Assembly (NCBI GenBank): GCA_002269645.1
Contig: NIVC01002720.1
Location: 82,878 to 146,877, forward strand
DNA: 64,000 bases
DNA from: Macrostomum lignano
Taxonomy: Eukaryota
Direction: 5' to 3'
The position numbers and the translations under genes are program-made. The notes beneath the pieces are model-generated. The model ran no database searches and had not been told where the DNA came from. It saw only the letters and a list, made by a program, of their open reading frames with translations. Of the stretch, positions 1-64,000 are shown one piece after another. Position 1 is the first letter of the stretch; the number at the start of each line of letters is the position of its first letter.

Positions 1-1160
1 ATAACAGCGGCTTAACCCGAGGATCTGTGATAACAGCGGATTAACCTGAGGATCTGGGATAACAGCGGATTAACCTGAGGATCTGGGATAACAGCAGATT
101 AACCTGAGGATCTGTGATAACAGCGGATTAACCTGAGGATCTGGGATAACAGCGGATTAACCTGAGGATCTGGGATAACAGCGGATTAACCTGAGGATCT
201 GGGATAACAGCGGATTAACCTGAGGATCTGGGATAACAGCAGATTAACCTGAGGATCTGTGATAACAGCGGATTAACCTGAGGATCTGGGATAACAGCGG
301 ATTAACCTGAGGATCTGGGATAACAGCGGATTAACCTGAGGATCTGGGATAACAGCGGATTAACCTGAGGATCTGGGATAACAGCGGATTAACCTGAGGA
401 TCTGGGATAACAGCGACTTGACCTGAGGATCTGGGATAACAGCGGATTAACCTGAGAACCTGGGATAACAGCGGATTAACCTGAGGATCTGGGATAACAG
501 CGGATTAACCTGAGGATCTGGGATAACAGCGGATTAACCTGAGGATCTGGGATAACAGCGGCTTGATCTGAGGATCTGGGATAACAGCGGATTAACCTGA
601 GGATCTGGGATAACAGCGGCTTGACCTGAGGATCTGGGATAACAGCGACTTGACCTGAGGATCTGGGATAACAGCGGCTTGATCTGAGGATCTGGGATAA
701 CAGCGACTTGACCTGAGGATCTGGGATAACAGCGGCTTGACCTGAGGATCTGGGATAACAGCGGCTTGACCTGAGGATCTGGGATAACAGCGGCTTGACC
801 TGAGGATCTGGGATAACAGCGGCTTGACCTGAGGATCTGGGATAACAGCGGCTTGACCTGAGGATCTGGGATAACAGCGGCTTGACCTGAGGATCTGGGA
901 TAACAGCGGCTTAACCTGAGGATCTGGGATAGCAGCGGATTAATCTAAGAATTTGGGATAACAGCGGCTTGATCTGAGGATCTGGGATAACAGCGGCTTG
1001 ATCTGAGGATCTGGGATAACAGCGGCTTGATCTGAGGATCTGGGATAACAGCGGATTAACCTGAGGATCTGGGATAACAGCGGATTAACCTGAGGATCTG
1101 GGATAACAGCGGATCAATCTAAGAATCTGGGATAACAGCGGCTTGACCTGAGGATCTGGG
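1..1160. repeat. 29-bp minisatellite (GGGATAACAGCGGATTAACCTGAGGATCT) in ACAP intron 4
   Basis: About 40 tandem copies with variant units (GGCTTGACC, GGCTTGATC); continues off the left edge. Confidence 0.97.
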
Positions 1161-1245
1161 AGGATAGCACGACAGCATGGTATCATGATCTGGTAGGAAG
1201 CAGGACACGAATAGAAGCCAATCCAGGGAGCTTGATATCACTCAC

Positions 1246-4200
1246 CTTGGCATTGCCCAGCGCTAGCATGAGCCTCAGCGTGAACGGCTCCCACGTGTCC
1301 AGCGTGAGCGACTTGACCTTGGAGACGTGAACACCCAGAGATCTGTGCACCCCAGAGCAGTCGATGCACACCAGTATGCCGCGATTCACACATGACCAAC
1401 GCGGCTTGTCGGCGCCGCATTCGCAGCAGACGGAATTGCCTGGCACCGATTGGATGAGGCGAACAGCGTCCTGATGCTGCGCCTCCAGCTGACCGGCTCG
1501 TTCAGCGGCCGCTGCGGCCGCGTCAAAGGCGGAGGCTTGATGAGTTGGCTGATTGGAAGATCCCGTAGAAGAAGAATTTACCGACGCCGACGCGTTGCCG
1601 GATTCCGACAATGACTGCAGGCCTTCAGATGCGGAGCCGGGCGTAGAAGGCGAGGTGAGCGTGTTGGAGCGGTGATGCTGCCAGCCGCTCTGCAGGGCGG
1701 TGCACCACAGCAGCAGGTCGGCGGGATTCTCAGCCTGCAACAGGTGAGTCCGCTCGGGCGCGATCAGCTCCAGTACGTAGCGCCTGTCGTCCTGCGGTCG
1801 CGACTTTGCCGTACAGATTCGCAAATCGTCCTCCAGACAGGTGACATCGGAGGCGTCGGTCTTCTTGCAGTAGTACAGGCGATTGTCTTTGATGAAGAAC
1901 CAGCGACGGACCCAAGGCTTGAACTTCTTGTGCGCCTTGCGGAACAGGTAGCCTTCCAGGTTCCGGCCAGTGGGCGACGCGGGCGTCTCCTGCGGTGGGA
2001 ACGTAGTCGGAGAATTGTAGCTGTTAGCAGCCTGTTGGTCAGCTATTAACAGCCTGTTGGTCAGCTATTGACAGCCTGTTTGTCAGCTATTGACAGCCTG
2101 TTGGTCAGCTATTAACAGCCTGTTGGTCAGCTATTGACAGCCTGTTTGTCAGCTATTGACAGCCTGTTGGTCAGCTATTGACAGCCTGTTTGTCAGCTAT
2201 TGACAGCCTGTTTGTCAGCTATTGACAGCCTGTTGGTCAGCTATTGACAGCCTGTTGGTCAGCTATTAACAGCCTGTTGGTCAGCTGTTAACAGCCTGTT
2301 GGTCAGCTATTAACAGCCTGTTGGTCAGCTATTAACAGCCTGTTGGTCAACTGTTAACAGCCTGTTGGTCAGCTATTAACAGCCTGTTGGTCAGCTGTTA
2401 ACAGCCTGATAGTCAGCTATTGACAGCCTGATAGTCAGCTATTAACAGCCTGTTGGTCAGCTATTGACAGCCTGTTGGTCAGCTATTAACAGCCTGTTGG
2501 TCAGCTATTAACAGCCTGTTGGTCAGCTATTGACAGCCTGTTTGTCAGCTATTGACAGCCTGTTGGTCAGCTATTGACAGCCTGTTGGTCAGCTATTGAC
2601 AGCCTGTTTGTCAGCTATTGACAGCCTGTTTGTCAGCTATTGACAGCCTGTTGGTCAGCTATTGACAGCCTGTTTGTCAGCTATTGACAGCCTGTTGGTC
2701 ATCTATTGACAGTCTGTTGGTCAGCTATTAACAGCCTGTTGGTCAGCTATTAACAGCCTGTTGGTCAGCTATTAACAGCCTGTTGGTCAGCTATTGACAG
2801 CGTCACAGCCTGTTTGTCAGCTATTGACAGCCTGTTGGTCAGCTATTGACAGCGTCACAGCCTGTTTGTCAGCTATTGACAGCCTGATAGTCAGCTATTG
2901 ACAGCCTGATAGTCAGCTATTAACAGCCTGTTGGTCAGCTATTAACAGCCTGTTGGTCAGCTATTAACAGCCTGTTTGTCAGCTATTGACAGCCTGATAG
3001 TCAGCTATTAACAGCCTGTTGGTCAGCAATTATTAACCTGTTGGTCCGCTATTAACAGCCTGTTGGTCAGCTATTAACAGCCTGTTGGTCAGCTATTGAC
3101 AGCCTGTTTGTCAGCTATTGACAGCCTGTTGGTCAGCTATTAACAGCCTGTTGGTCAGCTATTAACAGCCTGTTGGTCAGCTATTGACAGCGTCACAGCC
3201 TGTTTGTCAGCTATTGACAGCCTGATAGTCAGCTATTGACAGCCTGATAGTCAGCTATTGACAGCCTGATAGTCAGCTATTGACAGCCTGTTGGTCAGCT
3301 ATTAACAGCCTGTTGGTCAGCTATTGACAGCCTGTTTGTCAGCTATTGACAGCCTGTTGGTCAGCTATTGACAGCCTGTTGGTCAGCTATTAACAGCCTG
3401 TTGGTCAGCTATTAACAGCCTGTTGGTCAGCTGTTAACAGCCTGTTGGTCAGCTATTATCAGTAATGCGTTAGAATACCAGAAAAGCATAAAATTACACC
3501 TGTATTTTACACAGACCGTACAGAGAAAGGCCCTATCGCTAGGCTTGGCAAGTATCAGTTGGCATAAACTCTATGCAAATGTTGGCAGCTGATTTATAAT
3601 CTACCCCCCCCTTCGTCTCTCTGCCACTTTGATTACTGATCTGGATAACCTTCAAACATTTCCTCATGCAGCCTTAGTGCAGATCGATAAAAGCAGATAA
3701 AAATGAATACGCTTAGCTGCAGCGCTCTGCTAGCATCAGTTTTAGCCACATGGCAAAATTCATACTGCAATTTTATTATATAGAATTTCTATATGATGCA
3801 TCACTATATAAACAAGCAGCTTTGTTCTCTATAAATACAATCTAAATGATGAATATTATACGGCAAACAGTTGTAACACGCTTAAATTTCAATGGTTTCG
3901 AAGTCTTCCAACTTGCACTAACTTTACCAACTGGTTGCGCAGATATTGATAATTCACACTTAATTGGAATGTAATTAAATACAATCAAAATTTGTTGAAA
4001 TGATTAAAAATCAATTATTATCATCAGTTAATAGGTAATCACGTATGAAATTCAAGGCTTTAAAATTCAATTAATTCAAAGTACTTACACTTCGACAAGT
4101 CTGCAAAAATATCACGAGAGGATGGTAAATACAGAATCACACAACGTATTGTTCTGAATAGTAATTATAATTATTTTCTAATTAACACCAAAGTTGTCTG

Positions 4201-7200
4201 TTTATTACAAATGGAAGCGTTAATAAAAGTTTTAAGCAAGTGGTTTTAAACACAGAATAAACATGCACTCGATGAACCCAAACACCATAAAGACTTCACT
4301 GCCAATTTGATGGAAGGCTTGGCGAGAATACACAATGTAAACATTCTACTGTATAAGGCTTATGTTTTGTTTTTTATTATACCGTTGAAAATTGGAGCAC
4401 TGATTTTGTGCCAGTATGACGGATAAACACACTGACAGACTCAAAACAAACCGAAACACACAAAGACACACTGACAGACACAAAACAAACCGAAACACAC
4501 AAAGACACACAGACAGAAACAAAGACAAACTAACAGACACAAAGACACACTGAAAGAAACAGACACACTGGCAGACACAAAACATATTGAGACAAAGATA
4601 CAGTGACAGACACAAAGACACACTGACAGACACAAAGACACACTGACAGACACAAAGACACACTGACAGACACAAAGATACAGTGACAGACACAAAGACA
4701 CACTGACAGACACAAAGACACACTGACAGACACAAAGACACACTGACAGACACAAAGACACACTGACAGACACAAAGACACACTGACAGACACAAAGACA
4801 CACTGACAGACAAAAAGACACACTGACAGACACAAAGACACACAGACAGAAACAAAGAGACACTGACAGACACAAAGACAAACTAACAGACACAAAGACA
4901 CACTGAAAGAAACAGACACACTGGCAGACACAAAACATATTGAGACAAAGATACAGTGACAGACACAAAGACACACTGACAGACACAAAGACACACTGAC
5001 AGACACAAAGACACACTGACAGACACAAAGACACACTGACAGACACAAAGATACAGTGACAGACACAAAGACACACTGACAGACACAAAGACACACTGAC
5101 AGACACAAAGACACACTGACAGACACAAAGACACACTGACAGACAAAAAGACACACTGACAGACACAAAGACACACTGACAGACAAAAAGACACACTGAC
5201 AGACACAAAGACACACAGACAGAAACAAAGAGACACTGACAGACACAAAGACAAACTAACAGACACAAAGACACACTGAAAGAAACAGACACACTGGCAG
5301 ACACAAAACATATTGAGACAAAGATACAGTGACAGACACAAAGACACACTGACAGACACAAAGACACACTGACAGACACAAAGACACACTGACAGACACA
5401 AAGACACACTGACAGACAAAAAGACACACTGACAGACACAAAGACACACTGACAGACACAAAGACACACTGGCAGACACAAAGGCATGTGTGAGACACAA
5501 ACATACACCATCATACACCAGACAAAACGAAACACCAGAATACCCAGAGAGACAGAAAATACTATTTTAGCACGATTTTTAAACCGAAAATACTGGCGCA
5601 ACGGTAACCAAGCAGGGATGATGAAGAGAGCTATTCCAGACTCTCACCTGTCGAAGCAGCTCGTGCCGGGTCTCCATTCGACGCAGCTCCGCGTCGGTCT
5701 GGGCCCGAACGTCGCTCATCTGCTGCTGCACGAACTCCATCCAGGGATTGGTGTCGCTTAAAAATGCGGCAGAATTCGATATGCAAGCCTTGTACCTGTC
5801 TACTAGGCGAGCTAAGCAGTCCAATAAGTTCACGTTCTTGCGCACCTGCAAAGGCAAAGGAGGGAAGGAGGCCAACGTTGGATTCGGAGCTGATTGGGAA
5901 TTCAACTGACATGGATTCAGCTGATTGGGAATTCAACTGACATGGATTCAGCTGATTGGGAATTCAACTGACATGGATTCAGCTGATTGGGAATTCAACT
6001 GACATGGATTCAGCTGATTGGGAATTCAACTGACATGGATTCAGCTGATTGGGAATTCAACTGACATGGATTCAGCTGATTGGGAATTCAACTGACATGG
6101 ATTTAGCTGATTGGGAATTCAACTGACATGGATTCAGCTGATTGGGAATTCAACTGACATGGATTCAGCTGATTGGGAATTCAACTGATATGGATTCAGC
6201 TGATTGGGAATTCAACTGACATGGATTCAGAGCTGATTGGGAATTCAACTGACATGGATTCAGAGCTGATTGAGAATTCAACTGATATGGATTCAGCTGA
6301 TTGGGAATTCAACTGACATGGATTCAGCTGATTGGGAATTCAACTGATATGGATTCAGCTGATTGGGAATTCAACTGACATGGATTCAGAGCTGATTGGG
6401 AATTCAACTGACATGGATTCAGAGCTGATTGGGAATTCAACTGACATGGATTCAGCTGATTGGGAATTCAACTGATATGGATTCAGAGCTGATTCGGAAT
6501 TCAACTGACATGGATTCAGAGCTGATTGGGAATTCAACTGATATGGATTCAGCTGATTGGGAATTCAACTGACATGGATTCAGAGCTGATTGGGAATTCA
6601 ACTGACATGGATTCAGAGCTGATTGGGAATTCAACTGACATGGATTCAGAGCTGATTGGGAATTCAACTGATATGGATTCAGCTGATTGGGAATTCAACT
6701 GACATGGATTCAGCTGATTGGGAGTTCAACTGACATGGATTCAGCTAATTGGGAATTCAACTGATATGGATTCAGCTAATTGGGAATTCAACTGATATGG
6801 ATTCAGAGCTGATTGGGAATTCAACTGACATGGATTTAGCTGATTAGGAATTCAACTGACATGGATTCAGAGCTGATTGGGAATTCAACTGATATGGATT
6901 CAGCTGATTGGGAATTCAACTGATATGGATTCAGAGCTGATTCGGAATTCAACTGATATGGATTCAGAGCTGATTGGGAATTCAACTGATATGGATTCAG
7001 CTGATTGGGAATTCAACTGACATGGATTCAGAGCTGATTGGGAATTCAACTGACATGGATTCAGAGCTGATTGGGAATTCAACTGACATGGATTCAGAGC
7101 TGATTGGGAATTCAACTGATATGGATTCAGCTGATTGGGGATTCAGAGCTGATTGGGAATTCAACTGATATGGATTCAGCTGATTGGGAATTCAACTGAC

Positions 7201-9364
7201 ATGGATTCAGCTGATTGGGAGTTCAACTGACATGGATTCAGCTAATTGGGAATTCAACTGATATGGATTCAGAGCTGATTGGGAATTCAACTGACATGGA
7301 TTTAGCTGATTGGGAATTCAACTGACATGGATTTAGCTGATTGGGAATTCAACTGACATGGATTCAGAGCTGATTGGGAGTTCAACTGACATGGATTCAG
7401 CTAATTGGGAATTCAACTGATATGGATTCAGCTGATTGGGAATTCAACTGACATGGATTCAGCTGATTGGGAGTTCAACTGACATGGATTCAGCTAATTG
7501 GGAATTCAACTGATATGGATTCAGAGCTGATTGGGAATTCAACTGACATGGATTCAGAGCTGATTGGGAATTCAACTGACATGGATTCAGCTGATTGGGA
7601 GTTCAACTGACATGGATTCAGCTAATTGGGAATTCAACTGATATGGATTCAGAGCTGATTGGGAATTCAACTGACATGGATTTAGCTGATTGGGAATTCA
7701 ACTGACATGGATTCAGAGCTGACTGGGAATTCAACTGACATGGATTCAGCTGATTGGGAATTCAACTGACATGGATTCAGAGCTGATTGGGAATTCAACT
7801 GACATGGATTTAGCTGATTGGGAATTCAACTGACATGGATTCAGAGCTGACTGGGAATTCAACTGACATGGATTCAGCTGATTGGGAATTCAACTGACAT
7901 GGATTCAGCTGATTGGGAATTCAACTGATATGGATTCAGAGCTGATTGGGAATTCAACTGACATGGATTCAGAGCTGATTGGGAATTCAACTGACATGGG
8001 TTCAGCTGATTGGGAATTCAACTGACATGGATTCAGCTGATTGGGAATTCAACTGACATGGATTCAGCTGATTGGGAATTCAACTGACATGGATTCAGCT
8101 GATTGGGAATTCAACTGACATGGATTCACATGAAATTCATTCAACGTGGATTTAACATAAATTACATAATAGTCAATTCCAATCGTCACTGATGCAAGCA
8201 GTCATAAATTAACCAACCTTTAACTCTTTGATCGCGTGCAAATAGTCCAGACTAGCAATGCAGTACTGGTTGCGATGCAGCTGAGCTAAATTATCCAAAT
8301 CTGTTTCAACTTTAGTACGCGACTGGCCCAGGCTCTTAGCCAGCGAAGCCTCATAATCGTCGCTAGCTTTTTCGAAGGCTTTGGCCAGGTCAGCCAGCGG
8401 CTGCAGCGAAGTGTTAATAAAAGTCTGCATCCTGGTCTGCGTGTCGCGAATTGAAGCCACCAAATCCTGTTTGGGAAGAGTTTTGGCAAATATCAAAGCG
8501 ACAGTCAGTCCTGATAACCTACTTATTCTAATTCCATTGGCTAGCATAAAAGCAGATATTCGCAGGACTGTCCCGCAACCAGCGGTGCAGCCATTCTACC
8601 GATTCGCAGATACTGTACATATAAACACGACAATTTTCGTGCACAAGCATACATGCGCAACAGTCGGCCGAGTCGGCCGACCGATTTGGCGGCCAAACAA
8701 GGAAGTCGCAAAAATGCCCACCCAAAAAATATCCAAGTAATAGTACTAAGTAGCTGACGAGGCATTTTGACTTAATAAGACAGTCATAGTTACTCCTGCC
8801 GTGTACCCAAAGTAGCGTTAATTTTGCTTTACGCTACTTACGCTAGGTTTTTTTTACACGTAAATCGCATTTTTGGCCAAAAACTACGTCGCATTTTGTT
8901 AAAACTAAGTCGCATGGCCGACCGAATTTTGGAGGTTGCGCATGTATGTGCACAAGCCCCAAACACGGAATCGAACGAATCGTTGGTGGCGCGTTTACCG
9001 CTGAGCATCTCTGTCCCGTTTTCAAGCTAAACGCAGGCATACAATTCCTTTTGCAACTGGAAACCAAACCAACCTGAAAATCGTCTTGAAAGTGTTCAAC
9101 AATTTTGACTAGTTTCTTTGACGAACTGGTAACTTTATCGTTGTCAACAAAGGATTCGGTCAGCTCGGTCAGACTGGACGTTAACAGTCCCAGGGAGGCG
9201 GAAAACTGCCTGCCAGCTTCGGTCACTGTGGCTAGAATCGATGCAGTCTTCTGGTAGCGGCACTTAAGCATAGCAACCTCGCGCTCGCTAGCAGCCAGGG
9301 AGTCGCGGAACCGAGGCGTGTCCTTGATACCAGCCTCAAATGTTAGGCTGTTGAGCACTTCCAT
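1246..9364 (-). CDS. ACAP: Arf-GAP with BAR/coiled-coil and PH domains (ACAP/centaurin-beta), 5' part; exons 9364-9074, 8466-8218, 5845-5648, 1989-1246; gene continues beyond the left edge
   Basis: N-terminus [20 protein letters not shown] resembles the ACAP start. Exons 1-3 are helical and BAR-like. Exon 4 encodes a PH domain (LEGYLFRK...[15 protein letters not shown]) and an ArfGAP zinc finger ([46 protein letters not shown]). All four junctions are GT/AG, phase 0 and keep the frame. Confidence 0.9.
2030..3463. repeat. 22-bp minisatellite (CAGCCTGTTGGTCAGCTATTAA/TTGA) in ACAP intron 3
   Basis: More than 60 tandem copies starting about 40 nt from the exon 4 acceptor. Confidence 0.97.
4425..5485. 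repeat. 20-bp AC-rich minisatellite (GACAGACACAAAGACACACT) with higher-order repeats, ACAP intron 3
   Basis: Tandem 20-mers with a recurring variant block (…ctgaaagaaacagacacactggcagacacaaaacatattgag…). It is the source of the spurious CVS-rich ORFs. Confidence 0.95.
5887..8128. repeat. 31/33-bp minisatellite (GCTGATTGGGAATTCAACTGACATGGATTCA[GA]) filling ACAP intron 2
   Basis: About 70 tandem copies occupying about 95% of the intron. Confidence 0.97.
8560..9017 (-). mobile_element. tRNA-derived SINE interrupted by a MITE
   Basis: The minus strand begins GGGACAGAGATGCTCAGCGGTAAACGCG…GTTCGATTCCG (A- and B-box-like), the same head as 22375-22678 and 52720-52990. The body is split by the MITE at 8648-8948. 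The 3' boundary is approximate. Confidence 0.65.
8648..8948 (-). mobile_element. hAT-type MITE (CATACATG family) carrying a 28S rRNA-like core
   Basis: 14-bp TIR CATACATGCGCAAC / GTTGCGCATGTATG; exact 8-bp TSD TGCACAAG (8640-8647, 8949-8956); 28S-like segment at 8745-8808 on the minus strand. Confidence 0.9.
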
Positions 9365-10986
9365 TGTGCAGTAGTTATTAGCTAATGTCAATATTAAAGT
9401 CAATGAATTCAGTGGACAGATTGAGTCACATCTGATTTGATTGGCACAGCAATAAGTATTGGGATGAATATGAGAACATTTGTAATGTGTTACAATATAT
9501 AGGGCTTACTGCAAAAGGAAAAATCAAAAGCATTTTCCATAAATTTTACATGGGTCTTATTTTCTCTATAATAATATATTTGCAATCTCTATATTTGCTA
9601 GAGACTGCAAGGACAGACTGACAACTATCACTTATTTGCTGAATAGGGTCAATGCCAAAGTTAACATGTTCTATGTTGCATCGCATTTTTGAGCTACAAT
9701 TTTAGACCTCTGTGTTGCATGTCTGTAGGCTTTCTACACTTATTCTAATAGGGATATCCATATACCAATAACAAATGTAGGCTTTGGCATACAAATTTGT
9801 ACTCAAGCTTCACATAATGCATACTCAAAGATTATATCAAAATACATTTCCCCACACATGTGATACAACCCTAAGTGTAGGTTTCATAGAGAGGATTTCA
9901 AAGGTTTTTAGTTTCAAAAAAGAAATTAATAGATTTTTACAAAGTTTTAATTGATAAGCTATAGTTTTACCAAGAGAATTTTAATGGATTTTAGTCCTAG
10001 TACTCGACTTTTCTATCTCAACTTCTAATGTTCAACTTCCTTATCTCAACTTCTATTATTCAACTACTATATAATTTTTTAACTTTTAGCTTGTAATTAA
10101 AAAACATACTTTTTGAAAAGGTTAAGCAGACTTTTTGACTTGAAATGTATTATAAAAATGCTATAAAAAACTGAATGGCTGAATTGTAATTTTTTTTATC
10201 ATACTAGGCTTTTTATTTATTGTCTGTTTGCTTATTGACAGTGAACTGAATTGTGTCACAGTGTTAAAATCACAATGTTTAAGCATAGGCCCCCTAGCCC
10301 TATAGTACCAGACTTGATTCAGATTGCTTAACCTTAGTGTTAACTTTAATTAAAACAGATACTGACTTGCCTGAAAAATGGATTATGTCATAACTAGGCC
10401 TAATTTATAACTTTTAGTCAAACTGATTTGGTATAAATATTCAATTATAATAGAAGTACTACAATTTATTTAAAGATTTGAATAGCCTAAACTGCTAATG
10501 CAACAACTTGGGTTTGAATCTTAGTATCATAAATTTTTCATTAAAACTTAAAAGCTTAGCATTTTTTTTTGTTTTATGATACCCATATTTGCATCAATTT
10601 TGCTTTTCAATACTTATGGAAAGTAATCAAAATTGAAATAGACATAGCCATGATTGCAAAAATATTACAATTGTAACTTATTAGACCTAGAGCACAACCC
10701 TTATATTCAGCTTTGTTAGGCCTGTACAATTCTTTAAATGGAGACTTTGTTAATAATATATCATAAAATAAAAGTCAAGGGATAGAAATGAAAATGAGGG
10801 ACAATTTGTTAATATTGTCATATCTATTCCTTTCTAGCCATGGCAGCAAGACACAATTCTCCTGGCTCTTTAAATTTAATAAATTTTTGCTTCCCTATCT
10901 CACTTTTGTTTTACAATGCATTCTTAACAAATTCTCCATTGAGTGAATATAAGGATGATGCTTTAGTAATAAGTTACAATTATACT

Positions 10987-11272
10987 CATATATGCACAAA
11001 CCCCCTGATTTGCACTGGTCATGCGACTTACTTTTTGACCAAAAATGCAACTTACTTATGAAAGAAACCCTAGAGCAACATTAATGCAATTTTGGGTAAA
11101 TGGCAAGAGTAACTATAACTGTTACTCCTAACTGTTACAAGGGCTAAATGCTTCATCATCTAATTAGTACTACATCTGTATTCTTTGGGGTGGGCATTTT
11201 TGCGACTTACCCCTAGTCTACCATAATTTAGTGGCCAGATCGGCCAAGTTGGCTAGCAGTTGCACATGTATG
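10987..11272 (+). mobile_element. hAT-type MITE (CATACATG family), diverged copy with 28S-like core
   Basis: Ends CATATATGCACAAAC … GTTGCACATGTATG; flanks ATTATACT / ATTATATT (7 of 8 match); body colinear with 48200-48467; core at 11094-11168. Confidence 0.8.
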
Positions 11273-11299
11273 ATTATATTTATATAGCATTTATATAAT

Positions 11300-12073
11300 C
11301 ATGGCGGATCCTAGAATATTTGTCAACTTTTTTTATCAACTAAGAGTTGACAAAAATTAATTGGTAGTTGGAATGTTCATCAACTGCCAATAGGAACAAT
11401 GGAATATTTGGCAAATACCAATGAGAAAAGTAGAAGCATATTTTAATAAGTAAATTTATTAAACTTTATTGTTCAATAATTACTTGGCGGAAATTAAACT
11501 TGCCAGCCATACTACATTTTACTTTTTTGTTTTTCACTTCCAACTTTGACAATAATGCAGTAAATATGTCTTTATTGTTTAGATATGTTGTAACCAAGAG
11601 CTGCTACTATATACTGGTTCTAGTAGCACCATTCGGTGCAATTTTTTTTTGGTGCAGTTGTCAATATTGTTGTTCATTCCATGCAAGTAACAACAAAACA
11701 AAACAAAAGAAAATGCATAAGTAGATATATACTCCACAAATCAGTCGCACCTAGCATATTTTCTCTAAATTGTGTTAGACACTGCCAACTCGCGTGCCAA
11801 CTCGCGAGTCATGTACATCTGCTAGCTAGTTCATGCTCAGATTGTAATACACAACAACATTGCACAATTGCAATCAACATATATTGAATACACAATACAG
11901 TGTATGCAATAAAACATATACAAAGGCAGTTCTCTGATGCCTTCAAACTGGCTGTGGAACTTTTGTCAATAGGCAGTGAAAGATTTGGAATATTTGTCAA
12001 CTGCAAAAATGAGGGTTAGAACATTTGTCAACCAAGTTGACAAAAAAGTTGACAAAAATTCCATAAACTATCA
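11300..12073. mobile_element. Degenerate MITE-like element
   Basis: Imperfect terminal inverted repeats, CATG-N10-GAATATTTGTCAACTTTTT versus AAAAAGTTGACAAAAATTC-N10-CATG, plus internal TTTGTCAAC/GTTGACAAA repeats. No clear TSD. Confidence 0.45.
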
Positions 12074-14500
12074 TGGCTATATCTATTTCAATTTTTACAA
12101 TTTTTCATTGGGTAGGCCTATTATATAACAAAATTGATGCAAATAATAAATAGGGCTATAAGCATTATAAAAAAAGAATGCCAAAAGCTTTTATTAAATA
12201 ATTTAGGCCCTATCAAAGACAAGGATTATTGTATTTAATGAGTAAAAGATTATTGCACTTGCACTTATTGATATATTAATTATTGTACTTGATGAGTTAA
12301 GCATTATTGCACTAAATTAGTAAAGGTTTTTGAAATAGCTGAAAAAGTAATTATTGCACTTGTTCTTGCTGAATAATTTTTTCTCCTTACTTAGCTGGCC
12401 AATAGGGGAACTAAATTGCTAGTTTTTACTATTATTATAAATTATATTATAGGGCCTAATACCTCCATAACTCAGTCACATTTAAAATAAAAATTTGGGT
12501 CACTTTGAGATAATGACAATCAGTCCTACTCCCTACGTTAGCTAGGTAGGCAGTTTTAGCGCGTCGCTTTTCCATCTTATTTTCTTCACATTTCTATCTT
12601 AATAAATATACTCAATCAATCAAGGTGAGCTCGTTGTCGTTCAGTAGTAGTAGTAGTAGTTGTAGTATTAGTAGTAAGAATTTGGCTCAGGCAATTAGCC
12701 TGCTTGGCCAATATATTGTATTGCCATAGGGCAATGTATTTGGAGAAATTTTTGAAATTTTTACAGAAGATTCGACGAAATTGTAAAGATAAAGTATTTG
12801 AAAGCGCGCCAGAATTTTTTACGGTATTTTTGGACGAAAAGTGACGACTTTTTTTATAAGAAACCGACAAACTTAAAGTTTTTAAATGAGTGTGAATATG
12901 AATATGGATGAGTATAAATATGAGTACAAAAATAAGTACGAATTATTGCTTTGATTACGAGATTACGAGATAAGGTACGAATGAAGTTCGAACAAAAAAT
13001 CGAAAAGAAAAAAATTGATGTAGACCAGTTTTAAAATGATCGCGAATAAGAATAACGATAAATAACCGTATTTTATGTCAATATATCAATGCATATATAA
13101 CCGTGTTACCGTATTACAATAGCATTTAAATATTTGTGTTACCTGTTAAATAAATTGTTTTAACATTTGTAAATAATTAAGAGTATGCGAAAGGGTATGC
13201 GTAATTCGTAAAAATGCATAGAGAAGTTTTGAAAGGCTAACATTTGACGCACAGAAAAGCGGGAAAAAAGACAAAATAGCGCCTCAGAGAACGAAGAAAT
13301 GCAAACAGATAGCACCCAGGAAGAGAAAGCAATTCATGATATCAACAAAAAGAGGAAAGTAGAGAACAAAGATTCCCTCTTATCATAGTTTCGGGTATTT
13401 AAAGAACCAATTAATCAATTAATATTAATAATCTAGTCAAATTTGTGCCAAAAAGAGTTGTTAAACGCCTGAAAAACACTAAGTGTTTTAGGAATTTTAA
13501 GCGTGAACTTAAGAATAAATGTACAAAAATAAAATAAATAACCTGATTTTGGAATGCCAAAAGTGATTCTTAAGGGTTGTTTGTCATTGTTTAACAAAAT
13601 TCCTTGGCGCGTTTGTTAAAGGGTTAATTTTAACGAGCAGTTTAAATTAATATGGCTTCCATTTTCCATGCGGGTTATTTTCCGTTACGTTTTGATTTCT
13701 TGGTTCCTAGTCAGTTTGTCATCTGCCATCATTGTCGTGATCTTCATCTAGTGTTTCTAATACCCCACCTCGATTCGAGTCACTTAGGCTAGTGATTTTA
13801 ATTAGCGTGCACTAACTATGAAGGGAGTCAGTTCATCAGACCTCAGTCAATGTTAATTTCTAATTCCAAGGGAATTATTGCGGAAATTTGTGTATATTAG
13901 GCCTACACTAAGGGGGCTATAAATTAGGTAAATGAAGGTTTTTTATAAAAAATATATTTTGAAAGACTTGACGTCTATTTTTGGCAATTTCTCTTCTAAT
14001 AGTGGATAAAGAAGGATCCAGATTTCCAGTTTTAGTTTTGTGTAGGCCTATATCATTATCATTGCCATTATTGTTGTTTTGTCTATGTATGTTACAAAGC
14101 CTGAAAGCCAAGACAAGAATTGTTATCTACCATTTCACTGATTTGTTGATAACAAAGTATTATAAGTAGGCCTATTCAGCTATTAGTATTTGATAATTTA
14201 GTATTTGGTATTTATAAGATATTTCTAAACTAAAGTCATTTTATAGCCATAGGCCTATCATATATATTTACAAGGTTACTTTGCTTAGCCCCATTCTAAT
14301 CCTAATCAATTCTATAATCCTAGTTTATATCAATAGTAAAATAACTTTGAAAGTTTGATTTTTTCTTTTTATATCTTCAATCTTTTTATAGGCCTACTTA
14401 TTGTTAACCTATGCCTATAGCTTCAATTTAATTTAGATCATGGCAATGATAACATATATTTTTTACAAAAATTTAAAGATATAGAGCCTAGGCCTATAAG

Positions 14501-14850
14501 CATACATGCCTAACACCTGTCCAACCTATCCAAACCAGATAGGTGAAATCGCCGCTAGCCAAGGTAAGTCGCAAAATCAAACATGCAAAAAACAAAAAAC
14601 AAGGGTAAGAAAAAAGAAGAGGAAGAGAAAAAAATAAAGAAAGAAGTAAGAGAAGAGAGAGGGGAAAAAGGAAAGAGAAGAAAAGAAAAAATGCAAGAAA
14701 ATTCATATACAAAATGATAATTAAGTTGCAATTGGGGGAGCAAAGTTGCAATCAGGAGGAACTAAGTCGCAATTGGGAGAAACTAAATCACAAATCTAGA
14801 CAAAACTAAGTTGCACCAGATAGGTAAAATTTTGAGGTTAGGCATGTATG
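14501..14850. mobile_element. hAT-type MITE (CATACATG family) without the 28S core
   Basis: TIR CATACATGCCTAAC / GTTAGGCATGTATG; exact 8-bp TSD CCTATAAG (14493-14500, 14851-14858); repeated AAGTCGCA/AAGTTGCA motifs shared with the other copies. Confidence 0.88.
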
Positions 14851-15170
14851 CCTATAAGCCTAATAAAGTTAAGCAATAGGCCTATAAAGTAATATAGACC
14901 TAATAAATATAATATATTCTATTTCTATGTTAGACTAATATATATTAACCTAAAATTAAAACTTGTTACCATATTTTGAATCATGTAGTATATATTCAAA
15001 AAATTTTATATGTAAATTTCAAGTTTTCTGGTTTTTAAACTTGTAATAGACATTTAAACAAATGTTTATATATATATGTATATATATAATTTAGTCTTTT
15101 AGTCCAATTGCAACTTAGTCTTTCTTGCCTTTTTGACTAAACTATCTTTAGTAAAAAATCAATATATATA

Positions 15171-15317
15171 TTTTTGGTAGATAATTTGGTTGCTTATTTA
15201 TCTTTCTTGCCTTTTTGACTAAACTATCTTTAGTAAAAAATCAATATATATATATATAAGATAGTTTAGTCAAAAAGGCAAGAAAGATAAATAAGCAACC
15301 AAATTATCTACCAAAAA
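15171..15317. repeat. Perfect 60-bp inverted repeat with 27-nt AT-rich loop
   Basis: 15171-15230 is the exact reverse complement of 15258-15317; an adjacent direct duplication is also present (about 15117-15170 versus 15200-15255). Confidence 0.9.
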
Positions 15318-15829
15318 GATTATTTATACAATACAAAAGGTCATTTATTGTTGCAACACTAACAGATTTGAAAGTGTAGGCGTACACTAATTTTTTGGTT
15401 GCATTTATAACTATTCAATTTTTTTTCATGCATGCATTAAGCATGATCTGGATTATAGAGTTGCACTAATTAATTTAATTAAAAGTGGGTACTAAGGCCT
15501 ATTTATAAAATGGCGCCTATTCTATATAGTATAGATATGCCTAGATGGTGGGTCAAATTAAGCCATATAGAGTTTAATGTCTTATTCAAAAAAGTATTTC
15601 AAGTAGTTTAGTTAGTAATAAGTAAGTAGATAGTTAGTAGGTAGGTTAGAAATCAAAACTTTGACCCTTTGATTTTATAAATCTAATGCTCTAACTAACC
15701 ACTAGTCTATAACTTAAATACTTTTGGATATTAGACTAAATGTTATCTTTTTTTACCTAATTGTTTATTGCCTAACTATATCTTTAAATGTTATAATTTG
15801 GATGAATAGATATAAACACATATAAACAT

Positions 15830-16110
15830 ATGAGCAGACTGCAATATGCAGATGAGCAGACTGCAATATGCAGATGAGCAGACTGCAATATGCAGATGAG
15901 CAGACTGTAATATGCAGATGAGCAGACTGCAATATGCAGATGAGCAGACTGCAATATGCAGATGAGCAGACTATAATATGCAGATGAGCAGACTGCGATA
16001 TGCAGATGAGTAGATTGAATATGCAGCAAGCAGATTATAATATGCAGATGAGTAGACTGCAATATGCAGATAAGCAGACTGCAATATTAACACTGCAATA
16101 TTGAGCAGAC
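15830..16110. repeat. 22-bp minisatellite (GAGCAGACTGCAATATGCAGAT) just upstream of the CPOX start codon
   Basis: About 11-12 tandem copies decaying toward 16110. Confidence 0.93.
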
Positions 16111-16139
16111 TAATATCAGTTATTTGAACTACTGGCTTT

Positions 16140-19100
16140 ATGTCTCTCCGTCGACTTGTCCAATTCGCCACTGTTGGCACTGCATCAGCATGGCGATGGC
16201 GTCGGCCCTACCTTCTGGTTGGCATGGCAACCGTGGCCACATCGGGCGCGGCGCTGGCTCTGTCTATTAAAAGAGAAAACTGGCCGGCATTGCCACTTCC
16301 AGCTGTTGTCAAATCGGCATCCGTGTGCAGCGCGGCCAGCATTGGGCGGCCGCAGCACTGGATGACCGACCCAGTGTCCGAGACAGGCTGGCTATGCGAT
16401 CCGTCCAATAGTGCCGAGCCCCGAGTCGGCATGGAGCGACTCTGTATGGATTTGCAGGTTTGACTGGCTTGTGTCTATGCTGCTCCTAGATAGTGCGTGT
16501 TTTCATTGCCTAGGTCATTGATTGTTTCCTTAGGAATGCCTGTTTCCTAGATTTGCGTCTAATCTTATCGCCCTCTAGAGTCGTGTCTAATCGCCATCTA
16601 GATTCGTATCTAATCACCATCTAGAGTCGTGTCTAATCGCCATCTAGATTCGTATCTAATCACCATCTAGAGTCGTGTCTATTCCCATCTAGATTCGTAT
16701 CTAATCACCATTTAGAGTCGTGTCTAATCAACATTTAGAGTCGTGTCTAATCACCATCTAGAGTCGTCGTCGTGTCTAATCAACATCTAGAGTCGTGTCT
16801 AATCACCATCTAGAGTCGTGTCTAATCACCATCTAGAGTCGTGTCTAATCGCCATCTAGATTCGTATCTAATCACCATCTAGAGTCGTGTCTAATCGCCA
16901 TCTAGATTCGTATCTAATCACCATCTAGAGTCGTGTCTATTCCCATCTAGATTCGTATCTAATCACCATTTAGAGTCATGTCTAATCAACATCTAGAGTC
17001 GTGTCTAATCACCATCTAGAGTCGTCGTCGTGTCTAATCAACATCTAGAGTCGTGTCTAATCACCATCTAGAGTCGTGTCTAATCACCATCTAGAGTCGT
17101 GTCTAATCGCCATCTAGATTCGTATCTAATCACCATCTAGAGTCGTGTCTAATCGCCATCTAGATTCGTATCTAATCACCATCTAGAGTCGTATAATTTC
17201 TCCAAGTGACATGTCTCCATAGACTGAGTACAACATTGTGATGTGGCCGCAGCCTTCTGCTGCAAGCATAGGGCCGCAGTCACATCTTAGGCACTGTGTC
17301 CGCTGCTAGTATCTGGAATAGGAATTTTTCTGCTGCCTCCATGCACTCTAAGCAGCCTTCCTTGGCGCTCAGAAGTTGCACAATATGGCGCAATCTTTGA
17401 CATAGGAAATTAGGAAGTTTGCCTAGCCTAGGGTTAGTTAGTGGAAGCCGCCAAATTTGGCGCTTGCCTGTACTGTTGTTGCCTGGCCTGCCGCGTACAA
17501 TCGCTCAGTGTACGCAAGTCTAGTTAGCCGCACTCCTCCCCCGTGCGCTCTCTGGACCCTTCCCCTTCTGCTCTCTCGTTCCTCCTGCGTCCGAGCCTCT
17601 CCCCATGCGTCATTCTATTTTTAGACTGAGGGTTTCGCGGACCCCGTGTCCCGAGCTGAACCCTCCCTCACGTGCTGCCTTGTGCGCACAAGCCCAAATT
17701 TGGCATGCTATTGTCACTAGTGGCTGGAGGCGACTGTCGGCGCTTCGTACAAGCTACTTTCTCCCCCATGTTTAATCAATATCTGTTGTGCATCATTATC
17801 CGCACTTTTCGGGCTGCAGTTCCATGGTCAACCCACGGAATGCCCAAACGCTCCACCCTCCGCGTTCTATATTAACGAATGCAGGCCCGCTTGTCTGATT
17901 TTTCATCAGAACCGCCTCGTGAGGACTTGTCGAGAGCTTTCTCCAAGTCTAGCGCTCTAGCGCCGGTTAACAGCGAAGCAAAGCTCCTGAGCAGGTCTTG
18001 GTAGAGCTATAAGCATCGCTAAGCAGCTGCAAGCTCCTGAGCAGGTCTTGGTAGAGCATTGCAGCGCTCAAGCAGAAAGCACGCTCCTGAGCAGGTCTTG
18101 GTAGAGCATTGCTAGTGCTATAGCTCTGGTTTTCCAGCCTACCCTATTGGCAGGAAATCAGTTAGCTGAAGCCATTCTGCTAGTGTCAATCCGCGACACA
18201 GGCGCGAATAAGAGTGAGAGTGAGTGTGCAGTCGCAGCACTCGTGCGCGATTCTAAGACTAGCTGTTAGTTTATAGGCCTAGAGTCTATTGCTGCTTCAG
18301 GCGCATAGACCTATTCCTCGCCGCCCATCTGCGCGAGACGTAGCTATTAGGTTGGTAGGAGTTAGGGGTCCTCTGAGAGCTAAACTCAGACACGCTCAAG
18401 CGCGGACATTTGTCAGTGCCAGGACTGCGCCGCTCAGGCCATTTGCTACCATTGAGTCCTGTCACTTGGACATTGAAATATCTGAGACTAGTTGTTCTAG
18501 CGTTATTTATTTGCGTGGAGCCCAAACAGACCCCTTCATTGCGGATCCTACGGTTCCCACGCTGGTGGCAGCACTACCCTTAATTTTAGATTTCTCCCCA
18601 GTCTCAGCCCCCATAAGTATAACCGCTAAGACCGCCCCGGCCAATAGCAGTCCACCTAGTTCTATCCCGGGCAGTAAAGCGAGTTATATCAATTGTATGA
18701 CTATAACATAATTAAATCTACATATTCAAGGGCCGCCTATGCCGCGCCATGGAAGAACTGGACGGCGAAGCCCGTTTCATAGTTGACAAATGGGCTCGGC
18801 CCTCCGGCGGCGGCGGCATCTCCTGCGTGCTAACCGACGGTGTCGTGTTTGAACGGGCCGGCGTCAACATCAGCGTGGTGCACGGCAGCCTCAGCCAGCA
18901 GGCTGTGCGCCAGATGAACTCGCGGCCGGATCGGCACAAGCTGCCCGAGGGCAAGGAGCTGCCATTCTGCGCTATCGGCATTAGCTCGGTTATCCATCCG
19001 CGCAATCCGTTTGTCCCAACTATGCACTTTAATTTCCGCTACTTCGAAGTTGACGATGGCAAAGGCGGCGTCTCTTGGTGGTACGGCGGCGGCGCCGATC

Positions 19101-20412
19101 TGACGCCGACGTTTCTCGATAAAGATGACGCGACGCATTTCCACAGGACGCTGAAGGCCGCCTGCGATAAGCATGACAAGTGAGCGACGTTGCGCTATGT
19201 TTATTGACCTTGGGTAGGCAGGGGTAACGCCTCTGTAGCGCAAGCAGTCAATCGGGGCTTGAATCGACACAGTCGGTTAATAGCCGATCTAGAGTTTTAT
19301 TAGGCATAAGCACCTTTTTAGATCTTCAGACCTTTAATGGACCTTACATTTCAATAGGCATCTAGACCTTCAATACACTCAGACCCTCAAAAGACACACC
19401 CAGACCCTCAATATATATACAGTCAGCCCCTCAATAGGCACCCAGACCTTAAATACACTTAGATCCTCAATAGACACACTCAGACCTTTAATAGACACAC
19501 TCAGACCTTCAATAGGCACTCAGACCCTCAATAGACACACCCAGACCTTCAATAGACACACTCAGACCTTCAATAGGCACTCAGACCCTCAATAGACACA
19601 CCCAGACCTTCAATAGACACACTCAGACCTTCAATAGGCACTCAGACCCTCAATAGACACACTCAGACCTTTAATAGACACTCAGACCCTCAATAGACAC
19701 ACTCAGACCCTCAATAGACACACTCAGACCTTCAATAGACACACTCAGACCTTTAATAGACACACTCAGACCTTCAATAGGCACACTCAGACCCTCAATA
19801 GACACACTCAGACCTTCAATAGGCACACTCAGCCCCTTTACAGGCACTCAGACCCTCAATGGGCACACTCAGCCTCTCAATAGACACACCCAGACCCTTA
19901 ATAGACATCACAGACCTTTACAAGATATCCAGGCCTTTATTAGCTAGCTACGTATACCACTACAATCTACTGCCAGATCGCTGTACCCCAAGTACAAAGC
20001 CTGGTGCGACAATTACTTCGTCATCGAGCATCGCGGTGAGCGACGCGGAGTTGGCGGCATCTTTTTCGACGACGTTGACTCGCCCAACCAGCCAGCCGCG
20101 TTCGCTTTCGTATCCTCGTGCGCCGACGCCATCGAAGCCGCCTACCTGCCCATAGTGCGCCGGAATATGCGACGCGGCTATTCCTACGCTGACCGGCAGT
20201 GGCAGCTGCTCCGACGGGGTCGCTACGTAGAGTTTAATCTGGTGTACGATCGGGGCACCAAGTTCGGTCTGTTCACTAAGGACGCCAGGATTGAGAGCAT
20301 CTTGATGAGCTTGCCGCCGCTGGCTCGCTGGGAGTACTGCCACGATCCCGACTCTGATCCGGTCAAGGCTCAGCTGATGCGGGTGCTCAGGGAGCCAGTT
20401 GACTGGGCCTAA
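16140..20412 (+). CDS. CPOX: Oxygen-dependent coproporphyrinogen III oxidase, mitochondrial; exons 16140-16457, 18731-19179, 19977-20412 (400 aa)
   Basis: Conserved motifs [70 protein letters not shown] and [14 protein letters not shown] junctions (phase 0 and 2) join in frame. The N-terminus looks like a targeting peptide plus TM segment. Confidence 0.95.
16575..17192. repeat. 23-bp minisatellite (CTAGAGTCGTGTCTAATCACCAT) in CPOX intron 1
   Basis: About 26 copies with a higher-order duplication. Confidence 0.95.
19370..19920. repeat. 21-23-bp minisatellite (CACTCAGACCYTCAATAGACA) in CPOX intron 2
   Basis: About 24 tandem copies. Confidence 0.93.
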
Positions 20413-20461
20413 GTGCGCTAGTGATCTAGCTATTGGCACTAGGAGCTCTAGATAAGATTTC

Positions 20462-21020
20462 CTCAAGCTGCTGGGCAACTCGCCAGCCTCCCAGATCCTC
20501 AGCTGCTGGGCCACCCGCCAGCCTCCCAGATCCACAGCTGCTGGGCCACCCGCCAGCCTCCCAGATCCACAGCTGCTGGGCAACCCGCCAGCCTCCCAGA
20601 TCCTCAGTTGCTGGGATACCCACCAGTCTCCCAGATCCTCAGCTGCTGGGCAACCCGCCAGCCTCCCAGATCCTCAGCTGCTGGGCAACCCGCCAGCCTC
20701 TCAGATCCTCAGTTGCTGGGATACCCACCAGTCTCCCAGATCCTCAGCTGCTGGGCAACCCGCCAGCCTCCCAGATCCTCAGCTGCTGGGCAACCCGCCA
20801 GCCTCTCAGATCCTCAGTTGCTGGGATACCCACCAGTCTCCCAGATCCTCAGCTGCTGGGATACCCACCAGTCTCCCATATCCTCAGCTGCTGGGCAACC
20901 CGCCAGCCTCCCAGATCCTCAGCTGCTGGGCAACCCGCCAGCCTCCCAGATCCTCAGCTGCTGGGCAACCCGCCAGCCTCCCAGATCCTCAGCTGCTGGG
21001 ATACCCGCAGCCTCCCAGAT
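20462..21020. repeat. 35-bp minisatellite (CAGCTGCTGGGCAACCCGCCAGCCTCCCAGATCCT) directly 3' of the CPOX stop
   Basis: About 16 tandem copies; produces spurious ORFs 20433-21044 and 20608-21030. Confidence 0.95.
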
Positions 21021-21583
21021 TACTCGTTAATCTGCTTAGCATGAGTCAGTCCTGAAAAATATGTTATAAAGTGTAACCACTCGATTTGTGAGTTTTGCTT
21101 ATCATCGTCTTATCTATTACTTTTTCATTACATATGCACTCTGGCGCTGGTTTTCCCTAGTTTGAATTGGTGCTCTTTTGCTTATACTATGCGCATATCT
21201 GCATCCTGTGTAGTTTCCAGTTTAGCGACCAAGAGATTCATTGATAATTTGACAGCAATCACTTAATTAATGCGCTTAGTTATATGCGCTTTAATGTGCA
21301 TTTTTATTGCCCTAAATATACGTTATTTCCTAATTAATCTTTCTAATGCTTCAGCTTTACTCATAGAAAGTGTTTTTTTATCGGAAAGCTTGTTTCGCAA
21401 ATATCTGGATTGTATTTTACCCCTAATTCTGCATTAAAGATGAACGGGATCTGGATGCTTAGTAAAGCATATTGGGTCGCATTTTCCTGGTTTATATTTT
21501 TTTTACCAGACAATTACTCACAAGTCAGGCATAGCAGGCTTTAGTTTGATCAATACAAGCATTAGACAGGCAACTTTAGTTTG

Positions 21584-21887
21584 GATGGGTTGTAGCATAC
21601 TGGTTAGAACGTTCGGATTAACGACTGAGACGTTGGGGGTTCGATTTCGACCCAACTCGGAACAATTTGTGTCCTTGAGCAAGACACTTAACTCTGCATT
21701 GCTTCAGTTCACCCAGCTGTAAAATGGGTGCCAGCATTAGCTGGGGTAGTTGAGGGTGTGTGTGGTGACACCCCCCCCCCAGTCTTTGGACTGAACAGCC
21801 GTACACAGCCTTCAGCTGCGGCTGTGCTGTCGGTTGCACATCAGCTAATTAGAGCAGGTGTGATCAATGGTTATAATTATAATTATT
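21584..21887 (+). mobile_element. tRNA-headed SINE with a CORE(MIR)-like central domain
   Basis: A box TAGCATACTGG and B box GGTTCGATTTC, followed by CCTTGAGCAAGACACTTAACTC…CAGTTCACCCAGCTGTAAAATGGG, which resembles the CORE consensus (from memory); ATAATT-repeat tail. Confidence 0.75.
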
Positions 21888-22135
21888 TTGTTTGACCAAT
21901 AATTTCATTAGACAGGTAGCTTTTGTCTGACCAATACAAGCATTAGGCAGGTAGCTGTAATTTACCAATCGAGACATTAGGCAGGCAGTTTTCTGTTCCA
22001 TACAGACATTAGACAGGTAGCTGTAATTTACCAATAGAGACAGTAGGCAGACAGCCTTGTGTGGTCCGCAGAGGCATTGTACAGACTCACCTGAGCTCGT
22101 TAATTCACAAATAATTTAATATATTCCATGCCTGC

Positions 22136-24397
22136 ATGTTGCGCATTGCAGCGAAAGCAGCCGCTAAACTGCTGCCAATCAGTGCACACAGGCTCGGCAA
22201 CTCAGTAACTAATCACTACCGTCGACTTCTTATTGCGTCGTCCGCCACAATAGCAGCAGCAGCAACAGCAGTCGTCATGTCCGATAGAGGCCGAGCCAAG
22301 CTGCACGGTGCTTTTGGCACCAGTTACGATCCCAAGCATAGAGGTTAGTTTGAAGATTTTGGCGGTATTGAATCTTGCGGTCTGTCAGTTTGTCAGGTTC
22401 AGTGGGTGGGGCTTTCGGGCGCAGCCGCAGGTCTACGAGTATGCGACTGTTGGCCCACAGCCAATGAGGAGGCAAGCAGTCATGTCCATTTCGCACAGGC
22501 CGTTGAGCACGCGCACGGATACTTACGCAGGCACAAAGTATAGAAAAGCCAACCCCAAGGCCGATTTTCAAACAGAGCATAGCCACAAATGGATGTGGCC
22601 GTGGCCGTGCTCGGAATCGAACCTAGTACTTTGACGCGAGATAGTCGGTCGCGCTTACCGCTGAGCTACTCTGTCCCCGTTGCAATCTGTTAGATATTGA
22701 TACTTAGCTCGAATATGGCAAATAAGACAACTCATCGCTAAATCACCCCCCCCCTAAAGATGAGTTCCTGTCCATGCCGCTGGAGGAGCGCCGGAAGCAG
22801 TACAGCTGCGGCGAGAACTACACCCCCATGGTCGACATTCCAACCTGGGCGCAGCAGGCCGGCGCAGCCAAACAACCCAACGACGGCGACCCGCTAGCCA
22901 GACGCGTCTCGCTGCACGTTGGCGACATCACCAAGCTGGAGATCGACGCCATTGTTAATGCCGCTAATAGCAGCCTCTTGGGCGGCGGCGGCGTTGACGG
23001 CGCCATTCACCGAGCTGCTGGGCCGCTATTGAAGGCCGAGTGTGCTCAGCTGAAGGGCTGCGAAACCGGCGATGCCAAGGCCACCTGCGGTTATAAACTG
23101 CCTGCTAGGTACAGTGCAGCTTGGATTGCTCAAGGCTACCGCCCGCCTCCCAGTTCCTCAGTTGCTGGGCCAGCCTCCCCGATCCTCAGTTGCTGGGCCA
23201 GCCTCCCCGATCCTCAGTTGCTAGGCCAGCCTCCCCGATCCTCAGTTGCTGGGCCAGCCTCCCAAATCCTCAGTTGCTGGGCCACCGCCACCCTCCCCGA
23301 TCCTCAGTTGCTGGGCCAGCCTCCCCGATCCTCAGTTGCTAGGCCAGCCTCCCCGATCCTCAGTTGCTGGGCCAGCCTCCCAAATCCTCAGTTGCTGGGC
23401 CAGCCTCCCAGTTCCTCAGTTGCTGGGCCAGCCTCCCCGATCATCAGTTGCTGGGCCAGCCTCCCAAATCCTCAGTTGCTAGGCCAGCCTCCCCGATCCT
23501 CAGTTGCTGGGCCAGCCTCCCAAATCCTCAGTTGCTGGGCCACCGCCACCCTCCCCGATCCTCAGTTGCTGGACCAGCTTCCCCAATCCTCAGTTACTAG
23601 ACCAGCCTCCCCGATCCTCAGTTGCTAGGCCACCGCCACCCTCCCAGATCCTCAGTTGCTGGGCCACCGCCAGCCTCCCAATCTCCATCATAAATATCGG
23701 GCAATTTCAGCATCCCAAAACATGCCCGCCCAGGTACGTGCTGCACACGGTCGGGCCGATGGGCTCCGGTGACAAAGCCCTGAGAAGTTGCTACAGCCGC
23801 TGTCTGGAATTAGCGCGTCAGCACGGCCTCACCAGCGTCGCTTTCCCCTGCATAAGCACCGGAGTCTATGGCTTCCCGGCTGAACGAGCGGCCAAAATTG
23901 CCTTGGAGACTGTGCGCGATTTTCTAGCCAACGACAAGTACGGCGAGAAAATTGAGCGCATCATATTCTGCGTGTTTCTCGATGCGGACTACCGCCTGTA
24001 CACCCAGCTGCTGCCAGTGTACTTCCCCACTAAGCGACTGCCCACCAAGAAGCAGAAGGAAGAGCAGGAGGCGGCCGATGAGACATCCGCCCCTGCCGCT
24101 GAGACATCCGCCCCTGCCGGTGAGACATCCGCCCCTGCCGGTGAGACATCCGCCCCTGCCGGTGAGACATCCGCCCCTGCCGGTGAGACACCCGCTCCTG
24201 CTGGCGAGACATCCGCCCCTGCCGGTGAGACATCCGCTCCTGCCGGTGAGACCTCCGCTCATGCCGGTGAGACACCCGCCACTGCCGGTGAGACATCCGC
24301 TCCTGCTGGTGAGACATCCGCCCCTGCTGGTGAGACATCCGCCCCTGCCGGTGAGACACCCGCCACTGCCGGTGATACCACCCAGCCAGCCACTTAA
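22136..24397 (+). CDS. MACROD: MacroD1/2-type ADP-ribose glycohydrolase; exons 22136-22343, 22760-23108, 23734-24397
   Basis: Macro-domain motifs [63 protein letters not shown] and [12 protein letters not shown] junctions (phase 1 and 2) restore the frame. The basic Ala-rich N-terminus resembles a mitochondrial presequence. MACROD1 versus MACROD2 not resolved. Confidence 0.92.
22375..22678 (-). mobile_element. tRNA-derived SINE in MACROD intron 1
   Basis: The minus strand reads GGGACAGAGTAGCTCAGCGGTAAGCGCG…GGTTCGATTCCG…GGCCACATCCATTTGTGGCT, the same head as the copies at 9017 and 52720. Confidence 0.7.
23140..23685. repeat. 28-bp minisatellite (CAGTTGCTGGGCCAGCCTCCCCGATCCT) in MACROD intron 2
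   Basis: About 18 copies; related to the 35-bp array at 20462. Confidence 0.95.
24079..24375 (+). repeat. Coding 21-bp minisatellite encoding (ETSAPAG) x14 at the MacroD C-terminus
   Basis: GAGACATCCGCCCCTGCCGGT repeats in frame before the stop at 24397. Confidence 0.92.
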
Positions 24398-24854
24398 ATG
24401 AATTTAATTTCAAAAGATTCGTTGTGCGACTATTAACACAGCCATTTTTAACATGTCTTAAGTCCCATATATTCAAGCTGTTTTCCTTTCTCTTATTCAG
24501 AAAAATTTTCAAGATCGTGTTTTGGCTTTTTTCGTTTTCTTTTTCTAACTCGATCTTAATATACGAAATCTACGAATATACGACTTTTGCATAGGGATCG
24601 CTGCAGGTGGATTGGCCACTATTTTATGGTAAAGTGATTACAATGCATACAAAACGGAAACACCAAACCAAAAAAACTTGCTACAAAACTTTTTGTTGCG
24701 CTCATTCTAAAAAAATATTGAAGTCGCCAGCCTTCTGGACCATCGATATTTTGAAAGATTCTGTCAGAAGGTTGGATTTTCTTCTATGAATGCTAGTGTA
24801 GTCCCCTGTTTAGTCCGGCCTTGCTAAGTCTTCAACTTTCATTAGTGCGTTCAT

Positions 24855-25030
24855 CTCTGACTTCGTTGGCCCACTGGCCTTCAGCCAGGTGGAGCTTCTG
24901 GACCTTCAACAGGGTAGCACCAGGTGACTATGGACACCCTGTTTGCAACTATGTCAGATTTCGCTGACTAATTAAGCCTTGACCTCAACTCTAGTTATCC
25001 TCCTGAACTAGTCTCTCAAGCATTCCGTCT
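24855..25030 (+). repeat. Isolated fragment of the foldback TIR/151-bp satellite
   Basis: CTCTGACTTCGTTGG…ACTGGCCTTCA…GGAGCTTCTGGACCTTCAACAG…CACCAGGTGACTATGGACACCCTG matches 38035-38059 joined to 42705 onward, without the LTR insertion. Confidence 0.8.
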
Positions 25031-25368
25031 GTGGGCCTTACCACGAGGTATTTCTAGCTCGTACTGTTAATCGGATGCTTACTGTTGGATCCTCAAGCAC
25101 TAATTCTCTTGTACAATATAATAAAATGATGAATAACATCGACACGGCTCTTTGAGAACAGAAATATTTGGCTGCTTCTGCTCATTAGAAACCGAGCAGC
25201 CGCGACAAGTCCCGATGTATTTCTCTTTGTTGGCAAATAAATGAACGCCGGCAACTCTAAAACAGGACGCTCTCTAATACAGAAGCGCGATTGATTATTG
25301 GCCAGAAAATGAAAATGATTGTCCACACAATTGTTATTAAACTATATAGCTTTAATATCGGGGACGGG

Positions 25369-26597
25369 TCAGCCGTTCACCTTGCTCAGAACCAGCTCGG
25401 GCGCCATGCGGCCGGCCTTGTCCGCCACTAGCGACCACTGCGACACGAGCGCGTACTTGGACATCGGTGCCTCTCCGTACTTGAAGCCCATGAAAGTGTG
25501 CAGTATGCCGCCGACGTCGCCTTCGTCGTCGTCTTCGTCGTCATCCTGGCCGAGTCGGAGCATGGGCGACTTGGCGCCTGGACTGCGCGGAATCGGGCCA
25601 GCCGCTTCGTCGTCCACTATCAGGGCCCGATGAATGACGGCAAAGTTGACGCGCGGCCTGCGGTACTTCTTGATCGGCTTCAGCACTGGCTGGCCGTTTG
25701 CCTCGTCGTTGGCGATCTTCAACAGAAAGTGGCAGTGGATCAGCTCGGACGAGGTCACGCTGGAGATGCGGTAGTCTCCGACCGCCACCTTGGGCAGTTC
25801 GCAGTACACAAAGTATTTTTTGCGCTTCTTATCGCCGTGCCTTTGCCGACTGCTGTCCCGACGACGGCGCTTAGTGTCCTCAGCCCCGGAGTCTGGCGAC
25901 GCATCCGCTTGCTGCCGCTGCAGCTCCTCTTGGTGGCGTCGCTCCTCTTCCTGCTTCTGCCGCAGCAGCTCTTCCTCTCTCTCTGCTTCTTTCGCTGCAG
26001 CGGCGCTGCCTTTGCGGAAATCTTCCTCCAGATTCTCCTGTTGCGCCTCGCCGCCTGCCTCATCTTGACCGTAGCGAATTAAGGGACTCTTCACGTCCGG
26101 GCTCTTCGGTATGGGACCTCTGGCATCCTCGTCCTCGATAAATGGTCGGTGAATGACGGCCACGTTGACCACTGGCACTTTGTAGGCCTTTATCGGTAGT
26201 AGAGTCAGTGGAACGTCTTCATTCTCGGAGATCTTCATCAGAAAGTGGAACCGAAGTATGCTGCCAACTACGCAGCTTGACTTGTGATAATCACCGATCT
26301 AAAAAATAGTTCAGTTATAAGCAGAAAATAATTACATTTTACGAGGTACTGTTATTAATATTTAGCCAATCGTAATACACGTCATTGTTCTGTCATTCTT
26401 CTGCTCATTAAACCTACCTTGACCTTCGGCAACTCCATGTAGACCAGGTAGCGCTTGGTAATGTGCCCCTGATTGGCATAGTTGTTGGCATTCTTCGTTC
26501 CATTCAGCTCACAACTTTCGATGCTGCTTTCGTGTGAGAAGTCCCGCGATAGCAGCTTGTGTCTGTCTACTACCGCCATTGTTTTTTGTTGTGCCAT
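25369..26597 (-). CDS. Uncharacterised protein with two copies of a ~95-aa module; exons 26597-26418, 26298-25369
   Basis: GT/AG phase-0 junction (AAG|GTAGGT … TTTTAG|ATC) joins the ORFs; GC3-biased codons; internal duplication YxVYxELPKVxxGDY…HFLxKI…VNxAVIHR…GPIPxSPxxKSP. The 3' end could splice further at K|GTGAAC. Confidence 0.75.
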
Positions 26598-27713
26598 TCG
26601 GTCGCGATTTTAACTGCGTGTTGGTTCTCTCTACTAAAGTAAGCAGGTGGCTTAAGCAAAATTTATGTCCTGTCTAGACCTGGAGAGCCGCCTAACGTCT
26701 AAAACCCTCTCTTTTGAAGTTCGGTGTATGACCGAAGTTCTTTTTTTATGCCATAGACTATAACATTAAACCTACATGATAACTAAGACCTACGAGTATT
26801 CAACAACAAAACAAGCATGAAGTACTTTCTCAATCATAAAATGCTAATGTAGAACTAATTGGATGAATTCTGTAGATTTTATACTTAGTGGAAGCAATGT
26901 TACGAGTATACTGCAGTTAAAACATTAACAGAGCCTCTGACAAGATTATAATAATAACTTGTCGTTAAGTTCGGGGATTAAAACTACACCTTAAGGCAAA
27001 TACACAATAGAGACAAAGAAGAATTAGTTGGGCTCGAAAATAATGCTATTGAAGTAGTATATACAAACACAACACTACAACGTACTGTACATGTAAGACT
27101 GACGAAGTAGGCATAAACGTAAAAGAATCCAAGTAAACAAAAGCTACTGTTATAAGCACACGTTGAAGCTAAATTGCCATGGGTGTGTTTTTCTATACGA
27201 ACTCAGCATAACCCTCTTGTGGTTTTAAGGTAGATCGTAGGCTTTTGTTTTAGCTCTCGAGCACATTAATTGTAGCTTGTTTTTTTTGGATCGGATGAAA
27301 TATTTGACAGAAGGCTGGAAGTTGATGGAATTCAAACATGGCATGTATTTTAATGGCTTGAAAGGTGTCAAGAAATGCACGTTGAACCAATGCGAGTGTA
27401 TTTAGAATTTTATATTACAATAATTACTGTTACAAAAAAGAAGTAATGCCAACAGGTGTTAAAAAGCACGAAAAATTAGGAATACGATCGAATAGCTATT
27501 TTGTATTGATTTGATACACTTTAAGTGCAAGATACAATCGAACTGAAACATAAAATATACGAACTTCTACTTGTACAGATGTAAATGAGTAAAACTGACA
27601 ATACATGCTTGCATTTAAGCCGAGGCTAGTGAAAGTGAAACGGATGTGACATGCAGTTCAAAACAGCAAGTCTGCAAAACACGAGTACAGTACATTAGTG
27701 CCATACGGTGAGT

Positions 27714-28541
27714 TCACTGCTCTGTGGCCTTCTCCGTTTCCATGGGAACGTCCTTCAGCTGCGGCTGCTCCCGAGCTGCCGGAGCCTCGAACGGCGCCTC
27801 GATGCACAGCCGGCCATCGTGGCTGAGCTTGCTCACCACCTGGTCCAGCTTGGTGCCGTCGGGCAGCTGGTAGATTCGCTCCAGCCGCTTGTGGACCCGC
27901 TGCCCGCCGGCCTCCTCCTTGTGCTCCGCCTCCACCAGCACGCAGTCGCCCTGCTGTCGCACGCGAATCTCGTCCGGCTTGAACTCGCGCACCGACAGCT
28001 CCGCCTTGAACCGTTTGCTGCCATCGTCCGCCTCCACCAGCTGGCCGGACCCCTCTGACTGCAGGTCGCCTCGCAGCAGGCCGCGCAGCTCGTCCCACAC
28101 GGAGTCGCCCTGCGGTTTCTGCTGCTGCTGCTGCTGCTCCTGCTGCTTCAGCTGCTGCTGCTTCTGCTGCTCCTTGAACGGCGCCTGCAGCACCAGCATG
28201 CCGTCCCGGGTGAAGCCGCTGTTCAGCTTCTCTGCGTCCACTTCCTCCGGCAGCTCCACCGTCCGCTTCACCTCCGTCACGTCCTCGCCGTTCTCCAGCC
28301 GCGCCACCACCCGCACCTTCCGCTCCTCCCGCTTCACCGACACGTCCTTCGGCGAGAAGCCGCGAAGGTCCACAGTCCGGCTCCACTGACGCGGTCGCCT
28401 CGGACCTCTGTGCCGCAGCAGCTGCACCAGCGGGTCATACTCCGGCGTCAGCCAGTCGTCCAGCTCGCTCATGGCTGCCACGAGCGGCAGAGAGTGCGAG
28501 AACGGCGTGTACACGTTGCTGGGTGCGATCCACAGAGACAT
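27714..28541 (-). CDS. Small heat-shock protein with two alpha-crystallin domains (p40/Tsp36-like), copy 1
   Basis: Two ACDs (VDLRGFSPKDVSVK…SGFTRDGMLVLQAP and LSVREFKPDEIRV…SKLSHDGRLCIEAP) separated by a Q-rich linker. The ATG at 28541 is chosen because it lies downstream of the TATA box. Confidence 0.92.
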   Translation of the reverse strand: MSLWIAPSNVYTPFSHSLPLVAAMSELDDWLTPEYDPLVQLLRHRGPRRPRQWSRTVDLRGFSPKDVSVKREERKVRVVARLENGEDVTEVKRTVELPEEVDAEKLNSGFTRDGMLVLQAPFKEQQKQQQLKQQEQQQQQQKPQGDSVWDELRGLLRGDLQSEGSGQLVEADDGSKRFKAELSVREFKPDEIRVRQQGDCVLVEAEHKEEAGGQRVHKRLERIYQLPDGTKLDQVVSKLSHDGRLCIEAPFEAPAAREQPQLKDVPMETEKATEQ

Positions 28542-28662
28542 GCTTGCTGTGTCGCTTGTAAATGATAGAGTTTGGCGATTGATTCGCTTTGCTTGAGATT
28601 GCTTTGCTTGCGGTTGCTTTGTGTGCTCCAATCCTGCCTCACTCTCGGATCCAGCTGTCTCG

Positions 28663-28839
28663 CTTTTATAGACTGGCACTGAGGAAGCTTCTCGAATTTT
28701 CTTGCCCACTGACTCATTCTGGAAATTTCTAGAAATCGAGCCGCCTACCCAAATTTAGACAGCAAAATGTTCATATTTCTACTGTTAGTAGATGAAACGC
28801 GCGTGCCTGTTTATCGAATTAGAAAATTCTAGAACTTTC
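28663..28839 (-). promoter_or_regulatory. Heat-shock promoter of sHSP copy 1 (three 4-unit HSEs and TATA)
   Basis: Mirror of 31103-31279: HSEs at about 28822-28839, 28717-28734 and 28684-28701; TATAAAA on the minus strand at 28664-28670. Confidence 0.88.
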
Positions 28840-29474
28840 TGACTGTGGCTACGCCTAAAGTAAACATGTAAACAGGCCAAAGCAAAACTTGTTTACGAGA
28901 CAAAGTAGCATACGCTCGTGCATTCGAAAAAAGGATTGCCTTCGAATGACGCTTACGTATTAGCGAAAATATTTGTGTAACAAAGGCGGGTTTGCGCTTG
29001 TTGCGGCCAGTGGCACGTTCAATGGTGGGCAGCGGCCGGGGGGTAGGCCTGGGTACTTTCAGTTTGGCCGCTGCCCCATTGGTACTTGCATCCTTTCTCA
29101 TTGCTTGTTGAATAAATTTGTAGCCTAGCTCATACATAAATCTCAGTAAAAACGGCCATGATCTCTACTTTAAAAAACGAATCATGTTTTGGCATTCTTT
29201 TTCGAGTATATTCAGCTCAGATATTCTCTGGTATGGACGGGCTTAAGAGGCTCAAGAGGTTGAAGGTTGAATGAAACATTTTGGACAGAAATAGTCGCTT
29301 TTGCAGATTTTCTATTGTATTTTTGGCAGTCTTGGCAAGCCTTAAACTGCAACATCAGTCTATGGGCCAGGCTGCAGTGAGCATCAGAGGAAAAGCAACT
29401 CAGGAGCCCCAGGCTGCGCTCCATCCCGCTGCCACTGCATAAAGCACAATCAGCCCTGGCAGTGCACAGAACCC

Positions 29475-30317
29475 ATGGTCTCCTTTGAGTTCAACTGCGC
29501 CAACCTCAACCACACGATCGACAAGGTGGCCAAGTGGATGGCCATGTCCGACTCGCAGGTCTGCCTGTTCGCGGACGACACTTCCGTCTCCATTCCGTCG
29601 TCATTGTCGACGAACTCGGTAGGCGAGCGGGGCCGGCAGGTGCTCATCGACCGGCTGAAGGGCGACGCCCTGAGCCGCATGAAGTCGCTGCTCCGGAGCA
29701 CGGCCAGCCAGCAGAACAACCACAACGAATTCAAGAGGAAGTCCGGCGACAGGCGCTCCGCCGTCATGGACTCGTGCAGCTCCGACAGCTCCGGCGCGAC
29801 GCTGAACCGCAACCGGAACAACCGGCACGGCACCGAGGCGGAGCACCAGCGCAAGACGCACTCGGACAGCCGGCACAGACGCCAGTCGCAGCCGTCCAAC
29901 AGCCACTCGGTTGCCATGCAGCGCAGGGACAGCGGCGACGGCAGCGGCGACTTCAAGGAGGACAAGTACCTCGAGCGCATCATCGAGCGGGCCACTCAGG
30001 AGATTCGAGTCGCAATCTACAAGCTCAGCGCCGAGAACAAGCTGCCGGAGAAGTGCCACCTCAAGATGAAGCTGTCCATCAAGCCGCAGCGGGCAGCCAG
30101 CGAGGCCAACAGCCCGAAGGAGCAGCACGGCCGGCATCGAGGCGGCGCCCGAGGCAGCAGAGACGAGGACGAAGGACGCCACCGGGTGTCGAACTCCGGG
30201 CGTCACAGGACCTCGGAGAGAGACGGCGGGGGCAGGTCGGACAGGGAGAAGCGGGCCAGCTCGACGTCAAACAAGCGGGAGCAGCGCGAGCAGCGGAAGG
30301 ACAAGCGGAAGCGCTGA
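29475..30317 (+). CDS. Uncharacterised Arg/Ser-rich protein (280 aa) in the spacer of the HSP palindrome
   Basis: 843-nt ORF with strong C/G third-position bias like the authentic genes nearby; no recognised domain; an upstream exon cannot be excluded. Confidence 0.7.
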   Translation: MVSFEFNCANLNHTIDKVAKWMAMSDSQVCLFADDTSVSIPSSLSTNSVGERGRQVLIDRLKGDALSRMKSLLRSTASQQNNHNEFKRKSGDRRSAVMDSCSSDSSGATLNRNRNNRHGTEAEHQRKTHSDSRHRRQSQPSNSHSVAMQRRDSGDGSGDFKEDKYLERIIERATQEIRVAIYKLSAENKLPEKCHLKMKLSIKPQRAASEANSPKEQHGRHRGGARGSRDEDEGRHRVSNSGRHRTSERDGGGRSDREKRASSTSNKREQREQRKDKRKR

Positions 30318-31102
30318 GCCGTTAGTTGAGAAGCCTCTGAGCTTTTCACCGCTGCTTCTGCTTGGCTCTGAAAACTGCAACTGAGAATGGCGCTGAATGC
30401 TGCTCAGCCAGTTTACTGAAGTCTTAATTTTTAACAATAAGTCTCGTACGCTCCAATATTCCCTTTGCTGTGCTGGAAAAGGTTGAGCTGCCTACTGGGC
30501 TGCCGATACACGCGGACCGCCAGCGCGAATGCCGTCCTCAGCTTCACTTTTTAACTCCTGACACCTGCTGATCTAAGCAGCATGACTTTCAATTATATAC
30601 TCCACGCAACAGTGTGCCATCAATACTACTAGCGCCTTGAGCAGTGTGGAGGCTGGGAAAAGAAATATTTATTTACTCACAATTGTAGGAAAAGATGGCT
30701 TGCTTTTGCAGCTTAAAATACACAATGTACGCGCTACTTCCTGTTACTAATGGGGACGCATTTTTATTTAATACCACTACAACTAGAATTTCTTTTGCTT
30801 TTGTTGAACGAGAAGAATAGACTATCAGATTTTTCCCATAACGACTATTACGAAAAGGGGATGAAACTTCAGTAGGGTGCATGTACAGAGTCACTGCATT
30901 TAATTATTGGCTCAATAGGTCATGGTCAACTATGGTCACATGCTTCCCGTTTCAGTACTCGTAAATGTTCACAGTTGCTCACGGTAACGAGAAAGCGACA
31001 GACAATTTTTTATATCACTCAAAATATTAAAAAGAAACGGCCGTTTCATCTACTAACAGTAACAGCCTGTTTACATGTTTACTTTAGGCGTAGCCACAGT
31101 CA

Positions 31103-31279
31103 GAAAGTTCTAGAATTTTCTAATTCGATAAACAGGCACGCGCGTTTCATCTACTAACAGTAGAAATATGAACATTTTGCTGTCTAAATTTGGGTAGGCG
31201 GCTCGATTTCTAGAAATTTCCAGAATGAGTCAGTGGGCAAGAAAATTCGAGAAGCTTCCTCAGTGCCAGTCTATAAAAG
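31103..31279 (+). promoter_or_regulatory. Heat-shock promoter of sHSP copy 2 (three 4-unit HSEs, AP-1-like site, TATA)
   Basis: GAAagTTCtaGAAttTTC (31103-31120), TTCtaGAAatTTCcaGAA (31208-31225), GAAaaTTCgaGAAgcTTC (31241-31258), TGAGTCA (31226-31232), TATAAAA (31272-31278). Confidence 0.9.
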
Positions 31280-31400
31280 CGAGACAGCTGGATCCGAGAG
31301 TGAGGCAGGATTGGAGCACACAAAGCAACCGCAAGCAAAGCAATCTCAAGCAAAGCGAATCAATCGCCAAACTCTATCATTTACAAGCGACACAGCAAGC

Positions 31401-32228
31401 ATGTCTCTGTGGATCGCACCCAGCAACGTGTACACGCCGTTCTCGCACTCTCTGCCGCTCGTGGCAGCCATGAGCGAGCTGGACGACTGGCTGACGCCGG
31501 AGTATGACCCGCTGGTGCAGCTGCTGCGGCACAGAGGTCCGAGGCGACCGCGTCAGTGGAGCCGGACTGTGGACCTTCGCGGCTTCTCGCCGAAGGACGT
31601 GTCGGTGAAGCGGGAGGAGCGGAAGGTGCGGGTGGTGGCGCGGCTGGAGAACGGCGAGGACGTGACGGAGGTGAAGCGGACGGTGGAGCTGCCGGAGGAA
31701 GTGGACGCAGAGAAGCTGAACAGCGGCTTCACCCGGGACGGCATGCTGGTGCTGCAGGCGCCGTTCAAGGAGCAGCAGAAGCAGCAGCAGCTGAAGCAGC
31801 AGGAGCAGCAGCAGCAGCAGCAGAAACCGCAGGGCGACTCCGTGTGGGACGAGCTGCGCGGCCTGCTGCGAGGCGACCTGCAGTCAGAGGGGTCCGGCCA
31901 GCTGGTGGAGGCGGACGATGGCAGCAAACGGTTCAAGGCGGAGCTGTCGGTGCGCGAGTTCAAGCCGGACGAGATTCGCGTGCGACAGCAGGGCGACTGC
32001 GTGCTGGTGGAGGCGGAGCACAAGGAGGAGGCCGGCGGGCAGCGGGTCCACAAGCGGCTGGAGCGAATCTACCAGCTGCCCGACGGCACCAAGCTGGACC
32101 AGGTGGTGAGCAAGCTCAGCCACGATGGCCGGCTGTGCATCGAGGCGCCGTTCGAGGCTCCGGCAGCTCGGGAGCAGCCGCAGCTGAAGGACGTTCCCAT
32201 GGAAACGGAGAAGGCCACAGAGCAGTGA
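31401..32228 (+). CDS. Small heat-shock protein with two alpha-crystallin domains (p40/Tsp36-like), copy 2 (275 aa)
   Basis: Translation identical to copy 1; intronless; downstream of HSEs and TATA. Confidence 0.92.
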   Translation: MSLWIAPSNVYTPFSHSLPLVAAMSELDDWLTPEYDPLVQLLRHRGPRRPRQWSRTVDLRGFSPKDVSVKREERKVRVVARLENGEDVTEVKRTVELPEEVDAEKLNSGFTRDGMLVLQAPFKEQQKQQQLKQQEQQQQQQKPQGDSVWDELRGLLRGDLQSEGSGQLVEADDGSKRFKAELSVREFKPDEIRVRQQGDCVLVEAEHKEEAGGQRVHKRLERIYQLPDGTKLDQVVSKLSHDGRLCIEAPFEAPAAREQPQLKDVPMETEKATEQ

Positions 32229-32882
32229 ACTCACCGTATGGCACTAATGTACTGTACTCGTGTTTTGCAGACTTGCTGTTTTGAACTGCATGTCACATCC
32301 GTTTCACTTTCACTAGCCTCGGCTTAAATGCAAGCATGTATTGTCAGTTTTACTCATTTACATCTGTACAAGTAGAAGTTCGTATATTTTATGTTTCAGT
32401 TCGATTGTATCTTGCACTTAAAGTGTATCAAATCAATACAAAATAGCTATTCGATCGTATTCCTAATTTTTCGTGCTTTTTAACACCTGTTGGCATTACT
32501 TCTTTTTTGTAACAGTAATTATTGTAATATAAAATTCTAAATACACTCGCATTGGTTCAACGTGCATTTCTTGACACCTTTCAAGCCATTAAAATACATG
32601 CCATGTTTGAATTGCATCAACTTCCAGCCTTCTGTCAAATATTTCATCCGATCCAAAAAAAACAAGCTACAATTAATGTGCTCGAGAGCTAAAACAAAAG
32701 CCTACGATCTACCTTAAAACACAAGAGGGTTATGCAGAGCTCTTATAGAATTCAGACCTGCAATAAAGCTCATATAAAATGCTGTAAATTGCCGGGCAAA
32801 ACAAATTTCCAATAATAAATCTGTACAATTCGACGTCCATGAAATCGGGCTAATCAAGGCCGTGTGTTTTGGAGGGGCTAGT

Positions 32883-33385
32883 AGAATAGGGCTCTGGTCA
32901 AGCTGTGTGTACATTGAGGGACAAGTGGAATAGGGCTCTGGTCAAGCTGTGTCTGCATTAAGGGGCGAGTGAAATAGGGCTCTGGTCAAGCTGTGTGTAC
33001 ATTGAGGGGCGAGTGGAATAGGGCTCTGGTCAAGCTGTGTGTACATTGAGGGGCGAGTGGAATACGGCTCTGGTCAAGCTGTGTGTACATTGAGGGACAA
33101 GTGGAATAGGGCTCTGGTCAAGCTGTGTGTACATTGAGGGGCGAGTGGAATAGGGCTCTGGTCAAGCTGTGTGTACATTGAGGGGCGAGTGGAATAGAGC
33201 TCTGGTCAAGCTGTGTGTACATTGAGGGGCGAGTGGAATAGGGCTCTGGTCAAGCTGTGTGTACATTGAGGGGCGAGTGGAATACGGCTCTGGTCAAGCT
33301 GTGTGTACATTGAGGGACAAGTGGAATAGGGCTCTGGTCAAGCTGTGTGTACATTGAGGGGCGAGTGGAATAGGGCTCTGGTCAT
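32883..33385. repeat. 44-bp minisatellite (AGTGGAATAGGGCTCTGGTCAAGCTGTGTGTACATTGAGGGGCG)
   Basis: About 11 tandem copies with period 44. Confidence 0.95.
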
Positions 33386-33916
33386 GCAAGGCCATGTCCT
33401 GGTCACATGTAAAATTACTTTACTTTGATCCAAATACTAAATGTACATACGGCAAATTGGCATCAGGGAGGCGATGTTTACAGTGAGCAAATATAATCCT
33501 CAATAATCGACCACTGAGAATGGTACAACTATTCGCCAGTGTGCAAATACGAGTGAACATATATTTTCTTTTTCAAGGCTAGTTTGTAAAACCTGTTTAC
33601 AGAGACAATAACTGATTGCCTGTCGGTTTTGTGTCAATATACATCAAATTTTATCCAGCAGATAATTAGATCTATCACGCAGTGAGACATTTTATTGGAA
33701 GTCGCTCAGCACTGCACAAGCCAATCAATCTACTTTGCTTTACCGGTATGGTTTTAGCGACTGTTTAACTTTGCTCAGCAAACACACCTGGTCTGTGTAC
33801 TTTATTTGCACTTCCAGTATAGACATATCTTTACTTAGTTACTTGTATATATTGGCTTCATACAGTTAAAGAGCCAGAATTCAGCAGCCAAATCCAATCA
33901 AATCATCAAACCAACT

Positions 33917-35815
33917 ATGACTGACAGAATTTCGCTACACTCGGTCGGTTCCGATGCTTCGCGTTCCGACCCGATTTCCAGCAGTTGCACCGCAAGCAGC
34001 GTCGCTTCCGCGCTACTGGAGGCAATGCGAAACGGACAGTGGGACGAATTCAGTGACCAGCTTGAGAAGCTCGATGCAGACGAGATCCAGGACCTGCTGC
34101 TACCGAACTCGGTTGTAGAGACTGCGTCTGTTCACTTCAAGAGTGGAAGTCGATCTTCTTCAACGGATTGCGAGATCGCGCCGCTGGTTGAACTCATGCT
34201 CTGCCGGAAGCCAAAGCTGACTAAACGTGTTGTGGAGTTGATGCTCATCCCCTGCTCGGAGAATCTCGTCGACTGTCCGATGGTCTCACTAGTGCAGAGA
34301 GCGAGATTCGCTCTATTCCAACTGGTTGACTTCTGTCATGATCACGAAGATTACGAGCAGCCCATGGCGAAGCTGTTTCAGCTGCTGTGCAATGACCAGC
34401 CAGCATTCTGGGCCGCATTGCTGACTGTAGAGGAAACTGTTGACGCGCTGACTGCCTTGGAGTATGCAGCCGTGCGGCGCTGCTTCCGCCTGGCCAGGGA
34501 GTTCATTGAAGCGCCCCAAAGCATTAGAACGACTCGAGTGTCCAATGCAGACCGCAGGATGCATCTGGATAAGTATGACCTATCGCGTTATCACTGGCTC
34601 AGCGGTGACAGATTCTCGAAATCGCCGTTTGTCCAGCTGGGATGCGCCACCACCCGACGACTCCAAGACCAGTTACCCGACTCATATGAAGAGTTTTACC
34701 GCTGCCCAGTAGTTCAAAGCTACATTCGCAGCTCCGGCAACGTCATATTCTCTCCGGCTAGCGCCATCATAGCGGCAATATTTTACTTGGCCTATTATAT
34801 TATCTATATTGTAACGTTCACAGCTCAGCTTTTTACCCGCGGTCAGTTTCGAGTCGACGCTGTCGTTCGAATCGCTGGCGAATCGGCGGGAATCAACTCG
34901 ACAATTTGCTATTTGGAGAATTTACCTCAGTCGCTATTGACCGTCATCGATTTTGCTAATAGCGGGCGCATAGCGTTGCAGGCTGTTACAGCTGTTACTG
35001 CGGGCATGTTCCTGCTCTTCTCCTGCTTTGGCAATTGGAGTCTGCCAAGACCCTCAAGAAGGAATTGGATTGTCCTGCATTGGCTGCGCAGCGCCTGCAC
35101 CTATGCAGCGGATATTCGCGAGGGATCGATTCTCAACCTACTATTGTTTCAGCTGTATTATTTTGTAAATCAGTTCGAATATTTGAAGTGGGACTATGTC
35201 TACTGCAATGGAGTTGCCTACGTTGATCCCCTGAATCTGAAATGTCTATTTTTAATCCACTCTGTGTACCTAATTATGGTGATACTTTTTCTAATCAACC
35301 ACTTGTCTCACCACTACAAGATATTCTTCTTTCTAATGCACAGCCTCCAAGAGTCTGTGAATGTTCTACTCATCACTATCACGCCGATTTTCATGCTGTG
35401 CATGTCCGCTGTGATCTGCTATCCCTTCACTCCTTCCGGCAGCGTTCACATCCTGGATCAGCTGTTTCAAATAGCCATTGGCGCCTGCCGGTTTGTCTTC
35501 GGTCTCGCTGAATATCCCGATTCAAAAAATACGATTCTGCAGTGGATTCAGCCGATTTTTTTCGTTCTCGTTGCGATATTTTTGACAAATTTTTGCATCG
35601 CTCTGCTAACCCAGCGTATATCGATATTGGAGCGCCAAGTTGACCTCAAGCAGGCGATGGCACAAATAGATTTGCAGCATCAAATTCTGCTCGGCATCCG
35701 GTATTTTGGCTTCATCGACCGCGTGTTCATCAGGAGGCGGCGAAAGTTAATCGTGGAAAATATTCAACTGAGGGTCACGGTTGAGAATAGAGTCACAGTC
35801 ACCTGCGAAGACTAA
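33917..35815 (+). CDS. Divergent TRP-like (TRPV-like) multi-pass membrane protein, intronless
   Basis: 632-aa ORF. Helical N-terminus with an ankyrin-like segment (LTALEYAAVRRCFRLAREFI), about 6 hydrophobic segments, a pore-like RFVFGLAEY and an S6-like FVLVAIFLTNFCIALL. The family call is inferred from topology. Confidence 0.55.
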   Translation: MTDRISLHSVGSDASRSDPISSSCTASSVASALLEAMRNGQWDEFSDQLEKLDADEIQDLLLPNSVVETASVHFKSGSRSSSTDCEIAPLVELMLCRKPKLTKRVVELMLIPCSENLVDCPMVSLVQRARFALFQLVDFCHDHEDYEQPMAKLFQLLCNDQPAFWAALLTVEETVDALTALEYAAVRRCFRLAREFIEAPQSIRTTRVSNADRRMHLDKYDLSRYHWLSGDRFSKSPFVQLGCATTRRLQDQLPDSYEEFYRCPVVQSYIRSSGNVIFSPASAIIAAIFYLAYYIIYIVTFTAQLFTRGQFRVDAVVRIAGESAGINSTICYLENLPQSLLTVIDFANSGRIALQAVTAVTAGMFLLFSCFGNWSLPRPSRRNWIVLHWLRSACTYAADIREGSILNLLLFQLYYFVNQFEYLKWDYVYCNGVAYVDPLNLKCLFLIHSVYLIMVILFLINHLSHHYKIFFFLMHSLQESVNVLLITITPIFMLCMSAVICYPFTPSGSVHILDQLFQIAIGACRFVFGLAEYPDSKNTILQWIQPIFFVLVAIFLTNFCIALLTQRISILERQVDLKQAMAQIDLQHQILLGIRYFGFIDRVFIRRRRKLIVENIQLRVTVENRVTVTCED

Positions 35816-36485
35816 AAAGCAGGTGCGCTTGTATTCATTCATTACTGTTTTTGACTTGCAACAATATATAAGTTCTTGGGTTCTAACCTAGCTACTATGA
35901 TATTAGTTCACTTTTGTGTTTGTTAAAAGAGGTAAATTATAAATTTTTCCCTGAAATGTTTTAAACTTTTTGTAAGCGCAGCTGAGTGTGATTAGATGAT
36001 ATTTAAATTTGTCCAATCGCCACTCGTCAGATCACTCAATTATAAATGGATTTTTATACTTGCAAAAATGTGCAGCTTCTTACTGTTTTTTTATTATTCA
36101 AATTAATACAAAATAAACGTCTCCGGAAATATAAGGTTCGAGAGACAACTGCACATTACACCCGATGGCTGATGCATGGTTTGCAATGCAAAGCAATTGT
36201 TACTCTCATACATCGGTAGGAGTGCGATATCTCCGAAAACTCCTACGAAGCATTTGCATGGGACCGAAAGTTGGACAAATGGGTACGGTGCTGTATAAGC
36301 GGATCGGGGTTTTGAGATGGCAGTCCCTGCATCTGTTGACATGGTGGAGAGAAAGAACTATAGAGCCGTGGGATTTTTTCAGCAGTGATGCTATTCCTCC
36401 ATTTTCTCCGCCTTTAGCCTCCTACTCCTTTAGCCTTCAAAACTTAGGCTACTGAAATGAGTCGTCTAACACCATTTGCCAAATG

Positions 36486-36691
36486 CAGTGGCGTACGCAG
36501 AGGTAGAAAGGTAGAGAGGGCCGCGGCTGCGGCCTATACCCAACCGCCCCTGAAAAAATTATGCTCCTCCAAAAACAAATGAGAGGCAATTAATCAACAT
36601 CACAACAAAAAGGCCGCCCATTAAGAAGACACCAAATTTTTGGCGTCCCTGTTACGGCCCTCTGCAATTAAAATTTATGCGTATGCCACTG
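36486..36691. mobile_element. Short MITE-like element
   Basis: TIR CAGTGGCGTACGCA / TGCGTATGCCACTG (13 of 14 match); no TSD recognised. Confidence 0.55.
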
Positions 36692-38059
36692 CATCAATAG
36701 ATTCACCACGAATTTCTGCTACTAGTAGGTATGGTCTAGAAACCATATAAATTGATTATTTAAACTTTTTAGCCAGTTTAATTAGTGTATTTAAAATTGT
36801 GCAAAAATGTGCATTTAATTTCAATGATAACAGTTTACTAAACTTATTGTTCTTTGTCTACGTTCTAAACGTCTTACCGGCAAGCTATATATTTATTTAG
36901 TATTCTCTAACCTAGGAATCTAGTCTAATAAATAAATTGTTTAAACATGACGATTTTTCAAATCCATGCAAAAAAATAAAATTGCCCGACTCTCTCGCTC
37001 GCGCTATATTATACGGCCTAATTATATTATTTTATTATACTATAGGCCCTAGCCCCAGGGCCTATTTGTTGTCTTATTTAAGTACAATGCCTTATGAAAG
37101 TTTAAAGTACTATCCAACAGATGATAGGCCCTAAATTTGCTGCGAAGGGAACCCCTTTAATTCATTTTAGAAATTCTAAAAAACATTGTTTACAGTTGAA
37201 GCATTTTTTTCTATTTGGATTTCATTTTGCAACTAAGTCTAGAATTTAAGCTTTAAGATAGACATAAAACAGAGTATATACTATAGACACATTAGGATGA
37301 AAATAGATTGATAATCACTAGGACTGGGGCCTAGTGGATAACTTTGATAACTTGATAGATTACTGTTTAGGCCTATTCTTTATTATAGGGCCTATGACTT
37401 TCTGTACCTATATCATCTGTGATAGGCCTAACTATTAGAAAATTAGAAAAAGAATAAATTTTTCATACATTTCTATGGCTTTTTCCTAAATACAAATGGT
37501 TTAAAACCAAGATTGCCATATACCAAGATGGCTAGGCCTACAACAATATTGAATCTTTATTTTATCTATCTTTCTCTAGTAGGGGGGGGGGGGCTATTAA
37601 TTAGCAACTTAATAACTTGCCATATTAATTATTATATTTAATCAATCATATTCATAAACATTAATACAATAATAATAGGTTTGAAACTAATTACCTATAA
37701 TATAAACACCTTAACAGTAGAACTACCAAGAGGGAGGGAAAAATTTCCCCCCCCCCTGACAATTTTTTTTGCTGCGCCGGAACGGAGCAACGCAGGCACA
37801 CGAAATTCAAGAACACGGGCTAACTTCTTGTTGCGCACCTTCTCAAACAAGAATCAAGTCGCCAACCCTCCGGACCGTCGAGATATTCGACGATTCTGCC
37901 AGAAAGTCGGATTTTTCCCATAAGCGCTAGTGTATTCAGTACACCCCTGTGCGCCAATTAGCACTGCGCCTCAGTGCAGCCTTGCCAAGTCTCCAAATTT
38001 CATCAGCACGTCGACCAAATGTGTCTGCATCAGCTCTGACTTCGTTGGTTACTGGCCTT

Positions 38060-41000
38060 TGTAGTGTAGTTCAGTGCGATGTACGAGCGTACAATATTGG
38101 CGCGCAAATATTATTAGTCACGTGTTGCAATGTATTACGTAAGACTCACGCGCACTTACTCTTCACATATATAAATATACTTGCAGGGCAAGTCGGCCCA
38201 TTTCTAAGATTCTTCGTGCACTCGCAAACCCTCCGATTTTGTCTGAGTCACTACATGGCGTCGCGAGCAAACTATTGACTGATCATCACTCTCTAACCCA
38301 GCGCGGTTCCAGCCACACAAACATGGCCCAAGCTTTGCAACTCACTGCACCAGATGCATTTGATATCGATAGCGATCCACTCACACGAGCCCAGAGATGG
38401 AAGACTTGGGCACGGAGGTTCAATAGCTACATTCGCGCTGCTGGCATCACAGATGCGACACAACAGCTGGAGTTGCTGGTCTACACAGCGGGAGAGAAGT
38501 TGGAAGACTTTATGGAAGACAACAGTGTTCAAAAAGGAAAATCTACAAACGAGCTCATCCAAAAGCTACAAGAGATCTTCGACCAGAAAAACAGCGTCGT
38601 CTTCCTCCGGTACCAATTCGAGACCTGCAGACAGGGGGAGGGGGAGTCCATCGATGCGTGGTACCATCGGCTGCGCAAGGCCGCGGATCAATGCGAATTC
38701 GGAGAACTACGGGACTCTCTCATCAGGGACAAGGTGGTCGCCCACTACCGATCGGAGAAGATCAGAAGGGAGCTCCTTCAGCTGAATGATATCTGTCTAG
38801 CTGACGTACTGAAGCGAATCCGAACAAGGGAAGCTGCGGAGCAACAGGCTCAGGCCATGGAAGAAAACAGCTCAGGTGGCGCCGCCGCCATGACGACCGC
38901 GAACGTGGCTGCGCTAGGCCCACCCCGAGCACGACCGTCGCAGCCATTCAGAAGGGATCCTGCAATGAAGGACGGTGGCATCAGCTGCGAGCGCTGCGGA
39001 CGGCCGGGTCATCGAACGTGCGAGGCTGCTAGAGACAAGGCATGTCGACGCTGCGGTAAGATTGGCCATTTCGCCCGGGCATGTCGGGGAACGTCCAGAA
39101 TACCCGTGAGAGCTGTCAACGAACCGGACGATCACTCCTACGGGCAAGTCGAATATCTGCAGGACAAATCCACTGAGCACGAGCTTTTCAGCCTCCGAAA
39201 TAGCGGATCAGCATGGACTCAAGCCACCGTCAACGGATTCAAGACAACCCTGCTTATCGACAGTGGAGCGGCCTGCAACATCATCGACAGGGAGGCCTTC
39301 GAAAGGATGCCACAGAAGGCCAGGCTCCAAGCAGCCAGTGATCGGGTCTATCCCTATGGAAGCCAACAGCCACTGAAGCTGCTCGGCAAGACCGACCTAC
39401 AGGTCAGCGTTTTCGGTTGCCAGGAGACGCTTCCGTTCCTGGTGCTGGACGGAAAGGGTGCTTGCATAATAGGCCGCAGGAGCGCGGAAGACCTAGGAGT
39501 TCTGCGAGTCGGCCCGGAAGACAAGGCAGCGTGTGAGCTACGCTCGGAGTGTCCGACTGACAGGCTGCTAGCCGGCGTTCCAAAAGACCTTCGGCAGTCC
39601 CCAGGTGCTCCATCTTTAGACGAAATCCTCAAGGAAAATGCACAGGCCTTCGACGGAATCGGCTGTCTTAAGAACTACGCAGCCCGCATCTTCCTGGAAG
39701 AGGGCGCAAGACCAGTGTGCCATCCACCATCAAGAGTGCCAATTCACCTCGCTCCAGCAGTGGACGCCGAGCTCCAGTACCTAGAAGAACAAGGCATCAT
39801 TGAGCCAGTGGAGGGACCCTGCCCGTGGGTTTCTCGTATCGTCGTCGTCCCCAAAGAAGCTCCTGGCGAGATCAGGATCACTCAGGATCTGAGGGAGCTA
39901 AACAAGTCTGTCGTCAGGGAGCGACACCCAATACCGACCTTTGAGGAGGTAACAGTCGACATGGCAGGAGCGACGCTGTTCTCAGAGTTGGACGTCGCAA
40001 AAGCATTCTATCAAATCCCTGTGTCAGAGGAGTGCCGGCATCTTCTAACTTTTTCAACGCCTCGAGGTCTTCGGCGGCTGACGAGACTCTGCATGGGGCT
40101 ATCAACGGCGCAGGAAATTCTTCAAGGTGTTATGTCATCCGTGCTGGCTGGACTTTCAAAAGTAAAATGGATCCACGATGACATTATTGTCTATGGCCAC
40201 AGCGTGGCGGAGCATCACAACAATCTGCGGGAGTGCCTCCAGCGGCTGGCGCAGCACGGACTGACGCTCAACCCGGCCAAGTGCAAGCTGGCACGAACGC
40301 AAGTCACCTTCATGGGGATGCGATTGTCGAAGGACGGAGTCAGGCCAACCGAGTCAAAGCTAGAGGCAGTTAATGCATTTGCAGAGCCAACGAATGTCAC
40401 GGAGGTGCGCTCGTTCTTGGGACTTGTCAACTACCTGGCCGCATTCACCCCGAGGCTGGCGGACCTGGCAAAGCCGCTGCGCAACCTGACAAGGAAGGGC
40501 CAGCCCTGGGCATGGGCCGATCTGGAAAGACAAGCCTTCAGCGACATCAAGTCTCAAATCGCGTCAAGTGGCTCTCTTGCCTTTTTCAACCATCGCCTTC
40601 CGACGCAACTCATTGTCGACGCTGGGCCAGCGGGGCTGGGTGCAATCCTGTCACAGACACAATCGGACGGAACCAGGCGGCCCATTGCATACGCTAGCCG
40701 GACACTGTCGAACGTTGAGCAACGCTATTCCCAAACAGAGAAAGAGGCGTTGGCCGTGAAGTTCGGCTGTTTAAAGTTTCAATTCTACCTCCACGGCGCG
40801 CCGATGTTCACGGTGCAAACCGACCACAAGCCACTGGTTGCTCTGTTCGGCAGCAGTTCGAGACCCCCTCCGAGAATCGAAAGGATGGCATTGCGCATTC
40901 AGCATATGAAATTCACAGTCGAGTACCAGCCGGGCCCGCTCAACCCGGCAGACGTGCTCAGCCGACAGCCACTGCCGACACCCGCACCGAATGTGGGCGA

Positions 41001-42704
41001 AGAGCTGGATGCACTTTCCATCGCCGCTGTTGTACAGGCGGCCGTACCAAATGCGCTGTCACTGACCAGCGTACAGAACAGCTCGCAAAAGGACGCAACA
41101 ATTCAAGCGACGATTCGCGCCTTAGAGACAGGGCGGTGGAGCCTGGAGTCAGCAGAACTGCGGTCGCTGCATGCGCTGCGTCACGAACTGTCGGCAGTGG
41201 ACGGGGTGCTCCTACGGGGCCAGCGGATCATCGTCCCGGTGGCGCTCCGACGGCTTGTACTGGATCTAGCGCACCGGGGGCACCAGTGCACACGTAAGAC
41301 GCTGGACCGGCTGAACATCAAGGTCTGGTGGCCAAGGATGCAACTGGAGACGGAGCGCTTCATAGCCACGTGCCGGGCCTGCCTGGCGACCTCGCATGCC
41401 GCTGACGTGACTGCATCACCGCTAAAGCCGACGCCCATCCCGAAGGCGGCCTGGCTGACGCTCGGGCGGATCTGCTAGGACCCATTCAAGGCAGCATGCT
41501 GCTAGTCTGCGTCGATCAATACTCCCGATTCCCCGAGGTGGAGGTTGTCCAGACCACGACGGCTGAGGCGCTAATCCCTCGACTGAGGAGTTCATTCGTC
41601 CGGTTTGGAATCCCTCAAACGTTAGTTACTGACAACGGCCCACCGTTCTCTTCAGCCCAGTTCAAGAGCTTCCTGGACAGCTACGGAATTCGGCAGCGCC
41701 TCATCACACCGTTACATCCACAGGCCAACGGCGCCACCGAGCGTTTGAATCGTTCCATCAACAAGGTGGTGCGCGCTGCGATCGCACAGAAGCGCGACTG
41801 GAGAGCGGCCCTTGACGAGTGGCTGCTGGCCTATCGGTGCACGCCTCAGCGAACAACTGGACGGGCGCCTGCCGAGCTCCTCATGGGTCGCGTGCTGAAC
41901 GACTCCATCCCGTCGGTCAGACCGTCGAGACCGGTGGCCATCGCAGACCGGCAGCTTCGGCAGCGCGACGCACTTCGAAAGGCGCAAGGCAAGCTCTACA
42001 CAGACCGGAAGCGACTGGCGAGACCGCACAAGCTCAAGGTTGGCGACACAGTGCTGCGGCGGCGACTGAATCCGCTCAAGGGAGACACGCCGTTCGAGTG
42101 GGACCCCTGGCTCATCGAGGAGATCAAGGCGGACTCGGCGACGATACGACAGGGTGCCAGAGTTTGCAGGCGGCACTGCACCGACCTAAAGCGAGTGGCA
42201 CCGGAGTCCGAGCCTGACAATCTGGGCGAGCTGGCAGCGATGCCGCAACCGGAAGTGAATGCGCCTCCGCCGCAGCCAGCCGCAGGCGAGCGAGCGGCCT
42301 CGCCCATTGCGTTGCGGCCACATCCCCGGGCGGCGAAGGTGAACGTGAACTACAAGGCTTGAAAAAGGTTTTTGTTAAACGGTAGCATCTGATTTTTTGT
42401 ATTTTTTGCTGGACTTTTGCTAAAATTGTAACAGAATGAAATTTAACAAAAACAGATTTTTTAAACCCAACTTTAAAAGTTTGCTTTTAAGCCGTATTTG
42501 AGGAGAGATGTAGTGTAGTTCAGTGCGATGTACAAGCGTACAATATTGGCGCGCAAATATTATTAGTCACGTGTTGCAATGTATTACGTAAGACTCACGC
42601 GCACTTACTCTTCACATATATAAATATACTTGCAGGGCAAGTCGGCCCATTTCTAAGATTCTTCGTGCACTCGCAAACCCTCCGATTTTGTCTGAGTCAC
42701 TACA
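38060..42704 (+). mobile_element. Full-length Ty3/Gypsy LTR retrotransposon (possibly Mag-like)
   Basis: 196-bp LTRs TG…CA (38060-38255, 42509-42704) with one difference seen; 5-bp TSD GCCTT; PBS-like TGGCGTCGCG at 38256; PPT GAGGAGAGA at 42500-42508. Confidence 0.97.
38323..42362 (+). CDS. Gag-Pol polyprotein (gag with two CCHC-type knuckles, protease, RT, RNase H, integrase) with one frameshift near 41465
   Basis: CRRCGKIGHFARAC, LIDSGA, WIHDDIIV, IVDAG…EKEALAVKFG, HRGHQ…C..C, VTDNGPPF, NGATERLNR. The order PR-RT-RH-INT defines Ty3/Gypsy. One extra G at ctcggg|cgg would fuse ORFs 38239-41478 and 41496-42362. Confidence 0.93.
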
Positions 42705-42709
42705 GCCTT

Positions 42710-45330
42710 CACCGAGACGGAGCTTCTAGACCTTCAACAGGTGGCACCAGGTGACTATGAACACCTTGATGCGAATTTCTGGAGTTTCACCGATCAAGCT
42801 TCGACAGTAGGCAAGCTTCAACTGCCGGACACCCTCAGCTAGTCTCCTGAGCATTCCGTCATCATCCCGACACCGTCGGCTCCTTCAACAGGTGGCATCA
42901 GGTGACTATGGACGTCCTTTTGCAACTATGTCAGGTCTTTCTTATCAAGCTTCAATAATGAGCAAACCTCAACCGACGGACATTGTCAGCTAGTCTCTCA
43001 AGCATTCCGTCATCATCCCGACGCCGTCGGCTCCTTCAACAGATGACACCAAGTGACTATGGACACCCTGATGCGAATTTCTCTAGTTTCGCCGATCAAG
43101 CCTCGACAGTAGGCAAGCCTCAACTGCTGGACACCTTCAGCTAGTCTCCTAAGCATTCCGTCATCATCCCGACGCCGTCGGCTCCTTCAACAGATGACAC
43201 CAAGTGACTATGGACACCCTGATGCGAATTTCTCTAGTTTCGCCGATCAAGCCTCGACAGTAGGCAAGCCTCAACTGCTGGATACCTTCAGCTAGTCTCC
43301 TAAGCATTCCGTCATCATCCCGACGCCGTCGGCTCCTTCAACAGATGACACCAAGTGACTATGGACACCCTGATGCGAATTTCTCTAGTTTCGCCGATCA
43401 AGCCTCGACAGTAGGCAAGCCTCAACTGCTGGACACCTTCAGCTAGTCTCCTAAGCATTCCGTCATCATCCCGACGCCGTCGGCTCCTTCAACAGATGAC
43501 ACCAAGTGACTATGGACACCCTGATGCGAATTTCTCTAGTTTCGCCGATCAAGCCTCGACAGTAGGCAAGCCTCAACTGCTGGACACCTTCAGCTAGTCT
43601 CCTAAGCATTCCGTCATCATCCCGACGCCGTCGGCTCCTTCAACAGATGACACCAAGTGACTATGGACACCCTGATGCGAATTTCTCTAGTTTCGCCGAT
43701 CAAGCCTCGACAGTAGGCAAGCCTCAACTGCTGGACACCTTCAGCTAGTCTCCTAAGCATTCCGTCATCATCCCGACGCCGTCGGCTCCTTCAACAGATG
43801 ACACCAAGTGACTATGGACACCCTGATGCGAATTTCTCTAGTTTCGCCGATCAAGCCTCGACAGTAGGCAAGCCTCAACTGCTGGACACCTTCAGCTAGT
43901 CTCCTAAGCATTCCGTCATCATCCCGACACCGTCGGCACCTTCAACAGGTGGCATCAGGTGACTATGGACGTCCTTTTGCAACTATGTCAGGTCTTTCTT
44001 ATCAAGCTTCAATAATGAGCAAACCTCAACCGACGGACATTGTCAGCTAGTCTCTCGAGCATTCCGTCATCATCCCGACGCCGTCAGCTCCTTCAACAGA
44101 TTACACCAGGGACTATGGACAGCCTGATAAGAATTTCTCTAGTTTCGTTGATCAAGCCTCGACAGTAGGCAAGCCTCAACTGCTGGACACCTTCAGCTAG
44201 TCTCCTAAGCATTCCGTCATCATCCCGACACCGTCGGCACCTTCAACAGATGACACCAAGTGACTATGGACACCCTGATGCGAATTTCTCTAGTTTCGCC
44301 GATCAAGCCTCGACAGTAGGCAAGCCTCAACTGCTGGACACCTTCAGCTAGTCTCCTAAGCATTCCGTCATCATCCCGACACCGTCGGCACCTTCAACAG
44401 GTGGCATCAGGTGACTATGGACGTCCTTTTGCAACTATGTCAGGTCTTTCTTATCAAGCTTCAATAATGAGCAAACCTCAACCGACGGACATTGTCAGCT
44501 AGTCTCTCGAGCATTCCGTCATCATCCCGACGCCGTCAGCTCCTTCAACAGATTACACCAGGGACTATGGACAGCCTGATAAGAATTTCTCTAGTTTCGT
44601 TGATCAAGCCTCGACAGTAGGCAAGCCTCAACTGCTGGACACCTTCAGCTAGTCTCCTAAGCATTCCGTCATCATCCCGACACCGTCGGCACCTTCAACA
44701 GGTGGCATCAGGTGACTATGGACGTCCTTTTGCAACTATGTCAGGTCTTTCTTATCAAGCTTCAATAATGAGCAAACCTCAACCGACGGACATTGTCAGC
44801 TAGTCTCTCGAGCATTCCGTCATCATCCCGACGCCGTCAGCTCCTTCAACAGATTACACCAGGGACTATGGACAGCCTGATAAGAATTTCTCTAGTTTCG
44901 CCGATCAAGCCTCGACAGTAGGCAAGCCTCAACTGCTGGACACCTTCAGCTAGTCTCCTAAGCATTCCGTCATCATCCCGACACCGTCGGCACCTTCAAC
45001 AGGTGGCATCAGGTGACTATGGACGTCCTTTTGCAACTATGTCAGGTCTTTCTTATCAAGCTTCAATAATGAGCAAACCTCAACCGACGGACATTGTCAG
45101 CTAGTCTCTCGAGCATTCCGTCATCATCCCGACGCCGTCAGCTCCTTCAACAGATTACACCAGGGACTATGGACAGCCTGATAAGAATTTCTCTAGTTTT
45201 GCCGATCAAGCCTCGATAGTGGGCAAAAATCAACTGCTGGACATCCTCAGCTAGTCAGTCAAGCATTTAGCCATCACCCCGACGCCGTCGGCACCTTCAA
45301 CAGGTGGCACCAGGGGAGTAAGGACACCTG
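42710..45330 (+). repeat. 151-bp satellite, left arm of the foldback (~17 units, A and B subtypes)
   Basis: Period 151 (43021, 43172, 43323); homogeneous run of A units followed by alternating A/B units. Confidence 0.95.
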
Positions 45331-45629
45331 AGCGTGATTTTTCATCATGCTCTTAACATTTCTGAAGCTCTCAAAATTTTTAAAGCGCAGACATTGCTAT
45401 AGTTAAGCTTGAACTCATGTTGCTGTATATTTATATTATTATTACACATACTTTTATGCATACGAGCTACATACATATTTTATTCGAAAAGCTGTTTACT
45501 TTATTCAACTATAATATTGAACCGAATTTTTATGCAGAAAGGGTTATGCTTATAAGAAGCCAGTAAATTAAATCCGTTTTTTCATTTTATAATGATTCAG
45601 AAATGTTAAGAGCATGATGAAAAATCACA

Positions 45630-46745
45630 CTCAGGTGTCCTTACTTCCCTGGTGCCACCTGTTGAAGGTGCCGACGGCGTCGGGGTGATGGCTGAATGCT
45701 TGACTGACTAGCTGAGGATGTCCAGCAGTTGATTTTTGCCCACTATCGAGGCTTGATCGGCAAAACTAGAGAAATTCTTATCAGGCTGTCCATAGTCCCT
45801 GGTGTAATCTGTTGAAGGAGCTGACGGCGTCGGGATGATGACGGAATGCTCGAGAGACTAGCTGACAATGTCCGTCGGTTGAGGTTTGCTCATTATTGAA
45901 GCTTGATAAGAAAGACCTGACATAGTTGCAAAAGGACGTCCATAGTCACCTGATGCCACCTGTTGAAGGTGCCGACGGTGTCGGGATGATGACGGAATGC
46001 TTAGGAGACTAGCTGAAGGTGTCCAGCAGTTGAGGCTTGCCTACTGTCGAGGCTTGATCGGCGAAACTAGAGAAATTCTTATCAGGCTGTCCATAGTCCC
46101 TGGTGTAATCTGTTGAAGGAGCTGACGGCGTCGGGATGATGACGGAATGCTCGAGAGACTAGCTGACAATGTCCGTCGGTTGAGGTTTGCTCATTATTGA
46201 AGCTTGATAAGAAAGACCTGACATAGTTGCAAAAGGACGTCCATAGTCACCTGATGCCACCTGTTGAAGGTGCCGACGGTGTCGGGATGATGACGGAATG
46301 CTTAGGAGACTAGCTGAAGGTGTCCAGCAGTTGAGGCTTGCCTACTGTCGAGGCTTGATCGGCGAAACTAGAGAAATTCGCATCAGGGTGTCCATAGTCA
46401 CTTGGTGTCATCTGTTGAAGGAGCCGACGGCGTCGGGATGATGACGGAATGCTTGAGAGACTAGCTGACAATGTCCGTCGGTTGAGGTTTGCTCATTATT
46501 GAAGCTTGATAAGAAAGACCTGACATAGTTGCAAAAGGACGTCCATAGTCACCTGATGCCACCTGTTGAAGGAGCCGACGGTGTCGGGATGATGACGGAA
46601 TGCTCAGGAGACTAGCTGAGGGTGTCCGGCAGTTGAGGCTTGCCTACTGTCGAGGCTTGATCGGTGAAACTCGAGAAATTCGCATCAAGGTGTTCATAGT
46701 CACCTGGTGCCACCTGTTGAAGGTCTAGAAGCTCCGTCTCGGTGA
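45630..46745 (-). repeat. 151-bp satellite, right arm of the foldback (~7 units, inverted)
   Basis: Reverse complement of the left-arm units, alternating A/B. Confidence 0.95.
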
Positions 46746-48199
46746 AGGCCAGTAACCAACGAAGTCAGAGCTGATGCAGACACATTTGGTCGACGTGCTG
46801 ATGAAATTTGGAGACTTGGCAAGGCTGCACTGAGGCGCAGTGCTAATTGGCGCACAGGGGTGTACTGAATATACTAGCGCTTATGGGAAAAATCCGACCT
46901 TCTGGCAGAATCGTCGAATATCTCGACGGTCCGGAGGGTTGGCGACTTGATTCTTGTTTGAGAAGGTGCGCAACAAGAAGTTAGCCCGTGTTCTTGAATT
47001 TCGTGTGCCTGCGTTGCTCCGTTCCGGCGCAGCAAAAAAAATTGTCAGGGGGGGGGGAATTTTCCCCCCCCCCTCTTGGTAGTTCGACGGGCGGAAAAAT
47101 GGCTTGGTATTCCTACTGTTAATAGGCCTACTTTTCAGCTTTTGTGCCAATTTATTCTCTATCGTTATATCTATCAAGTCTATCTTTATCAGTGTATCAA
47201 GAAGCTATTATTAGTGCCTAGCATAGGCAGTGGGAGTTTGTAGCACTGGGGTCACTTGCCCTCCCCCCCCCTAGAAAATGAGTCTATATGGTAATTTTTA
47301 GTGTTTTTTCTGATTTTAGGCCCTAATTAGTAGCTTATAAAGATACCTATGCCCTCACTTTCCCTGTGCCTAAGTGCCCCCCCCCTAAAATATTAGGCTT
47401 CGCCATCCCTAGTGCCTAGTGCTATGGTAATGATATACAAAAAAGTTAGGATAAATATGCAAAAGCCAAAAGGTATTTATTTTGTGCTAGGCTACCTGCT
47501 TTATTTAGTAGATAAATACTTATAGGTCAAGCTACAATAAAAACTAAAGCCAAAAAATGATTATAATATAATATAATTCTATTATAGCATTTATCTCCCT
47601 AATTATTCTCCTTAATTAATTCTACTACATATAGGAAATGAGTGAAATATGTAGACTTAGGCATTTTATTATTTATTTAGACATTTAAAGCTATGGCCAT
47701 CTTGGTGTATGGCCAATGGCCATCTTGGTCATGCGCCATACAAATAAGCCTAGACAAAACAATTTTTCTAATAGGCCCTCAAGAAAAAATTAAGGCATAG
47801 GTCTTATATCTTATTGAACTAGTTAGAGTTGTCTCAGAGTTGTCTTAAGATGTGTCTCAAGGTGGCCTGGTAGGTTTTTGAATCCCACTGCTGCTACCAA
47901 TGTTGTACCTGTGCTTCTTGTGCTGTCTAGCACAGTGATTTGGGCTCTCCGTCTTCTCAACTGGAAGCCTTCTATTAGCTCTTAGTAGTGTAGGTAGTGC
48001 TGCCACCAGTTCCTTCAGGTCTTGGCTTTTGATGAAGTGAGCTTCCCATCAGAAGGATATAACAAGGTCAACAAACAGCACAACATGCAGATTTGCAGCT
48101 CAACGTAAAAGACATCTTGTTAGCAGCACCTGCCGGGCTTGGTTGGTAGATGGGAAGGCCAAGTTAGCCTCTCAAAAGTTTGAGGTGGGGCTTTAGTAG

Positions 48200-48467
48200 C
48201 ATACATGCGGAACCCCCCCTCCCGATTTACATTAGCTATACAACTTACTTTTTGACCAAAAATGCAACTAAACTATAAGAAACCCTAACACAATTTTGGG
48301 TAAACAGCAGGAGTAACTATGACTGTCTTATAAAGGCTAAATGCCTCATCATCTAATTAGTACTATATCTGTATTCTTTAGGCTGGGCATTTTTGCGACT
48401 TATCCCTGGTCTACCACAATTTACGGTGGCCAGATTGGCCAGGTCGGCCAGCAGTTGTGCATGTATG
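48200..48467 (+). mobile_element. hAT-type MITE (CATACATG family) carrying a 28S rRNA-like core
   Basis: Ends CATACATGCGGAAC / GTTGTGCATGTATG; exact 8-bp TSD TTTAGTAG (48192-48199, 48468-48475); core at 48298-48361. Confidence 0.9.
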
Positions 48468-49934
48468 TTTAGTAGGGTCTCATTTAGACCAGTACAAGCA
48501 CATTCAGTGGACACGAATGGCACTTAGTTCAGTCAATAATGCACACGGGATCTTAGAAGTTTAGAGGCAAGCTAAGACTCCTTGATGTAAACAAGGGGGA
48601 GAGAGGTCCCATTTATAGCCGGGATTCTCCGGCACACAAGACCTCGTGACTTGTTCTATTTTTAGAACTGATGTCACTTGAGGTCTGCAGGAAGAGTGCG
48701 CCAGGGAGTGACTCAGTGTCTATTTTTAGAACTGATATCACTTTCTGCCTTAGAGAAGGCAGGGTCTGTGGGCAAAGTGCAAGGGGCCACATGACTCAGT
48801 ATCTATTTTTAGAAACATGAGTCATCTTTGCCTTAGGGAAGGCAAGGGCCCCAAGGCACATGATTCTCCCATAAATAGGACCAGCAAGTGCAGTAAACAT
48901 GTTTACTGCACTTTGAGACTCCAAGAATGCAAGATCTATCATGTGACTTGCTCACAAGATAGAGGAAAATGGGATGGGAATGAAATAGAGACAGCCCACA
49001 GCAGAGAAGCTGAGGGCTAAGAACAGAGATGCAAAAGGACAGAACAGGCCAAGTGCAGCAACAGACAGGCAAGGGGGTGGGAAGCTGATAAGCAGCAGAC
49101 AGCAACCCTGGATGAGGGCAAGGGAGACTGCTAACAAAGGGGGATGCCTAACACTAAACTAGTGACTCAAAACATTAATTTGATGATTTGGTTGAGAAAC
49201 AAATTTAACTATTACAAATTTAGCAAAATTAAATAAAGTAAATTAATTTTTTAATAAATGTCTAAATATAGTATAATAAATATTAGAGATTTAGTCTAGA
49301 AAGGTAGGGGCAAATTGAATATTTAACCTATTCCTATAATCCAATATACAAAAGAACAAATGTTCCTTCTTATTTAACAAATCAAATATTAATATACTTA
49401 TATTAATTATATAATATTATAATATTATAATTACAATAAAAGCCTATACTTAAATAGACTTTATTGAATCTTCTTTCTTCTTGTTTGTGTGCAATCGATT
49501 TTAGCAAAAATTCTTAATACTAAAGATGAAAATCATATTGTAGGTATTTCAATACTCCTCCTAGACTGTTGAACCAAAATTTATCAAACTTGCACCATTT
49601 GATTGGAAATTTTTATGTGACTATGCATGACTATTTTGATTCTTTAGATTCACAAAGTTGGCCCTTTAAAGTTGAGAAAACCTGCTTTTTGCCTATGCTT
49701 TTAGTGTATTTTTGCTCATAGTCAGAGCCAACTATGACTCGGGCCATAGACTAAAAACATCTTTGTTTGATCCTTTGTCTCTTTATTTGTATTTGTATTT
49801 GTATATGTTGAAATCCTTCATTTTGTTGATCCACATGACATGAAAATCTATTTGTCCGTTAAATTAACTGGCTTTGTTATGCCGAAAAGGAAAAGAAACC
49901 TAAATCACAGAATAGTAGACTTGCGAAGCAACAA

Positions 49935-50688
49935 CTGGGGGATGCTTGCTGTGGGCTGCTTGCTGTCTGGGGGATGCTTGCTGTGGGCTGCTTGCTGTCT
50001 GGGGATGCTTGCTGTCTGGGGATGCTTGCTGTCTGGGGGATGCTTGCTATCTGGGTATGCTTGCTGTCTCGGGATGCTTGCTGTCTGGTGGATGCTTTCT
50101 GTCTGGGGATGCTTGCTGTCTGATGGATGCTTGCTTTCTTGGGGATGCTTGCTATCTGGGGGATGCTTGCTATCTGGGAGATGCTTGCTATCTGGTGGAT
50201 GCTTTCTGTCTGGGGAATGCTTGCTATCGGATTCTTGGATGGATGCTTGCTATTTGGGGGATGCTTGCTGTCTGGGGGATGCTTGCTGTCTGGGGGATGC
50301 TTGCTGTCTGGGGATGCTTGCTGTCTGGGGGATGCTTGCTATCTGGGTATGCTTGCTGTCTGGGGATGCTTGCTGTCTGGTGGATGCTTTCTGTCTGGGG
50401 ATGCTTGCTGTCTGATAGATGCTTGCTTTCTTGGGGATGCTTGCTATCTGGGGGATGCTTGCTATCTGGGAGATGCTTGCTATCTGGTGGATGCTTTCTG
50501 TCTGGGGAATGCTTGCTATCGGATTCTTGGATGGATGCTTGCTATTTGGGGGATGCTTGCTGTCTGGGGGATGCTTGCTGTCTGGGGGATGCTTGCTATC
50601 TTGGGGATGCTTGCTATCTGGGGGATGCTTGCTGTCTGGAGGATGCTTGCTATCTGGGGGATGCTGTCTGGGGGATGCTTTCTGTCCA
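49935..50688. repeat. 18-19-bp minisatellite (GGGATGCTTGCTRTCTGG) with a ~290-bp higher-order repeat
   Basis: About 40 copies; the variant block …GGGGAATGCTTGCTATCGGATTCTTGGATGG… occurs twice. Confidence 0.95.
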
Positions 50689-51439
50689 AGGGGTTCAATG
50701 GGAAACGGGAGTTGTTTAAGTTCCCCCCCCAAAGGGGGGCTACATGGCTAGTTTAAACTAATAGCAAAAGTTTTATAAGCAACCTATAAAAATTAAGCCG
50801 AAAAAGAAAGTTCCAGTCTTGGACTATTAAGTAAAATGGGTCCTATCATAATAGACTGATAGTTTATACTAATATTATCCCAGTTTGTTCAAGTTTCTAA
50901 ATATACGCTCATATATTTAAATATATATGTATATAATTTAAATATATGCATCTATTTCTATTAAATTTGGTTTTAATTGTATTGTATCCAATTGTATCCA
51001 TTTTTGGGATTTTGGCAGTCTAAACATAAGTTATAGTGAATGCAAGCCACAACCCCATATTCAATTCTGTGCGTAGCCATATATATTAACTTGGAGCCTT
51101 TTTCACAAAAAATTGCCTGGGTACTTTGCAAATCACACCAATGAGAGCCAACCCCCAAGGTACAGAGTGTACACGTCTGACAATTAAAAAGTCAAAACCA
51201 ATGTACACCCTGTATGAGCATACAGTATTGGCGTGCTTGTATGTGCTCAGGACTGAGTAGAATGGGCTGAATTGCCTCAGTGCTGGGTGAGAGACAATTT
51301 CGCCAAAGTTTTTGGCACCAGGATGCCCGCGGTCCCACTGCAGTTATTATTCTATTTAATATATTTGTGATTATTAAATTCTTGTTAAAAACACTGTTCA
51401 TGTTCCGCATTTGATCTCTTCAAATCACTGGCCCAAGTC

Positions 51440-52036
51440 ATGTCTCTGGCCGCCGCGCTGCGCTCCCTCTCTCTGCGTCAAGCTGCCCCCATTGCCAGCC
51501 TGTGCCCTCGCCTGCAGATCCAGCACCGGCAGCAGAGGCGCCACCTGTCCTCGCCGGCGCCCCAGCAGCTGCAGCCAGCTGGCATCGATGGCGGACCAGC
51601 CGCCACTCAGTCCTCGCCAGCTGTTCGCGACTTGGCCCAGCGAATCTGCCAGCTGAGCCTCCTGGAGGTTGCCGAGCTCAGCCGCCAGCTGCAGTCGGAT
51701 CTGGGCGTCTCGGCCCAGCCGCCCCTGCCTGCCGAAGCCTTGAAGGCTCTCGTTGGCGGGGCTGCCGAGGCTGCATCAGCCGACGCGGCTGCTGATGCCG
51801 GCGCCGGAGCCGCGGTGAAGACTGCATTCAATTTGAAACTGGTGAAATTCGACGCCGCCAAGAAGGTGGCCCTCATCAAGGAGTTGAAGTCGCGCAATCC
51901 GTCGCTGAATTTGGTGCAGACTAAAAAACTGGTGGAATCGGCGCCCGCTGTGGTAGTGAACGACCTCACTAAGGACGAGGCCGAGGCGATGAAGTCCGCC
52001 CTGGAACAAATCGGAGCCACCATAGAGATTGAGTGA
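51440..52036 (+). CDS. MRPL12: Mitochondrial ribosomal protein L12 (bL12m), intronless
   Basis: Presequence-like N-terminus, LSLLEVAEL dimerisation helix, Ala-rich hinge and C-terminal domain KTAFNLKL…KKVALIKELK…LNLVQTKKLVESAP…KDEAEAMKSALEQIGATIEIE. Confidence 0.93.
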   Translation: MSLAAALRSLSLRQAAPIASLCPRLQIQHRQQRRHLSSPAPQQLQPAGIDGGPAATQSSPAVRDLAQRICQLSLLEVAELSRQLQSDLGVSAQPPLPAEALKALVGGAAEAASADAAADAGAGAAVKTAFNLKLVKFDAAKKVALIKELKSRNPSLNLVQTKKLVESAPAVVVNDLTKDEAEAMKSALEQIGATIEIE

Positions 52037-52719
52037 CACTTCGGACTGGTTTCACTGTCTGCGATGCTTGTTTAAATCTGCTTTCAGTTGACACCCAGCC
52101 AGCAGCCTTGTTGTAGCTAAGGGAGGTTCCTGGCTTTTTGCTAATTGAAGGTTAAATAATTATAGTTAATTTAGTCAAAATAGGTGAACTCAAGCTTGTA
52201 AGACCCAACTTTGTACGTAGTTGTTTCGATCCTTTGTTGCGTATTTTCAATTCTGCAGCTTCATCAGTTCGCGCATATTTGCTCTTCTTTGATAGTTAAA
52301 TAAAATCAAATATTGGGCAACAATGTGCACTGCCAGATGCGTTTATTTCCCGATGATGAAGCGAAGAATTTTATTCAGTGTGTTGTGTAATGACCGGACT
52401 CGTTATTTTGCGCTACAACCTGCACTGGCGAATTAGTCGGTTTGAACTACTTATAGTAGCTTATGAACTACGAATAAGGAACTTCGAAGGATGCGGTTTT
52501 CATGACTTGATTGTTGATTCGTGCTCGTAAGGGCCCGAATCCAATGCAGGGGTGTGTGCACTTGTCTGTCCAAAGTTTTGTGTCGAACTGACTGCTCTTT
52601 GTCAGAAAGTCTGGGACTAGGCCCTATACAGCCCAAACGTCTGGTCTTCGATACTATAGTGCTTACATTCCGAATTCATGTACTTTTATAGTCTTGTCAC
52701 ATTCTATCGCCTTAACCAT

Positions 52720-52990
52720 AGCAGCTCAACGGTAAACGCGTCACGACCCCGGGTTCGATTCCGTGCGCGGTGGCCACAGTCATTTGGGGCTTGTGCTCGA
52801 CACTTGACTTGAGATTCAAATCCCAACCCCCCCCCCCCAAGGCCAAGGAACAGAGATCAGTGCAGAGTTGCCTCGTGGTTGTGTGAACATGTCGCCAATA
52901 AAGGCGTTGCGGTCAGGGCGCCCACAGTCGTGCAGTTATTTAGTCTCCTAAACGTATTATTGTCACCTGAGCGACATCCAATACAATACG
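52720..52990 (+). mobile_element. tRNA-derived SINE
   Basis: GCAGCTCAACGGTAAACGCG…GGTTCGATTCCG…GGCCACAGTCATTTGGGGCTTGTGC, shared with the other two copies; CAATA-repeat tail. Confidence 0.68.
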
Positions 52991-53749
52991 ACTTATACCA
53001 GGTGTTTTGGGATTTCAATAATATCCCATGCAATCGCTACTGCCTAACCTAGCAGTGTGTGTGTGTGTGTATGTGTGTGTAGTTTCGCGTGAAAATGAGA
53101 CTTTTAGCGGGCGAGTTATGATGGACGTGCGGGCGGCAGCTGCTGGATGGACAGACCATCACAGACCGACTAATCGGGTAGGGGAGATGCGAGCCATCTG
53201 TGTGGAAGCTATTTTTAGTTTTTTACCTTCCAACTGCGTCTGGGTAGGTAATCCTCTCTTAATCCCCCAATTTCTTCCCGTTCTTCCCTCTCTCGCTCTC
53301 TCCTGTTCCTCCAGCTCGCGTGAGCCCTGGGGCCACATAAGCGGCAAAAAACTCCGTGCGGGATCTGCATCATAGGCAGAGGTTGATGTTATATTTAGTA
53401 AATTTTCGTATGCCTTCAATTGCCATTGCTGGTCAGCGATAATTCCCGGTGTGTAAGGGTCGTCGGGGACGGGGCTTTTGGAGTGAAGAGGAAGGGGAGA
53501 GAAGGCGCGGAGAGACCGGTGGGTTAAGCAATCGATTTGGGCAGTCAGAGGGGTAGTTAGGAGATTCCCGCCAAAGCACCGTTAAGGTAAGTAAAGAGGC
53601 GAGACGAATTGGTCTGGTCCCGCTCTTCATCGTGTAATCATCCCATGCTGCCCAGACTCCTCATCTGAACTGTTAGTTGCCTGGCTATAATCCGGCGTTA
53701 TACTGTAGTAAGCTAAAGCTATTGTACGAATACTCGGTCACACTGTACG

Positions 53750-54859
53750 ATGGGCAATAAACAGGTCGTTGGTTCGAGTCCCAGCTCTGCCGGGTTTCCA
53801 ACGCGACGCAGTAGAAAATCTGTCCGGCCGGCGGACGCGCCGCCGCTCCGCTCGCCAGGGAAACAGCCAGCGCTCCCGACACCGCCGACGCCGCTTCTAC
53901 CCCCGTCTACTGCGCCGCAGTCGCCACTCCCGCCTCCTGCAGTACATGTGTATTTACCTCCACCATTGAATCCGAACTCGTTAAGCGTCCGCAACGACGA
54001 CTACCTCTTCCCGGACGCTGTCACTCCGGTTAAGGTGGACCGGCGTCTTGTCGACAATTACGACGTTCCTTACATTGACGATATTGGCGAATGCGACGAG
54101 CCTGAAGCCGAGTCCTGCTACTTCACCGAAGACCTGCGCTGGTCGCTTGTCATGCTGGACTCGGCGCCTCGGCTGGCGGAGGGCGAAGAATTTCCGGAGC
54201 TAGGTGAGCGTCTAGCGATTTGGTTTGGGTAGCGGCAGGGCCTTGAGTCAGGAGATACATGGTCCTGAGTCAATATATGAATTTTAAGTCATGAATTTAG
54301 GTCTGAATAAAGAAGCGCGTGTTTCTGAGTCACCAGATGTGGCTCTGAGTCACCAGATGTGGCTCTGAGTCACCAGATGTGGCTCTGAGTCACCAGATGT
54401 GGCTCTGAGTCACCAGATGTGGCTCTGAGTCACCAGATGTGGCTCTGAGTCACCAGGTGTGGATCTGAGTCACCAGATGTGGATCTGAGTCACCAGATGT
54501 GGATCTGAGTCACCAGATGTGGATCTGAGTCACCAGATGTGTCTCTGAGTCACCAGATGTGTCTCTGAGTCACCAGATGTGGCTCTGAGTCACCAGATGT
54601 GGCTCTGATTCAAGTGGATAAAATGCTTTGAGTTCCCTCTGTCAACATGCATTCTTCTGGAAAAATGTGCCAGTCAAGTAGTTCAAGCCAGAAACCGCTA
54701 TTGACTCTCTTCGATCCGTCTCCAGTCGCCACGTACGACCCCGTGTCCAGCCTGGGTGCCGTCGGTTCCAAGCGTCACCGGCTGGGACTTTTGACGCGGC
54801 TGTTCCGCGGAAACAGACGAAGACGGCGTGGCCAGCATGGCGAGGCGTCGCGAGCATGA
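53750..54859 (+). CDS. Possible two-exon uncharacterised gene (53750-54203, ~54633-54859)
   Basis: A Pro-rich then acidic ORF ends at a good donor (CTAG|GTGAGC); a minisatellite fills the putative intron as in the other genes; the only in-frame acceptor found is weak (TTTGAG). Start codon uncertain. Confidence 0.4.
54324..54610. repeat. 20-bp minisatellite (CTGAGTCACCAGATGTGGCT)
   Basis: About 14 copies, each containing TGAGTCA. Confidence 0.95.
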
Positions 54860-56791
54860 GAAACAGGAAAAAGAGCTGGAGAGCAGAATTCCTTTTTCTA
54901 TTCTTAACTGTCACGCCTGGCCTGTCTCTCTTGGCCTCATAGCGTTCCAGGAAGCGCCGATGAAATGTGCAATCTTGTGCGGAATGTGATCGCACATGCG
55001 AATCGCAGACACTGGAACGACTAGATATGTCACTCGCAAAAGAAAGTGATAATCTACTTTATTTAGTAGCAAAATCAGCGTTTTATCTTATAATAGCTTT
55101 TAGCTCTTGAATCAGCAACAACGGCATCTGGCTTTCTACAAGCAGACCCACTAGATAGATTAGCATCGTTACCCCGTTTGAAGCTGCATCAGAATCCAGT
55201 GCGTGTGCATAGCGTGTGTGGCGCCCCAACCATAAACAGTTTGGCTTTCCTCTTTCCTGCTTGTGTCTGATTTTCACCTCTCTCCTTACTGATCTTTGAT
55301 TGGATGAGCTACGTCGTAGATTGAGCCTACCTTATAGGCAGGGTTTCGTCCGTCTAACTTTGACCTCTCTCCTTACTGCTCTCTCATTGGCTGAGCTAGA
55401 TTGGGCCTGTATAAGGTTCCCCTTCCCCCAGGCTGAGTTTTGCGTTTTTGTGTACACTGAGATAAATGCATGTTGTTCATTCTTAACCTTATATACCCGG
55501 AGGCCGCAAACCCCGAGGAAGAAAAGGAAATTTTAACTGCCATATTCAATTAAAATGACACTGTACAGATAAACTACTGAAAAAGATTAGACGCTCTAAT
55601 TTTTCACAACTTTAATTGTGAGTGACATACTTCTAGTATCTAGTTCCTAGTCCCTAGTTCCTCTAGTATCTGTGCATGCAACCAGTTAATTGCAACTTGT
55701 CAATGTCTTATAGTTCGCTTTTTACTTCAATATACGAGTGCATTGTCAAATGTCATATACTTAAAAATCTTTAAGAAGAAACTCCAAAAACCCAGTTTTT
55801 TTCAAAGCTGGATGCCATTTAATTTAAGGTCGATATTTTCTGTAATTCTCATTTTATTTGAAGTATCAATAATTTCAAAAGTTATTGGGATTCTTGAGCT
55901 GTCAAGATCCAGTTCAATTGTAAAAGTTGAGTAATCTGTTAATGTGGAGTTTGCAGACTCCTGTGGGTCAGAGAGGCTTAGTAGGGTAAGATGCGCTGGC
56001 ATCATGATTTTCAGTCTGGCACCCAGGAGGCCAAACAACACTGCAGCGATTCTTACGCCTTAAAGAACCCAGGTTCGCACTGGATACAGGTATAGCCATT
56101 GACAATAGGCAGTCAGAAGTTGCTTTTCACACCGGCAAATGCAGACCATAGACACCATCTTCCGGATTGGATAAGCGCCAGAGAAACTGTGTCTTTTTTA
56201 AAGCAACTTTTAAAGCCACAGACACTACATGATCGGCAGCTGACAGATGACGGGGCCAAATTTAGTTTGGCCTTGAATTTGGGGGTAAAAATTTTGCTCC
56301 GCAAAGTCCCCGTTTGTGCCGATCGGCTACTGAATACCCTTAGTTGTCTATGGTAAAACCTGCACGGAAAGTTTATTGAGGGGTTCAATAAGCGGTTTTG
56401 AGTGCTTTAATATCTAGGCCACGAGTGCTTCTCCAATTAGCTTCTCCATTCAGTCTATTTTTCAGTTCAGTCCCATAAAATCTACACATCAAATTCTGTC
56501 ATTTTTCACTAGCTACTTTTGTTTGGTGTGGTGTGTTTATCAAAACTGCTGGCACTGTATAGCCTGGAGAATTAGTCTTCATGCCATAAAATCTGAGCGG
56601 TGGTAGTGGGCAGAATACTGACTGTACTGTACTTGACCACTGTACACTGGCTGCCTACTCTGTACTAAGCCACTCCTACCCCTAGCTTTACTCAGAGCTT
56701 GGGGCAGGCGTCCAAATATAGTATAAACAGTTAAGCAGACAGGGAGTCTTGTCTGGTTCTGCCATAAGCCCAGCAACTAAATCAGACAATC

Positions 56792-57490
56792 ATGCAGCCA
56801 TTCGCTTCCAGAACAGTCGACGGCATTCGCTACCGTCTGGTTGCTCCGTCGGACGCCGCCGCCTTGGAGGAGTTGGCGTTGAAAGAGTTCTGCGGCCGGA
56901 TGCCGCTCTACCAGCAGGTAGGCGCCACCTCCCGGTCCGATGTGGAGCTCTCCATGGATTTTCTGCCCAAGCTGGCGCTGGCTGGCGAGTCTCTGGTGGC
57001 CGAGGACGCCGGCTCCGGCCAGCTGGTCGGCGCTCGGCTCTCCGCCGTTGAACGTCGCGACTCCTGGCCGCCGTCGAAGCATCCGCTGATGGTGGACGCC
57101 GAGCTGCAGGCCCGCTATCCAAAGGAGAGCATCGTGATGCGAGCCGCTGACGCCACGCTGACCGCGGCAAACTATTTCGGCGCCTATTCCGACGTGAGCG
57201 CCGCTATGGTGTCGCGCATGCTGGCCGTGCGCGAGTCCCACGGACGGCGCGGCATCGGGCGCCGTTTGCAGGAGTTCGCGCTCGAGCTGGCGCCAAGCAT
57301 AGGCGCCCAATTGGTGGTCGGCCTGACGCAGAGCTATTATTCTCAGCGGATCTACGAGGATCTGCAGTTTGAGAGGGTCTACGCCGAGACCATCCCGGAT
57401 TATGTCGATCCGGCCACTGGCGACAAACCGTTTGCCGGTCTGGCGGGCACAGTGCACCAGGAGGCTGTGGTCTTTGCCAAGCGGGTCTGA
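56792..57490 (+). CDS. GNAT-family N-acetyltransferase (arylalkylamine/dopamine NAT-like), intronless
   Basis: Motif A MLAVRESHGRRGIGRRL followed by TQSYYSQRIYEDLQF; TATAAA-like box at about 56722. Confidence 0.82.
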   Translation: MQPFASRTVDGIRYRLVAPSDAAALEELALKEFCGRMPLYQQVGATSRSDVELSMDFLPKLALAGESLVAEDAGSGQLVGARLSAVERRDSWPPSKHPLMVDAELQARYPKESIVMRAADATLTAANYFGAYSDVSAAMVSRMLAVRESHGRRGIGRRLQEFALELAPSIGAQLVVGLTQSYYSQRIYEDLQFERVYAETIPDYVDPATGDKPFAGLAGTVHQEAVVFAKRV

Positions 57491-58319
57491 CTGAGGCTAT
57501 TCGTCTGGGTAGAGGTTTATCGAACTAGAGTCCTAAGTGCTGAGTCCCTTGATTCTAGGGTCAGAGACGCAGATTCTAGGGTCTGCGACGCGGATTCTAG
57601 GGTCTGAGTCACGGGTTCTAGGGTCTGAGACACGGATTCTAGGGTCTGAGTCACGGATTCTTGGGTCTGAGACGCAGATTCCAGGGTCTGAGTCACGGAT
57701 TCTAGGGTCTGAGTCACGGATTCTAGGGTCTGAGACGCAGATTCTAGGGTCTGCGACGCGGAGTCTAGGGTCTGAGTCACGGATTCTAGGGTCTGAGACG
57801 CAGATTCTAGGGTCTGCGACGCGGAGTCTAGGGTCTGAGTCACGGATTCTAGGGTCTGAGTCACGGATTCTAGGATCTGAGACGCGGATTCTAGGGTCTG
57901 AGTCGCGGATTCTAGGGTCTGAGACGCAGATTCTAGGATCTGAGACGCAGATTCTGGGTCTGAGACACGGATTCTAGGGCCTGAGACGCGGATTCTAGGG
58001 TCTGAGTCGCGGATTCTAGGGTCTGAGACGCGGATTCTGGGTCTGAGACACGGATTCTAGGGCCTGAGACGCGGATTCTAGGATCAGATACACGGATTCT
58101 AGGGTCTGAGTCGCGGATTCTAGGGTCTGAGACGCAGATTCTAGGGTCTGAGACGCGGATTCTTGGGTCTGAGACGCAGATTCCAGGGTCTGAGACGCGG
58201 ATTCTAGGGTCTGAGTCACGGATTCTAGGGTCTGAGTCACAGATTCTAGGGTCTGAGACGCGGATTCTGGGTCTGGGACACGGATTCTAGGGTCAGATAC
58301 ACGGATTCAAAGGTCTGAA

Positions 58320-61300
58320 CAAGGAAAACTTGATAACTCAGGACCGGAAACGAGCCAATTCATGGCGAAAAAAGTATGAGGCTCGTTTAAAAGCATTGTT
58401 CTATGGCCCGTCCGTATGCGCATGCTTTCAGTTGCCAATGTATACTCGTATCATATTTGACTTTTTGATAGGCACTCAGAAGGCGGGTGCAGGGTCGGTT
58501 TTCTTAAATGTTGAATATTTTTATTACATTAAGTAACCGTCGTGAAAATACACAATGGGAAAGCTGTACATGCAGCACATGTATAAGGAAACTCGAGAAA
58601 AATTTACGATTCTTTCTTCATCTGAACTACAAACAGAGAAGAAAATAACAGTCACAGAACGGGACAAGAGCTGACTATGATAAATAGTGAAGTGTTTGCT
58701 CCAGGTTCGCTCACTGTCCACTCAGCTTCAGTATTTTTCTATCGTGCACTTTATCCGGTGAAGGAGCGCTCTTTGCTCCTCGTTGAACATAACCCTTGAA
58801 GAAACAGTTGGTGAGGCGCACGCAGCATCCCAGAACATCTGCTTCAGGGAAGTAAAACTCGCCAACGGCAGCAAACAATTTGCGCACTCGCAAAGCACAT
58901 GACGGTGATCGCAGCGAAATGAAGCATCCGAAATAGAGGCAAGCAAAATTGAACAGCCACTTTGGCGGGTGCTTCAACTTTCCCCGGGAAATCATTTCAG
59001 TGAATTCACCGAGTGGGGTGTTTAAATTTTCGGCAGGATCATCACCGGCAATTTTCTCCTTTAACGTTATGTAGCCTGAAATGTTATTATTATGCCTCAG
59101 TTGTCCTTCGCCTCAGCAATCGTTATTTCCATCCAAGTTTAAGTAACACAAATGCATGCCTTACCTGCAATATAATAAACAGATGCCTTTTCGGCCATTG
59201 ATAGGCTCTCAGCTTTGACGTAGCAGTCATCGAGCGTCGAAAGTTCTTCGTCTGAAAGGGGCGTGTCGCAGCAAAGTCCTTTGTTGTGCACGAATCCATC
59301 CAGCTCTAACACTGTGTAGAGTTTCATTCGTCGGAGTCGAGCGCTGAGAAGAACTTGCTCTACTGAGATAAAGTAATTGCCTCCGCTCATTTGGCGATAA
59401 ACACCAAATTCTGCTTCCAGAGGATCACTTTGCAACTCCGCTATGAGAATGTACGTTGCACCAGATTCGCAGAGCAGTCGTTCGCATAGTTCTATGATTG
59501 CATGAATAGTGTAAGCTAATGACCTCTTCGTCTCTGACGTCAGAGATTGGTGTCTTGTTCTTCCCTTTCCACTGCGCATCTCCTCAATCGATTCGCAAAG
59601 CGCGCGCAGGAACTTGATGTTTGGATCTTGAACTGAATAGACAGCCCGTCTGTCTGGGTCATTAAGTCTAACATGAAGATGCGGGTTCTTGCAGTTCACA
59701 ATTTTCCAGAATTTCGAAATAACGTCAATGAATGCAGCTGTTCCATTCTTCCCGTCGCATTTTAGGGCGGCAGCAACGTTGTCGCAGAAAACTTGAAGAG
59801 CTAAATTGACTTTAGTCTTTTGGACATTTGTTGGGAAACACGCTTCGTATGTAATGCCTGTACGCTTAACAATGTGATCTGCTTCAGATTTATACAGTTC
59901 TACAATATCTGACCACTTAGCCGTGACGACTGTTGTAGACTTGGGCAAACGAATGGTTAGCATTCCATCAGACTCAGACTGCCAATTGTTCCGAATTGAC
60001 TTCAAAAGGTGTACAACATCATGGAGCAAAAAGAAAGTAGACTCCTGTGATTCAGATTTGCCGATCCAAGGTTTTGTCTGTTGAGCAGCAAACATCGAGA
60101 AGCACTTTCTGTTTGTGGGATGGTTGTCACACACAAGCGCTACAACGAGGCCTCCATGTTGATTGACGAGTTGAATGCACTTTCGAAGCTGATGGTACAA
60201 AAAGTCGGCGGAAAGAAGAAAAATCGGTATCAGCCTTAGAACAAATGGCTTACCGCCGAACAATGGCTTCAACATTATTGCGAGCACTGTTCGAGCAGTT
60301 TTGTTATGATTGTCTGACGCTTGGCCGAGCAGATGTTGGCACCGATAGCGAATCGATGGCTGGACATACATTTCATCGAAAATCAACACACAAGACTTCT
60401 GCTGCGGTTTCAGTTTGGCAAATGTGACCTTTACGATCTCGTGTGCATCTTTTCAGTGCCAATCTCTCCTAGACCAGCCAACTGAGTGCGTAATGTGCGT
60501 TGGTGGGGCAAAGGAAGGAGCGTCTGTGCATGCGCGTATGCAGAACTGCTAATCAGGTAAAGCAAAGCAGATTGGCGCATAGTGGCAATGTCGTATCGTC
60601 GATTGTTTGGGTGCGTTGTGGCGAACTCGAGTAGCTTCAGGATGAATGTAACCGATGTGTCCGGTACAACTCCATCGTGGTTAAAGGCAATAGAAAGGTT
60701 CTTAGATAATGCCCTCACCTCAGTTTCGACGTCCACTGTAGAGTTTTTACAACGATTTATGATAGCTTCAAGTTGCGACCAATACTTTAATGTTGGTTGA
60801 AATCCAAGCAGATCTCGAACCGCAACTGGTGAGTGTAACCGAAAGCATCGCACGGAATAGTTTGGTGAAACGAAAACTCGCAGAACCATTTCGGCATTGG
60901 CGCTTAACGAGAAGATAAACACCTCCTCTTGAACAATGGTAACAATAAGCTGATGTGCTTTGATGACGTCTGAACAGTGGATGGATGCTCGGAATTCAGT
61001 CCACGATGGCAGCGTGTCACGCTCTCGAAATTCTACTAGTTCATCTTGGAAAAGGCATCGTTCGGACAGCAGCACGCCCCTTCCCTCAGCCTGTCGACTG
61101 GCACGCACTGCAATATCCAAGCACGCATCTTAGTGTTTCGTTTCGACCCTATTTGATGGAGTGCAAATACGCTCGAATATTTGAATTAAAGCAGTAGAAC
61201 TTCACAAACCTTGTGTTTGAACGAGGCAGGACTGCGGGACTCCGTCGAAAACTGATGGTGGATGTAGCGGCCTTTCCTTTCTTCCCTTTTTTATCATTGG

Positions 61301-62134
61301 TGCATCTTGAGGCCAGTGCTTAGCACACACGCCCATGTAGTCTGTCACGGTCTAAACAACAACAAAATTGTCAATGAATTCATGTAGCCAGGCTAAATCT
61401 GATTCACAAAGCACATTTGAAGAAAGTCTTACCGTCAGTTGATTAGGCAGTGACAGCCGCCAAGCCTCTCGTTCAGTTGCATCCTTAGGAAACGAAAATA
61501 CTGCAACATTCCGATCACGGTTACTATTATAGTTTGCACAACAGAAAATGACGCTGCATTTTCTCGGCATGATATTTATTTTCAGCGAGAATAAAAGTTC
61601 TCTCTCTCAATTGCAAGTGCATGCGAAGAACTCAATTTTAAGCTCAGATTTCTTCGCTTTCGCAGCTTTGGATGGGCCATAGAACAATGGGAGATTATAC
61701 ATACGGTACTATCGTTAAACAATAAGCAAAGATCACTCGTGGCTACGCTTAGTACCGTAGTATAGACTTATTGGCACTATCGTTTAGCATACTCGACTAG
61801 AAGCATTGTTTAACGCTGAAGCGTTGTTTAACGATGTCTCAGAGAATCAGAAACGTCCTAGACTGCGCAGGTTTTGGCCATAGACATCGACAACGACAAT
61901 GACATCGACACTCTATTCCTAATGTTTTTCATGCATTGAACGTTTAGTACGAGCGTACAATACATATAAAATAAATTGTCTATGGCAAAATTTTCAATCA
62001 TCGTTAAACAATCAATCTTTGACTGAAGCGTTGTTAGTATGGTAAACCATAGTAACTATGCTTTTAAACGAGCCTCATACTTTTTTCGCCATGAATTGGC
62101 TCGTTTCCGGTCCTGAGTTATCAAGTTGTCCTTG
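58320..62134 (-). mobile_element. P-superfamily DNA transposon (3815 bp)
   Basis: 77-bp TIRs (58320-58396, 62058-62134; one mismatch) starting CAAGG; exact 8-bp TSD GGTCTGAA; encodes a THAP-domain transposase. Confidence 0.95.
58711..61570 (-). CDS. THAP9/P-element-type transposase; exons 61570-61433, 61351-61210, 61148-59165, 59075-58711; two apparent 1-nt frameshifts (~61121, ~60452)
   Basis: THAP C2CH (CSVIFC…FSFPKD…W…VCAKHW…PPSVF), LPLPHQRTL, IFDEMY, VCDNH, HDVVHLLKSIRNNW, LQSDPLEAEFGVYRQMSGGNY, YYIAGY; three GT/AG introns. Confidence 0.88.
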
Positions 62135-63104
62135 GGTCTGAATCACGGATTCAAAGGTCTGAGACATAGATTCTAGGGTCTGAACGCGGATTCTAGGGTC
62201 TGAGACGCGGATTCTGGGTCTGAGACACGGATTCTAGGGTCTGAGACGCGGATTCTAGGGTCTGAGACGCGGATTCTGGGTCTGAGACACGGATTCTGGG
62301 TCTGAGACACGGATTCTAGGGTCTGAGACGCGGATTCTAGGGTCTGAAACGCGGATTCTAGGGTCTGAGACACGGATTCTGGGTCTGAGTCACGGATTCT
62401 AGGGTCTGAGACGCAGATTCTAGGGTCTGAGACACGGATTCTGGTCTGAGTCACGGATTCTAGGGTCTGAGACGCGGATTCTAGGGTCTGAGACGCGGAT
62501 TCTGGGTCTGAGTCACGGATTCTAGGGTCTGAGACGCGGATTCTAGGGTCTGAGACGCAGATTCTAGGGTCTGAGACACGGATTCTAGGGTCTGAGACGC
62601 AGATTCTAGGGTCTGAGACACGGATTCTAGGGTCTGAGACGCGGATTCTAGGGTCTGAGACACGGATTCTAGGGTCTGAGACGCAGATTCTAGGGTCTGA
62701 GACGCGGATTCTGGGTCTGAGACACGGATTCTAGGGTCTGAGACGCGGATTCTAGGGTCTGAGACACGGATTCTAGGGTCTGAGACGCGGATTCTAGGGT
62801 CTGAGACACGGATTCTAGGGTCTGAGACGCGGATTCTAGGGTCAGATACACGGATTCAAAGGTCTGAATCACGGATTCTAGGGTCTGAGGGAAGGATTAA
62901 CAAAAGTAATCAAAATATTTTAGATTCATACCAAATATCGACGAATTAAGCCGCAATATCACTGTGAGTAGCTATTTATGGTTTTATTTACTTTTTGTTG
63001 ATCCTTAATTTGTCATCCAATTCATTTAACTGAAACAATACACTCGCATGTTATTGCACTAAATAAAAGAGATTGGTGCATAATTGCTTCCTGTAAATGC
63101 TAAG

Positions 63105-63425
63105 AAACATTCCGTTTTCTTCTTCCTCGTATTTTCCTCCCTACATCTCTTTCTTCTACATTTCCCTCTATCTCGATCTTCTCTCTCTTTCTCTTTCTCT
63201 CTTCTCTCCCTTAATCCATTCTTCCTACCTACAATTTCCCTTCCTCCTTACTCTCTCCTTCTTTCCTCTCTTACTCCCTACATCTCTCCCCTCTCTACAT
63301 CTCTCCCTCCCTACGTCTCTTCCCTCACTAGATATCTTACTCCCTAAATCTCCCCTCCTTATACCTTCTCTCACACTTCTCCCTCCCTACGTCTCTTCCT
63401 CCTTTAAATCTCTTAATTCTCTACA
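63105..63425. repeat. CT-rich low-complexity tract
   Basis: Polypyrimidine-rich with recurring CCCTACRTCTCT. Confidence 0.7.
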
Positions 63426-64000
63426 TCCTCAGTACATGCATATCTCGCCCTTCACCCGGAATACATTGCATGCCATACGGTAACAGCAGGGTTTTCTGTG
63501 GAGCAAACAAAACAGCCTGTCTATTAATAGAGCACTTTGTGAAAGTTAACTTCTTAACACGCCTGCAGCATTGTTGGGTCATGCAATTTTTCTGGCATTC
63601 TGCAATCCCAGGCAATGTCTGCTCTGAAAGGCTGGCACTAAAAAGGGAACAATAAAAGGGAGAGAAAGAAATCAAGAGATGGAGACGGCAGGAAACTGGG
63701 AAGAGGGGGAAAGAGATGTACATGAAATCTGTGTCGGTAGTGGCTGGCATCAGGAGATTAGAAGGACATTTGCGAGAGTAGCCCTCGTTCCAGACAACTT
63801 TTTGATGCTGGCTCCTTTCCGATCCAGGTGTTCTGCACCCTCTTGAAGTCCTTGAATTGAAGGACGGACAATGGCAGCACAAAACTGATTATAATTTGAT
63901 CTTTTAAGGTGAAAAATTGCTTTTTGAAGTGGGCCCGTGCGAATGTACTAGAATTGCATTAGCGAGATGGAGAATCTGCATTTTAAGCATTTAATGACGC

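Follow-up and report, generated by a model that had tools for sequence, protein, structure and literature searches.

How a piece of the 28S rRNA gene came to lie inside small transposons, and whether it does anything there, is the question raised by a 64-kb stretch of Macrostomum lignano DNA (GenBank assembly GCA_002269645.1, contig NIVC01002720.1, forward-strand positions 82,878 to 146,877). This stretch of 64,000 nucleotides is referred to below as the window, and all coordinates are counted from its first base. An initial annotation had proposed that three hAT-type MITEs share an internal core taken from the 28S target region of the R2 retrotransposon and of I-PpoI, mutated at the cut site, and that a cut-and-paste element had captured this target and dispersed an altered version of it.

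The three elements, each with TIRs, an 8-bp TSD and the common core, were confirmed, and are called E1, E2 and E3 here. E3 (48200-48467, plus strand, 268 bp) has its TIRs at 48200-48213 and 48454-48467, and is flanked by TTTAGTAG at 48192-48199 and 48468-48475, identical on both sides. E1 (8648-8948, minus strand, 301 bp) lies in the orientation opposite to that of E3, with perfect 14-nt TIRs and identical copies of its TSD, TGCACAAG, at 8640-8647 and 8949-8956. E2 (10987-11272, plus strand, 286 bp) is about 79% identical to E3, and the two sides of its TSD, ATTATACT at 10979-10986 and ATTATATT at 11273-11280, match at 7 of 8 positions. The 14-nt TIRs of all three are of the CATACATGCGCAAC type, perfect in E1 and with one to three changes in E2 and E3. 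A TIR search revealed a fourth, related element, E4 (14501-14850, minus strand, 350 bp), with perfect 14-nt TIRs, CATACATGCCTAAC, and a perfect 8-bp TSD, CCTATAAG, at 14493-14500 and 14851-14858. Written as a search string, the end pair of the family is CATACATGC...GCATGTATG.

In a three-way alignment, E1-E3 were found to be homologous from end to end, with a mean column identity of 77%, and the four elements within the 64 kb are 70-86% alike. Coding capacity is absent, with stops interrupting all six reading frames of the MITEs. With lengths of 268-350 bp, 14-nt TIRs, and four different 8-bp TSDs at independent sites (n = 4), E1-E4 are copies of one family of non-coding, non-autonomous, cut-and-paste DNA transposons, that is, a MITE family. 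An AT-rich stretch (30-36% GC) contains three of the four copies in a span of 6.2 kb, and all four insertions are in ordinary AT-rich or intergenic DNA, at unrelated 8-bp TSDs.

The arms of the elements carry a recurring 9-nt motif, TGCGACTTA. Together with close variants, it occurs two to three times in the left arms of E1 and E2, and a motif of this type occurs once in the right arms of E2 and E3; the orientation is constant throughout, and the strict pattern narrowly misses the left-arm copies of E3 and the right-arm copy of E1. The right-arm copy of E3 (48394-48402, plus strand) falls within a 17-nt right-arm block, GGGCATTTTTGCGACTT, which contains the right-arm motif copy and is invariant in E1-E3. 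Six motifs of the same type are present in E4, in the same asymmetric layout and read on the minus strand, around an interior that is purine-rich and of low complexity. The 28S piece is absent from E4, whose best local score against the 28S reference (8.5) was at background level. Since E4 shares the ends and the motifs and lacks the piece, the piece is a cargo of one lineage (E1-E3) and is dispensable for mobility, and the mobilisable family is defined by its ends and subterminal motifs.

The assignment to hAT was examined through the TSDs, the termini and the neighbouring reading frames. The 8-bp TSDs of all four elements agree with those of hAT transposons; a duplication of this length is not exclusive to hAT, being found in the P superfamily and others as well. 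Kempken and Windhofer are said to have given, in 2001, a hAT terminal consensus of 5′-YARNG, whereas all eight ends of the MITEs read CATAC, departing from it at position 3 (T, not R) and position 5 (C, not G). TSD consensus sequences of nTnnnnAn for the Ac group and nnnTAnnn for the Buster group were reportedly described by Arensburger and colleagues in 2011. Among the four sites available here, T2 is present in two, A7 in three, and TA at positions 4-5 in none. P-type elements make TSDs of 7-8 bp and have termini that start with CA(T), and the TSDs and CA(T) start of the MITEs are compatible with the P superfamily. Among the 19 ORFs scanned with Pfam, out of 38 window ORFs of at least 150 aa, no hAT transposase domain and no autonomous partner with MITE ends were found, and a chimeric peptide query of the MITE stretches returned no protein relatives. 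The remnant of a P-like (TNP-like/THAP9-type) transposase was observed in an ORF at 59139-61120, surrounded by 81-nt inverted repeats at 58320-58400 and 62054-62134. It was considered as a partner of the MITEs and rejected, the inverted repeats being unrelated to the MITE ends. Judged by these features, the label "hAT-type" is a reasonable guess rather than a result, and a P-type origin is also a candidate.

The identity of the core was assessed by covariance-model and local alignment searches. The core quoted in the initial annotation for E3, at 48298-48361 (plus strand), was exact, and the 28S sequence that it had given proved correct, agreeing with positions 2255-2310 of the Rfam LSU_rRNA_eukarya consensus, GGGAGUAACUAUGACUCUCUUAAGGUAGCCAAAUGCCUCGUCAucUAAUUagUGAC, and with the R2 substrate oligonucleotide CAAGCGCGGGTAAACGGCGGGAGTAACTATGACTCTCTTAAGGTAGCCAAATGCCTCGTC, whose cleaved bottom-strand pieces put the R2 nick at AAGG^TAGC (PMC13000458). 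Its by-eye counts were reproduced on recomputation: without gaps, the piece is identical to 28S at 54 of 64 positions in E3, and at 52 of 64 in E1 (8745-8808, minus strand). In E2 the piece (11094-11168, plus strand) is interrupted at 11123-11135 by a 13-nt insertion. The E3 piece corresponds to about positions 2244-2307 of the Rfam model (helices 69-71), and the 64-nt segment comprises 36 nt on the upstream side of the R2 nick and 28 nt on its downstream side.

In a 371-nt cmscan search, E3 matched the LSU model with 24.4 bits (E = 5.4e-4), which is below the gathering threshold of 50, as expected of a 56-nt fragment. A cmscan of 2.7 kb gave no LSU match for E1 and E2, so that the Rfam support is that of E3 alone. 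Local alignments were made between a 74-nt 28S reference and 300-nt tiles of the window on both strands; the reference was a eukaryotic 28S rather than the species' own, from a region that is near-invariant across eukaryotes. The scores were 39 for E3, 34 for E1 and 18.5 for E2, against 11 for the best other tile in the 64 kb. The resemblance to 28S was well above chance, by cmscan for E3 and by local alignment for E1-E3. No true rRNA gene was found in the 64-kb window.

The flanks of the piece retain 28S sequence almost completely. At every flank position where E1, E2 and E3 are not unanimous, the 28S base is kept by one copy or more, and the sole flank position at which both E1 and E3 depart from 28S is G12, changed to A. 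The inferred ancestor thus equals 28S at 49 of 50 flank positions, as reconstructed from a very small sample of three cargo-bearing copies. On direct reading, all three CpGs of the piece were changed, from CG to CA or TG; the window-wide CpG observed/expected ratio is 0.80. Homology is bounded by GGGTAAAC on the left, and by TTAGT, perhaps TTAGT-AC, on the right. Past the 64 nt, no convincing 28S homology was seen, with the right junction possibly adding "AC" across a 1-nt gap, and no microhomology that could serve as a signature of a capture junction was identified at the piece. Other RNA families gave only weak matches in the element, and that to snoR442 arises because this RNA is complementary in antisense to the 28S piece.

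A chance resemblance, in which the core would be unrelated to 28S, could draw on the Rfam score of E3, 24.4 bits where the threshold is 50, and on the lack of Rfam matches in E1 and E2. It is opposed by the ungapped identities of E3 and E1 (54/64 and 52/64), by the 49 of 50 ancestral flank positions, and by E1 and E3 scores that are three to four times the best background in the 128 kb of strand searched. These comparisons leave chance with next to no probability and effectively refute it, and they indicate that the core descends from 28S rDNA.

The changes in the piece are concentrated in its middle. The mismatches to 28S common to E1 and E3 are at piece positions 12, 28, 34-38 and 41. In E3 the altered centre (48325-48338, plus strand; piece positions 28-41) reads GTCTTATAAAGGCT, where 28S has CTCTTAAGGTAGCC, and the corresponding positions of E1 read GTCTTATTAAGTCA. 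Shared mismatches occupy 7 of the 14 central positions and 1 of the 50 flanking ones (Fisher p = 4e-5, for an interval picked after inspection). Scan statistics based on permutation, with no preset interval, gave P = 4e-4 for any 8-nt span containing six or more of the eight shared mismatches, and P = 1e-3 for any 14-nt span containing seven or more of them. These values indicate that the cluster is real, and its presence in E1 and E3, the two most divergent copies, argues that it was already carried by their common ancestor. The concentration of mismatches at the cleavage positions that the initial annotation had described (34-38 and 41, shared by E1 and E3) was thus borne out, and the altered state of the centre was found to predate the E1/E3 split, as far as three copies can tell.

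The cut made by I-PpoI is CTCTCTTAA^GGTAGC. The altered centre covers this cut (TTAA^GG), the R2 nick (AAGG^TAGC), and the TTAA that is used by the transposon Pokey at its 28S site (PMC3849761). The recognition and cleavage sequence is no longer intact: E3 has six mismatches in the 15-bp I-PpoI site (CTCTCTTAAGGTAGC) and has lost both the AAGGTAGC core and the TTAA; in E1 the TTAA is shifted, and its context is different.

The net length change of the centre is zero. A gapped fit, with a 2-3-nt insertion in the palindrome CTTAAG, a 2-3-nt deletion beside AGG, and one or two substitutions, describes the centre with about the same success as six or seven substitutions, which makes one complex event likelier than many point changes; the central lesion is probably one such event rather than seven independent substitutions. 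Excision footprints of the hAT type (+6 to 8 bp) and of the Tc1 type (+5 bp) were considered, and are contradicted by the zero net length change, and a piggyBac TTAA-duplication footprint offered no improvement in fit over simple indels of +3/-3 or +2/-2.

The 13-nt insertion of E2 (11123-11135) reads TACTCCTAACTGT. On direct reading, its GTTACTCC is the upstream GGAGTAAC in reverse complement, and its TAACTGT duplicates the bases immediately before it. This match and this repeat together mark the insertion as templated, and it appears to be an independent change of the snap-back type at the helix-69 quasi-palindrome. A templated insertion at this palindromic spot marks it as structurally prone to rearrangement, whether or not a nuclease is involved.

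One alternative is that the lesion arose when a cut by a 28S-site-specific nuclease, either of the R2 type or a homing endonuclease, was repaired and left a scar; the cut would have struck either the template rDNA unit or a MITE copy at an early stage. Copies with an intact site would have been nicked repeatedly or filled by R2, and so only a cut-resistant version would have been amplified. The shared mismatches at 34-38 and 41 lie on both sides of the I-PpoI cut and of the R2 nick, as this proposal would have it, and in the gapped reading a small insertion and a small deletion that flank AGG resemble the products of end-joining. The second, independent templated insertion in E2 lies only a few bases off, the piece spans the upstream region that R2 binds with its ZnF and Myb domains (10.1101/2024.11.11.623112), and R2 has been recorded in the flatworm Schistosoma mansoni (PMC10946416). 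However, no R2 or other 28S-specific element was found in the 64-kb window, one or two substitutions would suffice for escape from cutting, palindromes and quasi-palindromes mutate in the same way without a nuclease, and recurrence is not demonstrable from three copies. We consider a nuclease scar unlikely, with a small but appreciable chance of being correct. The broader proposal is more doubtful still and seems improbable: that the 28S sites of the MITEs are present or past off-rDNA substrates of a 28S-specific nuclease in the germ line, their lesions being scars, and the family a fossil record of ectopic cleavage or a nuclease-resistant decoy that binds through its flanks.

Residence in rDNA offers another route to the same sequence. 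The family, or its autonomous parent, might once have been located in or beside the 28S hot spot, as Pokey and mPok are in Daphnia, and might have acquired neighbouring sequence at that place, perhaps along with a footprint left by another TTAA-using element. Pokey and mPok (piggyBac superfamily) resemble E1-E3 in several respects: a DNA transposon with MITE derivatives is tied to the 28S hot spot, and Pokey carries internal sequence derived from rDNA, namely IGS A-repeats and a piece of ITS2 (PMC3849761; PMC10946416). Moreover, the TTAA targeted by Pokey is exactly the one in question (PMC3849761), and on direct reading the CTTATTAAG of E1 resembles a TTAA duplication minus one base. In contrast to E1-E3, Pokey inserts in the 28S TTAA, makes TTAA duplications, and carries spacer rather than 28S coding sequence, whereas E1-E3 have 8-bp TSDs, occupy sites outside rDNA, and carry the mutated 28S target region itself. 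A history of rDNA residence is countered by the four insertions, all at non-rDNA sites with unrelated TSDs, and by a window devoid of rDNA. The piece is internal, between two arms, while transduction would put it at a terminus, and the number of events is the same in the footprint model and in the simple indel model. We regard this history as quite unlikely.

Evidence of function was sought in the relative conservation of the piece and the arms, using segment identities from pairwise global alignments and the Fisher test. The outcome depended on the pair that was compared. Between E3 and E2, the piece is identical at 56 of 64 positions (plus the E2 insertion) and the arms at 111 of 129, with no excess in the core (p = 1.0); between E3 and E1, the core is better conserved than the rest, with 56 of 64 positions and no indels in the piece, and 88 of 121 positions and about 60 gap columns in the arms (p = 0.025). 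The latter difference could hint at constraint, and the repeat-rich, indel-prone arms may be enough to explain it. The best-conserved parts of the elements are the TIRs and the 17-nt right-arm block, as expected of sequences bound by a transposase. Taken over both comparisons, the evidence for constraint on the cargo appears weak and inconsistent.

These data bear directly on the possibility that the piece is a functional module, in which a dispersed, cleavage-dead 28S site would serve rDNA-targeting nucleases as a decoy or landing pad, give rise to small RNAs matching rRNA, or be a conserved core that aids the element. Both flanks of the site are near-intact and the cut site is destroyed, between E1 and E3 the piece exceeds the arms somewhat in conservation (p = 0.025), and a conserved SINE domain on a DNA-transposon MITE provides a precedent (PMC6887750). 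Yet E4 transposes without the piece, E2 and E3 show no excess conservation, helix-69 pairing is broken (non-canonical pairs in the cmscan alignment), and few copies were seen (three in the window and none in 175 kb). The roles of decoy, landing pad and small-RNA source that had been suggested in the initial annotation gained no support from E4 or from the E2/E3 comparison, and we judge a functional module very improbable. The same two observations favour the neutral relic that it had offered as a fallback. Its inference of capture stood in part: a 28S-derived piece from the R2/I-PpoI site, altered before the E1/E3 split, is present, while functional dispersal found no backing in E4 or in E2/E3.

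Passive cargo is the origin that we consider probable: the 28S piece would be filler from rDNA, with a lesion that arose before amplification and was followed by neutral decay. A transposase that makes 8-bp duplications would mobilise the elements in trans, recognising the 14-nt termini and the subterminal motifs. In the lineage of E1-E3, a 64-nt segment of 28S rDNA would have been copied in between the two arms, presumably as filler DNA during abortive gap repair of an internally deleted element, by a template switch onto rDNA, which is present in great abundance. The middle, where the palindrome CTTAAG lies beside the helix-69 quasi-palindrome, would have been altered before the sampled copies diverged, in one complex event consisting of a small insertion plus a deletion, or of a template switch. 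Thereafter the segment may have decayed at the pace of the rest of the element.

Deletion derivatives of hAT and P-type elements are known to arise by abortive gap repair with template switching, and Rubin and Levy reportedly described, in 1997, filler DNA formed in this way where deletions are joined in Ac/Ds and P derivatives. Internally deleted hAT (Ac/Ds-type) and P-type elements resemble the MITEs in their short TIRs, 8-bp TSD, asymmetric subterminal repeats, and interior that is not transposase sequence; the MITEs differ from hAT in having CATAC rather than YARNG termini, and their filler is a recognisable fragment of an rRNA gene. Capture as filler also fits the modular reshuffling by which, according to a 2024 review, non-autonomous transposable elements gain rDNA modules, most of which were judged to be of no benefit to the element (PMC10946416), and the uptake of host DNA by Pokey, whose non-coding region collects IGS, ITS2 and other host sequence (PMC3849761). 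A neutral origin alone leaves the exact placement of the lesion on the cleavage positions, and its zero net length, unexplained.

Other non-autonomous elements with sequence derived from rRNA genes are SINE28 of mammals and those with 5S-derived modules, SINE3 and Cassandra/Ajax (PMC10946416, Table 2). These are retroelements, whereas the carrier of the 28S piece is a cut-and-paste element with TIRs and TSDs. The 5S modules retain a working Pol III promoter, which explains their persistence; the 28S fragment, in contrast, has no known promoter or activity. The V-domain SINE core on the DNA transposon MER6 (PMC6887750) is similar to the present case in that a short module of foreign class was spread by a MITE-like transposon, and differs in that it is a deeply conserved SINE domain rather than a decaying rRNA gene fragment. 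The review table of rDNA-derived sequences in transposable elements includes 5S promoters, SINE28 (28S, in a retroelement) and the IGS repeats of Pokey, and a cut-and-paste MITE with a 28S coding fragment is absent from it (PMC10946416). Non-autonomous elements with captured rDNA modules are thus already known, and E1-E3 add the case of a cut-and-paste MITE bearing 28S coding sequence, its cargo being the insertion hot spot of eukaryotic rDNA that is targeted most heavily.

Further copies were sought in several collections. A BLASTN search of E1-E4 against 175 kb of M. lignano DNA from GCA_002269645.1 (around HSP20 and gypsy paralogues) returned only low-complexity matches to E4. In the viral contigs of IMG/VR, a 21-mer from the core gave one chance phage match, and an 18-mer from the subterminal block gave two chance matches. 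Two gapped MITE-specific patterns had no match in JGI metagenome contigs, a chimeric query of all stop-free peptides of E1 and E3 had none at E <= 0.1 in Logan/NCBI assemblies, and two ENA contigs of other organisms contained no copies. Dispersal is modest in the DNA searched, with three cargo-bearing copies in the window and none in the other 175 kb of M. lignano.

In the most likely reading, the 28S piece is cargo that was captured and is carried passively, and amounts to a curiosity, not a novel biological system. Should it be neutral, it would illustrate neatly how filler can be taken up from rDNA, and would call for care in rDNA FISH and read-mapping in Macrostomum. If instead the lesion were a nuclease scar, the dispersed copies would be a natural record of off-target activity of the R2 type, a matter of some topical interest given the current engineering of R2 proteins for site-specific gene insertion.

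The remainder of the window contains several other features. An HSP20 ORF is 71% identical to a Macrostomum lignano protein, and further ORFs include one of 632 aa and MRPL12. A gypsy-type LTR element (38060-42705) has five further copies in GCA_002269645.1, to which it is 98.9-99.7% identical across about 4.65 kb.

Three of the four copies of the MITE family (E1, E2, and E4) were found to cluster within 8648-14850, a 6.2-kb span of AT-rich DNA (30-36% GC). This cluster is adjoined by, or contained in, a minus-strand ArfGAP-PH-BAR gene, which includes an ArfGap/PH ORF (1183-1824, minus strand) and a BAR ORF (about 9079-9403, minus strand). E1 lies directly downstream of the BAR exon, and is probably located in an intron of this gene. 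A weak cmscan match to the C/D-box snoRNA family snoR442 (11102-11139, minus strand; 15.4 bits, E = 8.4) falls on the 28S rRNA-derived core of E2. This match does not represent a snoRNA gene, and is accounted for by the antisense of this core, which complements the same rRNA stretch that is targeted by such guides.

Other mobile elements were also identified in the window. The region 58320-62134 is a P-element-like transposon remnant, in which TNP-like/THAP9-type transposase ORFs (59139-60389 and 60431-61120, minus strand) are flanked by 81-nt inverted repeats (58320-58400 and 62054-62134, 98% identity) and bracketed by 21-bp minisatellite arrays (57537-58396 and 62113-62986). Comparison of its ends with those of the MITE family revealed no relation. 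A Ty3/gypsy LTR retrotransposon (38060-42705; LTRs of about 196-200 bp), with a pol interrupted between 41478 and 41496, is matched by five M. lignano copies at 98.9-99.7% identity. This element is enclosed by a foldback-like structure (37732-47072) with 328-nt inverted repeats (37732-38059 and 46745-47072, 98% identity), within which 151-bp satellite arrays (42705-45400 and 45575-46750) are arranged in mutually opposite orientations.

An inverted duplication with 1656-nt arms (27222-28877 and 31065-32720), which are 100% complementary and separated by a 2187-nt spacer, carries one apparently intronless HSP20/alpha-crystallin gene per arm, with a product of 275 aa, counted from the first ATG, and two HSP20 domains. 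The duplication represents either a head-to-head gene pair that was converted very recently, or an assembly artefact. The segment 17238-18621 is 89% identical to a segment of M. lignano contig NIVC01002601.1 that adjoins the HSP20 locus there, whereas the HSP20 genes of the two regions share only 77% identity. These sequence identities suggest that the window is a paralogous or homeologous counterpart of the NIVC01002601.1 HSP20 region, a reading that agrees with the duplicated state of the M. lignano genome.

The ORF at 51440-52036 encodes a ribosomal protein L7/L12 C-terminal domain and is likely a mitochondrial MRPL12 homologue; an exact look-up of this ORF in public assemblies returned no match. 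Minisatellites with periods of 18-44 nt are very dense across the whole window (for example, 1-1290, 1887-3300, 4449-5600, 5888-8257, 19395-21111, 23085-24430, 32784-33475, 49911-50716, and 54239-54678), which fits the repeat-rich Macrostomum genome, and several are contained in long ORFs, among them those with Macro domains (22774-24397).
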